The notes below the pieces were generated by a model. That model saw only the letters and a program-made list of their open reading frames with translations, was not told where the DNA came from and did no database searches. Both the position numbers and the translations under genes were made by a program. Positions 1 through 64,000 of a stretch of 64,000 bases of DNA are shown here, one piece after another; within the stretch, counting starts at the first letter, position 1, and each line of letters begins with the position of its first letter. Source of the stretch: Burkholderiales bacterium (GTDB lineage: Bacteria > Pseudomonadota > Gammaproteobacteria > Burkholderiales > SG8-41); NCBI GenBank assembly GCA_046596405.1, contig JBKJMN010000021.1, positions 750 to 64,749 on the forward strand, read 5' to 3'.

Positions 1-2
1 CG

Positions 3-365
3 ATGCCGCAGCTCACGCTCATCAATCTGCAGCGCGATGCCGGCGCCGATCTCGCCGACCTTGCCGCCAGCCTAGGCATCCGCATCCTCGACTTTCACGA
101 AGCTCTCGACGACGTTGAGGAAATGGCGGCGTTATGCCGGGCGCTCGACCGCGTAGTTACGGTCGACAACTCCATCGCCCATCTTGCCGGCGCGCTTGGA
201 TGCAACGCCGCCGTCCTGCTTTCGCACAGCGCCGACTGGCGGTGGATGCGCGACCAGCGCAATAGTCCATGGTACCCGTCGATTACCTTATATCGGCAGG
301 CCGCGCCGGGCGACTGGGCGAGCGCGCTCGCGCAAGCCAGCGCCGAGCTCGCTGCGCGCCCGTGA
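3..365 (+). CDS. 3' part of a TPR/GT9-like putative glycosyltransferase gene (5' end outside the window)
   Basis: Frame is open from the window edge to the stop at 363-365. The C-terminal motifs VDNSIAHLAGALG, WRW and PWYPS..LYRQ are shared with the C-termini of the ORFs at 3521-5233, 5230-6819 and 6822-8357. Confidence 0.7.
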   Translation: MPQLTLINLQRDAGADLADLAASLGIRILDFHEALDDVEEMAALCRALDRVVTVDNSIAHLAGALGCNAAVLLSHSADWRWMRDQRNSPWYPSITLYRQAAPGDWASALAQASAELAARP

Positions 366-459
366 GGGCTGGTCAGAGCGCGCGGTTTGCGCTACAAGAT
401 TTCACCGCCGGACGGGTAAGAACAATCCGGCACTTCGCGGCCAGAAAAAATACAGCGAA

Positions 460-2085
460 ATGACGCTACTCAAAAAGTGGTTTGCGCCGCAAAGCGCCGC
501 CCTGAAGTGTGCCGCCGTCACTCCGGTCGGCCCCGGGCACGTCGAGCGCGCGCGCGATTGCCGCGCCTCGATCGAAGCGGCATGGCGCGAGCATCGCGGT
601 CCTTTCTCCGCACTCGAATTTTGTTTCGTCGACGATAGCCGCGGCGAACTCGGGCGCAGCAAGGCCCGCAATGCCGGAATTCAGTCGGCGCTGCAAGCGG
701 GCGCCGACTGGATATTTTTTCTCGATGCCGATGACCTGATGACACCGCGGGCATTCTCCCTGTTTGCGCCGTATGCAGATCGCTTCGACGCGGTATGGGG
801 ACTGATGGCGATCAAGCCGCCTGCTGAGCCGCACCACATCCGCTTTCCACAGGCGCTTACCTTGCAGTCGGTCGACGAATTGTTATTGCTCGACCCGTTC
901 ATGACGCTGTTGATGGGCCATTTCGTGCGTACCAGCGCCGCCGTCACGCTGCCGTTCGACGAAGCGATGGATGCCGGCGAGGATTTCGACTATTACATCC
1001 GCGCGTGGGAGCGCTATCGGTGCGTAAAAATCGCCGAAGTGCTCTCGGTCAATCGCAGCGATCAGCATTCGTCGGGCCCGCGCGCCGCGACCGCCGGGCA
1101 GTGGCGCGCTGCGGCAACGTCACGGCTGGCCGCGGGGATGACAAAGAGCGGGCTCAGCCGTCACACGAGCCGCGCGATCGGCGCCGTCAATCGCTGCAGC
1201 ACGGAAGCGCAGGCGTTCAGCCGCGCGCGCGATGAGGCGAGCGCCGCCAACCTGGGTCTGCTCGCCGCGCGCCTGCCGTATCGCGGTTTGGTCGACGTTA
1301 CCTCCGGCACGGGCGGCGATTTTGTCATGTTCAGCAACAACGACGACCTGGTAGCGCTGAGCCTCGGTTGGACCGGCGACTATCTGCCGGCCACGACGCG
1401 ATTATGGCAGGCGCTCGCCAAGAGTGCGCCGTCGATTCTCGATATCGGCGCGTATACCGGTTACTTCGGGCTGCTGGCGGCACGCGCCGCGCCGGCGGCC
1501 GCCATCGTGTGCTTCGAACCGCTCACGGCGAATTTTTCGCGCCTGGAATTGAATCTCGCCTTGAACGAAGTGCGCAACGTACGCGCCATGCGTGCGGGGG
1601 TCGCAGCCAGCCACGCGGAAATGACGCTGCGGGTGCCGGCGGCCGGCGAGGGCCTGTCCACCGCCGCGACCTTGCTCGACGATGGGCGCGCGATTACCCG
1701 CAGCGAGACGGTCGGGGTGCTGAGCATCGACAGTTTCCTCGGACCGCAGGGCAGCGCACCCGCGCTCATCAGAATCGACGCCGGCGCAGCGGCGGCGGAT
1801 ATCGTTGCGGGCATGGCGCAAATGTTCCGGCGCGCGACTCCCGATCTCGTCATTGCAGTGGAGGACGCCGCGTGCGCGCAACGGCTGGATTCCGAACTGC
1901 AGCAGCACGGCTATCGATTCTATACAGTGGACGATGACAGCGAGACTACCGTCGCCAGCGATCGCCTGCTGCCCGCCGCGGCAGGTTGCACGGCCTACCG
2001 GTGGGTGACCACGCGATCAGCCGACGATGCAGAACGCCTCGTCGCTGAGGCGCATTGCAGTTCCCGCCGTGCCATCGAGCGCTGA
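460..2085 (+). CDS. GT2-family glycosyltransferase (N-terminal) fused to FkbM-family SAM methyltransferase (C-terminal), paralogue 1
   Basis: ORF 184-2085 trimmed to ATG 460 (MTLLKKWF..) because the upstream part overlaps the previous gene. The N-terminal half has GT-A features, including the FFLDADDLM DxD motif. The C-terminal half has the ILDIGAYTGYF glycine-rich motif typical of FkbM/Methyltransf_21. It is collinear with the paralogue at 2206-3528. Confidence 0.65.
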   Translation: MTLLKKWFAPQSAALKCAAVTPVGPGHVERARDCRASIEAAWREHRGPFSALEFCFVDDSRGELGRSKARNAGIQSALQAGADWIFFLDADDLMTPRAFSLFAPYADRFDAVWGLMAIKPPAEPHHIRFPQALTLQSVDELLLLDPFMTLLMGHFVRTSAAVTLPFDEAMDAGEDFDYYIRAWERYRCVKIAEVLSVNRSDQHSSGPRAATAGQWRAAATSRLAAGMTKSGLSRHTSRAIGAVNRCSTEAQAFSRARDEASAANLGLLAARLPYRGLVDVTSGTGGDFVMFSNNDDLVALSLGWTGDYLPATTRLWQALAKSAPSILDIGAYTGYFGLLAARAAPAAAIVCFEPLTANFSRLELNLALNEVRNVRAMRAGVAASHAEMTLRVPAAGEGLSTAATLLDDGRAITRSETVGVLSIDSFLGPQGSAPALIRIDAGAAAADIVAGMAQMFRRATPDLVIAVEDAACAQRLDSELQQHGYRFYTVDDDSETTVASDRLLPAAAGCTAYRWVTTRSADDAERLVAEAHCSSRRAIER

Positions 2086-2205
2086 GACGATTGTAGGTTG
2101 TGACGCGGCCCGTTCGCGGGCGATGCCGACGCGCATCGAGTATGATTTACCGATGTCGATACCGCCTGCTTGCGCTTTTCCCTGCGGGAATTCCCCGGGT
2201 GCCCG

Positions 2206-3528
2206 ATGAAGTGCGCCGTGGTCGTGCCGGCGGGACCCGGCGACGAACTTTACGCGCTGGATGCGCGGGATTCCGTGCAGGCAGCCAGCGCGGCTTCGCG
2301 CGGGCCATTCGCCGAAATCGTGCATATCGCAATCGACGATCGGGCCGGTAAGCTCGGTCCGGCACGGGCCCGCAACCAAGGCGTCGAACTCGCGCGGCGC
2401 GCGGATGCCGAGTGGATTTTTCTGCTCGATGCACGCGACGTGCTCGGCATCGACGCGTTTGCCAGCGTTACCGATAAAGTCGATCACTACGACGCGATTT
2501 GGGGCGGCATCCATGAACTGGCCGACGATGAAGCAGGCGGCGTGCTGCGTCCGGGTCAATTGCTCGAGATACGGCGCATTGACGACCTGCTGGCCAACGA
2601 CCCGCTCAATACCCTGCAGACCGGACATTTCGTCAAAACCGCCGTCGCGCTGGCAACGCCGTTCGACGCTGAATTGGGCGCGGGTGCGGACTTCGAGTAC
2701 TTTCTGCGCCTGTGGAGGAAATACCGCTGCATCAAGATTTCGCAGCCGTTATATTACGCACGCATCGAGGGCACGCGCGGCGACGTGCCCGGGTTTACCG
2801 CCGAAGAATGGTGCGCGGCGGCCCGGCGTGCGATTGGCGCTTGCTGCGTGGCGCTCGATTTTCGCGCTGAATTCACGTATCGCGGGCAAAACTTCCGCTT
2901 CAGCGTTGCCAACCCGTTCGATCTGATTCACGGTAATTTGCTCAAGGGGCGGTTTTTCGAGCTGCGCGAGCTCGTCTTCATCGAGGACTGGGTGGGCCGC
3001 GGCGCAACGATCGTGGAAGTGGGTGCTTATGTCGGCAATCACGTTGTCTACTACGCACGCTTCATGCAACCGCGAACCATCGTCGTGCTCGAGCCCAATC
3101 CGGAAGCCATCGCGTTGCTGCGGCGTAACCTGCAAGCCAATCGCATTGAGACCGCCGATCTCTCCCATCTCGGCGTCGGCATCGGCGCGGGGGAGGGGAA
3201 TTACGACCTCGTCTGTGAGGGTTCCGCCAACGGCGGGGCGACCCGTCTCGTGCGTGCGGATGCCGGCGCCGTGAAGTCGGCAGCGCTTGACGATGTCATT
3301 GCAGAGAAAGTCGATTTCATCAAAATCGACGTCGAGGGCATGGAGCTCGAGGTGCTCGCCGGCGCGGCCCGCGTGATCGCAGAATCGCAACCGAAAATCA
3401 TGATCGAAGTGTTCCGCGCGCAGACGGCGCAGTTTGTCGAATGGTTGCGCCAGCAACGCTATAGCGTGACGCATCAATTCGACTACGTTCACGCGGTGAA
3501 TTACCTGATCGAGCCGGCCCATGGATGA
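2206..3528 (+). CDS. GT2-like domain fused to FkbM-family SAM methyltransferase, paralogue 2
   Basis: ATG 2206 (MKCAVVVPAGPG..) within ORF 2170-3528. The N-terminal half aligns with paralogue 1 (WIFLLDARDVL in place of FFLDADDLM). The C-terminal half has IVEVGAYVGNH and the classic FkbM motif FIKIDVEGMELEVLAG. Confidence 0.7.
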   Translation: MKCAVVVPAGPGDELYALDARDSVQAASAASRGPFAEIVHIAIDDRAGKLGPARARNQGVELARRADAEWIFLLDARDVLGIDAFASVTDKVDHYDAIWGGIHELADDEAGGVLRPGQLLEIRRIDDLLANDPLNTLQTGHFVKTAVALATPFDAELGAGADFEYFLRLWRKYRCIKISQPLYYARIEGTRGDVPGFTAEEWCAAARRAIGACCVALDFRAEFTYRGQNFRFSVANPFDLIHGNLLKGRFFELRELVFIEDWVGRGATIVEVGAYVGNHVVYYARFMQPRTIVVLEPNPEAIALLRRNLQANRIETADLSHLGVGIGAGEGNYDLVCEGSANGGATRLVRADAGAVKSAALDDVIAEKVDFIKIDVEGMELEVLAGAARVIAESQPKIMIEVFRAQTAQFVEWLRQQRYSVTHQFDYVHAVNYLIEPAHG

Positions 3529-5233
3529 GCCGGGCGGGGAAAATGCGGCGGCGTTGCAGCTTCAGGGCGCGCACTGGCGTGAAAGCGCGAACTATGCCCA
3601 GGCGGAGCGCTGCCTGCTGCGTGCGCTCGCGCTCGAGCATGATTTCGCCGCTGCGCACCTCGAATTGGGGCGTACTTATCGTGCGCAGAACAAGCTCGAA
3701 GACGCTGTCGACTATTTGCAGCTCGCTGTGCACTTCGCGCCGCGATGCGTCGCGGCCCGGGTCGAACTCGGCGCAGCGCTCGACAGCCTCGGCCGCGCGG
3801 ATGCCGCCCTCGCGGCCTGCCGGCAGGCAACCATTCTCGATCCGCGCAACTGCGCAGCGTGGCTCGGCCTGGCAAGGCTGTACAAGGCGCGTGAAGATTG
3901 GCCGCTATCGATCGCCTGCTATCGCACGGCCGTGGCCTGCGATCCGGCCTCGGCGGACGCGTTGTGCCTGCTTGGTTACGCGCTATACAAGGCCGGCGAT
4001 TATGCGGAATCGCGCGCGCAGTTCGACGCCGCGCTGCAAATATCGCCGAACATGGTCCAGGCCCACCATAATCTGGGTTTGTTGCATCTCGAGCTCGCCG
4101 AACCCGCTGAGGCGCTCGCTTGTTTCAGCCGTGCTCTGGCAATCGAACCGCAGCTCCTGGAGACTCGCACAGGCCTCGCGCATGCTCTGCGCGATCTTGG
4201 ACGGCTCGACGACGCAATCGGGCATTACGATAGAGTGCTGGCGAAAGAGGGGAAGTTCGCCGACGCAGTAATCAACCGCAGTTACGCGTTGTTGATGAAA
4301 GGCGATTTCGCCGGCGGCTGGGCGGCCTATGACGAGCGTTTTGCCAGTGGTGGAGAGACGGGCCGTAATTTTCCTTATCCGCCGTGGCGCGGCGAAGCGC
4401 TGGCGGGCAAGCGCGTGCTCGTTTACGCGGAGCAGGGACTGGGCGACGAAATCATGTTTGCGTCGTGCCTGCCGGAACTGCTCGCGCTGGGCGGCCATTG
4501 CGTCATTGAATGCAGTGCGCGGCTGGCACCGTTATTCACGCGTTCTTTTCCTGCCGCGTACGTTCGCGGCGGCGGCAAGCAGGATGACCAGCAATGGCTC
4601 GCCACCTTGCCGCCGATCGATTGCCAAATCGCGATCGGCTCATTGCCGCGCTATTTCCGGCGTGAGTCAGCGGATTTTCCGGCGCGCGCCGGCTATCTCA
4701 CCGCCGCTGCGGCGCGCATCGAGCACTGGCGCAACCGCCTTGCGGCGGACGGACGGCTGCGGGTGGGCATCGCCTGGCGCGGCGGCACTCTGCGGTCACG
4801 GCAGTTCGCGCGCTCGATTCCGCTGCCGCTCTGGGCGCCGCTTGTGGGGGGCGATCGGGCCGCATTTTATGCTTTGCAATACGGCGATATCGCCGCCGAG
4901 CTTGCAGACTTTCGCGCCGGTTCGGGCGCATCCGTGATGCACCTCGGCAGCGCGGTTGATGACCTCGACGAGCTGGCGGCAATTATTGGCGCGCTCGATC
5001 TGGTCATCAGCGTGGACAACACCGTGGCGCATCTGGCCGGCGCGCTCGGCAAACCGGTCTGGTCGCTGCTGTCCTGCAGTCCCGAATGGCGTTACCCGCG
5101 CAGCGGCGAGGCGATGCCCTGGTATCCGTCGATGCGGCTTTTTCATCGGGCGCCCGCTGAGGCTAGCGAGCCAATCATGGAGCGGGTCGCGGGGCAACTG
5201 GCGAAGAACCTGCAAGGGCCCCCGCGCGCATGA
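3521..5233 (+). CDS. TPR-repeat protein with C-terminal GT9-like (heptosyltransferase-fold) domain, paralogue
   Basis: The N-terminal ~270 aa contain repeated TPR-like A..YR.AL..DP units. The C-terminal domain has YAEQGLGDEIMFASCLP, GIAWRGG, LQYGD, DLVISVDNTVAHLAGALGKPVW, EWRY and MPWYPSMRLFHR. The start overlaps the upstream stop by 8 nt. Confidence 0.75.
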   Translation: MDEPGGENAAALQLQGAHWRESANYAQAERCLLRALALEHDFAAAHLELGRTYRAQNKLEDAVDYLQLAVHFAPRCVAARVELGAALDSLGRADAALAACRQATILDPRNCAAWLGLARLYKAREDWPLSIACYRTAVACDPASADALCLLGYALYKAGDYAESRAQFDAALQISPNMVQAHHNLGLLHLELAEPAEALACFSRALAIEPQLLETRTGLAHALRDLGRLDDAIGHYDRVLAKEGKFADAVINRSYALLMKGDFAGGWAAYDERFASGGETGRNFPYPPWRGEALAGKRVLVYAEQGLGDEIMFASCLPELLALGGHCVIECSARLAPLFTRSFPAAYVRGGGKQDDQQWLATLPPIDCQIAIGSLPRYFRRESADFPARAGYLTAAAARIEHWRNRLAADGRLRVGIAWRGGTLRSRQFARSIPLPLWAPLVGGDRAAFYALQYGDIAAELADFRAGSGASVMHLGSAVDDLDELAAIIGALDLVISVDNTVAHLAGALGKPVWSLLSCSPEWRYPRSGEAMPWYPSMRLFHRAPAEASEPIMERVAGQLAKNLQGPPRA

Positions 5234-6819
5234 ACCTTCGCGCCTGGCTCGGATCCCTGTTGCCGCGTCCCAGTGCGCAAGCAGGCGTACCGGCAGATGC
5301 CGCGCAAGAGCCTCCGGCAGCCGGCGTTTTTCAGGAGGCCCGCGCGGCATTTGACGCCGGGCTGGCGGCTTATGCTGCGCAAGATTTTGCCGCCGCGATC
5401 GATTGCTTCAATCGCGCGCTCAAGAACCGCCACGACGATGCAGATGCGCACAACAATCTGGGACTCAGTTATCTGAGCGCAGGCCGCGCGGAGGACGCCA
5501 CCGACGCATTCGTGCTTGCGCTGCATTTCCGGCCGGACTTCCCGCAGGCTTTTTACAACATGGCATTGGCGGCTTTGACAGCGCGCGAGGTAGTCGAATG
5601 CGAACGTTGCCTAGAACGGGCGCTCAAGCTGAACCCGGATTACGCGGCTGCGCATAATACGCTGGGCTATCTGCTCACCCACCAGACCGGAGATTTTGAG
5701 CGGGGTGCCGGCCATGTCCGGGCCGCCTTGCAGTTAAGTCCCGAGGATCCCGACGTACTGTGCAACTACAGTGCGGTACTCGCCCAGGAGGGCCGTGCCG
5801 CGGAAGCGCTGGAATTATGCGAAAGACTGCTGGCCAGCCATCCCGCGATGCATGAGGCGCGCTTGAACCGCGCGCTGGCATTGCTGAAGCTCGGCCGTTT
5901 TGGGCAGGCGTGGCCTGACTACGAAGCGCGCAAATTGGCGCGCGGCAATTATGTGCCGCGCGCGCTGCCGTTTCCCGAGTGGCAGGGCGAGCCACTGCCA
6001 GCCGGGCGATTGCTGATATACGCGGAGCAGGGGCTCGGCGATCAAATCATGTTCGCGTCGTGCGTGCCGGATGCATTGAAACTCACCGGCGGTTGCCTGA
6101 TTGAATGCGCGCCCGCGCTGGCCCCGTTGTTTGCGCGCTCGTTTGAACCCGCTGAAGTCGTCGCGCAGACCACGGACGACAACCTGGTGCGCTCGGCGCG
6201 GGCGGCGGGAGTCACCTGCCAGATAGTCATCGGCAGCCTGCCGTCCAGGTTTCGGCAGTGCCGCGCGGATTTTTCCATTGCGGCGCCTTACCTGCGCGCC
6301 GCCCCCGCGCGTCGCGCATACTGGAAAGATCGTCTGAGCGAATTGGGCGCGGGGATAAAAGTCGGCATTTCATGGTCCGGCGGCGCGCTGTCCACGCGCG
6401 GCGCCAGCCGCTCGCTGCCGCTCGCAGAATGGGCGCCCATACTGCGCGAGGAGCAATGTCATTTTGTGTGTCTGCAATACGGCGACGCCGCCGGCCAAAT
6501 CAATGCGCTGCCGAAGACCCAGCGCTCCAGGCTGCACGATTGGCGCGAAGCGATTGAGAACTTCGACGAAACTGCGGCGCTGGTCGATGCGTTGGATCTC
6601 GTCATCACCGTGCAGACGGCTTTGGTGCATCTGGCGGGGGCGCTCGGCAAACCTGCGTGGGTGATGGTGCCGGCAGCGTGCGAATGGCGGTATGGCGAAG
6701 GCGGCGCCACGATGCCGTGGTATCCGACGGTCCGGCTCCTGCGGCAAACCCGGCCCGGCGAATGGCATGCCGTGATCGAGCGGATCGCGCACGACTTGTT
6801 GACGCTGGCGGCGCGCTAA
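5230..6819 (+). CDS. TPR-repeat protein with C-terminal GT9-like domain, paralogue
   Basis: Same architecture and motifs (YAEQGLGDQIMFASCVP, GISWSGG, LQYGD, DLVITVQTALVHLAGALGKPAW, EWRY, MPWYPTVRLLRQ). ATGA start/stop overlap with the upstream gene. Confidence 0.75.
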   Translation: MNLRAWLGSLLPRPSAQAGVPADAAQEPPAAGVFQEARAAFDAGLAAYAAQDFAAAIDCFNRALKNRHDDADAHNNLGLSYLSAGRAEDATDAFVLALHFRPDFPQAFYNMALAALTAREVVECERCLERALKLNPDYAAAHNTLGYLLTHQTGDFERGAGHVRAALQLSPEDPDVLCNYSAVLAQEGRAAEALELCERLLASHPAMHEARLNRALALLKLGRFGQAWPDYEARKLARGNYVPRALPFPEWQGEPLPAGRLLIYAEQGLGDQIMFASCVPDALKLTGGCLIECAPALAPLFARSFEPAEVVAQTTDDNLVRSARAAGVTCQIVIGSLPSRFRQCRADFSIAAPYLRAAPARRAYWKDRLSELGAGIKVGISWSGGALSTRGASRSLPLAEWAPILREEQCHFVCLQYGDAAGQINALPKTQRSRLHDWREAIENFDETAALVDALDLVITVQTALVHLAGALGKPAWVMVPAACEWRYGEGGATMPWYPTVRLLRQTRPGEWHAVIERIAHDLLTLAAR

Positions 6820-6821
6820 CC

Positions 6822-8357
6822 ATGACCATGCTGTGGGCGCTGATAAAAAACTTTACGCGCAAGACGGCCGCGCTGCGCGCCGCCCCCGATGCTTTGGCCG
6901 CCGGCGTCTCACGGTTCCATGCCGGCGATTGGGCGGCCGCACGACTCCATCTTCAAGCCGCGCTCGCCGCCGATGCCGCAGATTGCGATGCTGCCTATTA
7001 TCTCGGACTCACCGAAGCGCGCAGTGGCGAACTTGGGCGGGCGGAATTACTGCTCGAAAAGGCCCGCGCAAAGCGCGACGATGCGGACGTCAACAATGCG
7101 CTGGGCAACGTTCGACGGCTGCGCGGCGATCTGCCGTCGGCTGCGGACAGCTACCGGCATGCCTTGGAGCGCGACGAAAATCATCTGGCCGCGCTGGCCA
7201 ACCTGGGGCTTACGCTGCGCGATCTCGGCTCGCCGCAGCAAGCGCTGGCCGTGCTCGAGCGCGCGCGCCGGCTCGCCCCCACTCACGTCGAGACCCTGTT
7301 CAACCAGGCTCTCGCGCTCACGGATCTGGGGGACCACGAAGCCGCGGAGCAACTGATCGAGCACGCATTAAATATCGATGGCAATTTTGCACAGGCCCAC
7401 TTGCAGCGCGCATTCATGCTGCTCAAGCGCCGTGATTATGCGCAAGGGTGGCGGGAATACGCATGGCGGGTGCGCATACCGGAAGTCGATCATTGGCAGG
7501 ATTACGCTTATCCGATGTGGCAGGGCGAAGCATTGGGCGGCAAGCGGCTGCTGGTGCAGGCCGAACAAGGTTTGGGCGATCAGATCATGTTCGCTTCCTG
7601 CCTGCCGGACGTGCTTGAGCGTGCGCAACACGTGACCATCGAGTGCGATCCGCGCCTCGCGAAATTATTCGGACGTTCATTTCCGTCCGCTACCGTGTAC
7701 CGGCATCGGGTCGGCGGCGAACCGGATTGGATGCGCGAACGCGCGCCCGACTATCGCACCCGGTGCGGCGATTTGCCGCGCTTGCTGCGCAACGCTGAGG
7801 GTGATTTTCCAGCGCGCAACGGCTATATCGTTGCCGATCCGTCGCGCGTCGGCGCCTGGCGCGAACGGCTGGCGGCGCTCGGCAGCGGTCTCAACGTCGG
7901 CATTTCGTGGCGTGGCGGGACGCCTGCCACCGGCCAGGCAATGCGGTCGCTGGCGCTGGATAAATTGCTGCCGATATTATCTCTGTCCGGCGCGCATTTC
8001 GTCTCGCTGCAATACGGCGATGTCGGCGCTGAAATCGCCGCCGTGAGCGAGCGTCACGGCGTCGTTGTGCATTCATGGGCGAATGCGGACGCGGGCATGG
8101 ACGACGTGGCGGCATTGATCGCGAGTCTCGATCTCGTCATTACGGTATGCACAACCGCCGCGCACCTGGCGGGCGCGCTCGGCAAGCGTGCGTGGGTGCT
8201 GGTGCCGGCAGTTGCGGAATGGCGCTATGCGGCCGCCGGGACCATGATGCCTTGGTATCCGGCATTGCGTCTGTTTCGCCAAAATCAGCTCAATCAGTGG
8301 AATGAGGTAATCAACGACGTCAAAATCGAATTGGCACGTGAACTCGGCGCGCGCTAG
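6822..8357 (+). CDS. TPR-repeat protein with C-terminal GT9-like domain, paralogue
   Basis: ORF 6657-8357 trimmed to ATG 6822 (MTMLWALIKN..), 2 nt after the upstream TAA. Motifs: QAEQGLGDQIMFASCLP, GISWRGG, LQYGD, DLVITVCTTAAHLAGALGKRAW, EWRY, MPWYPALRLFRQ. Confidence 0.75.
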   Translation: MTMLWALIKNFTRKTAALRAAPDALAAGVSRFHAGDWAAARLHLQAALAADAADCDAAYYLGLTEARSGELGRAELLLEKARAKRDDADVNNALGNVRRLRGDLPSAADSYRHALERDENHLAALANLGLTLRDLGSPQQALAVLERARRLAPTHVETLFNQALALTDLGDHEAAEQLIEHALNIDGNFAQAHLQRAFMLLKRRDYAQGWREYAWRVRIPEVDHWQDYAYPMWQGEALGGKRLLVQAEQGLGDQIMFASCLPDVLERAQHVTIECDPRLAKLFGRSFPSATVYRHRVGGEPDWMRERAPDYRTRCGDLPRLLRNAEGDFPARNGYIVADPSRVGAWRERLAALGSGLNVGISWRGGTPATGQAMRSLALDKLLPILSLSGAHFVSLQYGDVGAEIAAVSERHGVVVHSWANADAGMDDVAALIASLDLVITVCTTAAHLAGALGKRAWVLVPAVAEWRYAAAGTMMPWYPALRLFRQNQLNQWNEVINDVKIELARELGAR

Positions 8358-8403
8358 CTCAAGGCCGTGTCAACTGTCATTACAACCCCCGCAGCCGGAA
8401 AAC

Positions 8404-8418
8404 TGACGCTCAGCGTCA
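8404..8418. promoter_or_regulatory. Perfect 7-1-7 palindrome TGACGCTCAGCGTCA; candidate enhancer/regulator binding site upstream of the pilin promoter
   Basis: Read directly from the sequence. It lies about 200 bp upstream of the sigma-54 -24/-12 element. (C)TGTC motifs flank it at 8368-8371, 8374-8378 and 8423-8427. A 1-nt loop makes a terminator hairpin unlikely. Confidence 0.25.
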
Positions 8419-8614
8419 CGTACTGTCGTTCAAAGGCGTTGCACTGGATTCTTGTGATGGAGCATTCGTGATTTTGTTGCGTAAGGTGAAATATTAGGGG
8501 GCGAGTATTGCATTGATGGCAGGCGGGGGGAATGCCCGCTCTAGACGTAAACAACTGAATAAATATGATTAATTTTTAAACTGGCCGACCGGCCACTGCC
8601 CATTCAGACGCCAA

Positions 8615-8630
8615 TGGTATGGAACTTGCT
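8615..8630 (+). promoter_or_regulatory. Sigma-54 (RpoN) -24/-12 promoter for the first pilin gene
   Basis: TGGTATGGAACTTGCT matches TGGCAC-N5-TTGCW with GG and GC at exactly the canonical spacing. It is 65 nt upstream of pilin ATG 8696. Type IVa pilin genes are classically RpoN/PilR dependent. Confidence 0.6.
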
Positions 8631-8695
8631 GTTACCCGTGTGTAACTTTAGAAGAATGGTTGTTTTCAGCGTTTGTAACTTTTCAAGGAGATTTT

Positions 8696-9115
8696 ATGAA
8701 GCGTATCCAACGCGGTTTTACCCTGATCGAATTGATGATCGTCGTGGCGATTATCGGCATTCTGGCCGCCGTCGCATTGCCGGCCTATCAGGACTACACG
8801 ATCCGTGCGAAAGTCTCGGAAATAGTGCTTGCAGCGAGCGGCTTCAAAACGACGATAGCGGAAAAGTCTGCTTCGGATGGCACGATCGGCAGCTCCGGCA
8901 AAGGTTTGACAGTCAGCACCGGCGGTCGCGTATCAGGCGGCGACGTTACGGACACGGGCACGATCACGGTCGCGGGCAGCAACGCCTCGATCGGTACCGT
9001 TGTGACCATCATGCTTAACCCGTCACTGGGCGCCGGCGGCCGCATTGCGTGGCTGTGCACGACTTCGGGTAACTCGAACCAATGGAAATACGTGCCAGCG
9101 GAATGCCGTCACTAA
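8696..9115 (+). CDS. pilA: Type IVa major pilin (prepilin with class III signal)
   Basis: [34 protein letters not shown]: short basic leader, G-F cleavage site, Glu at +5, hydrophobic alpha1-N. C-terminal Cys pair (WLC...AEC). AAGGAG RBS at 8683-8688. Confidence 0.93.
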
Positions 9116-9161
9116 AATTGTAATTTTGCAGAGTAGTCGCAAAGTTCCAATGCTAGCCGAC

Positions 9162-9190
9162 AGCCCCTCTTTTCGAGGGGCTGTTGTTTT
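9162..9190 (+). terminator. Rho-independent terminator after the first pilin gene
   Basis: AGCCCCTC-TTTTC-GAGGGGCT hairpin (9162-9182) followed by GTTGTTTT. Confidence 0.75.
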
Positions 9191-9282
9191 ATAGGCCTGT
9201 GTTTTACGAAACTAATCTGCGCAATCGGTTGGGACCGGTGCAAACCCGCGCGTGCACCACAGGGAGCGGCAATTTGAAAACC

Positions 9283-9690
9283 ATGCGTAGAGGTTTTACA
9301 TTGATCGAGTTGATGATCGTCGTTGCGATCATCGGCATACTGGCGGCGGTCGCGTTACCGGCGTACGGCACTTATACGATACGGGCCAAGGTTTCCGAAC
9401 TGCTCCTCGTGGCGAGCAGCTTCCGGGTCGGCATCACCGAAAAAGCGGTCTCCGATGGGACGATGGGCAGCGCAGGATCCGGTCTTACAGTGGTTTCCGG
9501 CGGACGCGTATCCGGCGGATCGGTTACGAACGCCGGACTGATCACCGTCATAGGAAGCGTAGCGTCGGTCGGCACCGACGTCACCGTCATATTGACGCCA
9601 TCCCTTACCGGCAGGCGAATCCTGTGGGATTGTGGAACGGGCGGCACGACGGCCACCTGGAAATACCTGCCCGCGGAATGCCGGCACTGA
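9283..9690 (+). CDS. Type IVa pilin paralogue (second tandem copy)
   Basis: ORF 9184-9690 trimmed to ATG 9283: [31 protein letters not shown]. Collinear with the first pilin, including the C-terminal WKY(V/L)PAECRH and Cys pair. Confidence 0.9.
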
Positions 9691-9720
9691 GGGTTATCTG
9701 ACCGCTGGACTCTCCCGCGC

Positions 9721-11433
9721 TCAGGCAAGTCCCGCGTTATTGCTGACCCCGGACAATTGCGGCACGTTCAGGCGCGGCGCGCTGATCACCTGTTTACTGC
9801 GCAAATAGGCGCTGACGATTTCCCAGACCGGCTGGCCAGTGGCACCCTCCGCAACCGGTGCCCAGCCGGCGACCTTGTAGCGTTTATCGGCGCCGATCAA
9901 TTTTCCATCCAGGGTAAGATTGCTGATGCGATTGCCGATCGCCTGCGTCGGATCGCACGTATATTGCAGTCCGCCGACGCGCACCATGTCGCCCCCCTGC
10001 TGGAGGTAGGGATCGGGATTGAACAGGTTATCGCATATGTCTTCGAGAACGGCCTTGATCGTCTCGCCATTCATTTCGTTCAGCGTCGCGTACGGATAGC
10101 TGATCGCCGTCTGGCTCATCACGTGCTCAAACGTAATGGGCTCGTTGGGCAGAACCGACGTGCCCCAGCGAAATCCCGGCGAGAACGCGATTTCCGCGCC
10201 GCTGACTTCCATCAAAGCATCGAGGATGACCTGGTCAAACGTGCCGTTGAAGTTGCCGCGCCGGTAGAGGAGCGCTTCGCTGAGCGCGAGCTTTTCGCCG
10301 AGTTGTGTTTCGTACGGCGCGCGCACCTTGCTTATCAGGGCGGTCATCTGCTTGTCGGCTTCGAGCATTTGCGAAAAAACGGGCAATAACCGGTATTGAT
10401 ATCCGGCGACATGCTTATTCCGGATGTCGAGGTCGAGCACTGCCAGGAATTTGCCGTTGCACCCCGCATTCGTCACCAGTGTCGTCCCGCCGCGGTTCGT
10501 TACGGCAATCGGGTCGGGCACCGCGTCGTGCGTGTGCCCGCCGAGAATGACGTCGATGCCGCTCACGCGGCCGGCGAGCTTCAGGTCGACATCCATGCCG
10601 TTATGCGACAGCAGGATCACCGCCTGCGCGCCTTTCGCGGTGGCCTCATCGACGGACTTCTGGAGTTTTTCCTCCTGAATGCCGAATGTCCAGTCGGCGA
10701 CGAGGTGCCGGGGATGCGCGATCGGCACATAGGGGAATGCCTGGCCGATGATGGCAATCGGCACGCCGTTGATTTCGCGCATGACCCACGGCGTGAAGAC
10801 GGGGTCGCCGAAATCCGCAGTCGATACATTCTGGGCAAGAAACTCGATGCGCCCATTGAGCTGGGTTTCGACGAGTTCTTTGACGCGTGCCGCCCCCAGC
10901 GTGAACTCCCAATGGCCGGTCATGATGTCGACACCGAGCAGTTTGGCGGCCTGCACCATGTCGTCGCCCCTGGTCCAAAGCGCCGTCGCCGAACCCTGCC
11001 ACGTGTCGCCGCCGTCGAGCAGCAGCGCACCCGGGCGCTGCGCGCGGACACGCTTTACCAGCGTCGCCAAGTGGGCGAATCCGCCGATCTGGCCGTAGGC
11101 CCGTGCGCCCTGCTCGAAATCGAGGTGCGTGAACGCGTGCGCGAGCCTGGTGTTCGGACTGATGCGGTAATGCTTGAGCAGCGCCGCGCCGACGAGATGC
11201 GGCGGCTGGCCAGCCATGCCGGCGATGCCGATGTTCATGCTGGGCTCGCGAAAGTAGCTCGGCAGCAGTTGAGCGTGGCAATCGGTGAAATGCATCAGCG
11301 TTACGTTGTTGCCGAAGCTGTGCAGATCGTAGAAGCCGTTGATCGCGGCGGCGTGCGCTTTGCCGCTGAACGGAAAGCCGGCCGCGGCCGCCACCGCCAG
11401 CGTATGGAGGAATTCGCGCCGGGTCAGAGTCAT
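9721..11433 (-). CDS. soxB: Thiosulfohydrolase SoxB (dimanganese, Tat-exported)
   Basis: Tat signal MTLTRREFLHTLAVAAAAG. Metallophosphoesterase motifs (HFTDCHA, GGDTWQG, LSHNG, GGHTH). About 570 aa, and positioned downstream of soxYZ/XA. Confidence 0.92.
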   Translation of the reverse strand: MTLTRREFLHTLAVAAAAGFPFSGKAHAAAINGFYDLHSFGNNVTLMHFTDCHAQLLPSYFREPSMNIGIAGMAGQPPHLVGAALLKHYRISPNTRLAHAFTHLDFEQGARAYGQIGGFAHLATLVKRVRAQRPGALLLDGGDTWQGSATALWTRGDDMVQAAKLLGVDIMTGHWEFTLGAARVKELVETQLNGRIEFLAQNVSTADFGDPVFTPWVMREINGVPIAIIGQAFPYVPIAHPRHLVADWTFGIQEEKLQKSVDEATAKGAQAVILLSHNGMDVDLKLAGRVSGIDVILGGHTHDAVPDPIAVTNRGGTTLVTNAGCNGKFLAVLDLDIRNKHVAGYQYRLLPVFSQMLEADKQMTALISKVRAPYETQLGEKLALSEALLYRRGNFNGTFDQVILDALMEVSGAEIAFSPGFRWGTSVLPNEPITFEHVMSQTAISYPYATLNEMNGETIKAVLEDICDNLFNPDPYLQQGGDMVRVGGLQYTCDPTQAIGNRISNLTLDGKLIGADKRYKVAGWAPVAEGATGQPVWEIVSAYLRSKQVISAPRLNVPQLSGVSNNAGLA

Positions 11434-11490
11434 GGTGGCGGGGCCGAATTCAAGTGCAAATTACGCGAGTGGCGCAACGTTGCGCGCAAC

Positions 11491-12792
11491 TTAGTGGCGG
11501 ATACCGGGCGAATTGATTTTCTCGCCCTTGTTGAGCGCCGCCAGCGCGAGTTCCAGGTCGCCGTATTCGCGCGCGTCCGGCGGCAACTCGCCGGCGCGCA
11601 CCGACACGTTGCACCATTGAAAGCGCTTACGAACGTCCCAGATATCGCCGCGGCTCGTCCGCCACGTCGGGAAATGCGCGACCGTGCCTTTCGATTCCAC
11701 CAGGTACTGGCCGCGTACCCATTTGTTCACGTGCACACTATGGCAGTCGACACATGCCATGTTGAGCTGGCCGATTTTGCGCTTCATCAACGCCTGCCCG
11801 GATTTGAGCGCTGCGCGTGCGCCGCTGCTCGACAGGTCCGGACTGATCGGCGAGCCGTTAGCGAGATTGTGCAGATAAATGGACAGCCCGATGTTCTCGT
11901 TGCCTTGCATGAGCAGGTCGTCGCCGGTGGTCGCGCGCGCGTGCCGCGTGATGAATTCCTCGACGCCCAGCACGCGCTTCAATCGCGGTTCATAGGTCGG
12001 CATGCGTGCGGCCCACGTTCGCAAAGCGGTTTCCGGCGCGGCATGGCATGACGCACACGATTTGCCGCTGACGCCCGTGCGCTTGAACACCTCTTTGCCC
12101 AGATCGAGCCCGAACGCCGCTGGATTTTCGGTCGGGTCAAGATTGTCACGGCTTTCGACCGGCGCGGGCCGCGTGTTCGGATTTTCATTCTTGTCGGCGA
12201 TCGCGTAGGGTTCCTTGAGCGTCTTCAGGAAAGCGACGATGTCGCGTACTTCGTCGAGGCGGTAGACCTGATACGCACCCCACGGCGGCATGATGCTGGT
12301 GGCATTGTAGATGCGCGGATCGTAAACGTAGTTGAACAGAAATTGATCGTCGCGCGTCGCGCCTATCGTCGACAGGTCGGGCCCGACGTTGCCCGGCTGC
12401 GCGGGCGTTGTCTTGCCCATGACGTGGCAAACGACGCAGCTGCCGCCGCGCGCGCGGTCGTAAGCGAGCGCGCGTCCGCGCTCCGCGTCGCCCACGACTG
12501 GCAACGTAAACCCGGGTGGGGGATGCATCGGCGGCGACAGGTTGGCTTGCGCCAGATTGCTGAATTCGCGCCAATCGGTCTGCGGCCATGTCGAGCCCTG
12601 CGAATCGACTTTGTAACGCTGCCACGGCCTAACCGAGGCAGGCTTTTTGAGTTCGAGCGGCGCTTTCGCGGTGGCGTGGGGCGGTTGCGCAGCGATGCCG
12701 GAACCGCAAATTATCATCATCAAGACCGCGGCGGCGCCAATACCGGGCGCCCGCAGCGGGTATGCGCTGAAGAACGGCTTGCGCGCATGCAA
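11491..12792 (-). CDS. soxXA: Fused SoxX-SoxA tri-heme cytochrome c
   Basis: Single uninterrupted frame. The N-terminal part is SoxX-like (GGSCVVCHVMG...GNVGPDL...MPPWG). The C-terminal part is SoxA-like with two CxxCH sites (CASCH, CVDCH), the FQWCN active-site Cys, and the ending SPGIRH. The start is set at TTG 12792, giving MHARKPFF.. plus a signal-like GIGAAAVLMMIICGSGIAA. The longer ORF to 12972 would overlap soxZ. Start uncertain. Confidence 0.85.
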   Translation of the reverse strand: MHARKPFFSAYPLRAPGIGAAAVLMMIICGSGIAAQPPHATAKAPLELKKPASVRPWQRYKVDSQGSTWPQTDWREFSNLAQANLSPPMHPPPGFTLPVVGDAERGRALAYDRARGGSCVVCHVMGKTTPAQPGNVGPDLSTIGATRDDQFLFNYVYDPRIYNATSIMPPWGAYQVYRLDEVRDIVAFLKTLKEPYAIADKNENPNTRPAPVESRDNLDPTENPAAFGLDLGKEVFKRTGVSGKSCASCHAAPETALRTWAARMPTYEPRLKRVLGVEEFITRHARATTGDDLLMQGNENIGLSIYLHNLANGSPISPDLSSSGARAALKSGQALMKRKIGQLNMACVDCHSVHVNKWVRGQYLVESKGTVAHFPTWRTSRGDIWDVRKRFQWCNVSVRAGELPPDAREYGDLELALAALNKGEKINSPGIRH

Positions 12793-12833
12793 TACCTGCG
12801 GTGCGGCATTTCGCGCGGCGACGGCTGCGCGAC

Positions 12834-13154
12834 TCAAGCGGCGGCCACTGTCGTGTCGATACTGCCTTTGTCGCCACCGGTGTCCGTCCAGTTCACGGTG
12901 ATTTTGTCGCCCGCCTTGGCGCCTTTCACGCGAAACCCTAAAAACGGGTTGCGCGCGACCGCCTGGCTCCATTGGACGTCCAGCACGACTTTACCGTTGT
13001 GAGTCGCGGTTACACTTTGAATGAAATGCACGGGCACCAGTTCCCCTTTTTCATTCTTGCGCTGGCCGGTTTCCATCGGATGGCTCATCAGCACCTTGAC
13101 GTCGGCGGCGTCGCCTTCCATTTTCGCGCGAATTTTCATCGGTTCAGCCATCAA
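12834..13154 (-). CDS. soxZ: Sulfur carrier complex subunit SoxZ
   Basis: 106 aa. MKIRAK..GD.ADVKVLMSHPMETGQRK...HFI is typical of SoxZ. It lies immediately downstream of soxY. Confidence 0.9.
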   Translation of the reverse strand: MMAEPMKIRAKMEGDAADVKVLMSHPMETGQRKNEKGELVPVHFIQSVTATHNGKVVLDVQWSQAVARNPFLGFRVKGAKAGDKITVNWTDTGGDKGSIDTTVAAA

Positions 13155-13191
13155 CGATTCCTCGGGTTGGGGGAGAGCGATCGACGCGCGG

Positions 13192-13662
13192 TCAACCGCC
13201 GCAACCGCCTATCGTGACCTTGACTTCTTTGGTGGCGGTAAAAAATTTACCGTCGGCTTTGACGACCACAACGATGTTCGAGGTCTGGCCCATCTTGACT
13301 TTGGTCGACACGTAGCTCTCGGCGCCATTGGCGAAATCATAACTGCTGTTGAGTGGAAACGGATTCTTGTCGACGACGATGGAAATGCTCTGCGTATTCG
13401 GAATTTTGCTCGTGACCGTGATCGGCACCTGCGCGCCGTTTTCAGCGATATCGGGCGCGGCGAGGATGATGTCCTTGCTGGGCTGGGCGGCTGCGACCCC
13501 CAGTGATTTGAGCGCGTCGGCCGCGGTCTTGGCGTCGAAGCCCGGCTTGTTCCATACCGCAGCGAGCGCGTTGCCTGTCCTGAGCAGACCGGCACCCGCC
13601 GCCACCGCCAGGGGGATGCCGGCGCCTATCGCCTGCAGCAGTTTTCTGCGAAATCGATGCAT
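13192..13662 (-). CDS. soxY: Sulfur carrier protein SoxY
   Basis: ORF trimmed to ATG 13662 (MHRFRRKLLQAIGAG.., Tat-like), preceded by GGAGAAACC. It ends with the diagnostic VKVTIGGCGG swinging-arm motif. Confidence 0.93.
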   Translation of the reverse strand: MHRFRRKLLQAIGAGIPLAVAAGAGLLRTGNALAAVWNKPGFDAKTAADALKSLGVAAAQPSKDIILAAPDIAENGAQVPITVTSKIPNTQSISIVVDKNPFPLNSSYDFANGAESYVSTKVKMGQTSNIVVVVKADGKFFTATKEVKVTIGGCGG

Positions 13663-13829
13663 GGTTTCTCCTTCGGGATGCAGCCTGCCGGATTGTTCCG
13701 GACTGGATAATGCCACGGGGCCTGGCAGCGGAGGCCATGCTAGCCAAGTTTCGCAGCGCTGTCTATTGCGGGGATCGCCGTCGTGTATGGCGCGCGGACG
13801 ATAAGCCGGCGGCGAATCGCGCGTCGTAA

Positions 13830-14315
13830 TTAAACCTCGCGCTTGCGCAACCAATGCCCCGACTTGCCGCCTTTTTTCTCAAGCAGACACAGCTCTTCAA
13901 TATGCATGCCGCGGTCGACGGCTTTGCACATGTCGTAAATCGTCAGCAGGCCGGCCGCGACAGCCGTCAAGGCTTCCATTTCAACGCCAGTGCGCCCGCG
14001 TGTTTCTGCCTGGACCATGCAAGTTACCGCATTGTTTTTGCTATCGACGCTGAATTCGACGCCGATGCGGGTCAGGGCCAACGGGTGGGCGAGCGGGATC
14101 AGGTCGGCCGTGCGTTTCGCGCCCTGAATCGCGGCAATGCGGGCAATTCCCAACACGTCGCCTTTCTTGGCGCCGCCCGCGGTAATCATCGCCAGCGTTG
14201 CGCGTTGCATGACGATGCGCCCGCTCGCGCGGGCGACCCGATGTGTTTCTGCTTTGTCGCCGACATCCACCATATGCGCCTGACCGCGCGTATCGAAATG
14301 CGTCAATTTTTTCAA
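13830..14315 (-). CDS. moaC: Cyclic pyranopterin monophosphate synthase MoaC
   Basis: LTHFD..G.A.MVDV..K..T.R.A, the IPLCHP-like LIPLAHP, and [10 protein letters not shown] motifs. 161 aa. Confidence 0.92.
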
Positions 14316-14572
14316 ATTCTCTCCCGATCCGGGCCGGCAGCCTCGTTCAATTTACCAAGTATAAGATATCGCCACCGCCCTGCGCTTACCAATTCCGCGC
14401 GTTGCGCGGCGATTGGTCTTACTCGTTTCACCCGGCACCTGCTGCGCGTTTTCTCCAGTCTGACTTGTGCACGACCAAAAATTCCTGCGCCGCATATTCC
14501 GGAGCGGTGGACGTTGTCGCGCTGAACGAGGCCGGCAGCTGAACTTCCGCAAATTCGGATTATCATAGATGG

Positions 14573-16009
14573 GTGATATCCCTATATCGATTGCTGGTGC
14601 TGTTTTTAGGCGCGCTGCCCGCGGCGCTGGGGCAGGGATTGCCCGATCTCGGCGATGCGTCGCAAAGCGATTTGTCCCCGCAGATGGAGCGCCGCCTCGG
14701 CGAGAGCATCATGCGCGAAATCCGTGCCGATCCGAGCTATTCAGACGACGCGGAAATCACCGATTATCTGAATAATCTCGGGTATAAACTCGTCGCCGCC
14801 AGCGCCGACTCGCGCCAGCAATTCAATTTTTTTCTGATCATGGATCCGCAGGTCAATGCGTTCGCGCTACCGGGCGGATTCGTCGGCATCAATTCGGGGC
14901 TGTTGCTGACCGCACAAAGCGAGTCTGAACTCGCTGGCGTCGTTTCGCACGAAGTGGCGCACGTGACGCAACGCCACATGGCGCGCATGCTCGCGCAACA
15001 AAAACAGTCAACGGTTGCGTCGATTGCCGCGCTTGCCGTAGCGCTGCTTGCCGCGCGCTCCAATCCCGACATCGCGCAGGCGGCAGTCGCGGCGGCCGGC
15101 GCAAGCTCCATTCAGTCGCAGCTCAATTACACGCGCGATCATGAGCGCGAAGCAGACCGCGTTGGATTTCAGGTGCTCGAAAAAGCGGGTTTCGACGCGC
15201 ACGCGATGGCGCTGTTTTTCGAGCGCATGCAGCGCGCGACCCGGTTTTACGAGACGAGCGCGCCGGCCTATCTGCGCACCCACCCGATGACTTACGAACG
15301 CATCGCCGACATGCAGAACCGCGCGCAAAACCTCGCGTATCGCCAGGTTCCCGACAGTCTCGATTTTCAGCTGATGCGCGCAAAAATCAGGTCGGCACAG
15401 GATACGCCCGCGGAGGCGTTGGCGTTTTTCGAGGAAAGTCTGGGTGAGCGCAAATATCTGAGCGAAGCCGCGAGCCGCTATGGCCTGATTAGCGCGCTGA
15501 TGCGCGTCAAAGCTTATGCGCGTGCCGGCCGCGAACTCGCGACGCTGCGCAGGGCGCTGCCTGACCGTCCGGCGGTCGAGGCGCTGGCGGCGCGTTACTA
15601 CGTTGCGAGCGGCGATACGAACGCGGCATTGCAGACTTACCGGGATTCAATAAAGAGCCATCCGGGCTATCGCGCGCTGGTTTACGATTATGCGGAACTG
15701 CTGCTCGCGAACCGGCAAGCCGGCGAGGCGCTGAAACTCATCGAAAGCCGGCTGCAATATTCGGTCTCCGACCACCACATGTACCAACTCCAGGCCAAAT
15801 GCTACGCCGCCCTCGGCAAGCGGCTGTCGCAGCACCGGGCCTCGGCAGAGGCGTATTACCGGTTGGGCAACGTGCGCGCGGCCATTGAACAACTCTTGCT
15901 GGCGCAAAAAAGCGGCGACGGCGATTTTTACCAGCAATCGAGCGTGGATGCGCGCTTGCGCGAATTGCGGATGCAGGACGACGAAATGCGCCGCGAAAAT
16001 CGCAAATAG
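14573..16009 (+). CDS. bepA: Periplasmic M48 metalloprotease with C-terminal TPR domain (BepA/YfgC-like)
   Basis: Signal peptide. HEVAHVTQRHMAR is nearly identical to the E. coli BepA zinc motif as I recall it (HEISHVTQRH). The C-terminal half is TPR-like. About 478 aa. Confidence 0.8.
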   Translation: MISLYRLLVLFLGALPAALGQGLPDLGDASQSDLSPQMERRLGESIMREIRADPSYSDDAEITDYLNNLGYKLVAASADSRQQFNFFLIMDPQVNAFALPGGFVGINSGLLLTAQSESELAGVVSHEVAHVTQRHMARMLAQQKQSTVASIAALAVALLAARSNPDIAQAAVAAAGASSIQSQLNYTRDHEREADRVGFQVLEKAGFDAHAMALFFERMQRATRFYETSAPAYLRTHPMTYERIADMQNRAQNLAYRQVPDSLDFQLMRAKIRSAQDTPAEALAFFEESLGERKYLSEAASRYGLISALMRVKAYARAGRELATLRRALPDRPAVEALAARYYVASGDTNAALQTYRDSIKSHPGYRALVYDYAELLLANRQAGEALKLIESRLQYSVSDHHMYQLQAKCYAALGKRLSQHRASAEAYYRLGNVRAAIEQLLLAQKSGDGDFYQQSSVDARLRELRMQDDEMRRENRK

Positions 16010-16395
16010 CCAGCCAGGGCGCGAAGGAACAAGGCGTGGGGCCTGAATATCGCCTTGGCTCAGCCGCCGAAGAAGTCCACGAACGTAAACACCATGGGTT
16101 AGCGGGCCCGGCGTTGTTTCCCCGAGCGCGAGTCCGTCGCTCATCTGCGCGGTCAGCCAGCCGAATTGCGCTACGCCGCCTTGATAGATGTAGGGCAGCT
16201 CCGCGTAAGCGCCGCGGGGCGTCAATAGCGTTTCGCGGCGTATCCAGAGGTGTTTTAACCCCCGCGAACCCAATTTAATGCCCCAGCCCGCGAAATCATC
16301 AGAAGCAACGCAAATTTCCGCCTTTATGGTATTGTATTTACTTGCTAATCGGGTTCGCGAACGGCTGCAAGGGACGGCGCCGCAGGGTTAACAAC

Positions 16396-17697
16396 ATGAC
16401 AATCAAAAAGATCGGCAAATACGAAATCATTCGCGAATTGGGCAAAGGCGCGACCAGTATCGTCTACGAGGCCCTGGACCCTTTCGTGAATCGCCACGTC
16501 GCGATGAAAGTCGTGATGCAGGAGGCGTTGGGCGACAAGGAGCACGGCCGCCGTTACCGCAAGCTGTTTGTAACCGAGGCCTCGCTCGCGGGCAAGCTCT
16601 CGCACCCGCATATCGTGAGCATTTACGACGCCGTCGCCGACGACGAGGCGAGCTACATCGTGATGGAATATGTCGACGGCACGACCCTCGAGCAGTACTC
16701 GCGACCCGAGCATCTGCTGTCGATCAACAAAGTGATCGAGATCGTTTTTAAGTGCACCAAGGCGCTCGACTACGCGGCCAAGCATGGCGTCATCCACCGC
16801 GACATCAAGCCGGCCAACATTATGCTGTCCGGCGAGAACGACATCAAGATCACCGACTTCGGCGCGGCGCAGACGACGGCGACCGAAACGACCCAGATCA
16901 CGGGTATCGGCTCGCCGGCATACATGTCGCCGGAGCAGGTCAAGGAAATGGCGCTCACGCATCAGACGGATATTTTCTCGCTTGGCGTCGTGCTGTATCA
17001 GATGCTGACGGGCAAGCTGCCGTTCCAGGCCAATAACAATTACAGCATGATTTATCAGATCATCAATGCAGAGGCCCCGGTGCCCAGTGTAATCCGGCCC
17101 GAAATTCCCCCCCAGCTCGACGCGATCGTGAAACGCGCGCTGCAGAAAAACACGACGGACCGCTATCAATCATGGGAAGAAATTTCGCACGAACTGGTCG
17201 CGGTGTTCGGCAATCTGCAGAAACCGGAAAAGAACATCCCGGACAGCGAAAAATTCAATGCGCTGCGCAAACTCATTTTTTTCAAGAATTTCGCCGATGT
17301 CGAATTGTGGGAGGTTTTGCGGGTGACGAGCTGGGGGAAGTTTGGGCCCGGCCAGGTGCTGATCAAGGAGGGCGATGTCGGCAAGTCGTTCTTTATACTC
17401 GCCGCGGGCGAAGTCAAGATCAGCAAGCAGAGCAAGCTTTTGAACGTGCTGCGCACCGGCGATTGCTTTGGCGAGATGGCCTACCTCGGCAAAAAGCAGT
17501 TCCAGCGCACCGCCAGCGTTATCTCGGCAACCGACATCACGGTGATCGAGATCAAGGCCGAAGCGCTCACGCAGGCCTCCGAGTTGTGCCGCCACAACTT
17601 TAACGGTGCGTTTCTGGAAATCCTCGTCGACCGCCTGTCGATGGCCAATACGCGACTGTCGCAGTTGCTCGCGGACAAGAACATCAGCGTTTTTTAA
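16396..17697 (+). CDS. Hanks-type Ser/Thr protein kinase fused to a C-terminal cyclic-nucleotide-binding domain
   Basis: ATG 16396. Kinase motifs: GKGATSIVY, VAMK, HRDIKPANIM, TDFGAA, SPAYMSPEQ. C-terminal cNMP-binding motifs: FFKNF...LIKEGD.G.SFFILAAGEV...GDCFGEMAYL...RTASV. Confidence 0.85.
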   Translation: MTIKKIGKYEIIRELGKGATSIVYEALDPFVNRHVAMKVVMQEALGDKEHGRRYRKLFVTEASLAGKLSHPHIVSIYDAVADDEASYIVMEYVDGTTLEQYSRPEHLLSINKVIEIVFKCTKALDYAAKHGVIHRDIKPANIMLSGENDIKITDFGAAQTTATETTQITGIGSPAYMSPEQVKEMALTHQTDIFSLGVVLYQMLTGKLPFQANNNYSMIYQIINAEAPVPSVIRPEIPPQLDAIVKRALQKNTTDRYQSWEEISHELVAVFGNLQKPEKNIPDSEKFNALRKLIFFKNFADVELWEVLRVTSWGKFGPGQVLIKEGDVGKSFFILAAGEVKISKQSKLLNVLRTGDCFGEMAYLGKKQFQRTASVISATDITVIEIKAEALTQASELCRHNFNGAFLEILVDRLSMANTRLSQLLADKNISVF

Positions 17698-17752
17698 CGT
17701 CGTCCAACGCACCTTCGAGCGCGCCAAACGCACGCTGCGGTCCCGCGGCGCC

Positions 17753-17781
17753 TTGCCAGTATGGCACGGCCGCCGTATATT
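17753..17781 (+). promoter_or_regulatory. Candidate sigma-70 promoter for tusA (TTGCCA-17-TATATT)
   Basis: -35 at 17753-17758, a 17-nt spacer, and -10 at 17776-17781, about 35 nt upstream of tusA ATG. Consensus match only. Confidence 0.35.
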
Positions 17782-17816
17782 AAACTCCGACAAAAACATG
17801 CCAGCCTGGAGCGAGA

Positions 17817-18044
17817 ATGGAATTCGACAAGGAACTCGATGCGCGCGGACTGAATTGTCCGCTGCCCATATTGCGTACGAAAAAATCGCTCAACGACATG
17901 GTGTCCGGCCAGATTCTGCGCGTGGTCGCAACGGATCCGGGCGCGGTCAAGGATTTTCAGGCTTTTTCCAGACAAACCGGCCACGAGTTGCTGTCGGCGG
18001 AAACCGCCTCCAATGAGTTTGTCTTTTTCATGAAAAAGAAGTAG
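17817..18044 (+). CDS. tusA: TusA-family sulfurtransferase
   Basis: 75 aa. LDARGLNCPLPILRTKK carries the conserved CP(x)P active-site Cys motif. Confidence 0.9.
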   Translation: MEFDKELDARGLNCPLPILRTKKSLNDMVSGQILRVVATDPGAVKDFQAFSRQTGHELLSAETASNEFVFFMKKK

Positions 18045-18077
18045 TGCCGCCCGCCTGCCTGCTCACCGGAATCACCC

Positions 18078-18611
18078 ATGCGCGGTGCCGCTAGAGTATT
18101 CTTCGTGGCCGCCGCGCTGCTGCTCGCCGCGCAGGGCGCGGAGTCCAAACCACCCGACGCATGGCCGTTTGTCGAATACAACGAGGCCGTGCGTATCGCG
18201 AAACGCGCGCACAAGCCGATGTTCGTGTACTTTGGCTTTGCGGGGTGCCCATACTGCGAGATCGCGAACAAAAACACGTTCTCGTTCGATGCACTGCGCC
18301 AACGTTATACCGAGCATTACGTGCTCGCGTATTTCGATATTCGCGGCAATCCGGCCGATGTCATGACGCTGCCCGACGGCGAAAAACTCACGCGCGCCGA
18401 GGCCATTAAGCGGTTGCGGTCCGCGCCCGTGCCGGCGTGGATGTTCGTGAGCCCGGACGGCAAGGAAGTTCTCATGCGGCGCGGCTCGCGCACGCCGGTG
18501 GACGCCTTCATGCAGTTCGATCAGTATGTTGCGGGCAACGGTTATCTGCGCGGATCGTTCGCGAGTTTTCTGGCGCAACGCGGCCTGCATGAGGCGAAGC
18601 CGCCGGAATAG
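18078..18611 (+). CDS. Secreted thioredoxin-fold protein (CPYC motif)
   Basis: Signal peptide MRGAARVFFVAAALLLAAQGA. FVYFGFAGCPYCE is a thioredoxin-like CxxC context. Confidence 0.65.
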   Translation: MRGAARVFFVAAALLLAAQGAESKPPDAWPFVEYNEAVRIAKRAHKPMFVYFGFAGCPYCEIANKNTFSFDALRQRYTEHYVLAYFDIRGNPADVMTLPDGEKLTRAEAIKRLRSAPVPAWMFVSPDGKEVLMRRGSRTPVDAFMQFDQYVAGNGYLRGSFASFLAQRGLHEAKPPE

Positions 18612-18678
18612 CAGGGCGTGCCGGCCGCGCGTACTATAGTACGCTTGCCGGCTTGCCGCGCTTGATGGGCTGAAGCCG

Positions 18679-19755
18679 ATGGCTGAAATGTGGCGTGTAA
18701 TGGATACGGGCCTGCGCGGCGCGGCGCAGAACGTTGCGCTCGACCGCGCATTGCTCGAAGCCCGCCACGCCGAGGAAATTCCAAGCACGCTGCGTTTTTA
18801 CCGGTTTACGCCGGCCGTTCTGCTCGGCAGCCGCCAAAGCCCCGCGCATGAAGCCGACGTGGATTTCTGCCAAGCGGCCAATATTGCAATTCAGCGCCGC
18901 ATCAGCGGTGGCGATGCCGTTTATTGCGACCGCGAACAGCTCGGCTGGGCGCTTTATTTGCATCGACGCGACGTCGGTTTCGCCGATATGCACGCGGTCG
19001 CGCGACGCATCGGCCATGCGGTCGCCGCCGCTCTTGGCGCGCTGGGCGCTGATGCGCGTTATCGTGCGCCCCACGACATTGAAGTCGACGGCCGCCGGCT
19101 GGGTGCCGCGGGCGGCGTGCTCGAGGGCAACGCGGTGCTCTACCAAGGCCTACTGCAAGTCAATCTGGACCTGGCCACTCTGCTGCAAGCGATGCGCACG
19201 CCCGCGCCGGTGTCACGCGAGCAGGCCGTCGCCGCGGCGCGTGAACGGATGACCGATCTCAAGTCACTCCCGGGCGTAGATCCGGTGTCGTCGCGGCTCA
19301 GGGACCGGTTGATCGAGGCATTCGAAAGCGAGTTCGCGGCCGAATTCCACGACACCGACCTGTCGCTCACCGAGGACACGCGCTACCAGCATGCGCTCGC
19401 GGAAATCGACACGCCGGACTGGATAAATCTGGTCGCGGCGCCGGCCGCGCACGTGACGCTCGCCACCGGTACGTTGAAGAGCGGGGGCGGGATGCTCGAT
19501 GCGCGCGTGTTATACGACGGCGCGCGACAACGCATCAAGCAGGTGTGGTTCGCCGTCGATAGCCGGATCGAACCCGCGCGCGGGCGCGCGGATCTCGAGG
19601 CGGTCTTGCGTGATACGGCGGTCGAGCGCCTGGAGCGCAACATTGGCGGATTTTTTTCCGCGCATCCAGCCGCCCTGCCTGGACTGACGGCAGCGGATAT
19701 TGTCCTTGTACTGCGGCGGGCGTTGAAATTGCCGCTGGTCGTGCCGAACTCCTGA
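18679..19755 (+). CDS. Lipoate-protein ligase family protein (BPL/LplA/LipB domain)
   Basis: The N-terminus (WRVMDTG...NVALDRALLEA....PSTLRFYRF.P.VLLG..Q) resembles LplA. The length (358 aa) is similar to LplA. The exact start (18679 versus a nearby Met) is uncertain. Confidence 0.7.
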   Translation: MAEMWRVMDTGLRGAAQNVALDRALLEARHAEEIPSTLRFYRFTPAVLLGSRQSPAHEADVDFCQAANIAIQRRISGGDAVYCDREQLGWALYLHRRDVGFADMHAVARRIGHAVAAALGALGADARYRAPHDIEVDGRRLGAAGGVLEGNAVLYQGLLQVNLDLATLLQAMRTPAPVSREQAVAAARERMTDLKSLPGVDPVSSRLRDRLIEAFESEFAAEFHDTDLSLTEDTRYQHALAEIDTPDWINLVAAPAAHVTLATGTLKSGGGMLDARVLYDGARQRIKQVWFAVDSRIEPARGRADLEAVLRDTAVERLERNIGGFFSAHPAALPGLTAADIVLVLRRALKLPLVVPNS

Positions 19756-19783
19756 ACCGCACGATCTCCGCCCGCCGCGCGAG

Positions 19784-20383
19784 CTACGTCGCGGGAGTCA
19801 CTAACTGGCGCGCCGCGGCGTACACGCGCCGCACGCCTCGCCATACTTTCGGCAGCAGCCAGACCGTCAATAGCGCCACTGCGCCGAGCATGAAAAGCAG
19901 GGCGACCGGGTGGGCGAACGCGAACCACACGACGCCCGCGACCAGCGTATCTTCGGCGAAGGAGGCCGCCCAGTTGCTGAACGGTTCCGGCGAAGTATTG
20001 ATCAGCACGCGGCTGCCGGCCTTGGCGAAATGCGCGCCGGCAGCGAAGGTACCGCCGAGCAGCGCGGCGGCGAGCGAGAGCGCCGCGCTTTGGTCGGCCA
20101 CCGCGGCGGCCGCGAGCAATGCGCCGCCCGGTATGCGCACAAACGTCTGAAAGGTGTCCCAGATGCTGTCGAACCCCGGGATCTTGTCGGCGCCGAACTC
20201 GAACGCGAAGAGCGCGCCGGTCGTGAGCATCACCGCCGGATGCGTGAGCACCGTCAGGTCCGGCGGCAGCGCGACCATTCCGGAATAGCCGAGCGCGCCG
20301 ACGAAAAACAAGACGGCGTACAGTCTGAGGCCGCTCGCCCAGCCGAGGCCGGCCGCCAGTGCAATCGGCGTCACGAAGTCCAT
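19784..20383 (-). CDS. DUF4126-family integral membrane protein
   Basis: Polytopic hydrophobic 199-aa protein. GLGWASGLRLY and FEFGADKIPGFDSIWD motifs as I recall for DUF4126. Confidence 0.6.
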   Translation of the reverse strand: MDFVTPIALAAGLGWASGLRLYAVLFFVGALGYSGMVALPPDLTVLTHPAVMLTTGALFAFEFGADKIPGFDSIWDTFQTFVRIPGGALLAAAAVADQSAALSLAAALLGGTFAAGAHFAKAGSRVLINTSPEPFSNWAASFAEDTLVAGVVWFAFAHPVALLFMLGAVALLTVWLLPKVWRGVRRVYAAARQLVTPAT

Positions 20384-20476
20384 ATCATGCAGATTCGGTT
20401 ACGTGTGCCTCAGTGTAACCGGCGCTACGGGAGCCTGCAATCGCGGCGCGCCAGTCGGTGGCGGCGGGGATTCGCG

Positions 20477-21724
20477 CTACGTCCCGGTCACACCGATGCG
20501 CGCGTAGATTTCGCGCATATGCGCGCGCAGGCGCGGCAGTTGGCGCCACAGCACCCCCGCGCCGACCACGCAACAGGCACCGCCGATGAACAACGTATGC
20601 CCGGCGCCAATTTTATGCGCAAGTGCGCCGGCCGCCAGGCTGCCGAGCGGACTCATGCCGAGAAATGCCACCGTAAAAAAGCTCATTACGCGGCCGCGTT
20701 TTTCATCGGCGACGATGGTCTGTAAAATCATGCTGGTTCCCATGCCGACCAGGATGATGCCGAAGCCGGTCAGCATGATCGCGAACAGCGACAGCCACAG
20801 GAATTTCGATTCGCCGAACACCATCAGGCTCACGCCCGCGAGCAACGCGCCGAACACGATGTGACGAGCGAGCCCGCGCACGTCCTTGCGCGAGGCCAGA
20901 TAAACGAGCCCGCTGGAGCCGCCCAAACCGGCGGCGCCGATCAGAAAGCCAAGCATGCGCGCATCGCCCTGAAAGACTTCGGCGGCGAAGATCGGCATCA
21001 GCGCCTGATACGGGGTCGCCATGAAGCTGAGCAGCGCAACGATCGGCAGCAACAGCCTGATCGGCAGCAGACCTGCCGCATAGAGCACGCCATCCTTGAG
21101 CCCGCGCAGCACGGGCGCGCTCGCGGCCTTGGTCGCGCGCACGTCGATCTGCATCAGCACTACGATCACGATGACCGCGATTTTGCTCAGGCCGTTGGCG
21201 AGAAAGCAGAACGCTTCGCTCGATACTGCGATCAGCAGCCCGGCGATGCTGGGCCCTACCATGCGGCCGGCGTTCTGAACAAATCCGTTCATTGCAATTG
21301 CGCCGGGCAGATCGCTTCGCGAGGGCACGAGTTCGGAGACGAACGACTGGCGCACCGGCGTGTCGGTCGCCATCACGATGCCGAGCAGTACGGCCATGAC
21401 GAGTATGTGCCACACCTGGATCAAGCCCGAATAGGTGAGCAGCGCGAGCGCCATTGCCTGCACGAGCGCGAGCGCCTGGGTCGCTATCAAGAGCTTGCGG
21501 CGGTCGAAGCGATCCGCCCACAAGCCGCCGAGCGGCGCGAATATGAGGATCGGAATCTGGCTTGCGAACGCGGTGACGCCCAACAGGAATGCCGAGCCAG
21601 TCAGACGGTACACGAGCCAGCTCATCGCGACCTGCTGCACCCACGTGCCGAGCAGCGACAGTGATTGACCGAAAAAATACAGCCGGAAATTTCGGTAGCG
21701 GAACGCGCGAAGCGCGTGGATCAT
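20477..21724 (-). CDS. MFS transporter (EntS/MFS_3-like)
   Basis: About 12 predicted TM segments. N-terminal [32 protein letters not shown] and the [11 protein letters not shown] loop. The start codon overlaps the valS stop (ATGA). Confidence 0.85.
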
Positions 21725-24700
21725 CCGAGCCGTTCTAACTGGGCGCGCAGCCTGGCGACGGTGGTTTCGAACTGCACCAGGCGCTGGCGCTCCTGGTCGA
21801 CGACCGCGGCCGGCGCGCGCGCGACGAAGTTGGCGTTGGCGAGCTTGCCCTCGGTTTTGACGATCTCGCCAGCTAGCCGCTCCATCTCCTTGCCGAGCCT
21901 CGCGCGCTCCGCGGCGACGTCGATTTCGATCTTGAGCATCAGCTTATAGTCATCGACGATAGACACCGGCGCCTCCGCGAGCGGCAGTTCGTCGACGATC
22001 GTGATCTCCGACAACCGCGCGAGCGGCGCCAGGTACGGCGCCAGGGCGCCGAGCGTCGCGCGGTTACCCTGCGCGAGCAGCGGCACTTTTTGCTGCGGTC
22101 CCAGGTTCATTTCGCTGCGCAGCGTACGGCAGGCATTGGTCAGTTGTTTCAAAAGCGCGACATGCTGTTCGGCTGGCTCATCGATGCGCCCCGGGTCGGT
22201 CTCCGGATAGGGCTGGAGCATGACGGTCGCGCCGGTTTTTCCCGCCAGCGGCGCGACCCTCTGCCACAATTCTTCGGTGATGAACGGAATGATCGGATGC
22301 GCGAGCCGCAAGGTCGCTTCCAGCACGCGCACGAGCGTGCGGCGCGTGGCGCGCTGCTGCGCCTCGGTGCCGTCCGCGATTTGCACCTTGGCGAGCTCGA
22401 CGTACCAGTCGCAATACTCTTCCCACACGAATTCATAGATCGCGCGCGCCGCGTTGTCGAACCTGTACTCGGCGAACCCTTTGGCGACTTCGGCTTCGGC
22501 ACGCTGCAGCCGGCTTGCGATCCAGCGGTCAACGGGTGAGAATTCGAGCGCCAGCGCTTCATTCAGCCCGACGTCCTTGCCATCGCAGTTCATGAGCACG
22601 AAGCGCGTCGCATTCCACAGCTTGTTGCAGAAATTGCGGTAGCCGTCGCAGCGGCCGAGATCGAAATTAAGCGTGCGCGCGAAAGTCGCGAGCGACGCGA
22701 ATGTAAACCGCAGCGCGTCGACGCCGAACGCGGGAATGCCGTCCGGATAATTCTTGCGCAGGTATTTTTCGATTTTCGCCTTGTGCTCGGCACGCAGCAG
22801 GCCGACCGTCGACTTGGCCAGCAAGGCATCGAGCGTGATGCCGTCGATGAGATCGAGCGGGTCGAGCGTGTTGCCTTTCGACTTCGACATCTTCTGGCCC
22901 TCGGCATCGCGCACGAGGGCGTTGATGTAGACGTGGCGGAACGGCACCTGCCCGGTGAAGTGCAGGGTCATCATGATCATGCGAGCGACCCAGAAGAAAA
23001 TGATGTCAAAGCCAGTGACCAGCACGGACGACGGCAGAAAAGTCTCGAGGTCGCGGGCGGGTTGGCCAGCTGAGTCCGGCCAGCCGAGCGAGGTGAAAGG
23101 CACCAGCGCGGAGGAGAACCAGGTGTCGAGCACGTCGTCGTCGCGCCGCAATGCGCCGGTATAGCCCTTGGCCGCGGCCTGCGCGCGCGCCTCGTCCGCG
23201 CTGCGCGCGACATAAATATTGCCGGCATCGTCATACCAGGCCGGAATCTGATGGCCCCACCACAGCTGGCGCGAAATGCACCAGTCCTGGATGTTCTCCA
23301 GCCACTGGTTATAGGTCGTCGTCCAGTGCTCGGGGAAGAATTTGACGTCGCCGCGGGCCACCGCATCCAGCCCGTTTTTGGCGAGCCCGTCCATTTTCAC
23401 GTACCACTGGTCGGTCAGCATCGGCTCGACGATGACGCCGGTGCGCCCCGAGCGCGGCACGCGCAGCTTGTATGGTTTTTCCGCGACCAGCAGGTCCTGC
23501 GCCGTCAAATCCGCCAGCACGCGCTGGCGTGCTTCGAAGCGATCGAGGCCGCGGTACGCTTCCGGTGCGTTGTCGTTAAGCGCGGCGGTCAGGGTTAGGA
23601 TATTGATGGGCTCCAGCTTGTGGCGCTGGCCAATTTGATAGTCGTTGAAGTCGTGCGCAGGCGTGATCTTCACGCAGCCGGTGCCGAACTCGCGATCGAC
23701 GTAGCTGTCGGCGATGACCGGTATGGTGCGTCCGGTCAGCGGCAGCTGGACCTGCTTGCCGATCAGGTGCTGGTACCGCCAGTCGTCGGGATTGACGGCG
23801 ACGGCAACGTCACCGAGCATCGTCTCCGGCCGCGTGGTCGCAACGACCAGCGAACCGCTGCCGTCGGCAAGCGGGTACTTGATCTCCCATATTTTGCCGT
23901 CTTCCTCTTCGGAGTCGACTTCCAGATCGGACACCGCGGTGCCGAGCTTGGGATCCCAGTTGACGAGGCGCTTGCCGCGGTATATCAGCCCTTCTTCGTG
24001 CAGCCGCACGAACACTTCGACGACGGCGCGCGACATCTTTTCGTCCATCGTAAAGTAACCGCTGCTCTTGCCTTCGGTGTCGGCATAGCCCCAGTTGGCG
24101 GAGGTGCCGAGCCGCCGCATCTGGCGCGTAATCGTCGAGCCCGATTCCTGCTTCCATTCCCACACGCGCTTGATGAAAGCTTCGCGGCCTAAGTCGTGGC
24201 GCGACTTGCCCTCGGCTTCGAGCTGGCGCTCGACGACGATCTGCGTCGCTATGCCGGCGTGGTCGGTGCCCACCACCCAGTTGGTGTTGTGCCCGCGCAT
24301 GCGATGGTAGCGAATCAGCGCGTCCATCAGCGTCTGCTGGAACGCATGCCCCATGTGCAAGGTGCCCGTTACATTCGGCGGCGGCAACTGTATGCAATAC
24401 GGGGGCTGCGAAGTGTCGCCGGAGTGCGCGAAATAGCCGCGGCTCTCCCATTCGGGATACCAGTGGTTTTCGATCGCATGCGGCTCGAAGCTCTTGGCGA
24501 GTTCCATCGGGGCGGGGGGCGGCGCGGAAAAGTCGCGCATTATAGCGGACGCTTCAGCGCTTTCCGGCGGTGGAACGGCGGGCGCGGGGGCCGGGCTATT
24601 CTCGGTCAAGCGCAATTGTTGCAACTGATTTTGCAGGGTTTCCTCGATCGATGCGCGCACCATCGCGTTGATGTTCGATTTGAGCTCGGCGTTGATTTTG

Positions 24701-25086
24701 TGCAGCGCCTGGTCGAGCGCGCCCGCAACTTCGGGCATAAACCGGTTTTGCAGCGCGGCAGCGATTTGCTCATCCAGCCCTTGCTTCAATCTTTGATACA
24801 CGCCGTGCTCGAGGTTTTGCGCTTGCACGCGCGAAATTATTTCACCGCGCTGCGCGGGCGGTTCGTGTTCCACCCGGGTTGCTGGCGCGTCGGTGGCTAC
24901 GATATCCGTCAGTGTCGGGATGGCGGCGGCGTCGAGATCGCCGGCGATGGATTCGACGAGCGTCGGAATCGCGCCGGAATCTGCCGCCGGCGTGCTGGCG
25001 GCGCGGTGCCGGTTGAGCAGCGCATCGGCGCGGCTCAAAACGTCGTCGGTCGCCGGATTATCGCTGCTGTCGCCCGAATTGCTCAT
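21721..25086 (-). CDS. valS: Valine--tRNA ligase with a 193-aa N-terminal extension
   Basis: The canonical ValRS core runs from MELAKSFEP (ATG 24507) and includes [22 protein letters not shown] and the C-terminal coiled coil. The same frame stays open upstream to ATG 25086, which is 14 nt after the holC stop. Confidence 0.95.
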
Positions 25087-25100
25087 ACGTTCACGCGCAG

Positions 25101-25529
25101 TTACTGCGCGCTCTTCGAAAGATCGTGACTCTGGATCGCGTAGCCGCGGTCGCGATAGAACTTGAAGCGCTCGCGCGCCCGGCCGCGGTCTTCCTCATCC
25201 AGGCTCACGATTTCGATCAGGCGCTGAAAACGGCTGAAAAACGGCGGCCAGTCGGCGCGCAGATTGATCAGCACGTCGTCGTGAGGGGGATTGGTCCCTT
25301 CATGGTCGATGATCACCGGCGTGACGGCCGCCAGCGGATCGCCGGCCGCGCAGTGCGGGATGAAACTGATCGGTGGCGAGGTCCACAGCAAGCGGCTGAA
25401 CTTGAGCCCCGCGTCGGCATCCGCACAGAACGCCAGCACGCGCATGCCGCGCGCGCAGGCCTTGGCGCTCAACGAGCAGGCCGTCTGCAGCTTGTTTTCG
25501 ACGTGAAAGTAAAAGTCGATCTGAGTCAT
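25101..25529 (-). CDS. holC: DNA polymerase III subunit chi
   Basis: ATG 25529 (MTQIDFYFH..). About 142 aa. Conserved pepA-holC-valS synteny as in E. coli. Confidence 0.85.
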
Positions 25530-25614
25530 ACCCAACCCCTGAAAGCACCACGGCCAGGTCCGCATGGGAACAGCAAAGGCACAGGCGTTTGCCGTCCTTC
25601 TCGCGCTTTGCAGT

Positions 25615-27102
25615 TCAAGATTCGGCGGCCCGGTTTATTAAATACTGCGTCAGCAGCGGCACCGGCCGTCCTGTGGCGCCCTTGGCAGCGCCCGATTTCC
25701 AAGCGACACCCGCGATGTCGAGGTGCGCCCATTTGAATTTTTTGGCAAAGCGCGCGAGAAAGCAGGCCGCCGTCACGCTGCCCGCCGGGCGGCCGCCGAT
25801 ATTGGCGAAGTCGGCAAAGTTGCTTTTAAGCTGCTCCTGATAATCGTCCCACAGCGGCAGGTGCCACGCGCGGTCGCGGGCGGTTTGCCCCGCCGCGAGC
25901 AATTCCTCGGCGAGCGCATCGTCGTTCGCGAACAATCCGCTGGCGACATGGCCGAGCGCGATCACGCAGGCGCCGGTAAGCGTTGCGATATCGACGACCG
26001 CTCGGGGTTGAAACCGCTCCGCATAGGTCAGCGCATCGCACAATATGAGCCGGCCTTCGGCATCGGTGTTGAGGATCTCAATGGTTTGCCCCGACATGCT
26101 GGTGACGATGTCGCCGGGCTTGGTAGCCGACCCGCTGGGCATGTTTTCGGTGGCCGGTATGATCCCGATGACGTTGAGCGGCAGCTGCAGCTCGGCGACC
26201 GCGCGCAGCGTGCCGAGCACGCTGGCGGCGCCGCACATATCGTATTTCATCTCGTCCATTTCGGACGCCGGCTTGAGAGAGATGCCGCCCGTGTCGAAAG
26301 TGACGCCTTTACCGACGAGCGCGTAAGGCTTGTCGGCGCGTTTGCCGCCGTCGTACTTGAGCACGATCAACTTGGGCGGCTCGACGCTGCCGCGCGCGAC
26401 CGACAGCAGCGACCCCATGCCGAGTTTTTCCATGTCTTTGCGCTCGAGCACCTGCACGACCAGCTTGTGCTGTTTCGCGAGATCGCGCGCGGCGCCGGCG
26501 AGGTACGCGGGCGTGCAGACGTTACCCGGCAGATTGCCGAGGTCCTTGGCGAGCGTCATGCCGTGCGCTATAGCCGCGCCCTGACGCAGCCCGGCTTCCG
26601 CAGCGGCCAATTCGCCGCGCGCCTGAACGAGCAGCGTCAACTGGCGCACCCCGCGGGCAGGCTCGCTTTTGCTTTTCATGCGGTCGAAACGATACGTCGC
26701 GTCGGTTGCTGCGATGGCTGACTGCGCGGCGCGCCACGCGAGATCGCGCTGCTTGACGCCCGCCGACAGGCATAACACCGCTTCGGTCACGCCAGTCTGC
26801 TTGAGCGCGGCGATCGCCTTACCGACCACGTCGCGGAATTTCCCCTCGTCGAAGTCGCGTTCGCGGCCGAGCCCGATGAGCATGACGCGCGCCGCGGCCA
26901 CGCGCGGCAATTGCTGCAGCATGAGCGTGGTGCCCGGCTTGCCTTCCATATCACCGCGTTTGAGCGCCGCCGAGAGCTGGCCGCGCGCTGCGCGGTCGAG
27001 CGCCGCGCCGGCGGCCGTGAGCTTGCGCGGCTCGAACACGCCGACGATGACGCAGCCGGCGCGGATGCGCTCCGGGCTGCCGCTTTTTATGCTAAATTCC
27101 AC
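25615..27102 (-). CDS. pepA: Leucyl aminopeptidase (M17)
   Basis: GTG 27102 gives (M)[11 protein letters not shown]17 motifs [16 protein letters not shown] and NTDAEGRL. Confidence 0.93.
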
Positions 27103-27194
27103 GCCGATCTCCCGAGGATAAGTGCTGCTGAAGTTGCCGCCAAGGCAATCGCTGATTATCTTCGCTATCCAGGCAAAAATCAAAGCGCCCACGC

Positions 27195-28277
27195 GTGAAA
27201 ATATTTCATAATTCCCTGGTGCGCGAATGCGCGGGCACTGCGATCGCGACCTTCGTGGTGCTGCTCGGCATCACGATCACGACTCAGCTCGTGCGCTTTC
27301 TCGGGCTGGCCGCCGGCGGCTCGATCACGTTTACCGGCGTATTTGCGCTGCTCGCGCTCACCTCGTTCAACTATCTGCCGGTGCTCTTGTCGCTCACGCT
27401 GTTCATCGCGGTGCTGATGACTTTGTCGCGCGGCTACCGCGATTCGGAAATGATTGTCTGGTTCGGCGCCGGATTGAGCCTCACGCGCTGGGTGCGGCCG
27501 GTCCTGTCGTTTGCGCTGCCGATTGTGATCCTGGTCGCGCTCTTGAGCTTTTTACTGTCGCCGTGGGCGATCACGAAAAGTGAAGAGTTCAGAACCTATA
27601 TGGACAATCGCGATGACGCGTCGCAGGTGACCCCCGGCGTTTTCCGCGAATCGAAACAAAACGAGCGGGTGTTTTTCGTCGAGAACGTCAACGAGGGCGA
27701 AAACATGGTCGCCAACGTTTTCGTGAGCTCCACGCAGCATCACAAGACAGGCGTGATGGTCGCAAAGCGTGGTTTTCTGCAGACGGCCGAGAACGGTGAC
27801 CGCTTCCTCGTGCTGCTCAACGGACGGCGTTACGAAGGCACGCCTGGCACCACGGATTACAAAATCAGCGAATTCGAGCGCTATGCGATGCGCATTGAGG
27901 CGCGCGACGCGAAGGCCTCGGCGCCGTCCGCCAAATCGCTGCCGACCGTGGCGCTGTTCAAGGACCCAACGCCGCTCAATCTGGGCGAACTCGCGTGGCG
28001 CATCGGCCTGCCATTGTCGGCGCTGATCCTGGCATTACTCGCGATCCCGCTGTCGTTCGTCAATCCGCGCGCGGGCCGGTCGCTGAATCTCGTCATGGCG
28101 ATTCTGATTTACATGATCTACAACAACGTGATCAGCATCAGCCAGGCGTGGATCGCGCAGCAGCGTTTGAGCCTGCTGCTCGGCGTGCTGGGCGTGCACG
28201 CGATCATGCTGGCATTGCTGCTGCTGCTGTTTGCGCGGCGCCTCACGCTTTTCTCGGCGGTGCGTTTCTTCAAATGA
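27195..28277 (+). CDS. lptF: LPS export ABC transporter permease LptF
   Basis: YjgP/YjgQ-family membrane protein, divergent from pepA as in E. coli. GTG start. Confidence 0.88.
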
Positions 28278-29347
28278 AAATTATCAAGCGCTATCTGTCG
28301 GCCGAGATCACGACGTCGACTTCGCTCGTGTTCGCAGCCCTGCTGATGCTGCTCGCACTGTTCGACCTGATTCACGAATTGGGCGAGCTTGGCAAGGGCA
28401 GTTACCGGCTGATGCATATCTTTGCCTACGTGCTGTTGAGCGTGCCGGGCCATGTATACGAGCTTTTTCCGGTGGCAGCGCTGATCGGAACGCTCTTTGC
28501 GATAGCGCAACTCGTCGCCAATTCCGAATACACCGTGATGCGCGTTTCGGGCGTATCGATCCCGCGCATGGCTTTGACGCTGGTCGAGGTCGGCCTGCTC
28601 TTTTCAGTGCTGACTTTTGTGATCGGCGAATTTATCGCGCCGCCGGCGGAGCAGTTCGCGCAGCAGCTGCGGGCGAAGGCGATCACCGGCGTGATCGCGC
28701 AGGAGTTTCGCTCCGGGCTGTGGGTCAAGGATGACCGCAATTTCGTCAACGTCGCGCAAGTGTTGCCGGAGTCGGTGCTGGTGGGGATCAGGATTTACGA
28801 GTTCGACGCCGATCACCGGCTGCGTCGCATCAGCCTGGCGCAACGCGCCGAATACCAGCAAAACAACCAATGGCGTCTGCGCGACGTGGAACAGACGAAT
28901 TTCGACGACACTTCAACCACTGTCAGCCGCATGGCCGAGGCCGAATGGCGGTCGGTGCTCGAGCCCGGATTGCTGAGCGTGCTGCTGCTGGTGCCGGAGC
29001 AGATGTCGGCGTGGGCACTTCATTCGTACGTGCAGCATTTGCGCGAGAACAATCAGCAGACCTCGCGCCATGAGATCGCGTTCTGGAACAAGCTGATCTA
29101 CCCGTTCGCTGTACTCGTGATGATGGTGCTCGCGCTGCCGTTCGCGTATTACCAGCAGCGCGCCGGCGGGGTCGGCGGCAAAGTGTTTGCCGGGATCATG
29201 CTCGGCATAGGTTTCTGGATGCTCGGGCGCCTGTTCACGTTCCTGGGCCTGCTGCGCGACTGGCCGCCGTTCTGGAGCGCGATTCTGCCGACGCTGATGT
29301 TCCTGAGCCTTGCCATGGTGATGATGTGGTGGGGCGAGCGAAGGTAA
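28274..29347 (+). CDS. lptG: LPS export ABC transporter permease LptG
   Basis: ATG 28274 ([12 protein letters not shown]..) overlaps the lptF stop (ATGA). YjgP/YjgQ family. Confidence 0.88.
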   Translation: MKIIKRYLSAEITTSTSLVFAALLMLLALFDLIHELGELGKGSYRLMHIFAYVLLSVPGHVYELFPVAALIGTLFAIAQLVANSEYTVMRVSGVSIPRMALTLVEVGLLFSVLTFVIGEFIAPPAEQFAQQLRAKAITGVIAQEFRSGLWVKDDRNFVNVAQVLPESVLVGIRIYEFDADHRLRRISLAQRAEYQQNNQWRLRDVEQTNFDDTSTTVSRMAEAEWRSVLEPGLLSVLLLVPEQMSAWALHSYVQHLRENNQQTSRHEIAFWNKLIYPFAVLVMMVLALPFAYYQQRAGGVGGKVFAGIMLGIGFWMLGRLFTFLGLLRDWPPFWSAILPTLMFLSLAMVMMWWGERR

Positions 29348-29386
29348 GTAAGGCGAAAGGCTGAATAAATTCGGGGCCGGGCCGAT

Positions 29387-29812
29387 TCACCCTTCAACCT
29401 TGATAAGTCGCGTGCCGGCTAAGCGGTCGTGCAGAAATTGACCGTCGCGATCTGCGAGGGCCCACCAGAATCCGCCGCCGGCTAAAGCCGTGCCGGCCAG
29501 CGCATACAGATAACGCAGCGCGGCCTGGCGTACGGACGGCGGGCCGCCAGCGCGTGCGGCCACGCGTATGCGCCACGTCTTCATCGGCAACGTTTGGCCG
29601 CCATGCGTCCAGCAGTAGATAAAATAGGCCGCGCCGACCGCCAGCAGATAAACCTGAAAAAACGCACGCGCGAGCGTCGCGGGGAGCAGTAGTTCGAAGG
29701 CAAGGAACAACCAGCCGGCCGCAAATACGATTGCCGCGAGCAGCAGCACTTCATAGCACACGCTGCCGAGCCGTCGCGCAAGACTGGCGGCGGGCGCCGG
29801 AAGGTCCTTCAA
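29387..29812 (-). CDS. RDD-family membrane protein
   Basis: The C-terminal part of ORF 29387-30166 has TM segments and LADRDGQFLHDRLAGTRL (RDD motif). The upstream part of that ORF overlaps the DUF3106 gene, so the start is placed at TTG 29812. Start uncertain. Confidence 0.65.
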   Translation of the reverse strand: MKDLPAPAASLARRLGSVCYEVLLLAAIVFAAGWLFLAFELLLPATLARAFFQVYLLAVGAAYFIYCWTHGGQTLPMKTWRIRVAARAGGPPSVRQAALRYLYALAGTALAGGGFWWALADRDGQFLHDRLAGTRLIKVEG

Positions 29813-29829
29813 AGGGATGGTGCGGCGGG

Positions 29830-30279
29830 TTACTGCGGTGCCGGCGCGGGGATATCGCCTGCGGATTCCGGCTTGGCGGCGAGCGACTGCTGGTATTCCT
29901 GCCACTGCGCCTTGACCTGTTTGCGTTTTTCGGGCGGCAGCTTCTTGATGGTCTTGTAATTTTCCCGCGCCACCCGGCGCTGCTCTGGCGAGAGTGTCGC
30001 CCATTCCTTCATTTGCGCCTGGAGCCGTTGTTGTTGCTCCGGTTTCATTTTCGGATAGGCGTTGGCGACCTTGACCCATTTCGCGCGGCGCAATGTGTCG
30101 AGCTCCTTCCAGTCGTCCTTGAGCGGTTCGAGCACGCCTTGCTGCGAAGCCGTCAATTCGGACCAATCGGGCTTGGCCGGCTTGGGCTGAACGGCTGATT
30201 TGGGCTGGAGAGGGGCGGCGGCGCTGACCGGGGCGACGAGACTCAAGCCCAGAATTATTGCGACGAGCGCTTTAACCAT
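29830..30279 (-). CDS. DUF3106-family secreted protein
   Basis: Signal peptide. Repeated W.(E/K)L...Q(Q/R) helices (WSELTASQQ, WKELDTLRR, WATLSPEQRR) typical of DUF3106. Position in the sigma/DUF3619/DUF3106/RDD cluster. Confidence 0.65.
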   Translation of the reverse strand: MVKALVAIILGLSLVAPVSAAAPLQPKSAVQPKPAKPDWSELTASQQGVLEPLKDDWKELDTLRRAKWVKVANAYPKMKPEQQQRLQAQMKEWATLSPEQRRVARENYKTIKKLPPEKRKQVKAQWQEYQQSLAAKPESAGDIPAPAPQ

Positions 30280-30638
30280 GCTTCGAAATTGCTGTCGAGA
30301 TAGGCGTTGATGGGTAAGTCGTCGGTCAGAAGGCTGGCGTCGATATCAGCGATGTCATTGGCTTGCACAATGAACTGCCAGTAAGTGGCGCCGACCAGAC
30401 TCAGCACAAGCAGGCCCAAGGCAAGGACATTGCGGCCGTTGAAGTAACGATTGTGACTGACGCGAAACGCGATGTCTCCCGCCCAAGCCAGCCCGAACAT
30501 CGGTTGCGGCGCTTCGCGGTATCGGTCGAGCGCCGCGTGACGCGCCGACTGCAATTGATAGGCCGTTCCCTGCCTGAGCGTGCCGAGCCCGGCATTGAGG
30601 TGGTGAACGATTTTGCCTGCCACTTCCTGTTCGTTCAT
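30255..30638 (-). CDS. DUF3619-family membrane protein (possible anti-sigma partner)
   Basis: 127 aa with a single TM segment (VLALGLLVLSLVGATYW). It lies directly downstream of, and overlaps, the ECF sigma gene. Confidence 0.6.
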   Translation of the reverse strand: MNEQEVAGKIVHHLNAGLGTLRQGTAYQLQSARHAALDRYREAPQPMFGLAWAGDIAFRVSHNRYFNGRNVLALGLLVLSLVGATYWQFIVQANDIADIDASLLTDDLPINAYLDSNFEAWLKRSSQ

Positions 30639-31201
30639 AGCGAAACTCCCTTATCTTTCAGCAGGTCTGCCAAAGCATGCGTCGCCCGGGAGCAGTGAGT
30701 TTTCACGCTACCTTCCGAGCAACCCATGACTGCGGCGGCTTCTGCGACATCCAATTCCTCCCAATAACGCAGCAGGAAGGCTTGGCGTTGACGGTGCGGC
30801 AACTTTTGGAGTGCTTTTTCAATGATTTCAAGCGTTTGAGCCTGTTGTAGTTGATCCGATGGTGCGCCCTGCGGATTGGAGTTGGATTGCACCTCCAAAG
30901 TTTCCAGCGGATCGTGGTCGTCGCCATCGTCGGCGCCGCCGAGCGACGAGATCTGCGTGGTCCACAGTGTGCGCACTTTCTGGCGCCGGAAGTAGTCGCG
31001 CAGTGTGTTCTGCAGGATGCGCTGGAACAACATCGGCAACTCGGTGATCGGGCGCGACGCGTATTTTTCCGACAGCTTCATCATCGCGTCCTGCACGGCA
31101 TCAAGGGCGACCTGCTCGTCGCGTGCCGCGAAAAACGCCTGCTTGAATGCGCGCCGTTCGACTGCGGCTAGAAAATCGGCAAGTTCCTTGCGGGTGGCCA
31201 G
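30635..31201 (-). CDS. ECF-type RNA polymerase sigma factor (probable CTG start)
   Basis: Region 2 (FLAAVERRAFKQAFFAARDEQVALDAVQDAMMKL) and region 4 (LDVAEAAAVMGCSEGSVKTHCSRA). The first canonical start (GTG 31096) would remove conserved region 2 sequence. No ATG, GTG or TTG lies between it and the in-frame TAA at 31250-31252, so CTG 31201 (..ATRKELADFL) is proposed. Confidence 0.8.
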   Translation of the reverse strand: MATRKELADFLAAVERRAFKQAFFAARDEQVALDAVQDAMMKLSEKYASRPITELPMLFQRILQNTLRDYFRRQKVRTLWTTQISSLGGADDGDDHDPLETLEVQSNSNPQGAPSDQLQQAQTLEIIEKALQKLPHRQRQAFLLRYWEELDVAEAAAVMGCSEGSVKTHCSRATHALADLLKDKGVSL

Positions 31202-31521
31202 TGGAGTCTGCCTCTCGTGATGCGCCCGGTGGTGCTGGGGCTTAACTTGTTATGTTGATATTCGCATCTGACATGCAAGTCTATCTATGCGAACCCCCAC
31301 GTGCCCGCTCTTGACGGCGTGGACGCGAGTGTCCGACCGTGCGCGCTGAAATACCCGAAGCATCTTATCAAAACGCCCTGCCACTGCAAGTTGGGACCGG
31401 CCCTCGCTCGCTGAAGTCAGCGGTATCATACTGTTTAATCAGATATTTGGCTTGACCAATTAGCAGCGTAACGGTATCGTTCTCGGTTCTGTGTTTTTCA
31501 GGGCTTCCACAAGGTTCAGCT

Positions 31522-33237
31522 ATGGAATTGAACGGCGCCGAGATTGTCGTGCGGTGTTTGCAGGAAGAAGGCGTCGATTACGTGTTCGGTTATCCGGGCG
31601 GCGCTGTTCTGCACCTGTACGACGAATTATTCAAGCAAAGCAAGGTTAAGCACATCTTGGTCCGGCATGAACAGGGTGCTGTCCATGCGGCTGACGGCTA
31701 TTCGCGCTCGACCGAAAAAATCGGCGTCGCACTTGTTACGTCCGGTCCCGGCGTCACCAACGCAATCACGGGCATCGCGACCGCATACATGGATTCCATC
31801 CCGCTGGTGATCATCACCGGACAGGTGCCGACCCACGCGATTGGCCAGGACGCTTTTCAGGAGTGCGATACCGTGGGCATTACGCGCCCGTGCGTGAAGC
31901 ACAACTTCCTGATCAAAGACGTGAAAGACATCGCGGCGACGATGAAGAAAGCTTTTTATATCGCGGGCACCGGCCGGCCGGGCCCGGTCGTCGTCGACAT
32001 TCCGAAGGACATCACGCACCCTGCAAGCAAAGCGGAATTCGACTATCCGAAGTCGGTCAGCATGCGTTCATACAACCCGGTCGTCAAAGGGCATGGGGGC
32101 CAGATCAAGAAAGCGCTGCAATTATTGCTGCGCGCCAAGCGGCCGATGATCTACACGGGCGGGGGAGTCGTCCTGGGCAATGCTGCGCCGGAGCTTGCCC
32201 ACCTTGTGCGGCTCCTGGGTTTTCCGTGCACCAACACGTTGATGGGGCTTGGCGGCTATCCCGCGAGCGACCGCCAGTTCGTCGGCATGCTCGGCATGCA
32301 CGGCACATACGAAGCGAACATGGCGATGCAGCACTGTGATGTGCTGCTCGCGATCGGCGCCCGGTTCGACGACCGCGTCATCGGCAACCCCAAGCATTTC
32401 TTCGAAGAGCCGCGCACCATCATTCACATCGACGTCGATCCGTCGTCGATCTCCAAGCGCGTGAAGGTCGACGTGCCGATCGTCGGCAGCGTGCGGCCGG
32501 TGCTGCAGGAACTCACCAAGCAATTGCAGGCGTCGAAGGACAAGCCCGACGCGATCGCGCTCAAGGCATGGTGGAAGCAGGTTGACGTGTGGCGCGCCCG
32601 CGACTGCCTCAAATATACGCAGACCACCAAGATTATCAAGCCGCAGTTCGTGATCCAGAAGCTGCACGAGCTCACCAAAGGCGATGCGTTCGTGACCTCC
32701 GACGTCGGCCAGCACCAGATGTGGGCCGCGCAATTCTATAAATTCGACAAGCCGCGGCGTTGGATCAATTCAGGCGGGCTCGGCACGATGGGTTTCGGTC
32801 TGCCCGCGGCCATGGGTGTGCGGCTCGCGAACCCGAAAGCGACCGTCGCCTGCATCACCGGTGAAGGCAGCATCCAGATGTGCATCCAGGAGTTGTCGAC
32901 CTGCAAGCAGTATCACCTGCCGATCAAGATCATCAACCTGAACAACCGTTATCTCGGCATGGTGCGCCAGTGGCAGCAGGTCGATTATTCGAGCCGCTAT
33001 TCCGAATCGTACATGGATGCGCTGCCGGATTTCGTCAAGCTCGCGGAAGCGTATGGCCACGTCGGCATGCTGATCAACAAGCCCGCCGATGTCGAGCCGG
33101 CGCTGAAAGAAGCGCTCAAACTGAAGGATCGCCTGGTATTCATGGACTTCATCACCGATCAGACCGAGAACGTGTGGCCGATGGTGAAGGCAGGCAAAGG
33201 CCTGTCCGAGATGCTGCTCGGCTCGGAAGACCTTTAG
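31522..33237 (+). CDS. ilvI: Acetolactate synthase, large (catalytic) subunit
   Basis: ThDP-enzyme motifs. N-terminal MELNGAEIVVRCLQEEGVDYVFGYPGGAVL. GGLGTMGFGLPAAMG. 571 aa. Confidence 0.95.
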   Translation: MELNGAEIVVRCLQEEGVDYVFGYPGGAVLHLYDELFKQSKVKHILVRHEQGAVHAADGYSRSTEKIGVALVTSGPGVTNAITGIATAYMDSIPLVIITGQVPTHAIGQDAFQECDTVGITRPCVKHNFLIKDVKDIAATMKKAFYIAGTGRPGPVVVDIPKDITHPASKAEFDYPKSVSMRSYNPVVKGHGGQIKKALQLLLRAKRPMIYTGGGVVLGNAAPELAHLVRLLGFPCTNTLMGLGGYPASDRQFVGMLGMHGTYEANMAMQHCDVLLAIGARFDDRVIGNPKHFFEEPRTIIHIDVDPSSISKRVKVDVPIVGSVRPVLQELTKQLQASKDKPDAIALKAWWKQVDVWRARDCLKYTQTTKIIKPQFVIQKLHELTKGDAFVTSDVGQHQMWAAQFYKFDKPRRWINSGGLGTMGFGLPAAMGVRLANPKATVACITGEGSIQMCIQELSTCKQYHLPIKIINLNNRYLGMVRQWQQVDYSSRYSESYMDALPDFVKLAEAYGHVGMLINKPADVEPALKEALKLKDRLVFMDFITDQTENVWPMVKAGKGLSEMLLGSEDL

Positions 33238-33249
33238 GAGAGCGCGGCG

Positions 33250-33741
33250 ATGCGACATATCATTTCCGTGCTGCTTGAGAACGAATCCGGGGCGCTTTCG
33301 CGCGTGGTCGGCCTCTTTTCCGCGCGCGGCTATAACATCGAAACGCTGACCGTGGCGCCGACCGAAGACCTCACGCTGTCGCGCATGACCATCGTGACGA
33401 CGGGCTCGGACGAAGTGATCGAGCAGATCAACAAGCAACTGAACAAACTGATCGAGGTGGTGAAAGTCATCGACCTGTCCGACGGCGATCACATCGAACG
33501 CGAACTGATGCTCGTCAAAGTGCGGGCGGTCGGCAAGGACCGCGAAGAAATGAAACGCATGGCGGACATCTTCCGCGGTCGCATCATCGACGTCACCGAC
33601 AAGGATTACACGATCGAGCTTACCGGCACGGGCTCCAAGCTCGACGCGTTCTTGAGCGCGATCGATCGCACCGCGATCATGGAGACTGTGCGTACCGGCG
33701 CTTCCGGCATCGGTCGCGGCGACCGGATCTTACGAATCTAG
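33250..33741 (+). CDS. ilvH: Acetolactate synthase, small (regulatory) subunit
   Basis: [33 protein letters not shown]-type ACT domain. 163 aa. Confidence 0.95.
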   Translation: [163 protein letters not shown]

Positions 33742-33744
33742 TGA

Positions 33745-34827
<1,083 letters not shown>

Positions 34828-34912
34828 GACTGCGGATCGAGATTGAGGATCGAGAGAAACCCCCGCCGCGGGTTCGCTCTTCCTCAATCCCTAGGCCTCC
34901 ACTCTCAAGCTC

Positions 34913-35083
34913 ATGAGCAATAACTATCCTCATCCGATCATCGCGCGCGAAGGGTGGCCGTACATGGTCGCCAGTTTTTCCGTCGCGCTCGCGGTTACGT
35001 TTGCCGCCCGGTGGCCCAGGGCCGCGGTGAGCGATAGCGTGGCGGCGAGCGCGACGGTAATCGCGGAGCTGGGGTCGCATTGA
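34913..35083 (+). pseudogene. psd: Phosphatidylserine decarboxylase remnant (56 codons; N- and C-termini retained, catalytic core missing)
   Basis: Translation: MSNNYPHPIIAREGWPYMVASFSVALAVTFAARWP|RAAVSDSVAASATVIAELGSH*. The start matches the betaproteobacterial Psd N-terminus (M.NYPHPIIAREGWPF). The end resembles its C-terminus (..RAKVS.G..V.A..TILAEL..). TGATG overlap with pssA. Full-length homologues are about 210 aa. Homologue sequences are from my recollection. Confidence 0.6.
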
Positions 35084-35913
35084 TGTACGGCCGCAAAGAT
35101 AAGTGGCTCGGCGAAAGCGGCAGGATCCGCCGTCGCGGGATTTACTGGCTGCCCAATGTATTCACCACGGTCGCGTTGTTCGCGGGTTTTTTTTCGATCG
35201 TGCAGGCGATGAGCGGACGTTTCGACCAGTCCGCGCTCGCCATCTTCGTGGCTCTGGTATTTGACGGCCTCGACGGCCGGGTGGCGCGCTTCACGCATAC
35301 GCAAAGCGCGTTCGGCGCCGAATACGACAGCCTGTCCGACATGGTGTCGTTCGGGGTCGCGCCGGCGCTCGTGATTTACGTGTGGGCGCTCAAGGATTTT
35401 TCCAATGCGCAGAACATCCCGATGCTCGGCGCGTGGGTGACGGCCAAGCTCGGCTGGATTGCCGCCTTCATTTATTGCGCTTGCGCGGCGTTGCGGCTGG
35501 CGCGCTTCAACACCCAGCTCGAAGTCGCCGACAAGCGTTTTTTCCAGGGCCTGCCGAGCCCGGCCGCGGCTTGCGTCGTCGCCGGGCTCGTGTGGGCGAT
35601 GGACGCGCATCAGATCGGCGGCGCCGACGTGAAATGGCTGGCGTGGGTGCTGACCATGTTCGCGGGCCTGACGATGGTCACCAACTTAAAGTACTACAGC
35701 GGCAAGGACATCAATCCGCGCAAGAGCGTGTCGTTTCCCGTCGTGGTGGCGATCGCGTTGGCGGTCGTGGCGCTCGTCGCCGTATCGAGCACGCTGCCTG
35801 AAATGATGTTTATCCTGTTCGTTGGCTATGCGCTGTCGGGCTACGTGCTCGCGCTGCTGGATTTCGCGCGCCGCAAAGGCACCGCCCGCCCGCCCGCCGC
35901 GCCGGCGCCCTGA
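35083..35913 (+). CDS. pssA: CDP-diacylglycerol--serine O-phosphatidyltransferase
   Basis: CDP-alcohol phosphatidyltransferase motif DGLDGRVAR........GAEYDSLSD. Multi-TM. 276 aa. Confidence 0.9.
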   Translation: MYGRKDKWLGESGRIRRRGIYWLPNVFTTVALFAGFFSIVQAMSGRFDQSALAIFVALVFDGLDGRVARFTHTQSAFGAEYDSLSDMVSFGVAPALVIYVWALKDFSNAQNIPMLGAWVTAKLGWIAAFIYCACAALRLARFNTQLEVADKRFFQGLPSPAAACVVAGLVWAMDAHQIGGADVKWLAWVLTMFAGLTMVTNLKYYSGKDINPRKSVSFPVVVAIALAVVALVAVSSTLPEMMFILFVGYALSGYVLALLDFARRKGTARPPAAPAP

Positions 35914-35952
35914 GGCTTGCTTCCGGCCCCAAAACCCTTTATATTTTCAACC

Positions 35953-36036
35953 ATGAGTTCCATGCACCAGGCCACGACGTTGTTCCCCACTGCCAGCCCC
36001 CTGCTGGCAGGCCTGCTGCTGCGCGTCGCGCGCTAA
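35953..36036 (+). promoter_or_regulatory. Candidate leucine-rich leader peptide ORF upstream of leuA
   Basis: The 27-codon ORF MSSMHQATTLFPTASPLLAGLLLRVAR* has 5 Leu within 7 residues. It lies 109 nt upstream of leuA ATG. Several overlapping GC-rich inverted repeats are present, but I could not define a clean U-tract terminator. Confidence 0.35.
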
Positions 36037-36144
36037 ATACTCCTCTTACATTCTGATTTTTGTGGTGCGGCCGGGTGATGGAAACCCGGATTGATGACGA
36101 TATTCGCGCGCGCACTTCGTGACGCAGCCGAACTGGAGAAGCTC

Positions 36145-37686
36145 ATGAGCAAGGAAAAACTGATCATATTCGATACCACCATGCGCGACGGCGAGCAAAG
36201 CCCGGGCGCCTCGATGACGAAGGACGAGAAGCTGCGCATCGCGCGCCAGCTCGAGCGGATGCATGTCGACATCATCGAAGCGGGCTTTCCGGCGGCGAGC
36301 GACGGCGATTTCGAGTCGGTCAAGGCGGTGGCCGCGGCCGTGCGCGAAAGCACCGTATGCGGGCTGGCACGCGCCAATGAAAAGGACGTGCGCCGGTGCG
36401 GCGAAGCCGTCAAAGGCGCGAAATCGCCGCGCGTGCATACGTTTATCGCGACGAGCCCGATCCACATGGAAAAGAAGCTGCGCATGGAGCCGTCACAGGT
36501 GATCGAGCAGGCGGTGCGCGCGGTCCAGTGGGCACGTGACTACACGCACGACGTCGAATTTTCTCCAGAAGACGCCGGGCGCTCCGACCTGGACTTTCTG
36601 TGCCGCATCCTCGAACAGGTTATTGCTGCGGGCGCGACGACGATCAACGTGCCCGACACGGTCGGTTATACGCTGCCCGAGCACTTCGGCAGCCTCATCC
36701 GGAAGCTGCGCGAGCGCATCCCCAATTCGGACAAGGCCGTGTGGTCCGTTCACTGCCACAACGATCTCGGATTGGCGGTCGCCAATTCGTTGTCGGCGGT
36801 GTTGAACGGCGCGCGTCAGGTGGAATGCACGATCAACGGATTGGGCGAGCGCGCCGGTAACGCCTCGCTTGAAGAGATCGTCATGGCCGTGCGCACGCGC
36901 CAGGACGTGTTCCCGTGCGACACCGGCATCGATGCGACCCAGATCGTGCCCGCGTCCAAGCTCGTGTCCGGCATCACCGGTTATCCGGTGCAGCCCAATA
37001 AAGCGATCGTCGGCGCCAACGCATTCGCGCACGAATCCGGCATTCATCAGGACGGCGTGCTCAAGCATCGCGAGACCTATGAAATCATGAGCGCCGAAAG
37101 CGTTGGCTGGACGACCAATCGACTGACGCTGGGAAAATTGTCAGGACGCAACGCGTTCAAGTCGCGCCTGCAGGAAATCGGCATCGAGCTTGCGTCCGAG
37201 GAGGCGTTCAACGCTGCGTTCACGCGCTTCAAAACGCTCGCGGACAAAAAGCGCGAAATATTCGACGAGGATCTGCAGGCGTTGATTACCGAGGAAAGTC
37301 TGGAGCACGTCGCGAACGAGCACTACCACCTGGTATCGCTCACCGCGCACTCGGAGACCGGCGCATTGCCGTTCGCAAAAATCGTTTTGTCGGAGAATGG
37401 CAAAGAGCGGCCCGCGCAATCGAGCGGGAGCGGCCCGGTCGATGCGTCGTTCAAGGCAATCGAAAGCCTCGTGAACAGCGGCGCGGAGTTGTTGTTGTAT
37501 TCGGTCAACAACATCACCAGCGGCACGGACTCGCAGGGTGAAGTCACGGTCCGGCTGTCGAAGACGGGTCGCATCGTCAACGGCCAGGGTGCGGACACCG
37601 ATATCGTCGTTGCTTCTGCGAAAGCGTACCTCAACGCGCTGAACAAGCTGCATTCGAAGCTCGAGCGACTGAATCCGCAGGTGTGA
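36145..37686 (+). CDS. leuA: 2-isopropylmalate synthase
   Basis: ATG 36145 ([21 protein letters not shown]). HxH motif [13 protein letters not shown]-terminal LeuA dimerisation/regulatory domain. Confidence 0.95.
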
Positions 37687-37760
37687 CCGGTAGCGCGCCG
37701 CGCCAGCCGCACCAAGAAAAAGGGCGCCCGCAGGCGCCTTTTTTTAAATCCTCTCAACGT

Positions 37761-38591
37761 TCAGCCATCGAGCTTGACGCGCGAGGCCGTGGCGATCTTG
37801 AGTTGGTTTTTTATTTCCTTCACGCGCGGCAGCGCGGCGACGACTTCCGACGCATGCACCGGTTCATTGCCGCGGTCGACCATGCCGGCGAGGGTCACTA
37901 CGCCCTGGTCCGCGGTGATCGTGATGTGCATTTTTTCGGTTCGCGGGTCGGCGCGCAACGCGGCGCGCACATGGGTCTCGAGCGCGAGGTTGGCGAGCAT
38001 TTGCAGCGACTGCGCGGACTCCTGGAACTGCGCATTTTTGACCAGCGCCATCACTTGATCCACGCATTCGTCGATCGAGACGCGTTCGGTATTGAGCACG
38101 AGGTCGTACTGCTCGGGATCCTGCCAGTTGACGCCGAAATGCCGGCGCGTGATTGCGCCGTGCGCCTCTTCGGAGAGCTTGATCTCGTTGGTAATGAACG
38201 CCTCGTCGTCGGAACTGAGCCGCGCCATCATGCGCTGCACGCGCACTTGCATCGGCGCGCATACGCGCACGCAAATCACGTGCTGGATGGGACGCAACAG
38301 ATGCGCCGAGCCCCAGCCGCGAATGACCGACACGCCGTCGGCTTCCGCGAGCGCCATGGTTTCGTCGGCGGTGTAGATCGACAGGCTGGTCTTGTCAGTC
38401 GTCAGGCGCTCCCAGATATTGGCCTTGCCGTCGAGAAAACGCACGACGTGGCTTTTGCGCAAACGCATCTTGTTCGCGAGCTGATCGATGATTTCGTGGT
38501 GCACGACCGGCTTGCCCAGGCGTGTGGAGAGGGAGCTCGCAACGTCCTTGCCGAGCGAGCCCATTTCACGGGTCATGGCGATGAGCGGCAT
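37761..38591 (-). CDS. Cytidylate-kinase-like family protein with C-terminal BON domain
   Basis: ORF 37761-39233 trimmed to ATG 38591 (MPLIAMTREMGSLGKDVA..), preceded by GGAGA. The C-terminus HITITADQGVVTLAGMVD...VKEIKNQLKI is BON-like. The upstream part of the long ORF overlaps the DUF2069 gene. Confidence 0.6.
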   Translation of the reverse strand: MPLIAMTREMGSLGKDVASSLSTRLGKPVVHHEIIDQLANKMRLRKSHVVRFLDGKANIWERLTTDKTSLSIYTADETMALAEADGVSVIRGWGSAHLLRPIQHVICVRVCAPMQVRVQRMMARLSSDDEAFITNEIKLSEEAHGAITRRHFGVNWQDPEQYDLVLNTERVSIDECVDQVMALVKNAQFQESAQSLQMLANLALETHVRAALRADPRTEKMHITITADQGVVTLAGMVDRGNEPVHASEVVAALPRVKEIKNQLKIATASRVKLDG

Positions 38592-38677
38592 GGCTGATCT
38601 CCGGAAGATATGCAAAGCGGGGTAAACAGGATAGCACCGCGGCGCCCGTTGCGGGACTAAATCCGTGCTGTGCCGCG

Positions 38678-39024
38678 TCAAATACGCCGCCTTGCGGCGC
38701 GCACGAAAAGGATGCTGGCCACGAAGCAAATCAGCGCGAGCGCGATTTGCGCGCCTGCCAGATACGCCGACATGCCGCGCTCCGACCACGCGCGGACGGC
38801 GCCTTCGGCGAAATAGGCGAGTACCAGCATCGACGTCCATTGATAGGTATAAATTTTGCCGCGCAGTATGCCGAAAAGAGGCGCCAGCAACGGGAGGACC
38901 TTGAGAGCCAGCATGGACCCGCCGGGCCGCAGCGGCGCCAGAACCAGCTCCCACGCGAGCCCCAGAAAAATCAGCGCAATGAGACTGATCACCGTTACAT
39001 AGTACGCTGCGGGATCCGTGCGCA

Positions 39025-39028
<4 letters not shown>
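38678..39028 (-). CDS. DUF2069-family membrane protein
   Basis: 116 aa with 4 TM segments. LKVLPLL.PLFGILRGK.YTYQW and YF.EG.VRAWS motifs. Confidence 0.65.
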
Positions 39029-41612
<2,584 letters not shown>

Positions 41613-41626
<14 letters not shown>

Positions 41627-42236
41627 CGGACGCGGCGGGCGAGACGCCGTCAGCGGGGTACTTCCAGTTGGAAATCCACGCGCGCACCACCATGTTGGGA
41701 TACTCGGCCTGGCCGAGGCTGCCGTTGTAACGGCCGAGCGCGCGGAAATAGTCGCCGCGCTCGCGGTCGAGATAATGGCGCAAAATCCAGCAGCCGTAGC
41801 GCAGGTTGGTGCGCAGGTTGAATAAATTGTCCTGCGTGTTTTCCGACAGCTTTACCCAGAAAGGCATCACCTGCATGTAACCGCGCGCGCCCGCAGTCGA
41901 TACCGCATGCTTGCGGAAATTGCTTTCGATCTGGATCAGTCCAAGCACGAGTTGCGGGTCGAGTCCGGCGCGCTTCGCTTCATAGTGCACCGTCACCAGG
42001 AAATCTTCGCGCGTGTGCCGGTCGGGGATGCGGCGCGCGAGTTTTTTCGACATTGCGTCGAGCCAGGTGCGCGCTTCCTCGACAGTGTCGAACGCGAGGA
42101 ACGGCACCGCCTGGTCGCTCACCCGCTTGTGCAGGCCGGCGCGCACGCTGGCCGTGAGATCCTCATACTTTTGCGCGCCACCCCACGCCGGCCCGGCCAG
42201 CATGATGCAGCAGGTGGCGACGATCAGCCCGCGCAT
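41613..42236 (-). CDS. Lytic transglycosylase (SLT domain) protein
   Basis: Signal peptide. LIQIESNF....S.AGA.GYMQVMP catalytic Glu-Ser context and the YNGS motif. Confidence 0.8.
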
Positions 42237-43948
42237 AGTCGGGCATGAATCCCGGCAACGGCGTCGGCCAAAGCTATCGCTTGTGCGGATTTGTCGCGCC
42301 GCCCCTGGTATTCAATCTCGCCCTGCTTCAAGCTGCGTTCGCCGATCACGATGCGATGCGGGATGCCGCTCAATTCCATATCGGCGAACATGACGCCCGG
42401 CCGCTCGTTGCGGTCGTCGAGCAGCACTTCGATGCCGGCGGCCGCGAGCTCGGCATAAAGCTTCTCCGCCGCTTCGCGTACCGCGGCGCTTTTGCGCATG
42501 CCGATCGGCACAATGGCAAGCGCAAATGGTGCGATCGACGGCGGCCAGATGATGCCGCGCTCGTCGTGATTCTGCTCGATCGCGGCGGCGACGATGCGCG
42601 TGATGCCGATACCGTAGCAACCCATTTCCATCGGCTGGTGTTTGCCCGCGTCGTCGAGAAACGTGCATTTGAGGACCGCAGAATACTTGGTGCGCAACTG
42701 GAAAATATGCCCGACCTCGATCCCACGGCAGATCTCGACCCGGCCCTTGCCATCGGGACTCGCGTCGCCTGCGATGACATTGCGAATATCGGCAACGAGC
42801 GCGGAATCCGGCAGATCGCGTCCCCAGTTGACGTTGCAGTAGTGCTGCCCGTCACTGTTGGCGCCGCATGCGAAGTCGTGCGCGGACGCCGCCGAACGGT
42901 CGACGATCACGGTCAGCTTGGCGGGATTTTTAATCTGCAGCGGACCGAGCGAACCGAAACCCGCGCCGAATACCGCGCGCACGTCGGCTTCGGCGGCGGG
43001 CTGCAGGGGCGTTTGTAGCGCGGGCAGTTTTGCCGCCTTGATTTCGTTCAGCATGTGATCGCCGCGCAGTATGAGCGCGACCAAGCCTTCGGTCCCCTGA
43101 TAGACCAGGGTTTTGACGGTCTGCTGCGGCGCAATCTTGAGCAGCTGGCACAAATCGTCGATCGTGCGTACCCCGGGTGTCGCGATCATGGTCATCGCGG
43201 CGGTCGCCGCGCCGCGTACGGCCGGTGTAGCGAGCGCTTCGGCCAGTTCTATATTGGCCGCATAGTCCGACTCCGGGCAGAACGCGATCGCGTCCTCGCC
43301 GGAATCCGCGAGCACGTGGAATTCGTGCGAGCCCGTGCCGCCGATCGAACCGGTGTCGGCGGCGACCGCGCGAAACTTGAGCCCGAGGCGCGTGAAAATG
43401 CGCGTATACGTTTCGTACATGTTGCGATATTCGCGCTCGAGATCGACATAGCTCGCGTGAAACGAATAGCCGTCCTTCATCACAAACTCGCGTCCGCGCA
43501 TGACGCCGAAGCGCGGCCGCCGCTCGTCGCGGAATTTGGTCTGGATCTGGTAGAAGTGAACCGGCAACTGCCGATAGCTCTTGATTTCGTTACGCGCGAT
43601 ATCGGTAACGACTTCTTCGGAGGTCGGCTGGATGACGAAATCGCGCTCGTGGCGGTCTTTGAGCCGCAACAATTCAGGACCGTATGCCTGCCAGCGGCCG
43701 GATTCCTGCCAGAGCTCAGCGGGTTGCACGACCGGCATCGAAAGCTCGATAGCGCCCGCCCGGTTCATCTCTTCGCGCACGATAGCTTCGACTTTGCGTG
43801 CGACGCGCAAGCCCATCGGCATCAGGCTGTAGATGCCGCTGCCAAGGCGCCGGATCAGTCCCGCGCGCAGCATCAGGCGGTGGCTCACCAGCTCCGCTTC
43901 CGACGGTGCTTCCTTCAGAGTCGAGAGAAAGAATTTCGATACGCGCAT
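42224..43948 (-). CDS. proS: Proline--tRNA ligase
   Basis: [30 protein letters not shown]. Class II motifs. INS editing domain. 574 aa. Confidence 0.96.
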
Positions 43949-43991
43949 GACTACCCGAAATCGTTGAAAGCCCTTATTCTACCGAACCCAA

Positions 43992-44804
43992 GTGCATTTC
44001 CGGAAACTCTCCCGCATGAAGTTCCTGCAAAGCTGGCGCGTGCGCAAGGCCGCGGACGACAATGAATCGGTTTATATCAGCGAAAAATTCGGCGTGCGCA
44101 CGCTGCATATCGGCAGCGACACGGTACAAAGCTCGATGCGCATCGCGCGGCCGAACGATCTCGAAGTGTCGTATACGCGCAGCATGATGGCGTTTCTGCT
44201 CTTCAAACCGGAGCCTGAGACGGTGCTCATGATCGGACTGGGCGGCGGCTCCATCGCCAAATTTATCTATCACCAGTTGCCGAACACGCGCACCATCGCG
44301 ATCGAAGTCAGTTCGCAGGTGGTCGACATCGCGCGCCAGTACTTCTACGTACCGCGCAACGATGACCGGCTCGACATCATCGCCACCGACGGCGCCGCCT
44401 TTGTGCGGGACCACGCTATCGGTGCCGACGTAATGGTCGTCGATGGATACGACGCGGAATCCCAGGTCGAGGCGTTGTGCTCGCCGGCGTTTTACCGTGA
44501 TTGCGCGCGTGCGCTCGCCGACGATGGCATTCTGGTGGTCAATTTGTGGGGCGGCGACCGCAACTTCACGACGTGTGTTAACCGCCTCGCCAAAGCGTTC
44601 GACGGGTTGGTGGCATGCCTGCCCGCGGGCAAACCGGGCAATATCGCGGCGTTTGCTTTCAAACGCAGTCCGGGGCGGCCGGCGTGGCAGGATTTACATG
44701 CGCGCGCGGAGCAACTTGAAGCCCGTTACGGGCTTGAATTCACGCGTTTCGTGAAAGAGTTCACACTGATGAATCCGCACGACGCAGAGCGCCTGCTCTT
44801 GTAG
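43992..44804 (+). CDS. Spermidine-synthase-like SAM-dependent methyltransferase-fold protein
   Basis: VLMIGLGGGSIAKF....P......IE.......AR.YF and D.I..DG motifs. The start could instead be ATG 44016. Confidence 0.65.
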   Translation: MHFRKLSRMKFLQSWRVRKAADDNESVYISEKFGVRTLHIGSDTVQSSMRIARPNDLEVSYTRSMMAFLLFKPEPETVLMIGLGGGSIAKFIYHQLPNTRTIAIEVSSQVVDIARQYFYVPRNDDRLDIIATDGAAFVRDHAIGADVMVVDGYDAESQVEALCSPAFYRDCARALADDGILVVNLWGGDRNFTTCVNRLAKAFDGLVACLPAGKPGNIAAFAFKRSPGRPAWQDLHARAEQLEARYGLEFTRFVKEFTLMNPHDAERLLL

Positions 44805-44876
44805 CAAAGCGGCTTTCAATTCCACCGGCTTTGTGGAAGAATCTGACTCAATCAGCGCATACACAGGGTGACTCAC

Positions 44877-45389
44877 ATGATCGATCGTGACGGGTATCGC
44901 CCCAATGTCGGCATCATCATCTGCAATCTGAAAAATGAGGTCTTCTGGGGCAAGCGCGTCAAAGAACATTCATGGCAGTTCCCGCAGGGCGGCATCAAGG
45001 CCGGTGAAACGCCCGAGCGCGCGATGTTCCGCGAACTGCACGAGGAAGTGGGTCTCGGCGCCGAACACGTGCGGATACTCGGCCGCACGCGCGACTGGCT
45101 GCGCTACGAAGTTCCCGAACAATGGGTGCGCCGCGAGTGGCGCGGTAATTACAAGGGGCAGAAACAGATCTGGTATTTGCTGCGCCTCGTCGGTCGCGAT
45201 TGCGACGTGCACCTGCGGGCGTGCGAAAAGCCCGAATTCGATGCGTGGCGCTGGAACGATTATTGGGTGCCGCTCGAATCGGTGATCGAGTTTAAGCGGG
45301 ACGTTTATCAGCTCGCATTGAACGAGCTCGCGAAGTACTTGCACCGCAATCCGCACGAAAGGCGCCCGCACGTCGCCAGCGCGCCCTGA
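44877..45389 (+). CDS. rppH: RNA pyrophosphohydrolase (Nudix)
   Basis: [17 protein letters not shown]...[10 protein letters not shown]....AM.REL.EEVGL closely parallels E. coli RppH as I recall it. An alternative GTG start lies at 44868. Confidence 0.9.
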
Positions 45390-45412
45390 ACGTCCCGCGC
45401 GCACCCGCGCAA

Positions 45413-45474
45413 TTGACAGTTTTCGCCCGGAGTTTTACACTGGTTTCACGGATTAGATTCAGTCTAATTACGTG
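45413..45474 (+). promoter_or_regulatory. Candidate sigma-70 promoter (TTGACA-17-TACACT) with an adjacent palindromic operator ATTAGA-N5-TCTAAT
   Basis: -35 at 45413-45418 and -10 at 45436-45441. Inverted repeat 45452-45468, flanked by CACG/CGTG, begins 11 nt after the -10. About 100 nt upstream of the rubrerythrin ATG. Confidence 0.4.
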
Positions 45475-45568
45475 TCCGGTCGGGCAATCGTGTGTATGCA
45501 AGTATGAGCCCGGCCGATATCGCGCCGGCCCCGCGGGCCGGACGGCATTGAATAACAGGAGAAAAGCG

Positions 45569-45988
45569 ATGGAACTCAAAGGATCGAAAACCGAAGGGAA
45601 TCTGAAGGCCGCGTTCGCGGGCGAATCGCAAGCCAACCGCCGCTATCTTTATTTCGCAGCGAAAGCCGACGTCGAAGGGCAGAACGACGTTGCCGCCGTG
45701 TTCCGTTCGACCGCGGAAGGCGAAACCGGCCATGCGCATGGCCATCTCGAGTATCTAGAGGCCGTGGGCGACCCGGCAACCGGGCTGCCGATCGGCAAGT
45801 CGCGCGATAACCTGAAAGCCGCGATCGCCGGCGAGACCCACGAGTACACGGACATGTATCCCGGGATGTCGAAATCCGCGCGCCAGGAGGGTTTCGACGA
45901 AATCGCCGACTGGTTTGAGACGCTCGCAAAAGCCGAGCGCTCACATGCCAATCGATTCCAGAAGTCACTCGACGCGCTGACCGACTGA
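45569..45988 (+). CDS. Rubrerythrin-family diiron protein (no rubredoxin domain)
   Basis: ATG 45569 after an AGGAG RBS. TEGNLKAAFAGESQANRRY and two E..H motifs (ETGH, ERSH). 139 aa. Confidence 0.88.
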   Translation: MELKGSKTEGNLKAAFAGESQANRRYLYFAAKADVEGQNDVAAVFRSTAEGETGHAHGHLEYLEAVGDPATGLPIGKSRDNLKAAIAGETHEYTDMYPGMSKSARQEGFDEIADWFETLAKAERSHANRFQKSLDALTD

Positions 45989-46060
45989 CCGGGTAGCGGT
46001 TGCAAGCAGGCGGAAGGCTGACTAGCCTTTCGCCTTTTTTCTGTTCCCTGAAAGCATCAC

Positions 46061-47389
46061 ATGACCACGCGCGAAGGCAGCCTCGAAGCGCCCACCCGCC
46101 ATCCGCTGGGCTGGCAGGAGCCCGATTTTTACGATGAGCAAAAGGTCGTCGCGGAGCTCGAGCGCGTGTTCGATATCTGTCATGGCTGCCGGCGCTGCGT
46201 AAACCTGTGCACTGCGTTCCCGCGGCTATTCGACCTGATTGACGAAGGTAAAACCGGCGAACTCGACGGCGTCGACAAAAGCCGCTTCGGCGAGGTCGTC
46301 GATCGCTGTTATCTGTGCGACACCTGCTATATGACCAAGTGTCCTTACGTGCCGCCCCACCCCTGGAACGTAGATTTTCCGCACCTGATGCTGCGCGCGA
46401 AAGCGCTCAAGTACAAGCAGGGCGGAACTACGATGCGCGACAAGCTGCTGACCTCCACCGATGCGGTCGGCAAACTCGCGACCATTCCCGTGGTCGTGCG
46501 TTTCGTGAATGCCGCGAACAAGTCGCCGCTCGCGCGTGGCGCGATGGACAAAGTGCTCGGCGTGCATAAAGACCGCGTGCTGCCGGAATACGCGGCCCGG
46601 AAATTCAGGGCTCAAGCGCATCCCGACGCGTCTTTTGCGGTGCGCGCAGGCAAGACGACACCGGGTAAAGTAGCCGTTTTCGCGACCTGCTATGTCAACT
46701 ACAACGAACCCGGCCTTGGCCACGACTTGTTGAAGATACTTGCGCACAACGAGGTGCCGGCGATCGTCGTCGAGAAGGAAGCGTGCTGCGGCATGCCGAA
46801 ACTCGAACTCGGCGATCTCGACGCGGTGGCTAAGTTGAAGGAAATCAATATCCCGCACCTGGCGAAGCTCGCGCGCGAAGGATATGCGATTCTGACCGCG
46901 ATTCCGTCGTGCACGTTGATGTTCAAACAGGAGCTGCCGCTGATGTTCCCTGACGATGCCGACGTCAAGGCCGTGAAGGCCGCCATGTTTGATCCCTTCG
47001 AATACCTGGTGATGCGCAACAAGGACGGGCTGCTGAAAACGGATTTCAAGCACGGGCTCGGCAAAGTCTCGTATCACATACCGTGCCATTCGCGCGTGCA
47101 GAATGTCGGCCAGAAGACGCGCGAGATGCTGGCGCTGGTGCCCGCGACCGAGGTCAGCACGATCGAGAGGTGTTCGGGGCACGACGGCACCTGGGGCGTC
47201 AAAACCGAGTTTTTTGAGCAGTCGATGAAGATAGGCCGCCCCGTTTTCAGGCAAATGGCGGCGAGCGATCCGGATTTCATCAGCTCGGATTGCCCGATCG
47301 CGGCCCGCCATATCGAGCAGGGCATCGGCAAATCGCGCGCGCGCAAAGAGCATCCGCTTGCATTGCTGCGTATCGCATACGGCCTCTAA
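46061..47389 (+). CDS. HdrD/GlpC-like (Fe-S)-binding protein with two CCG domains
   Basis: Two ferredoxin-type Cys clusters (CHGCRRCVNLC, CYLCDTCYMTKCP), then CCG-domain signatures (FATCYVN...ACCGMP and IPCHSR...RCSGHDG). Confidence 0.8.
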   Translation: MTTREGSLEAPTRHPLGWQEPDFYDEQKVVAELERVFDICHGCRRCVNLCTAFPRLFDLIDEGKTGELDGVDKSRFGEVVDRCYLCDTCYMTKCPYVPPHPWNVDFPHLMLRAKALKYKQGGTTMRDKLLTSTDAVGKLATIPVVVRFVNAANKSPLARGAMDKVLGVHKDRVLPEYAARKFRAQAHPDASFAVRAGKTTPGKVAVFATCYVNYNEPGLGHDLLKILAHNEVPAIVVEKEACCGMPKLELGDLDAVAKLKEINIPHLAKLAREGYAILTAIPSCTLMFKQELPLMFPDDADVKAVKAAMFDPFEYLVMRNKDGLLKTDFKHGLGKVSYHIPCHSRVQNVGQKTREMLALVPATEVSTIERCSGHDGTWGVKTEFFEQSMKIGRPVFRQMAASDPDFISSDCPIAARHIEQGIGKSRARKEHPLALLRIAYGL

Positions 47390-47409
47390 ATTCTCCGCAC
47401 GGATCAACG

Positions 47410-47997
47410 ATGACTCATATCACCGCCGGCAGCCTGCTCACGTTAGAAGCTTATGCGAAGCAGCGCAAGGATTTCCGCACGCGCGTGCTCGCGCACAAGA
47501 AGCAACGCACGGTGGCGCTCGGCGAGCACGTTACGCTCATCTTTGAAGACGAGCTCACGGTCCGCTATCAGATCCAGGAAATGCTGCGCGTCGAGCGCAT
47601 TTTCGAGGAGGCCTGCATCCACGACGAGCTCGACGCCTACAATCCGCTGATACCCGACGGCAGCAACTGGAAGGCGACCATGTTGATCGAATATCCGGAC
47701 GTCGCCGAGCGCCAGGTCAAACTTGCGCTGCTGCGCGGGATCGAGGACAAGGTATGGGTGCGCGTAACCGGATACGAACGTGTACACGCGGTCGCGGATG
47801 AAGACATGGAGCGCACGAACGACGAGAAGACCTCCGCCGTGCACTTCCTGCGCTTCGAGTTGACGCCGCCGATGACGGCTGCGCTGGGTGCCGGCGGCGA
47901 TCTCGCCATCGGCGTCGACCACCCGGCCTATGGCGCAGCGGTCGACCGCGTGCCGGCGGCGGTGAAGTCGTCGCTGATTGCGGACTTGCGGGGCTGA
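47410..47997 (+). CDS. DUF3501-family protein
   Basis: ATG 47410, 20 nt after the Fe-S protein stop. 195 aa. Assigned from my recollection of the family and its conserved position after rubrerythrin and the CCG Fe-S protein. Confidence 0.6.
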   Translation: MTHITAGSLLTLEAYAKQRKDFRTRVLAHKKQRTVALGEHVTLIFEDELTVRYQIQEMLRVERIFEEACIHDELDAYNPLIPDGSNWKATMLIEYPDVAERQVKLALLRGIEDKVWVRVTGYERVHAVADEDMERTNDEKTSAVHFLRFELTPPMTAALGAGGDLAIGVDHPAYGAAVDRVPAAVKSSLIADLRG

Positions 47998-47998
47998 C

Positions 47999-48553
47999 AT
48001 GGGATGGTCCTCTGTGCGAAATCCGGCGGCAGTGTGTGCGCTCATGCTGCCGCTCTGCGCCTCCGCGCAGCTCTTGGAGCTGCTGACTGGCGAGCCCGAT
48101 CCGGAAAAAAAGGAATTCGTCGAACGCGAAGTCAAGCTGCCGCCGCTGCCCAAGCCGGAAAATCTGCTCGAGTTTCACCCGAGCGCGGCGAATGCCAACA
48201 AGTTTTTCATCGACGCCACTTCCATTTCGATAGACTCCGACGGCACCGTGCGCTATACGCTGGTGGTTAAAAGCCCGGGCGGCGCCGAAAACATTTCGTA
48301 CGAGGGTATTCGCTGCGAGACTATCGAGCAGAAGTATTTCGCGTTCGGCCGCCGCGACGGCACGTGGTCAGAGGCGCGTGCCCCGCTTTGGCGCAAGATC
48401 CACTATAAGGACATTAACCGCCAGTACGGCGTGCTCTACGCCAGTTACTTCTGCCCCGACGGCAGTCCCATCCGCTCCGCCAGGGATGCGATCAATCGTT
48501 TCAAGTATGGCGCGCCGTACGGCGAGCCACCGCGCACCAGCAACGGACGCTAG
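47999..48553 (+). CDS. CNP1-like secreted protein
   Basis: ATG 47999, 1 nt after the DUF3501 stop. Signal peptide. SID.DG.VRYTLV..S..GA.N.SYEGIRC......YA.G..DG.W motif. Confidence 0.6.
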   Translation: MGWSSVRNPAAVCALMLPLCASAQLLELLTGEPDPEKKEFVEREVKLPPLPKPENLLEFHPSAANANKFFIDATSISIDSDGTVRYTLVVKSPGGAENISYEGIRCETIEQKYFAFGRRDGTWSEARAPLWRKIHYKDINRQYGVLYASYFCPDGSPIRSARDAINRFKYGAPYGEPPRTSNGR

Positions 48554-48588
48554 CGCGCCTTCTTCGCCCCTGCGTCGGGGCGCGTGGC

Positions 48589-49707
48589 CTAGAGCAGGAC
48601 CAGATTGTCGCGGTGGATCAGTTCCGGCTCGTCGACGTAGCCGAGTTTGGCTTCGATCTCGCTCGACGGCGTTTTCAGGATTCGGCGCGTTTCGCCCGCG
48701 CTATAGTTGACCAGCCCGCGCGCGATTTCTGCGCCGTCCGGGCCGCAGCAACCGACCGCTTCACCGCGCTCGAATTCACCCGTGACTTCGTATACGCCAA
48801 TCGGCAGCAGGCTCGTTCGCTGCTCGCGCAGCGCCTTGACCGCGCCGGCATCGAGTATCAGCTTGCCGCGAACCTGCAGGTGATCGGCAAGCCATTGTTT
48901 GCGCGCGGCCAGTGTCTGGGTCTGCGCTTTCAACAAGGTCCCGATGCGTTCCCCGCGCGCGAGCCGCACGAGAACCTGCTCCTCGCGGCCGGAGGCGATT
49001 ATCGTATGCGCGCCGCTGCGCGCCGCGCGCTTGGCCGCGAGCACTTTCGTGAGCATGCCGCCCAGTCCGATGGCGCTGCCCGCACCGCCGGCAATTTTTT
49101 CCAGTTCCGGGTCGCCCGCGCGTGCTTCGTGGAGCAGCGTCGCTTGCGGATTTTTGCGCGGGTCCGCCGAAAAAAGCCCGGCCTGGTCGGTGAGGATCAC
49201 CAGCACGTCGGCCTCGACCAGATTGGTCACTAAAGCGCCCAGCGTGTCGTTGTCGCCGACGCGAATTTCGTCGGTCGCGACCGTATCGTTTTCGTTGATG
49301 ATCGGAATGACGCCCAGATCGAGCAGGGTGCGCAGGGTGGAGCGGGCGTTCAGATAGCGTTTGCGGTCCGCCATGTCCTCGTGCGTCAGAAGAATCTGCG
49401 ATGTGAGCAGCGAATGCTCGCGGAACCGGGATTCGTATGCTTCGATCAGGCCCATCTGGCCGACGGCCGCGGCCGCCTGGAGTTCGTGTACGGCGCTTGG
49501 CCGCCGCTTCCAGCCGAGCCTCTGCATGCCTTCGGCGATTGCACCGCTAGACACCAGCAGCACCTCGCGACCTAGTTTGCGCAATTCGGCGATTTGGGCA
49601 ACCCAGCGCGCGAGCGCGGCGTGGTCGAGTCCCTGCCCCTGGTTGGTGACCAGGCTACTGCCGACTTTAACGACCAGCCGTTTGGCGTTGGCAATTTCGG
49701 AGTTCAT
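48589..49707 (-). CDS. proB: Glutamate 5-kinase
   Basis: ATG 49707 ([21 protein letters not shown]). C-terminal PUA domain. 372 aa. Confidence 0.94.
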
Positions 49708-49735
49708 TTCGTTCGCACCATGAGCCGGCGGCAGC

Positions 49736-50833
<1,098 letters not shown>

Positions 50834-50950
50834 CTAATCGCACGCGAATAAATATCAACTCGGAACTTGCTCATCTTCCGGTGCTCTTTTAGGTTGGTGC
50901 TGCTGCTGACATTTTCTGCGCCGGAATTGTAATTTGTAGCGCGGCGGGGA

Positions 50951-50984
50951 AACAAAAAAGCCCTGCGCAGCGGCAGGGCTTTTG
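50951..50984 (-). terminator. Rho-independent terminator downstream of rpmA (between rpmA and obg)
   Basis: AGCCCTGC-N6-GCAGGGCT hairpin (50959-50980), followed on the minus strand by TTTTTTGTTT. Confidence 0.7.
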
Positions 50985-51002
50985 ATGCGTTACGAGCCTG
51001 CT

Positions 51003-51263
51003 CTACGCAGCGGGAACGATATTGACAGTTCTTTTCCTGGCCGATCCTTTGATTGCAAACTGAACGGTTCCTGGGATCAGCGCAAACAGGGTGTGGTCTT
51101 TGCCGATGCCAACGTTAACGCCCGGGTGCACCTGCGTACCGCGCTGGCGCACGATGATGCTGCCCGCGGTGATAAGTTCCCCGCCGTACGCTTTGACGCC
51201 GAGGCGCTTGGAATTCGAATCGCGGCCGTTGCGTGAGCTGCCGCCTGCTTTCTTATGTGCCAT
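51003..51263 (-). CDS. rpmA: 50S ribosomal protein L27
   Basis: [22 protein letters not shown]. Confidence 0.97.
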
Positions 51264-51272
51264 TTGGTGCTC

Positions 51273-51584
51273 CTATCCAGCAATGCCGAGAATTTCGATC
51301 TCGGTGTAATTTTGGCGGTGGCCCTGGGACTTGCGATAATGCTTGCGGCGGCGCATTTTGAAAATGTGCACCTTGTCGCCGCGTCCGTGGGACACGATTT
51401 TTGCGGTGACCGACGCGCCCGCCACGAGCGGCGTGCCAAGTGCTACCTTGTCGCCGTCGGCGACCATCAGCACCTGGTCGATCACGATTTCGGAACCGAC
51501 GTCAGCCGCGAGCTGTTCGATTTTTAGTTTGGCGCCTGAAGCGACACGGTACTGCTTGCCGCCGGTTGATATGACCGCATACAT
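51273..51584 (-). CDS. rplU: 50S ribosomal protein L21
   Basis: ATG 51584 ([14 protein letters not shown]). 103 aa. Confidence 0.97.
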
Positions 51585-51760
51585 GATTGGATCCTTTTTC
51601 ACCGCTGACGAGCCGGATTCGGAAAACCGAGCATTATACCCAAAGGCGATTTTTCAGTCAAAGCATAGTAAAATGAGTCACTTGCCAGCATCGTCGCCGC
51701 CCTGAAGCGTGCCCTTCGGGCGCGCAACCAGCGGGTAGCGCCATTCTTCACTGTAGCCTG

Positions 51761-52729
51761 ATGTCAGTTCCCTTTATTCAAGACCTTATCGCCGCGGATA
51801 TGCGCGCAGTGGATGCGATTATCCACCAGCGCCTGACGTCCGAAGTCGCCTTGGTCCGCGAGGTCGCCAGATACATCATCGGCAGCGGCGGCAAACGGCT
51901 GCGGCCCGCGCTTGTAATCCTGTCCGCGGGCGCGTTCGGTTACCGCGGTACCCAGCATCATGAACTGGCGGCGGTCGTCGAATTCATCCATACGGCGACG
52001 CTCTTGCATGACGACGTCGTGGACGCGTCGGAATTGCGCCGCGGCAATCCGACCGCCAACGCCCTGTTCGGCAATGCCGCGAGCGTGCTGGTCGGCGATT
52101 TCGTTTACTCGCGCGCGTTCCAGATGATGGTCGACGTCGAAAGCATGCGCGTTATGCAGGTGTTGGCCGGCGCCACGAACGTGATCGCCGAAGGCGAAGT
52201 GCTGCAGTTGATGAATTGCCACAACACGGCCATCGACGAACACGAGTACCTTAAGGTGATCCGCTACAAAACCGCCAAGTTGTTCGAGGCCGCGACGCGC
52301 CTTGGCGCGATTCTTGGTTGCGCTGAGCCGGCGCTCGAAGCGGCGATGGCTGACTACGGCATGCATCTGGGAACCGCGTTTCAGCTGATCGACGACGTGC
52401 TCGACTATTCGGGCGACAACAAAGCCACCGGCAAAAACGTCGGCGATGATCTGGCGGAAGGCAAGCCGACGCTGCCGTTGATTTATGCGATGAAACACGG
52501 CAATGCGGCTGAGGCCGCGCTGATAAAAAAAGCGATCGAGGAGGGCGGTCTCGGCGAACTCGAGCAAGTCATCAACGCGATCCAGCGCAGCGGCGCGCTC
52601 GACTACACCCGGCGCCAGGCCGAGGCGGAGGCGCGGGCAGCCGGCGTCGCACTGGCGATACTGCCAAATTCAATTTACCGCGATTCTTTGCTACAATTGG
52701 CGGAGTTTGCCGTTACACGCAATTACTAA
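51761..52729 (+). CDS. ispB: Octaprenyl diphosphate synthase
   Basis: Polyprenyl synthase motifs LLHDDVVD and FQLIDDVLD. 322 aa. Divergent from rplU, as in many proteobacteria. Confidence 0.92.
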   Translation: MSVPFIQDLIAADMRAVDAIIHQRLTSEVALVREVARYIIGSGGKRLRPALVILSAGAFGYRGTQHHELAAVVEFIHTATLLHDDVVDASELRRGNPTANALFGNAASVLVGDFVYSRAFQMMVDVESMRVMQVLAGATNVIAEGEVLQLMNCHNTAIDEHEYLKVIRYKTAKLFEAATRLGAILGCAEPALEAAMADYGMHLGTAFQLIDDVLDYSGDNKATGKNVGDDLAEGKPTLPLIYAMKHGNAAEAALIKKAIEEGGLGELEQVINAIQRSGALDYTRRQAEAEARAAGVALAILPNSIYRDSLLQLAEFAVTRNY

Positions 52730-52836
52730 GAGCGCCTGACACCATAAAACACGGGTGACAAAGCGTCGCGACTTGCTTCGCGTTCTGAGCCAAAATCGTG
52801 ACAGCGCATCACGCGTTTTATGGTGTTAGGCGCTCT
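52729..52836. repeat. 108-bp element bounded by 22-bp inverted repeats (21/22 complementary)
   Basis: AGAGCGCCTGACACCATAAAAC (52729-52750) pairs with GTTTTATGGTGTTAGGCGCTCT (52815-52836). The single mismatch is a G-U pair in RNA. The 64-nt interior has its own CGCGA/TCGCG hairpin. The element starts at the last base of the ispB stop codon. Confidence 0.7.
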
Positions 52837-52881
52837 AAGGGCACGCCAACACGTGCCCCTTGTAGTTGGAGCGCAGCAAAT

Positions 52882-52958
<77 letters not shown>

Positions 52959-53161
52959 ATTCGGTCGATCACCACTCATCGACGCGCCGCGGCGGCGCCG
53001 CGCAGCTTCCTTGCGCAAGCGGGCTTGAGCGCGGTCCCGGCGCGGGGCATCCGCCGCGCCGGATTTAACGGCCGATTTCGCTGTGACGCCCTGCCTCGAC
53101 GGGGCACCCTGCGTGATGCAAACTAGCGCTTTAGGCGCGGCGCACGCGGCGAGGATAAGAC

Positions 53162-53380
53162 TTGGGCAAATTGATATTCCTGGTGCTGGCCGTCGTAATC
53201 GTCTGGGCGGTGCTCAAGAGCTATCGCAAGTCGCGACAACGCGGCGCGGCGCCGCGCGCCGCTGCACCGGAAGACATGGTGCGTTGCGCGCATTGTGGCG
53301 TGCATCTGCCGCGCAGCGAGAGTCACCCCAGCGGCGACAGTTTTTTCTGCAGCGAAGATCATTTGCGACTGCACCGCTAG
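53162..53380 (+). CDS. Small membrane-anchored zinc-ribbon-like protein (PP0621-family-like)
   Basis: 72 aa. N-terminal TM segment (LIFLVLAVVIVWAVL). C-terminal CAHCGVH...FFCSEDH motif. TTG start, 3 nt upstream of the sensor kinase gene. Confidence 0.5.
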   Translation: MGKLIFLVLAVVIVWAVLKSYRKSRQRGAAPRAAAPEDMVRCAHCGVHLPRSESHPSGDSFFCSEDHLRLHR

Positions 53381-53383
53381 GCG

Positions 53384-55027
53384 ATGTCCGTTCTCACTTA
53401 CATCCAGCGGCCCGCTTTGCAATTAGCCGGTGCGAGCCCGCACCGCGCCGCGGGCGATCCGTCGGATTCGTATTGGCGCTCGCTGTTCTTCTTCAACGTC
53501 TACCGGTGCGTCGTCGCGGTATTGCTGTTGTCGGTGACCGAGATATTCGGCCGCCAGCTCACTTTCGGCTCGATGGATTTCGAGCTCTTTGTGTATGCCG
53601 CGTCGGCATACGTAGGATTCAGCCTCGTGTGCTTCCTCGTAATCGCGTGGCGGCGCCATTTTCACGTGCAGCTCGGCATCCAGGTCAGCGCCGACATTGT
53701 CTTTATCGGGATACTGACGTTCGCGAGCAGCGGCATTTCGAGCGGGCTCGGCCTGCTGCTGCTGTCAGGCCTGGCCGCCGCCGGACTCATCAGCCGCGGC
53801 CGCCTTACGTTGTTTTATGCCGCGCTGGCGAGCATCGCGGTGCTGATCGAGCACACCCTGCAGGTGCTGCTCTACAACGGACCTACGACCCAGTACGTGC
53901 AGGCCGGGCTGCTCAGCATCGGTTACTTCACGACCGCGTGGGTCGCACACACGCTGGCGAAATACCTGGTCGCGACGGAGCAGCTCGTCGCGCAGCGTGA
54001 AATCGACCTGGCAAGCATGGCGGAAGTAAGCCAGCTCGTAATCCAGGACATGCAGGACGGCGTGCTCGTGGTGGACGAGCGCGGCGTGATCAGGCAGCAC
54101 AACGCGCGCGTCGAAGAAATGCTGGGGCCGCTGCATGAGCAGCGTCGCGAGCAGAATCTCGCAAGTTACGCGCCGGCGCTCGCGCATCGGCTGGCGGAAT
54201 GGCGCAAGAATCCGCTCGTTGGTTTCAACCCCTTGAGCACCGTCGTGCAGAACAACAAGATCAGCGCGCGTTTCGTGCCGGTCGGCCGCAGCCGCAACGT
54301 GGGTGCGGTGATTTTTCTCGAGGACCTCACGCGCGTGCAGGCGCAGGCCCGCCAGCTGAAGCTCGCCGCGCTCGGCCGGCTAACCGCTAACATCGCGCAC
54401 GAAGTGCGCAACCCGTTGTCGGCAATCAGCCACGCGACCGAACTCCTGCAGGAGGAACCCGCGCTCAACGATACGGTTGCCAGATTGCTCACGATCATCC
54501 ACGATAACGCGAAGCGCCTCGATCGCATGGTCAACGATGTGCTGAAGCTGAATCGCGGGGAGCGCGCCCATCGCGAGGTATTCCTGGTCGGCGACTATCT
54601 GCGGACCTTCGCCGGGCAATTCTGCCAGATCGAAAAAGCGCCTGAATCGCTGATCGCGCTCGAAGTGGCCGTCGATACGCAAGTCACGTTCGACCGCAGC
54701 CACTTGAATCAGGTAATGTGGAATCTTTGCCGCAATGCGTTGCGGCACTGCCGCCGCCAGGACGCAAGCATCCACATCGCCGTCGATTTGATCGGCGGCG
54801 GGAGCATTGTAAAATTGGACGTCGTCGACGATGGGCCCGGCGTACCGCCGGCACTGCGCAACCAGCTGTTCGAGCCTTTTTTCACTACGGTGAGCAGCGG
54901 CACGGGCCTCGGACTCTACCTCGCTCGCGAAGTGTGCGAGGCAAACGACGCGAAGCTGGAATTCATCGAAACCCCCGCGGGGGCGCAGTTTACCGTGCTG
55001 TGTCAGGGAGTCGTGAAACGCCAATGA
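53384..55027 (+). CDS. pilS: PilS-type (NtrB-family) sensor histidine kinase
   Basis: About 6 N-terminal TM segments, a PAS-like region, the H-box AHEVRNPLSAISHATELL, and HATPase N/G boxes (LCRNALRH, DDGPGVP, GTGLGL). Confidence 0.75.
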   Translation: MSVLTYIQRPALQLAGASPHRAAGDPSDSYWRSLFFFNVYRCVVAVLLLSVTEIFGRQLTFGSMDFELFVYAASAYVGFSLVCFLVIAWRRHFHVQLGIQVSADIVFIGILTFASSGISSGLGLLLLSGLAAAGLISRGRLTLFYAALASIAVLIEHTLQVLLYNGPTTQYVQAGLLSIGYFTTAWVAHTLAKYLVATEQLVAQREIDLASMAEVSQLVIQDMQDGVLVVDERGVIRQHNARVEEMLGPLHEQRREQNLASYAPALAHRLAEWRKNPLVGFNPLSTVVQNNKISARFVPVGRSRNVGAVIFLEDLTRVQAQARQLKLAALGRLTANIAHEVRNPLSAISHATELLQEEPALNDTVARLLTIIHDNAKRLDRMVNDVLKLNRGERAHREVFLVGDYLRTFAGQFCQIEKAPESLIALEVAVDTQVTFDRSHLNQVMWNLCRNALRHCRRQDASIHIAVDLIGGGSIVKLDVVDDGPGVPPALRNQLFEPFFTTVSSGTGLGLYLAREVCEANDAKLEFIETPAGAQFTVLCQGVVKRQ

Positions 55028-56391
55028 ACAAAAGCCGGGTGCTGATCGTCGACGACGAAGCCGATATTCGCGAGCTCTTGAGCCTCACGCTGCAGCGCAT
55101 GGGTCTGGACACCGATTGCGCCGCGGGCGAGTTCGAGGCGACGCAGCTGATGCAAAAGCACGACTACGATTTGTGCCTGACCGACATGCGGCTGCCCGAC
55201 GGTGACGGGCTCAAGCTGCTTGAGCACGTCGGCGAGCACTACGCGAGCACGCCGGTCGCGGTCATCACCGCCCACGGCAGCGCGGAAAATGCGGTCGCCG
55301 CACTGAAGGCGGGGGCTTTCGATTATCTCGCCAAGCCGGTCTCGCTCAGCCAGTTGCGCGCGCTGGTGCGCTCGGCCTTGAATCTGCCGCGCGCCAATCA
55401 GCCGCGGAAAAACGGCGAGAAGGATGTGGAGTCAACGTCTTTTCCCGTGCTGCTCGGGCAATCCGCGCTAATGCAGCAGACGCGCCAGATGATAGACAAG
55501 CTCGCGCGCAGCCAGGCGCCTATACACATCAGCGGCGAGTCGGGCAGCGGCAAAGAACTCGCGGCGCGCTCCATGCATTTGAAGGGCCCGCGCAACGAAG
55601 CGCCGTTCGTGCCGGTGAACTGCGGCGCGATTCCCGAGAATTTGATGGAAAGCGAGTTCTTCGGTTACAAGAAGGGTGCATTCACCGGCGCCGACCAGGA
55701 CCGCGAAGGTTTTTTCCAGGCCGCCAACGGGGGCACGCTGTTTCTCGATGAAGTCGCCGACCTGCCGATCCAGATGCAGGTGAAGCTGCTGCGCGCGATC
55801 CAGGAGAAAAAAGTTCGCAAGGTCGGGTCCACGAGCGAGGAAAACGTCGACGTACGCATCATCAGCGCGACCCACCGCCATCTTGGCGACGCGGTGAAGG
55901 ATGGCAAGTTCCGCCAGGATCTCTATTACCGGCTGAACGTGATCGAGCTGCGCATGCCTGCGCTGCGCGAAATGCGCGACGACATCGCTGTGCTCGCGCG
56001 CGAGATCCTGCGCAAAAGCGTCGGCGGTGGCGATGAGGGCGCCAGCGGCAAGGCGCCCGACCTGTCGGCGGGCGCCGTCGCCGCGCTGAGTGACTATCAG
56101 TTTCCGGGTAACGTGCGCGAGTTGGAAAACATCCTTGAACGCGCGATGGCATTGTGCGCGGGCGAGCAAATCGAAGTCGATGACCTGCAGCTCACCGCGC
56201 CGGCACACGGCGAGGCTGCGCCGGTCGACCGCTCCGGCCTGCCGCTTCAGGAGCATCTCGACAGCGTAGAAAAAGAAGCAATCCTGAAAGCACTCGAGCA
56301 GACGCGCTACAATCGCACTGCGGCGGCGAAGCTGCTCGGCATTACGTTTCGCGCATTGCGCTATCGGATGGAGCGCCTCGGCATTAATTGA
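55024..56391 (+). CDS. pilR: PilR-type sigma-54-dependent response regulator (bEBP)
   Basis: The receiver domain (VLIVDDEADIRELL...CLTDMRLPDGDGL) closely parallels P. aeruginosa PilR as I recall it. AAA+ domain with GESGSGKE and the GAFTGA loop. C-terminal HTH. ATGA overlap with the kinase gene. Confidence 0.8.
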   Translation: MNKSRVLIVDDEADIRELLSLTLQRMGLDTDCAAGEFEATQLMQKHDYDLCLTDMRLPDGDGLKLLEHVGEHYASTPVAVITAHGSAENAVAALKAGAFDYLAKPVSLSQLRALVRSALNLPRANQPRKNGEKDVESTSFPVLLGQSALMQQTRQMIDKLARSQAPIHISGESGSGKELAARSMHLKGPRNEAPFVPVNCGAIPENLMESEFFGYKKGAFTGADQDREGFFQAANGGTLFLDEVADLPIQMQVKLLRAIQEKKVRKVGSTSEENVDVRIISATHRHLGDAVKDGKFRQDLYYRLNVIELRMPALREMRDDIAVLAREILRKSVGGGDEGASGKAPDLSAGAVAALSDYQFPGNVRELENILERAMALCAGEQIEVDDLQLTAPAHGEAAPVDRSGLPLQEHLDSVEKEAILKALEQTRYNRTAAAKLLGITFRALRYRMERLGIN

Positions 56392-56452
56392 GGCGCGTTG
56401 CGATGACACGCAAGCCGTGGACATTCTTGCGAATTAAGCCCCGCACGCCCGC

Positions 56453-57001
56453 ATGCCGTTAACCATTGATCAATCCGGCCTGGTCGCGGGCATCCGCTAT
56501 CTGCCTTCGCCGAACTGCGACCCGCGACCGGCGGGTTGCGCGATCGACCTGCTCGTCATCCACAATATCAGCCTGCCGCCGGGGGAGTTCGGTGGGCCCG
56601 GGATTATCGATTTATTCATGAACCGGCTAAATCCGGCCGCGCATCCGTACTATGGCGAGATCGCGCACCTCAAGGTCTCGGCCCATTTTCTGGTCCGCCG
56701 CGACGGCGAGACGCTTCAGTTCGTGCCGTGCGCGCAGCGCGCGTGGCATGCGGGCGAGTCGACTTGGCGCGGACGCGTGCGCTGCAACGATTATTCGATC
56801 GGCATCGAGCTCGAAGGGGTAGACGATACGCCGTTTGCGGCGGTTCAATACGAGCATCTCGCGCGGCTCACGCACATATTGCAGTCTGCGTATGCCGGGC
56901 TCGAGATCGTCGGTCACTCGGACATCGCGCCCGCGCGCAAGACCGATCCCGGCGCGTGCTTTGACTGGCCGCGGTTTCGGGACCTCGTGCGTCCTGCATA
57001 A
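56453..57001 (+). CDS. ampD: 1,6-anhydro-N-acetylmuramyl-L-alanine amidase AmpD
   Basis: Amidase_2 motifs: LLVIHNISLPPGEFGG, SAHFLV.RDG...QFV....RAWHAG.S.W, GHSDIAP.RKTDPG. Confidence 0.9.
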   Translation: MPLTIDQSGLVAGIRYLPSPNCDPRPAGCAIDLLVIHNISLPPGEFGGPGIIDLFMNRLNPAAHPYYGEIAHLKVSAHFLVRRDGETLQFVPCAQRAWHAGESTWRGRVRCNDYSIGIELEGVDDTPFAAVQYEHLARLTHILQSAYAGLEIVGHSDIAPARKTDPGACFDWPRFRDLVRPA

Positions 57002-57321
57002 CCGCGGTTGCAGCGGGCGGCCCGTGCCGGCGAGTCCGCGGCGGGCGCTAATGCGCCTTTTTCACGAACCAAACACGTGACTTAGTTCACGCTTCGGCCG
57101 CGTCCGCAGTGATCTCATCTTAAAACAAGTGCTCAAAAAGCACGCAGATTTCGCACTGCAACAGATGGGTCGCGAGCCCGATTTGACGCCGTTTCCGGCC
57201 TTTTCCTGCTTATTTTTTAATCATATTTTTCCCTGTATCAACAACGCCGTCCGCGACATTTTGCAAGTAATTACTAGGGCGTAAAAAAACCTTAAAAAGC
57301 TATTGCACTCTAGAAATCTAG

Positions 57322-57368
57322 CCACTAGAATTAGTTCGAAGTCACCGTTCAAACACAACATATAGTGG
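57322..57368 (+). promoter_or_regulatory. Two candidate NrdR boxes upstream of nrdA
   Basis: ACACAACATATAGTGG (57353-57368) matches 13/16 of my recollection of the NrdR consensus acaCwAtATaTwGtgt. The weaker CCACTAGAATTAGTTC (57322-57337) lies 31 bp upstream, which is the usual box-to-box phasing. The region is AT-rich. Confidence 0.45.
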
Positions 57369-57442
57369 TTTCAGGGGCTGCGCGTAGAGGGATGCTATGC
57401 CGCAGAAAAAATTCAAAGAAATGAATGGTTAAGGAGAGACCC

Positions 57443-60310
57443 ATGCAGTTAGCCGCCCCCATCGCAGCCGTAGATTCCGGCGCTAAATTCGCCGTCGAAA
57501 ATACCCCGGACTCCGCGCAGTCGCGCTACAGCGAATACAAGATTATCCGGCGCAATGGCGCCGTCGTTGGCTTCGCGCCGTCGAAGATTTCGATCGCCCT
57601 GACCAAGGCGTTTATCGCCGTTAACGGCGGTCAGGGCGCGGCATCGGCGCGCGTCCGTGAGTTGGTCGCCAAGCTGACCGAGCTCGTCGTCGGCGCGCTC
57701 ATGCGCCGCCAACCCAGCGGCGGCACGTTTCACATCGAGGATATTCAGGACCAGGTCGAACTCGCGTTGATGCGCTCGGGCGAGCACGAAGTCGCGCGCT
57801 CCTACGTCCTATATCGAGAGCAGCGCACGCAGGAGCGCGTGAAACAGCGCGAAGCGCACGCGGAAGTGATTGCTGCGCATCCGACGATCAACGTCACCGA
57901 CAACGGCAAGATCCGCCCGCTCGACCTCGCAAATGTTGCCGCGCTCGTGCAGGAGTCGTGCGAAGGCCTGGGTCGCGCGGTCGATGCGGACGTCATCATG
58001 CGCGCGACGCTCAAAGACCTGTATGAAGGCGTGCCGGTCGATGAAGTGCGCAAGTCGCTGATCCTGTCGGCGCGCGCCATGATCGAGAAGGACCCCGCAT
58101 ACAGTTACGTCACCGCGCGCCTGCTGCTGCATTCGCTGCGGCTGGAAACCGTCGGCGAGGAGTTGACGCAGGCGGACATGAAGACGCGCTACGCCGAAGT
58201 TTTCCCGCTGCTGATCCAAAAGGGCATCGACGCCGAGTTGCTCGACGAGCGCATCGGCAACTATGACCTGAAGAGCCTGGGTGCCGCGCTCGATTCCAAG
58301 CGTGACTTCAAGTTCGGCTACCTCGGCCTGCAGATTTTGTACGACCGCTATTTCCTGCACGTGCAGGGCACGCGAATCGAATTGCCGCAGACGTTTTTCA
58401 TGCGGGTGGCGATGGGCCTCGCCTTGAACGAGCCCGAAGACCAGCGCGAAGCGCGCGCGATCGAGTTCTACAACGTGCTGTCGTCGTTCGATTTCATGAG
58501 TTCGACGCCGACGCTGTTCAATTCCGCGACGCGCCGCTCGCAGCTCGCGAGTTGCTACCTGACGACGGTGGCCGACGATCTGGACGGCATCTACGAGGCT
58601 ATCAAGGAAAACGCGATGCTGCAGAAGTACGCGGGCGGCATCGGCAACGACTGGACGCCGGTGCGCGCGCTCGGCGCCCATATCAAGGGCACCAACGGCA
58701 AATCGCAGGGTGTCGTGCCGTTCCTGAAAGTCGTCAACGACACTGCCGTCGCGGTGAACCAGGGCGGCAAGCGCAAGGGGGCGGTGTGCTCGTACCTCGA
58801 AACCTGGCACCTCGACATCGAGGAATTCCTCGAGCTGCGCAAGAACACCGGGGACGACCGCCGCCGCACGCACGACATGAACACCGCGAACTGGATTCCG
58901 GATCTGTTCATGAAGCGCGTGATGGAAAACGGCGATTGGACGTTGTTCTCGCCGTCAGACGTGATCGATTTGCACGACAAGTTCGGCAAGGCATTCGAGA
59001 TCGCCTATCTCGACTATGAAGCGAAAGCGGTCAAAGGCGAGCTGAAGCTCTTTAAGAAGATTCCGGCCGCGCAGCTCTGGCGCAAAATGCTGACCATGCT
59101 GTTCGAAACGGGCCACCCGTGGATCACGTTCAAGGATCCGTGCAACATTCGCTCGCCGCAGAGCCACGTCGGCATCGTGCACAGCTCGAACCTGTGCACC
59201 GAGATCACGCTGAACACCAACGAAGATGAAATCGCGGTGTGCAACCTCGGATCGGTCAACATGCCGGCGCATCTCGACGCTGCGACCGGCAAGCTCGATA
59301 TGGAGAAGCTTAAGCGCACGGTCGGCACCGCCATGCGCATGCTCGACAACGTGATCGACCTGAACTACTACTCGGTCAACAAGGCGCGCAACTCAAACTT
59401 CAAGCACCGTCCGGTCGGCATCGGCATCATGGGGTTCCAGGATTGCCTGCACCTGCTGCGCATTCCGTACGCCTCGCAGGCCGCAGTCGAGTTTTCGGAC
59501 AGCTCGATGGAGTCGATCGCCTACACCGCATACGCGGCATCCGCCGATCTCGCCGAAGAGCGCGGCCCGTACTCGACGTTCAAGGGCTCGCTGTGGGACA
59601 AGGGCGTGTTCCCGCACGAGTCGCTCAAGCTCCTGTCCGAAGAACGCGGCGGCTACGTCGAGGCCGACATGTCGTCGACGCTCGACTGGGACACGCTCAG
59701 GAAGCGCATCAAGCAGGTCGGCATGCGCAATTCCAACTGCATCGCGATTGCGCCGACCGCGACCATCGCCAATATCACCGGGCTCTCGCAGTGCATCGAG
59801 CCGACGTATCAGAACCTCTACGTGAAATCGAACCTGTCGGGCGAATTCACGGTGGCCAACGAGTACCTGGTCGAAGACCTGAAAAAGCTCGGCCTGTGGG
59901 ACGAGGTGATGATCTCCGACCTCAAGTACTTCGACGGCACGCTCGCCAAGATCGACCGCATCCCCCAGGAAGTGCGCAGCCTTTATGCGACGGCGTTCGA
60001 AGTCGAGCCCAAGTGGCTCGTCGAGTGCGCGGCGCGGCGGCAGAAGTGGATCGACCAGTCGCAGTCGCTCAATATTTACATGGCGGGCGCATCCGGCAAA
60101 AAACTCGATGAAACCTACAAGCTCGCGTGGCTGCGCGGATTGAAGACGACCTACTACCTGCGCACGATGGGCGCAACCCACGTCGAGAAATCCACCGGCA
60201 AGACCGGCGCGCTCAACGCGGTGTCTTCGGACGGCGGCATCGCCGCGGCCCCGGCGACCGACGCGCAATTCTGCTCTATCGACAATCCAGAGTGTGAGTC
60301 ATGTCAATGA
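57443..60310 (+). CDS. nrdA: Class Ia ribonucleotide reductase, alpha subunit
   Basis: ATG 57443 after an AAGGAGAG RBS. N-terminal ATP-cone (YKIIRRNGAVVGFAPSKI). Catalytic motifs (SNLCTEI, the C-terminal YY in TTYYLR, and a CxxC tail). Confidence 0.96.
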   Translation: MQLAAPIAAVDSGAKFAVENTPDSAQSRYSEYKIIRRNGAVVGFAPSKISIALTKAFIAVNGGQGAASARVRELVAKLTELVVGALMRRQPSGGTFHIEDIQDQVELALMRSGEHEVARSYVLYREQRTQERVKQREAHAEVIAAHPTINVTDNGKIRPLDLANVAALVQESCEGLGRAVDADVIMRATLKDLYEGVPVDEVRKSLILSARAMIEKDPAYSYVTARLLLHSLRLETVGEELTQADMKTRYAEVFPLLIQKGIDAELLDERIGNYDLKSLGAALDSKRDFKFGYLGLQILYDRYFLHVQGTRIELPQTFFMRVAMGLALNEPEDQREARAIEFYNVLSSFDFMSSTPTLFNSATRRSQLASCYLTTVADDLDGIYEAIKENAMLQKYAGGIGNDWTPVRALGAHIKGTNGKSQGVVPFLKVVNDTAVAVNQGGKRKGAVCSYLETWHLDIEEFLELRKNTGDDRRRTHDMNTANWIPDLFMKRVMENGDWTLFSPSDVIDLHDKFGKAFEIAYLDYEAKAVKGELKLFKKIPAAQLWRKMLTMLFETGHPWITFKDPCNIRSPQSHVGIVHSSNLCTEITLNTNEDEIAVCNLGSVNMPAHLDAATGKLDMEKLKRTVGTAMRMLDNVIDLNYYSVNKARNSNFKHRPVGIGIMGFQDCLHLLRIPYASQAAVEFSDSSMESIAYTAYAASADLAEERGPYSTFKGSLWDKGVFPHESLKLLSEERGGYVEADMSSTLDWDTLRKRIKQVGMRNSNCIAIAPTATIANITGLSQCIEPTYQNLYVKSNLSGEFTVANEYLVEDLKKLGLWDEVMISDLKYFDGTLAKIDRIPQEVRSLYATAFEVEPKWLVECAARRQKWIDQSQSLNIYMAGASGKKLDETYKLAWLRGLKTTYYLRTMGATHVEKSTGKTGALNAVSSDGGIAAAPATDAQFCSIDNPECESCQ

Positions 60311-60482
60311 CGCACGCGAACCTTTAACCCCGAATGCGAATCCTGCCACTAGCGGGATCGCGGACACCAGCATTGAAAAGGTCAGACACAGAGCAACCAG
60401 ACGGGCCCACCGACAAAACCGATAAAGGGCACGCCAGCTGTTGATCGTCGTCCACCCATAAAATCAATAAAGGAGCTTAGGC

Positions 60483-61649
60483 ATGTTGCAATTCGAAGAA
60501 AATCCGCCGCAGGGAAACGGTCTCGCCGCCGCCGGGATGCAAATGACGGGTGCCGCGCAGAGTTCGCCGTTGCCGCAGGATGCCGCGGCTGCGCTCGCGG
60601 CTTTAGCGCCGGCGGTAGCACCCGCGCAGATGCGCCGCGTCAACGTCGCCGACAAGCGCATCATCAACGGCCAGACCGACGTCAACCAGTTGGTGCCGTT
60701 CAAATACAAGTGGGCTTGGGAGAAATACCTGTCCGCGTGCGCGAACCACTGGATGCCGCAGGAAATCCAGATGAGCCGCGATATCGCGCTATGGAAAGAC
60801 CCCAACGGGCTGACTGAAGACGAGCGCCGTTTGGTCAAGCGCAACCTGGGCTTTTTCGTCACCGCCGATTCACTCGCCGCGAACAATATCGTACTTGGCA
60901 CCTACCGTCATATTACGGCGCCCGAATGCCGCCAGTATCTGTTGCGGCAGGCGTTTGAAGAGGCGATCCACACCCATGCCTACCAGTACATTGTCGAAAG
61001 CCTGGGACTCGACGAGGGCGAAGTGTTCAACGCTTACCACGAGGTCTCGTCGATCCGCGAGAAGGACGAGTTCCTGATCCCGTTCATCGACACCCTGACT
61101 AATCCCCTGTTCAAGACCGGCACCCAGCAAAGCGACCAGGATCTGCTGAAGAGCCTCATCGTGTTTGCGTGCGTCATGGAAGGGTTGTTCTTCTACGTCG
61201 GGTTCACGCAGATCCTCGCGCTCGGCCGCCAGAACAAAATGACGGGCGCCGCCGAGCAATACCAATACATCCTGCGTGACGAATCGATGCATTGCAATTT
61301 CGGCATCGACTTGATCAACACGATCAAGATGGAAAACCCGCACCTGTGGACCACGGAATTCCGCGCCGAGATCCACGACATCATGCGCAAAGCGGTTGAC
61401 CTCGAGTACCGTTACGCCGAGGACACGATGCCGCGTGGCGTGCTGGGACTGAACGCGCCGATGTTCAAGGAGTACCTGCGCTACATCGCCAACCGCCGCT
61501 GCCAGCAAATAGGGCTCGACCAGATGTACGACGGTGCGACCAACCCGTTTCCGTGGATGTCGGAAATGATAGACCTCAAGAAGGAACGCAATTTCTTCGA
61601 AACACGTGTGATTGAATATCAAACGGGAGGCGCGCTCAGTTGGGATTAA
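60483..61649 (+). CDS. nrdB: Class Ia ribonucleotide reductase, beta subunit
   Basis: Diiron/tyrosyl-radical motifs ([29 protein letters not shown]). About 55-aa Ala/Pro-rich N-terminal extension. Confidence 0.95.
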
Positions 61650-61687
61650 GCTTACTAGCGAAGAGATACCCTAGAAACAGACGCCGC

Positions 61688-61945
61688 ATGCATACGATTA
61701 CCGAATGTCGCGCCGAGGACAACTATACTTTGTGGTTGCGCTTCAACGACGGGCTGGAAGGCCACGTCTACCTCGGCGACCTCGTGCACACCCAGTATTT
61801 CCGGATGTTGTGCGACATCGACACTTTCAACCGGGTTGAAGTCGACCCGGTTGAAAATACGGTGATCTGGGAAGGCGGCATCAAGCTGGATCCGGAAATG
61901 CTGTACCGCGATCTGGCGAGCAAAGCGCAGTCGGCTTTGCACTAG
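61688..61945 (+). CDS. DUF2442-family small protein
   Basis: ATG 61688. 85 aa. The pattern ...YTLWLRFNDGLEGHVYL... fits my recollection of DUF2442. Confidence 0.5.
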   Translation: MHTITECRAEDNYTLWLRFNDGLEGHVYLGDLVHTQYFRMLCDIDTFNRVEVDPVENTVIWEGGIKLDPEMLYRDLASKAQSALH

Positions 61946-61951
61946 CAGGGG

Positions 61952-61991
61952 GCTGCGCTATCCCGCGGCCGGCGCCGCGGGATAGCGCAGC
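61952..61991 (+). terminator. Perfect 17-bp GC-rich hairpin (possible terminator, no U-tract)
   Basis: GCTGCGCTATCCCGCGG-CCGGCG-CCGCGGGATAGCGCAGC, starting 7 nt after the DUF2442 stop. Confidence 0.35.
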
Positions 61992-62093
61992 GAAGGCGCG
62001 GCTATCGGGGCCGCCGGCTGGTTTATGCGGTCGGCACGCGTTGCGCATCGGTTCCGGCGCGGCTCGGTTTTGACACTTAACAGGAGGCAGCAG

Positions 62094-62405
62094 ATGGCCA
62101 AAGCGAAGAAACGCAATCCAGCGAAGAAGAAAACCACCGCGAAGAAGCCTGCTGGAAGAAAGTCCGTCGCAAAAAAGAAAAAATCCGTCGTCAGGAAAGC
62201 CGCGCCCGCACGCAAAACTGCAGCGAAGAAAAAGGCCAAGCCTGTCGCGAAGAAAAAAGTAGCGCCCCGGAAAAAGCCCGCTGTGAAGAGCAAGCCCGCG
62301 GTAAAACCCAAGGCGGTGGCGCCCAAGGCCGCCGCGGCGCCAGCAATCGCGCAGCCGATTTCAATCCCGGGCGCGTGGCCTTTTCCGATGGCAAACCGGT
62401 CCTAA
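62094..62405 (+). CDS. Histone H1-like lysine/alanine-rich nucleoid protein
   Basis: ATG 62094 after an AGGAGG RBS. MAKAKKRNPAKKKTTAKKPAGRKSVAKKKK... is made of low-complexity AKKP/KKA repeats. Confidence 0.7.
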   Translation: MAKAKKRNPAKKKTTAKKPAGRKSVAKKKKSVVRKAAPARKTAAKKKAKPVAKKKVAPRKKPAVKSKPAVKPKAVAPKAAAAPAIAQPISIPGAWPFPMANRS

Positions 62406-62471
62406 AAAGAGCGCGCATTTAAGACGGGCGCCGCGGTACGTGCCGCGGCGCCGTGTTGCCTGATCAACCGC

Positions 62472-62711
62472 TCAGCAGGCCGGCTGCGCTTCGAACGGCC
62501 CGGTCGGCGCGCTTTTATTGTTCACAGTCTCTTTCGACCGCACGCATTCCTCCACAAAACGCTTTTGTGCATCGCCCTGGAGGCTCATCACCGTTGCGAG
62601 CTGCAGGCAGCTTGCCGCGAACATGGCGCGCGCCGGCGTGGGTTGTTCAGCGGCCAGAGCGCCCGGCATGGCAAGCGCCAGACAGGTGGTCAATCCGCCT
62701 ATTTTCACCAT
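62472..62711 (-). CDS. Small secreted protein, PsiF-like
   Basis: Signal peptide (TCLALAMPGALA). SCLQLA....LQGDAQKRFVEECV resembles the PsiF repeat C...A....L.G..RK.FM..C. Confidence 0.4.
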   Translation of the reverse strand: MVKIGGLTTCLALAMPGALAAEQPTPARAMFAASCLQLATVMSLQGDAQKRFVEECVRSKETVNNKSAPTGPFEAQPAC

Positions 62712-62845
62712 GGGATCCCATGACTCGGTTGCAAAGCCGCAGTGGCTTGCGGATATACTAATTTTGAACGAATGCGCGTCGGGCTATCTGCCCGACCAGC
62801 GTATTCCAAACATGTTACGGATGCGAGCCGCCGCCAGGAGTTCCT

Positions 62846-63322
62846 ATGAAACGCCGAATGTTAGAGGCCGTTGCGTTGGTGGTGTTGAGCATTTGGCATG
62901 GCGGCGCCGGAGCCGCTGTGCCGGGAGTCACTGTTCAGTTCTTAAAGGGCGATTACGCTGACGTGAAAGAGCGCTTGGTCATGGCCATCGAGAACCGCGG
63001 GCTCGTGATCGACCACACGTCGCACGTCGGCACGATGCTCGAACGCACCGGCAAGGACATCGGCCGCGACCGGCAGGTCTATCTGAGGGCCGAGGTTGTC
63101 GAGTTCTGCAGCGCTGCCATCTCGCGCGAAACGATGGAAGCGGACCCGCGCAATCTCGTGTTCTGCCCGTATGCGATCGCGTTGTACACGCTGCCCTCCG
63201 AGCCGGACCGTGTTTACCTCATTTACCGCAAACCCCTCGCCACCGGCTCCCACCGCTCGATGAAAGCCTTGCGCGAAGTCGGGAAGTTGCTCGATGGCAT
63301 CGTGCGCGACGCGCTAAAATAA
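62846..63322 (+). CDS. DUF302-domain protein (secreted)
   Basis: Signal peptide. V..A....G..V....H.G.M......FC.....R....DP.....CPY.IA.Y pattern. Confidence 0.6.
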   Translation: MKRRMLEAVALVVLSIWHGGAGAAVPGVTVQFLKGDYADVKERLVMAIENRGLVIDHTSHVGTMLERTGKDIGRDRQVYLRAEVVEFCSAAISRETMEADPRNLVFCPYAIALYTLPSEPDRVYLIYRKPLATGSHRSMKALREVGKLLDGIVRDALK

Positions 63323-63353
63323 GCGCTCCGGCGTGCTCTGCAAGCGAGGTTCC

Positions 63354-63566
63354 ATGGAACGCAAGCGACTCAACGCGAGCAGCATCCGCTCCGCAGGCTA
63401 CGATGCGCGCAACCGCGTGCTCGAAATCGAGTTCGCGAACGGCGGCATCTCCCAATATACGGGCGTGTCCGAGGAGATTTACCGGCGGCTCATGAACGCG
63501 CCGTCGCCCGGCAGCTATTTCCAGGACCAAATCGAAGAGAGCTTCACCGCGAAACGCGTGCGTTGA
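63354..63566 (+). CDS. KTSC-domain protein
   Basis: ATG 63354. SSIRSAGYD...RVLEIEF.NG..Y.Y.GV.EEIY..L..A.S.G.YF...I. Confidence 0.65.
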   Translation: MERKRLNASSIRSAGYDARNRVLEIEFANGGISQYTGVSEEIYRRLMNAPSPGSYFQDQIEESFTAKRVR

Positions 63567-63621
63567 CGTCACGCCATCCCGGGCGCCGCTTTTTACGCGC
63601 AACATTTCACGCGCGAAGCGC

Positions 63622-63650
63622 TTGACCCCTGGAGGCGCGCTCAGTAGAGT
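63622..63650 (+). promoter_or_regulatory. Candidate sigma-70 promoter (TTGACC-17-TAGAGT)
   Basis: Consensus match only. About 70 nt upstream of ATG 63723. Confidence 0.3.
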
Positions 63651-63722
63651 ATGTTCCGACATGCGCGACAAGCATGGCTCGGCCGCTCGACGGCCGGCAT
63701 CACGCTCATCCTGGAGGAACCG

Positions 63723-64000
63723 ATGAAAATCACCGCTTTGCTGGCCCGCATCGGGCTGACCGCAATTTTCGCGCTGCCGGCCATCCCCGCCTTCGCCCAG
63801 GCCGACGCGTGCAAGAATCGCGGTGATCTTGACGCGCAGTATTGCGATGAAAACAAAGACCTCGTCGCGGACACGCCGAAAGATTCCAAGCGCTACAAGA
63901 CCCCTAACACCCTCGTCTTCACGTATACGCCCGTCGAAGATCCGGCCGTTTACGAGCAGGCGTTCCGCCCCTTCACCGATCACCTTGCCAAGTGCACGGG
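63723..64000 (+). CDS. Phosphonate/phosphite ABC transporter substrate-binding protein, PhnD-like (3' end outside the window)
   Basis: Signal peptide MKITALLARIGLTAIFALPAIPAFA. NTLVFTYTPVEDPAVYEQAFRPFTDHLAKC matches the N-terminal PhnD-family pattern. The frame is open to the window edge. Confidence 0.6.
   Translation, partial: MKITALLARIGLTAIFALPAIPAFAQADACKNRGDLDAQYCDENKDLVADTPKDSKRYKTPNTLVFTYTPVEDPAVYEQAFRPFTDHLAKCT

Follow-up and report, generated by a model that had tools for sequence, protein, structure and literature searches.

A probable psd pseudogene remnant at the ilvC-pssA junction in a strain of an uncultured Burkholderiales species

The formation of phosphatidylethanolamine (PE) in model bacteria has only one known route, the decarboxylation of phosphatidylserine (PS) by the enzyme Psd, and all known Psd enzymes are pyruvoyl-dependent (PMC8027125). 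The locus described here, from one strain of an uncultured soil/freshwater Burkholderiales species, carries between ilvC and pssA an open reading frame (ORF) of only 56 codons, and it raises the question of what this ORF is, how it arose and how the strain would make PE. The ORF is very probably a strain-specific pseudogene remnant of a short-type psd (~215 aa), the gene that is normally found between ilvC and pssA.

The ilvC-pssA junction and its missing codons

The ORF is located at 34913..35083 on the + strand of the window (the whole stretch of DNA that was analysed, 64,000 nucleotides) and is formed by 56 codons and a TGA, its product being MSNNYPHPIIAREGWPYMVASFSVALAVTFAARWPRAAVSDSVAASATVIAELGSH. 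The TGA (35081-35083) and the ATG of pssA (35083-35085) share the A at 35083 in the sequence TGATG (35081-35085), and a TTG at 35080, just 5' of this ATG, is an alternative start. The re-analysis gave the same translation and coordinates as the initial annotation, which had also described the TGATG overlap with pssA and placed ilvC and pssA about 250 bp apart; 255 bp were measured from the ilvC stop at 34827 to the pssA start. A scan from 33700 to 36200 found no sigma-70-like promoter. The features of the locus are given below, L081 being one of two conspecific metagenome contigs that serve as reference.

31522-33237, + strand: ilvI, acetolactate synthase large subunit (ORF, synteny with the L081 gene calls; omega 0.019)
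33250-33741, + strand: ilvH, acetolactate synthase small subunit (ORF, synteny with L081; omega 0.107)
33811..34827, + strand: ilvC, ketol-acid reductoisomerase (Pfam KARI_N and KARI_C)
34828..34912, + strand: ilvC-psd intergenic spacer (alignment; equal in length in the conspecific contigs)
34913..35083, + strand: probable psd pseudogene remnant (gapless alignment to L081 psd codons 1-34 and 196-217)
34913..35014, + strand: retained 5' part, codons 1-34, with the conserved NYPHPIIAREGWP motif and the beginning of the N-terminal hydrophobic helix
35015..35015, + strand: deletion junction, TGG/CCC (blastn against L081)
35015..35080, + strand: retained 3' part, codons 196-217, Psd profile positions 195-213
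35083..35913, + strand: pssA, CDP-diacylglycerol--serine O-phosphatidyltransferase (Pfam PF01066, TIGR00473)
36145..37686, + strand: leuA, 2-isopropylmalate synthase (Pfam HMGL-like, HCS_D2 and LeuA_dimer)

The rest of the window contains housekeeping genes, among them valS, proS, obg, proB, nrdAB, pepA, holC, lptF and moaC; ARAGORN and Rfam reveal a single RNA gene in the window, a tRNA-Pro(CGG) at 52882-52958 (+). A possible pilin modification cluster (184-9690, +) has two large TPR proteins, a methyltransferase of FkbM type and a glycosyltransferase-2-like protein encoded upstream of tandem type IV pilin genes, two in number (8660-9115 and 9184-9690, +). A protein with a 5'-nucleotidase C-terminal domain, a domain common to SoxB, is encoded at 9721-11433, and a SoxA/TsdA-type dihaem cytochrome c and a SoxY-domain protein at 11491-13854 (-), adjoining moaC; these Sox-like genes (9721-13854) hint at a capacity for thiosulfate or sulfur oxidation. 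A 451-aa protein with a eukaryotic-type Ser/Thr protein kinase domain and a C-terminal cyclic-nucleotide-binding domain is encoded at 16342-17697 (+). In the valS ORF (21721-25086, -), of 1121 aa, the synthetase domain begins only at residue 209, and a cytidylate-kinase-like/BON ORF (37761-39233, -) has 490 aa in comparison to the 276 aa called in L081; in both cases the long N-terminus is probably a GC-rich over-extension of the ORF and not a real extension.

Both ends of the 56-aa product are similar to Psd. Residues 1-34 are matched by the NCBIfam psd equivalog NF003680 with an E-value of 2.5e-10 and 40 bits (cut-off 262), the match spanning only positions 1-34 of the 217 of the profile, and no match to Pfam PS_Dcarbxylase (PF02666) is found in the 56 aa even at E <= 1. 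A dedicated Psd profile was built from 52 full Psd sequences extracted from related loci, 80 of which were fetched by searching GTDB species representatives with PssA. In this profile, residues 3-35 of the product correspond to positions 2-34 (36.6 bits) and residues 35-53 to positions 195-213, positions 35-194 being missing; the C-terminal 23 aa alone score 8.5 bits, a value reached by 0 of 20,000 shuffles. Residues 16-33 come from the hydrophobic N-terminal segment of Psd, while the retained 3' part encodes the final 22 residues of the small alpha chain and does not include the pyruvoyl-forming Ser.

The intact form of the gene is found in the same species. In fact, a PssA protein search led to two ENA metagenome contigs of separate samples, L081 (49 kb) and L082 (24.7 kb), each encoding a protein with 98% identity to the query. 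Synteny between these contigs and the window extends from the genes for an ECF sigma factor and DUF3619 through an SLT-domain gene (at least 12.3 kb), and the contigs can be assigned to the species of the window organism because of their 96.4-96.9% nucleotide identity to it across 12.3 kb (blastn). Both carry a psd of full 217 codons, different from each other by 1 base, with a TGA overlapping the pssA start. In the blastn alignment L081 1-5453 corresponds to window 29561-35015 and L081 5936-12834 to window 35015-41910, so that the sole large difference is a gap of 483 bp (161 codons, 35-195) at 35015, the remaining 12.3 kb being collinear with five small gaps only. The C at the junction (35015) is assignable to either flank, which gives a microhomology of 1 nt. 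The 56 codons align to L081 psd codons 1-34 and 196-217 without gaps, and the autocleavage site FG/SRVD (residues 182-187 of the conspecific Psd, with the Ser at 184 of 217) is within the segment that is missing. No direct repeats of at least 15 nt occur in the intact psd; a repeat-mediated deletion was also considered and rejected, the best direct repeat being of 14 nt (12/14 matching) with a spacing of 493 bp, out of register with the 483 bp lost.

A single in-frame deletion of 483 bp would have joined codon 34 to codon 196, taking the whole decarboxylase body together with the FG/S autocleavage site and leaving a product that cannot be a decarboxylase, since the site that yields the pyruvoyl cofactor is deleted. 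The similarities to Psd at both termini, which had been put forward in the initial annotation, hold in the alignments with NF003680, with the dedicated profile and with the conspecific genes, and the loss of the catalytic core with preservation of the termini and of the stop/start overlap with pssA can be followed base by base against L081 and L082. The deletion had been estimated at roughly 150 codons: it is in frame as proposed, and its measured size is 161 codons. The G-S site had been expected in the middle of the protein, whereas this short type of Psd has it close to the C-terminus, at residues 183-184 of 217.

The family concerned is the short-type Psd (PF02666; NF003680/PRK05305), which has ~213-217 aa and is found in Burkholderia, Ralstonia, Nitrosomonas and Aromatoleum. 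The remnant shares with it the position between ilvC and pssA, the start region, the stop/start junction and the collinear first 34 and last 22 codons; in contrast, codons 35-195 are absent, and with them the Gly-Ser autocleavage site and all of the beta chain core; the remnant has no full-length domain and scores below the curated cut-offs of the family, and its codons evolve neutrally (omega 1.3) and not under purifying selection. It can therefore be described as derived from the family and no longer a functional member: a psd relic at the orthologous position, both ends of which resemble Psd in the same order and the same reading frame.

Substitutions in the retained codons and the state of pssA

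The retained codons differ from those of L081 by 12 nonsynonymous and 3 synonymous substitutions (dN 0.10, dS 0.077), which corresponds to an omega of ~1.3, a value based on 15 substitutions only. The differences are distributed over both parts, with 6 nucleotide differences in the 5' part (5 nonsynonymous) and 9 in the 3' part (7 nonsynonymous). The dS is at the level of the flanking genes ilvI, ilvH, ilvC, pssA and leuA, which show dS 0.067-0.12, dN 0.002-0.013 and omega 0.02-0.15 in the same comparison (Fisher test, remnant versus flanks, p = 8e-7); in particular, IlvC is 99.4% identical to its L081 counterpart (omega 0.027) and LeuA 99.0% (omega 0.071). The homologous 56 codons of intact psd genes of the genus have omega values of 0.12-0.27, under which at least 12 nonsynonymous changes out of 15 have a binomial p of 0.0013-0.007, while the count is compatible with omega = 1. 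Polarisation with outgroups identifies at least six replacements derived in the window at positions invariant among the relatives (A19V, A23S, G33R, K36R, V37A and G40S). Divergence also peaks locally at the remnant, whose 171 nt contain 15 mismatches; the regional mean is 5.8, and only 2.5% of sliding windows reach such a level. These alignments show the retained codons taking substitutions at the neutral rate since the loss of function, with neighbours under strong purifying selection, and the remnant looks like a sequence that has been drifting neutrally during much of the period after the divergence of the strains.

The downstream gene is in a different state. PssA is 97.5% identical to that of L081 at an omega of 0.146, it contains the motif DGx2DGx2ARx8Gx3Dx3D of CDP-alcohol phosphatidyltransferases, and only two amino acid changes (L27V and F203L) are derived in the window. 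Since PssA is intact and constrained, the strain appears still to make PS.

The start of pssA is arranged differently in the conspecific contigs, where it is located one codon upstream (L081 5998-6006 and L082 2651-2659; ATGAGG, MRY...) with respect to window 35078-35086 (MY...); two adjacent substitutions (CAATGAGG versus CATTGATG) account for this difference and for the type of overlap, ATGA in the former and TGATG in the latter. The window ATG (35083) corresponds to the ancestral 'MY...' start of outgroup PssA proteins. A compensatory role of the two substitutions was considered and discarded, the outgroups indicating that the window ATG is ancestral and that the start of L081/L082 is shifted.

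Junctions without psd, possible translational coupling and the supply of phosphatidylethanolamine

The order ilvC-psd-pssA-leuA had been regarded as conserved in Betaproteobacteria. Among the 75 related loci from GTDB species representatives that show both ilvC and pssA, the ilvC-psd-pssA order is indeed common (about two thirds) but not universal, with psd absent between the two genes in 24, where the gap measures 105-465 bp and no psd is present within ~6 kb. These junctions belong to Accumulibacter, Thauera, Azonexus, Sulfuritalea, Nitrosospira, Niveibacterium, some Gallionellaceae, Sulfuriferula and Rhodocyclaceae, and are listed here by locus number:

psd-less loci, part 1: L010, L013, L015, L034, L038, L044-L046, L051, L054, L058, L059
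psd-less loci, part 2: L061-L067, L070, L072, L074, L075, L079

Presence and absence of psd alternate inside Sulfuriferula, Gallionellaceae, Nitrosomonadaceae and Rhodocyclaceae, and parsimony on a neighbour-joining IlvC+PssA tree (71 taxa, approximate topology) places psd at the root with ~10 changes. Two of the psd-less gaps still contain decayed terminal traces of the gene, each found as the best of 144 frame translations and each with a score not reached in 5000 shuffles: in L066 (~599-895, in the ilvC-pssA gap) the trace MNNYSHPVISHE... corresponds to profile positions 1-29 and opens a 47-codon ORF with its stop 3 codons before pssA, and in L034 (~5795-6045) the trace LPQTPTVSSAIGDKVSAMTILL is a psd C-terminus corresponding to profile positions 189-210. 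From the 24 of 75 loci without psd and the two that bear traces, the loss of psd by deletion at this slot is recurrent, and the window represents its earliest stage. The window shares with the psd-less junctions the adjacency of ilvC and pssA and a gap within 105-465 bp, and the terminal traces of L066 and L034 suggest a similar route of loss; in contrast, the losses in the psd-less genera are old and genus-wide with remnants that are nearly erased, whereas the window allele is young (conspecific dS ~0.08), so far found in one strain and fully alignable. As a separate observation, one related locus, L057 (JBDSJK010000159.1), differs from all the others in having no ilvH/ilvC within 6 kb upstream of pssA, its synteny at pssA being broken or rearranged.

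The reading that competes best with simple decay is that selection acts on the translation of the remnant and not on its peptide, the upstream ORF being retained only to deliver ribosomes to pssA; this is possible but rather doubtful. No stop interrupts the frame between the original psd start and the TGA that overlaps the pssA ATG, and purine-rich stretches 5' of this ATG, GGAG at 35065-35068 and GGGG at 35071-35074, are in the 3' part of the remnant, so that the two ORFs have the stop/start overlap and the Shine-Dalgarno-like sequence inside the upstream ORF of a coupled gene pair. The psd stop abuts or overlaps pssA in relatives as well (ATGA overlap in L081 and a gap of 2-5 nt in L001, L002 and L090), the 47-codon ORF of L066, with its decayed psd N-terminus, ends similarly close to pssA, and the neutral evolution of the peptide fits such a role. 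However, one third of random deletions are in frame, 56 GC-rich codons with 15 substitutions usually remain open by chance, and pssA can be expressed without a coupling ORF since other psd-less gaps are as short as 105 bp and stops separate the psd trace from pssA in L034.

Decay of psd brings back the question of PE. A second psd was searched for in the 64-kb window, which is ~1-2% of a typical genome, and none was found by Pfam on 44 ORFs or by phmmer on all ORFs. Compensation by a second psd gene elsewhere in the genome is judged fairly likely. Several Betaproteobacteria are listed as having long Psd proteins of the E. coli type. When an Aromatoleum Psd was used as query for a relocated short-type psd in Thauera, the best 120 matches were from Aromatoleum, Azoarcus and Rhodocyclaceae only, and a literature search for redundant psd in Betaproteobacteria found nothing. 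A tblastn search with Psd against plasmids returned alphaproteobacterial and archaeal plasmids and a few records above 2 Mb, some of them chromosome-like. The PLSDB records NZ_CP119142.1, NZ_CP119140.1 and NZ_CP115947.1 exceed 2 Mb and have one short-type psd each; the large psd records comprise two of Neisseria gonorrhoeae (~2.17 Mb, as large as a complete chromosome) and one of Ralstonia solanacearum (a 2.3-Mb replicon). The loss of the local gene would then be tolerated through PS decarboxylation by another gene elsewhere in the genome, which presumably would also supply this activity in the psd-less betaproteobacterial lineages.

A strain without any PS decarboxylase, in which PS or other lipids replace PE or PE is formed by a route that does not involve Psd, is very unlikely. 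The psd-free 64 kb would agree with it, and divalent cations are able to rescue temperature-sensitive psd mutants of E. coli (PMC8027125). Against it, the examined DNA is only a small part of a typical genome, the purifying selection on pssA and its intact motif suggest that PS is needed as an intermediate, and about one third of related loci are psd-less yet come from free-living groups. Such psd-less free-living Betaproteobacteria are expected to contain PE. A related and slightly less probable case is that the genome has no other Psd and has kept PssA, with PS as an end-product lipid or with an unrecognised enzyme outside PF02666 that converts PS to PE; if such a non-PF02666 route did exist, the psd-less betaproteobacterial loci would mark lineages that use it.

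Reality and reach of the deletion allele and its meaning

The initial annotation had left room for a collapse of the assembly at this position, and more generally the true genome could have a full psd from which 483 bp were lost by the assembler or through a chimeric or PCR-deleted template. The deletion allele is in fact known from one assembly only, psd is full-length in the conspecific contigs, and the metagenome contig scans described below gave no match to the junction. An artefact, however, would have kept the retained codons as conserved as those of a working gene, in contrast to the omega of 1.3 beside flanks at 0.02-0.15 and the at least six derived changes at otherwise invariant residues; moreover, the intact gene has no repeat of at least 15 nt, the microhomology at the junction is just 1 nt, and the remaining 12.3 kb are collinear apart from five small gaps, with neighbour genes of full length. 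Since the substitutions follow a neutral pattern and no repeats of at least 15 nt occur in the intact gene, the deletion is taken with high confidence to be genuine and not made by the assembly, and an artefact is highly improbable. Least credible of all is that the fusion peptide is a new small membrane protein, made of the N-terminal hydrophobic helix and a C-terminal tail: the start codon, upstream spacer and frame are all retained and residues 16-33 are from a hydrophobic segment, but the omega of ~1.3 is indistinguishable from neutrality, Psd-invariant residues are altered, an exact look-up in the assemblies collection gave no matching short protein on record, and the JGI metagenome contig scans gave no second strain that carries it.

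The deletion as genuine decay was found in one strain. All of the 17 close relatives, namely the two conspecific contigs and 15 contigs whose PssA is 90-92% identical (L081-L082 and L084-L098), carry psd, which is full-length (213-217 aa) in 16 of them (2 conspecific and 14 congeneric) and has at least 161 codons, running to the contig end, in the short contig L096. The JGI metagenome contigs gave 0 matches to the deletion junction both in a degenerate back-translation scan and in a near-exact DNA scan with ancestral states allowed, and the exact remnant, IlvC and PssA proteins of the window have no record in the public assemblies collection. These comparisons show, as far as assembled sequences go, exactly where the lesion starts and ends and that conspecific and congeneric contigs do not have it; the lesion is so far specific to one strain. 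A further contig, L083 (ENA ERZ25039488 contig_17633, 345 kb; PssA 91% identical), has a psd called at 151 aa, an ilvI at 415 aa and a leuA at 304 aa; its psd was considered as a second pseudogene and rejected, as ilvI and leuA are also called short and a long-read indel error is the probable reason.

With an intact orthologue in close relatives, a disabling 483-bp lesion and relaxed selection, the remnant has the three usual characters of bacterial pseudogenes formed by internal deletion. It differs from ordinary ones in that its lesion is in frame and leaves a translatable ORF overlapping the start of the next gene, and in that the gene lost encodes the sole PE route of model bacteria (PMC8027125) while its partner pssA is kept. 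A lesion that is in frame and spares both the 5' start region and the 3' end, with the ribosome-binding region of pssA and the overlap, would be the one that least disturbs pssA, and this low disturbance of pssA expression may explain the survival of the allele.

The event is ordinary gene decay and a new instance of a familiar type of event. Genome annotations should mark the 56-aa ORF as a pseudogene instead of listing it as a small protein. The locus offers a clean and datable snapshot of the first stage of a loss that belongs with ~10 changes at the same position across Betaproteobacteria, and it helps in the choice of genomes in which a compensating decarboxylase can be searched for. PE is the major membrane lipid of model bacteria, and a free-living strain with a psd that has been destroyed for some time beside a pssA that is under selection points to redundancy or to an alternative step in PE synthesis in this group.

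What the first reader, a model, noticed from the sequence alone, without database searches (positions are those of the whole stretch)
45413..48553. Rubrerythrin / HdrD-like CCG Fe-S protein / DUF3501 (/CNP1-like) operon with a palindromic operator: an uncharacterised redox module
Seen: four same-strand genes have short gaps (72, 20 and 1 nt). They sit behind a near-consensus promoter (TTGACA-17-TACACT). An ATTAGA-N5-TCTAAT inverted repeat starts 11 nt after the -10, a position typical of a repressor operator. The rubrerythrin lacks a rubredoxin domain, so it needs an external electron donor. The next protein combines two 4Fe-4S ferredoxin motifs with two CCG domains, as in HdrD, GlpC and LldEF. 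Established: CCG domains carry the non-cubane Fe-S clusters that reduce disulfides in heterodisulfide reductases, and rubrerythrins are peroxidases. DUF3501 has no assigned function. I recall this trio recurring in other proteobacterial genomes. Inference: the trio may form a self-contained electron-transfer system, for example thiol/disulfide- or quinone-linked peroxide reduction, under a dedicated repressor such as a PerR/Fur/Rrf2-like factor.
Basis: partly seen in the sequence, partly recalled or inferred. Interest (0 to 1): 0.55.

Follow-up and report, generated by a model that had tools for sequence, protein, structure and literature searches.

The report
Known rubrerythrin trio, PerR/Irr-type operator
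This is one more copy of the already described three-gene "aerobic-type rubrerythrin" peroxide-defence cluster; the new part is that its palindrome is a conserved operator of the type used by PerR/Irr-like (Fur-family) repressors.

Summary
The rubrerythrin / CCG Fe-S protein / DUF3501 trio is not new. Cardenas et al. 2016 named it the aerobic-type RBR + RFO + DUF3501 cluster (triple co-occurrence in 185 genomes). Gray et al. 2020 called it a three-component system. In B. pseudomallei all three genes are co-induced by H2O2. Its biochemistry is still untested.

New here:
- The promoter plus palindrome is conserved at a fixed distance in 20 of 66 betaproteobacterial rbr upstream regions.
- It has the 7-3-7 geometry of the Irr "ICE" box. 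An exact 15-mer of it lies in front of rubrerythrin genes (36 of 120 metagenome hits) and of autoregulated PerR/Irr-like Fur-family genes (21 of 120).
- 18 other loci carry an OxyR-type site instead, with no overlap.
- A stable hairpin follows rbr in 63 of 64 loci.
- CNP1 is an exported neighbour that tracks proB, not a member of the module.

The regulator is not in the window and was not found in any Betaproteobacterium.

Verdict: new member of a known kind, moderate interest.

The parts
45413..45441 (+). Sigma-70-type promoter: TTGACA (45413-45418), 17-nt spacer, TACACT (45436-45441)
   Evidence: 10/12 match, the only site in 44800-48900. The same TTGACA-17-TAnnnT arrangement is conserved upstream of rbr in the related loci.
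45452..45468 (.). Operator ATTAGAT-TCA-GTCTAAT, a 7-3-7 inverted repeat of the PerR/Irr (ICE-like) type. It spans about +4 to +20 relative to the transcription start inferred from the -10.
   Evidence: fixed 11-nt distance from the -10 in 17/20. (the same 15-mer lies in front of Rbr genes and autoregulated Fur-family genes). ICE consensus TTTAGAA-N3-TTCTAAA is from PMC1698941.
45569..45988 (+). Aerobic-type rubrerythrin, 139 aa, no rubredoxin domain. Di-iron ligands E19, E52, H55, E90, E93, E123, H126 are present by inspection.
   Evidence: PDB sequence hits: B. pseudomallei Rbr 4DI0/8FUH/9ONM at about 5e-77, sulerythrin 1J30 at 5e-49.
46008..46045 (+). Terminator-like hairpin (12 bp, 7 G-C pairs, loop 4) followed by TTTTTTCTGT, in the rbr/RFO spacer. 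Read as a partial terminator or 3'-stabiliser.
   Evidence: A hairpin of -15 kcal/mol or stronger is present in 63/64 Rbr-RFO spacers (median -26.4), against 6/52 RFO-DUF3501 spacers. The strict hairpin plus T-run criterion is met in 27/70.
46061..47389 (+). [quoted passage not shown] GlpC-like but below the GlpC cut-offs.
   Evidence: All 15 Cys are invariant in 64/64 orthologues. No PDB relative by sequence or by profile.
47410..47997 (+). DUF3501 protein (195 aa), the conserved partner of aerobic-type rubrerythrin. Fold known, function unknown.
   Evidence: 2e-71. PDB 3FJV from B. pseudomallei at 2e-62. AF2 model pLDDT 78. No other significant fold match in PDB.
47999..48553 (+). CNP1-like exported protein. 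Probably co-transcribed here (1-nt gap), but it is a neighbour and not a conserved member of the module.
   Evidence: N-terminal signal peptide. Adjacent in 33/71 loci, separated by another gene in 11, absent in 27. Present in 30/30 loci where proB is nearby and in 14/41 otherwise.

Best explanation
[quoted passage not shown] It is inserted between rppH and the CNP1-proB-obg block of a betaproteobacterial chromosome with 62% G+C.

Shown:
- The three genes keep this order in essentially all related loci.
- They are driven by a conserved sigma-70 promoter.
- A conserved 17-bp inverted repeat lies just after that promoter's -10.
- A stable hairpin follows rbr.

Inferred mechanism:
- Under unstressed conditions a Fur-family repressor of the PerR/Irr clade, encoded elsewhere in the genome, sits on the operator at about +4 to +20 and blocks transcription.
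- H2O2 inactivates the repressor by metal-catalysed oxidation of its regulatory-site histidines, as in PerR. Alternatively, iron or haem status does so, as in Irr. The operon is then de-repressed.
- The hairpin after rbr ends or stabilises most transcripts there, so Rbr is made in excess over RFO and DUF3501, which need read-through.
- Rbr reduces H2O2 at its di-iron site.
- RFO (two [4Fe-4S] clusters plus a CCG-type site) replaces the missing rubredoxin domain as electron supplier. By analogy with GlpC, GlcF and SdhE-type CCG proteins, it most likely draws on the quinol pool or a low-molecular-weight thiol.
- DUF3501 has no Cys and no cofactor motif, and it accompanies Rbr even where RFO is absent. 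It probably acts as an adaptor or metallo-chaperone for Rbr rather than as a redox carrier.
- CNP1 is periplasmic and unrelated to this chemistry.
For: Gene identities.

Published description of the trio and its co-occurrence: triple co-occurrence in 185 of 4461 genomes, Rbr+DUF3501 only in 25 (PMC5114695). [quoted passage not shown]

Order Rbr-RFO-DUF3501 in the 80 loci.

Expression: B. pseudomallei BPSS1837-1839 (hypothetical protein, 'ferredoxin', rubrerythrin) are induced together by H2O2, with near-identical values of 3.37, 3.31 and 3.36 (PMC4175613).

Operator:
- 23 of 23 exact TTAGA-N5-TCTAA matches in 915 kb lie upstream of rbr.
- The distance to the -10 is fixed.
- The geometry is that of ICE, TTTAGAA-N3-TTCTAAA. 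L058 carries a perfect ICE, TTTAGAATTATTCTAAA.
- A metagenome scan for TTAGACTTAGTCTAA returned 120 loci. 36 sites lie upstream of Rbr and 21 lie 80 nt or less upstream of Fur-family genes. That is 49 of the 62 contigs with 50% G+C or more.
- Those regulators score best against PerRA, IrrA, Irr and PerR models, and Fur and Zur models score far lower.
- They keep the PerR regulatory ligands H37, D85, H91, H93 and D104.
- They sit next to katG, ahpC-type and AhpD-type genes.

Independent support for peroxide control: 18 other rbr loci carry an OxyR-type ATnG-N7-CnAT-N7-ATnG-N7-CnAT site instead, with no overlap with the 20 PerR/Irr-type loci. OxyR homologues are adjacent in some of them.

Hairpin.

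RFO: Cys pattern and absence of a transmembrane segment. CNP1: signal peptide.
Against: - No Fur-family gene lies in the window or in any of the 80 betaproteobacterial loci near the operon.
- The regulators found beside the exact box are named, where named at all, as Polyangiaceae/Myxococcales, Thermoanaerobaculia and Pyrinomonadaceae. None is from Betaproteobacteria. The regulator assignment for this genome is therefore an inference from an identical DNA site.
- They fall below every NCBIfam PerR and Irr cut-off.
- The transcription start is inferred from the -10, not measured.
- Nothing here tests peroxidase activity, the electron donor, contacts between the three proteins, or read-through of the hairpin.
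- The B. pseudomallei study found its orthologous genes to be sigma-E dependent, so regulation differs between lineages.
- The CCG domains have 7 Cys rather than 10, so the cofactor content is uncertain.
Confidence: 0.65

Rival explanations
1. Iron-sparing or iron-handling module. The ICE-like box means Irr-style control by iron or haem, so an iron-rich system (2 Fe per Rbr, 8 or more per RFO) is shut off under iron limitation. Rbr may serve in iron or metal handling rather than as a peroxidase.
For: The box has ICE geometry, and one locus (L058) carries a perfect ICE. The Cys-less regulators carry the HHH motif, lack the Zn(Cys)4 site as Irr does, and are named 'iron response regulator' by JGI. 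B. pseudomallei Rbr binds several metals (PMC12154734). Irr represses genes for iron-containing proteins, including the erythrin-domain protein blr7895/MbfA.
Against: The regulators sit beside katG, ahpC-type and AhpD-type genes. Other genes behind the same box look like cytochrome c peroxidase and MsrB (by eye). Sister lineages use an OxyR-type site on the same operon. The B. pseudomallei orthologues are H2O2-induced. Peroxidase activity is reported for sulerythrin (cited in PMC12154734). The PerR models score as well as the Irr models.
Confidence: 0.2
2. The Fe-S protein is a GlpC/GlcF/LldF-type subunit of a substrate dehydrogenase (glycerol-3-phosphate, glycolate or lactate) whose partners are encoded elsewhere. 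Its position next to rubrerythrin would then be incidental.
For: The best NCBIfam matches are GlpC models (242 and 173 bits), with weaker LdhH, TfrB and GlcF matches.
Against: All matches are below the curated cut-offs (278, 279.9, 800, 333). No flavoprotein partner gene lies nearby. The position between rbr and DUF3501 is kept in essentially all loci. Co-occurrence with Rbr and DUF3501 is nearly exclusive in 4461 genomes. It is co-induced with Rbr by H2O2 in B. pseudomallei.
Confidence: 0.05
3. The palindrome acts as an RNA element, a 5'-terminal stem-loop that stabilises the mRNA or controls translation, rather than as a DNA operator.
For: It would be transcribed if the start is about 7 nt after the -10. 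A 6-bp stem with a 5-nt loop can form. The gene just upstream is the RNA pyrophosphohydrolase rppH.
Against: The stem bases are invariant and show no compensatory changes, while the loop varies. The stem is weak and A/U-rich. The same 15-mer lies between -35-like hexamers and the start codons of Fur-family genes, and inside the -35/-10 spacer in L028 and L048, which are not leader positions. There is no Rfam match.
Confidence: 0.05
4. A regulator of another family (TetR, GntR, Rrf2, LysR) that happens to recognise a similar 7-3-7 palindrome controls the operon in Betaproteobacteria. The Fur-family link would then hold only in other phyla.
For: No PerR/Irr-like gene was found in any betaproteobacterial sequence examined. 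The TAGAC-N3-GTCTA core also fits a T-N11-A pattern.
Against: Betaproteobacterial loci with proS/rppH synteny carry the identical 15-17-mer that fronts the Fur-family genes (L083, L101, L106, L124, L138, L167). No candidate regulator of any family is consistently adjacent.
Confidence: 0.1

Closest known systems
[quoted passage not shown] 2020, PMC7050145). Examples are B. pseudomallei BPSS1839-1837 and the Sulfolobus tokodaii sulerythrin cluster.
   Same: Same three protein families in the same order. The Rbr lacks the rubredoxin domain and is about 5e-77 from B. pseudomallei Rbr. The DUF3501 protein is 2e-62 from 3FJV. The Fe-S protein is GlpC-like with CCG domains.
   Different: Nothing essential differs in the proteins. 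Chromosomal setting (between rppH and CNP1-proB) and regulation (a PerR/Irr-type box rather than the OxyR-type site seen in other lineages) are lineage-specific.
Irr / ICE (iron control element) of Alphaproteobacteria, and PerR boxes such as the Desulfovibrio consensus AwnAGnAAtngTTnCTnwT (PMC1698941, PMC545781)
   Same: A 7-3-7 inverted repeat built on TTAGA...TCTAA. It overlaps the start-site region of an erythrin-family gene. Fur-family genes carry the same site in their own promoters.
   Different: The consensus here is (A/T)TTAGA(C/T)-N3-GTCTAA(T/A), with G where ICE has T at the inner position. The host is a betaproteobacterium, where Irr/ICE was reported absent in 2006. The cognate regulator was not seen in this genome. 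The Irr target blr7895 is MbfA, not an aerobic-type Rbr.
Classical rubrerythrin systems of anaerobes (D. vulgaris perR-rbr-rdl; P. furiosus Rbr with rubredoxin/NROR)
   Same: A di-iron four-helix-bundle peroxidase under PerR-type control.
   Different: There is no rubredoxin domain or rubredoxin gene, and the regulator is not in the operon. The predicted reductase is a CCG/Fe-S protein plus DUF3501.
GlpC / GlcF / HdrD-type CCG Fe-S subunits
   Same: Two CxxCxxCxxxC(P)-type ferredoxin motifs followed by two CCG domains. No transmembrane helix.
   Different: Below the GlpC and GlcF equivalog cut-offs. The CCG domains have 4+3 Cys. There is no flavoprotein or cytochrome b partner gene.

Membership tests
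Aerobic-type rubrerythrin three-component system (RBR-RFO-DUF3501) | Rubrerythrin of the sulerythrin/BpRbr clade without a rubredoxin domain | tested here: met
   139 aa with the Pfam Rubrerythrin domain only. Best PDB hits are BpRbr at about 5e-77 and sulerythrin at 5e-49. Classical Rbr scores 1e-26 and only over the bundle.
Aerobic-type rubrerythrin three-component system (RBR-RFO-DUF3501) | DUF3501 (PF12007) gene in the same cluster | tested here: met
   47410-47997, PF12007 at 2e-71. 3FJV at 2e-62.
Aerobic-type rubrerythrin three-component system (RBR-RFO-DUF3501) | COG0247-type Fe-S oxidoreductase with CCG domains (RFO) in the same cluster, GlpC as nearest outgroup | tested here: met
   46061-47389. 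Two CCG stretches. GlpC is the best NCBIfam match but below cut-off. The position between rbr and DUF3501 matches the related loci.
Aerobic-type rubrerythrin three-component system (RBR-RFO-DUF3501) | Complete di-iron ligand set (two ExxH plus two further Glu) | tested here: met
   E19, E52-x2-H55, E90, E93 and E123-x2-H126 read from the translation. They correspond to E20, E53, H56 and E124 of BpRbr.
Aerobic-type rubrerythrin three-component system (RBR-RFO-DUF3501) | The three proteins act together in peroxide reduction | not testable with these tools
   Only indirect evidence: co-induction by H2O2 in B. pseudomallei. No biochemical study turned up in the library.
GlpC (anaerobic glycerol-3-phosphate dehydrogenase subunit C) | Score above the NCBIfam equivalog cut-off, and glpA/glpB partners | tested here: not met
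   242 bits against 278 and 173 against 279.9. No glpA- or glpB-like ORF nearby.
HdrB/HdrD-type heterodisulfide reductase CCG module | Two CCG domains, each with the five-Cys pattern CXnCCGXmCXXC (pattern from Pfam and established knowledge) | tested here: not met
   Domain 1 has C210, C242, C243 and C284. Domain 2 has C342, C371 (CSG) and C411. That is 4+3 invariant Cys with no CXXC.
PerR/Irr-type (ICE-like) operator | 7-3-7 inverted repeat matching TTTAGAA-N3-TTCTAAA | tested here: met
   ATTAGAT-TCA-GTCTAAT has the same geometry, with TTAGA and TCTAA identical to ICE. The family consensus differs at the inner position, G in place of T.
PerR/Irr-type (ICE-like) operator | Position compatible with repression (overlapping the promoter or start site) | tested here: met
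   It begins at the 11th base after the -10, in the window and in 17/20 homologous promoters. The transcription start itself is inferred.
PerR/Irr-type (ICE-like) operator | The same site occurs in the promoters of Fur-family regulator genes and of peroxide-defence genes (a regulon) | tested here: met
   21 of 120 exact 15-mer hits lie 80 nt or less upstream of Fur-family genes, and 36 lie upstream of Rbr. The regulators' neighbours include katG, ahpC-type and AhpD-type genes.
PerR/Irr-type (ICE-like) operator | A cognate PerR/Irr-like regulator is encoded in the same genome and binds the site | not testable with these tools
   None in the 64-kb window or in the 80 loci. Only this window of the source genome was available. 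Named regulator homologues come from other phyla.
OxyR-controlled promoter | Four ATAG-like elements spaced ATnG-N7-CnAT-N7-ATnG-N7-CnAT next to the -35 | tested here: not met
   No match in 45201-45570 (best 6/12) and none in the whole window. The pattern is present at 11/12 or better in 18 other rbr loci.
CNP1-like gene as a member of the module | Conserved linkage with the trio, independent of the chromosomal neighbourhood, and the same cell compartment | tested here: not met
   Adjacent in 33/71 loci, separated by another gene in 11, absent in 27. Present in 30/30 loci with proB nearby and 14/41 without. It has a signal peptide, whereas Rbr, RFO and DUF3501 have none.

The most novel reading that the evidence does not exclude
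The TTAGAC-N3-GTCTAA box defines a cross-phylum regulon that has not been described in the papers I could search. It would be run by PerR/Irr-like Fur-family repressors, including a Cys-less, HHH-motif 'Irr-like' group outside the Alphaproteobacteria. Its core target would be the aerobic-type rubrerythrin operon, and Betaproteobacteria such as this one would carry an as yet unseen member. Within that regulon, RFO plus DUF3501 would form a new kind of rubrerythrin reductase that couples the quinol pool (or a thiol) to H2O2 reduction without NAD(P)H or rubredoxin.
Probability: 0.35. Interest if true: 0.6.

Novelty: new member of a known kind. Interest (0 to 1): 0.35.

Why it matters
The aerobic-type rubrerythrin trio is widespread: bacteria, archaea and the mitochondria of several protist lineages. 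The electron donor of Rbr and the roles of RFO and DUF3501 have been open since at least 2016. This window adds nothing to the proteins themselves.

The regulatory findings do give that question practical handles:
- There are two mutually exclusive peroxide-sensor inputs on the same operon, a PerR/Irr-type box and an OxyR-type site. This argues that the whole trio, not only Rbr, is a peroxide-stress device.
- The box gives a simple sequence probe for finding the regulator and further regulon members.
- The hairpin after rbr predicts unequal stoichiometry, which should be allowed for in reconstitution experiments.
- The Cys-less PerR/Irr-like regulators outside the Alphaproteobacteria may interest people working on Fur-family evolution.

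Tried and rejected
- Rfam scan of 44000-50000 at E up to 1: only a spurious viral hairpin match inside DUF3501. There is no known leader RNA.
- Regulator in the window or next to the operon: tblastn with Fur, Irr, PerR, OxyR and IscR probes, and later with the 21 recovered regulators, found nothing in the window. In the 80 loci it found only an ordinary Fur in L051 and OxyR in four loci. Family assignment rests on Pfam, NCBIfam and annotated PLSDB hits.
- Tying the regulators to Betaproteobacteria: two database searches and one cluster look-up gave only Myxococcota and Acidobacteriota names. tblastx of the regulator loci against the window and loci was uninformative. PLSDB has no betaproteobacterial hit.
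- The CBS-domain gene between rppH and rbr in L002 and others was considered as a regulator. It was rejected because it has no DNA-binding domain and is absent from the window.
- DUF3501 fusions as functional hints: the best 150 of 2631 family representatives are stand-alone proteins or fragments.
- RFO structure: no PDB relative by sequence or by profile.
- The blr7895 'rubrerythrin' parallel with Irr was downgraded. That gene is MbfA (an erythrin-domain protein), not an aerobic-type Rbr.
- DtxR/IdeR, classical Fur, B. subtilis PerR, CIRCE and LexA boxes were compared by eye and do not fit.

Full report
**Observation.** Rbr is at 45569-45988, the CCG/Fe-S protein at 46061-47389, DUF3501 at 47410-47997 and the CNP1-like gene at 47999-48553. 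The gaps are 72, 20 and 1 nt. Pfam assigns Rubrerythrin (139 aa, no rubredoxin domain), two CCG stretches with weak Fer4 matches, DUF3501 (2e-71) and CNP1 (1e-44). TTGACA-17-TACACT at 45413-45441 is the only sigma-70-like site in 44800-48900. ATTAGA-N5-TCTAAT at 45452-45468 begins at the 11th base after the -10 and is unique in the window. Within the window alone, neither the promoter match nor the palindrome exceeds chance. Their significance comes from comparison with other genomes.

**Flanks.** On the left are proS (minus strand), a spermidine-synthase-like methyltransferase and the NUDIX hydrolase rppH. On the right are proB and obg (minus strand). The window has 61.7% G+C. The closest genome locus found, L002, is a groundwater 'Betaproteobacteria bacterium' MAG. 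Its proteins are 73-96% identical to those of the window.

**The trio is already known.**
- Cardenas, Quatrini and Holmes (2016, PMC5114695) defined an 'aerobic-type' rubrerythrin lineage without the rubredoxin domain. They showed its co-localisation and co-occurrence with DUF3501 and a COG0247 Fe-S oxidoreductase, which they named RFO. All three occur together in 185 of 4461 genomes, and Rbr with DUF3501 alone in 25. They proposed that RFO compensates for the lost rubredoxin domain.
- Gray et al. [quoted passage not shown]
- The B. pseudomallei proteins have crystal structures. Rbr is 4DI0/8FUH/9ONM, at about 5e-77 to the window protein. DUF3501 is 3FJV, at 2e-62.
- A 2025 preprint describes the B. 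pseudomallei operon as Rbr plus a DUF protein plus an Fe-S oxidoreductase.
- In B. pseudomallei, BPSS1837, BPSS1838 and BPSS1839 rise together on H2O2 exposure, with values of 3.37, 3.31 and 3.36 in Table 1 of PMC4175613.
- I found no paper that assigns a biochemical role to RFO or DUF3501.

**Conservation of gene order.** A genome-collection scan with the DUF3501 protein returned 80 betaproteobacterial loci at 63-73% identity. Rbr-RFO-DUF3501 keeps this order in essentially every locus long enough to show it. A few loci have Rbr-DUF3501 without RFO (L049, L052, L066).

**CNP1 behaves differently.**
- Among 71 loci with at least 2.5 kb downstream, CNP1 is adjacent in 33, separated by another gene in 11 and absent in 27.
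- It is present in 30 of 30 loci where proB is nearby, but in only 14 of 41 where it is not.
- In L002 a cfa-synthase-like gene lies between DUF3501 and CNP1.
- CNP1 has an N-terminal signal peptide, whereas Rbr, RFO and DUF3501 have no hydrophobic segment.
- CNP1 is therefore a resident of the proB neighbourhood that is probably co-transcribed in this genome. It is not part of the module.

**Promoter and operator.** Twenty of 66 rbr upstream regions, including the window, contain TTAGA-N5-TCTAA. In 17 of those 20 a TAnnnT hexamer ends exactly 11 nt before it, with TTGACA 17 nt further upstream. Across 915 kb (window plus 80 loci) the motif occurs 23 times, and every occurrence is upstream of rbr. 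L028 and L048 each carry a second copy inside the -35/-10 spacer. From base composition I estimate about 0.15 occurrences by chance. The arm bases are invariant while the centre varies, which is the pattern of a protein-binding site and not of an RNA helix. The consensus is (A/T)TTAGA(C/T)-N3-GTCTAA(T/A). If transcription starts about 7 nt after the -10 (inferred), the site covers about +4 to +20, a classical repressor position.

**What binds the operator.**
- The geometry and arms match the Irr 'iron control element', 5'-TTTAGAA-N3-TTCTAAA-3' (Rodionov et al. 2006, PMC1698941). L058 carries a perfect ICE, TTTAGAATTATTCTAAA. The Desulfovibrio PerR box AwnAGnAAtngTTnCTnwT is of the same kind (PMC545781).
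- I scanned the metagenome collection for the perfect-palindrome version, TTAGACTTAGTCTAA. The scan stopped at 120 loci.
- In 36 loci the site is 260 nt or less upstream of an aerobic-type Rbr gene, often followed by RFO and DUF3501. In 21 loci it is 80 nt or less upstream of a Fur-family gene, typically as TTGACA-N9-10-box-N3-14-start codon.
- 50 of the remaining 63 loci are contigs below 50% G+C, where chance matches are expected. Of the 62 contigs at 50% G+C or above, 49 belong to the two gene classes above.
- Six of the Rbr hits have the betaproteobacterial proS/rppH synteny and the same promoter architecture as the window: L083, L101, L106, L124, L138 and L167.

**The regulators.**
- One group has 129-137 aa, no CxxC pairs and an HHHF motif.
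- A second group is PerR-like with two CxxC pairs. There are also some low-G+C and single forms.
- In alignment, the first group keeps the five PerR regulatory-site ligands (H37, D85, H91, H93, D104) but lacks the Zn(Cys)4 site, as Irr does.
- NCBIfam scores them best against PerRA, IrrA, Irr and PerR models (86-94 bits, all below the cut-offs of 150-200). Fur and Zur models score far lower.
- In PLSDB their best relatives are annotated IrrA and PerR, at 31-35% identity.
- Their neighbours include a catalase-peroxidase, an AhpC-type peroxiredoxin and an AhpD-type protein.
- By eye, other genes behind the same 15-mer resemble cytochrome c peroxidase, MsrB and a metal-transporter binding protein.
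- Together this is the signature of an autoregulated PerR/Irr-type peroxide regulon.

**Limit of that inference.** No such regulator lies in the window or near the operon in the 80 loci. The homologues that carry an organism name are from Polyangiaceae/Myxococcales, Thermoanaerobaculia and Pyrinomonadaceae. For this genome the assignment rests on identity of the DNA site, not on a regulator that was seen.

**A second regulatory regime.** Eighteen other rbr upstream regions match an OxyR-type pattern, ATnG-N7-CnAT-N7-ATnG-N7-CnAT, at 11 or more of 12 positions. The pattern abuts a TTGGAC -35 element. None of these 18 overlaps the 20 with the PerR/Irr-type box, and the window has no such pattern. 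OxyR homologues lie beside the operon in L014, L032, L040 and L050. Two alternative peroxide sensors on the same operon in sister lineages support a peroxide-stress role for the whole trio.

**Hairpin after rbr.** The 72-nt rbr/RFO spacer holds a 12-bp hairpin followed by TTTTTTCTGT (46008-46045). Only about 15 nt remain before the RFO start codon. A hairpin of -15 kcal/mol or stronger is present in 63 of 64 Rbr-RFO spacers (median -26.4), against 6 of 52 RFO-DUF3501 spacers (median -7.0). The sequences are not conserved. The strict hairpin plus T-run criterion is met in 27 of 70. I read this as a partial terminator or 3'-end stabiliser that gives more Rbr than RFO and DUF3501. The near-equal induction of the three B. 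pseudomallei genes shows that read-through occurs there.

**Proteins.**
- Rbr has the full di-iron ligand set (compared).
- RFO has 15 Cys, all invariant in 64 of 64 orthologues. They form C40xxC43xxC46xxxC50, C83xxC86xxC89xxxxC94, a first CCG domain with C210, C242-C243-G and C284, and a second with C342, C371-S-G and C411.
- That is 4+3 Cys rather than the 5+5 of HdrB-type domains, so the cofactor at the CCG site cannot be assumed to be a pair of non-cubane clusters.
- RFO scores below the GlpC, GlcF and LdhH cut-offs. It has no solved relative detectable by sequence or profile.
- The DUF3501 model (pLDDT 78) matches only 3FJV. The family has about 2600 clusters at 50% identity, mostly stand-alone proteins.

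**Mechanism.** The shown and inferred steps are separated in the Best explanation section. In brief, a PerR/Irr-type repressor bound at about +4 to +20 is released by H2O2, or by iron or haem status. Rbr is then made in excess, and RFO and DUF3501 are made by read-through. RFO supplies electrons to the di-iron site of Rbr, most plausibly from quinol or a thiol, by analogy with other CCG proteins. DUF3501 serves as an adaptor or metallo-chaperone. The main rival is an iron-sparing, Irr-style logic. The regulators' neighbours and the OxyR alternative argue against it but do not exclude it.

**Verdict.** The finding is real and well described, but its centrepiece is a published, named gene cluster. 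This window is one more member of it. What is added here is the operator family and its link to PerR/Irr-like regulators, the mutually exclusive OxyR alternative, the conserved hairpin after rbr, and the exclusion of CNP1. Interest is moderate (0.35). The open question, how aerobic-type rubrerythrin is reduced and what DUF3501 does, remains open and needs biochemistry.

Noticed in passing
L028 3819 and 3849; L048 3856 and 3885: Two copies of TTAGA-N5-TCTAA at the rbr promoter. One lies inside the -35/-10 spacer and one at the usual place after the -10.
   Followed up: partly
L198 446-1362: Two divergent rubrerythrin genes (about 86-87% identical to the window Rbr) flank a single box at 897, so one operator could serve both.
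   Followed up: no
L166 about 1020-1065: The box sits inside a perfect palindrome of about 45 bp upstream of a 182-aa Fur-family gene.
   Followed up: no
L128 (site at 2231), L096 (3314), L195 (7158): In high-G+C metagenome contigs the exact 15-mer also precedes genes whose translations look like a di-haem cytochrome c peroxidase, MsrB and a metal ABC-transporter binding protein. They are possible further regulon members, identified by eye only.
   Followed up: partly
L179 6199-8959; L123 581-1117; L135 1250-1810: PerR/Irr-like regulator genes carrying the box are followed by a catalase-peroxidase, an AhpC/TSA peroxiredoxin and a CMD/AhpD-family protein.
   Followed up: yes
L002 3220-3813 and 6705-7916: In the closest relative a CBS-domain gene lies between rppH and rbr, and a cfa-synthase-like gene lies between DUF3501 and CNP1. 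Both are absent from the window.
   Followed up: partly
L045 6765-7415 (also L008, L037, L061, L019); L113 1-651: A radical-SAM gene directly follows DUF3501 in several loci that lack the PerR/Irr-type box (two of them have the OxyR-type site). A homologue at about 50% identity lies beside a PerR-like gene in L113.
   Followed up: partly
L049, L052, L066 (possibly L043): Rbr-DUF3501 pairs without RFO occur in Burkholderiales MAGs, as reported for other lineages. DUF3501 is thus the more constant partner of Rbr.
   Followed up: no
L014 2802-3689 and 6839-7306: An OxyR homologue lies divergent from rbr, and a second, distant rubrerythrin-like gene (36% identity) follows DUF3501.
   Followed up: no
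L015, upstream of 4115: A long poly-C run lies directly upstream of the rbr promoter, probably an assembly artefact.
   Followed up: no
window 48560-48585: A short G+C-rich hairpin (CGCCCC-tgcgtc-GGGGCG) lies in the 35-nt gap between the convergent CNP1 and proB genes. It is a possible bidirectional terminator, but the consensus scan did not call it.
   Followed up: no
window 45500-45550: The inferred 5' leader of about 120 nt contains a G+C-rich inverted repeat (CCGGCCC-cgc-GGGCCGG). There is no Rfam match, and the leaders of related loci differ in sequence and length.
   Followed up: partly
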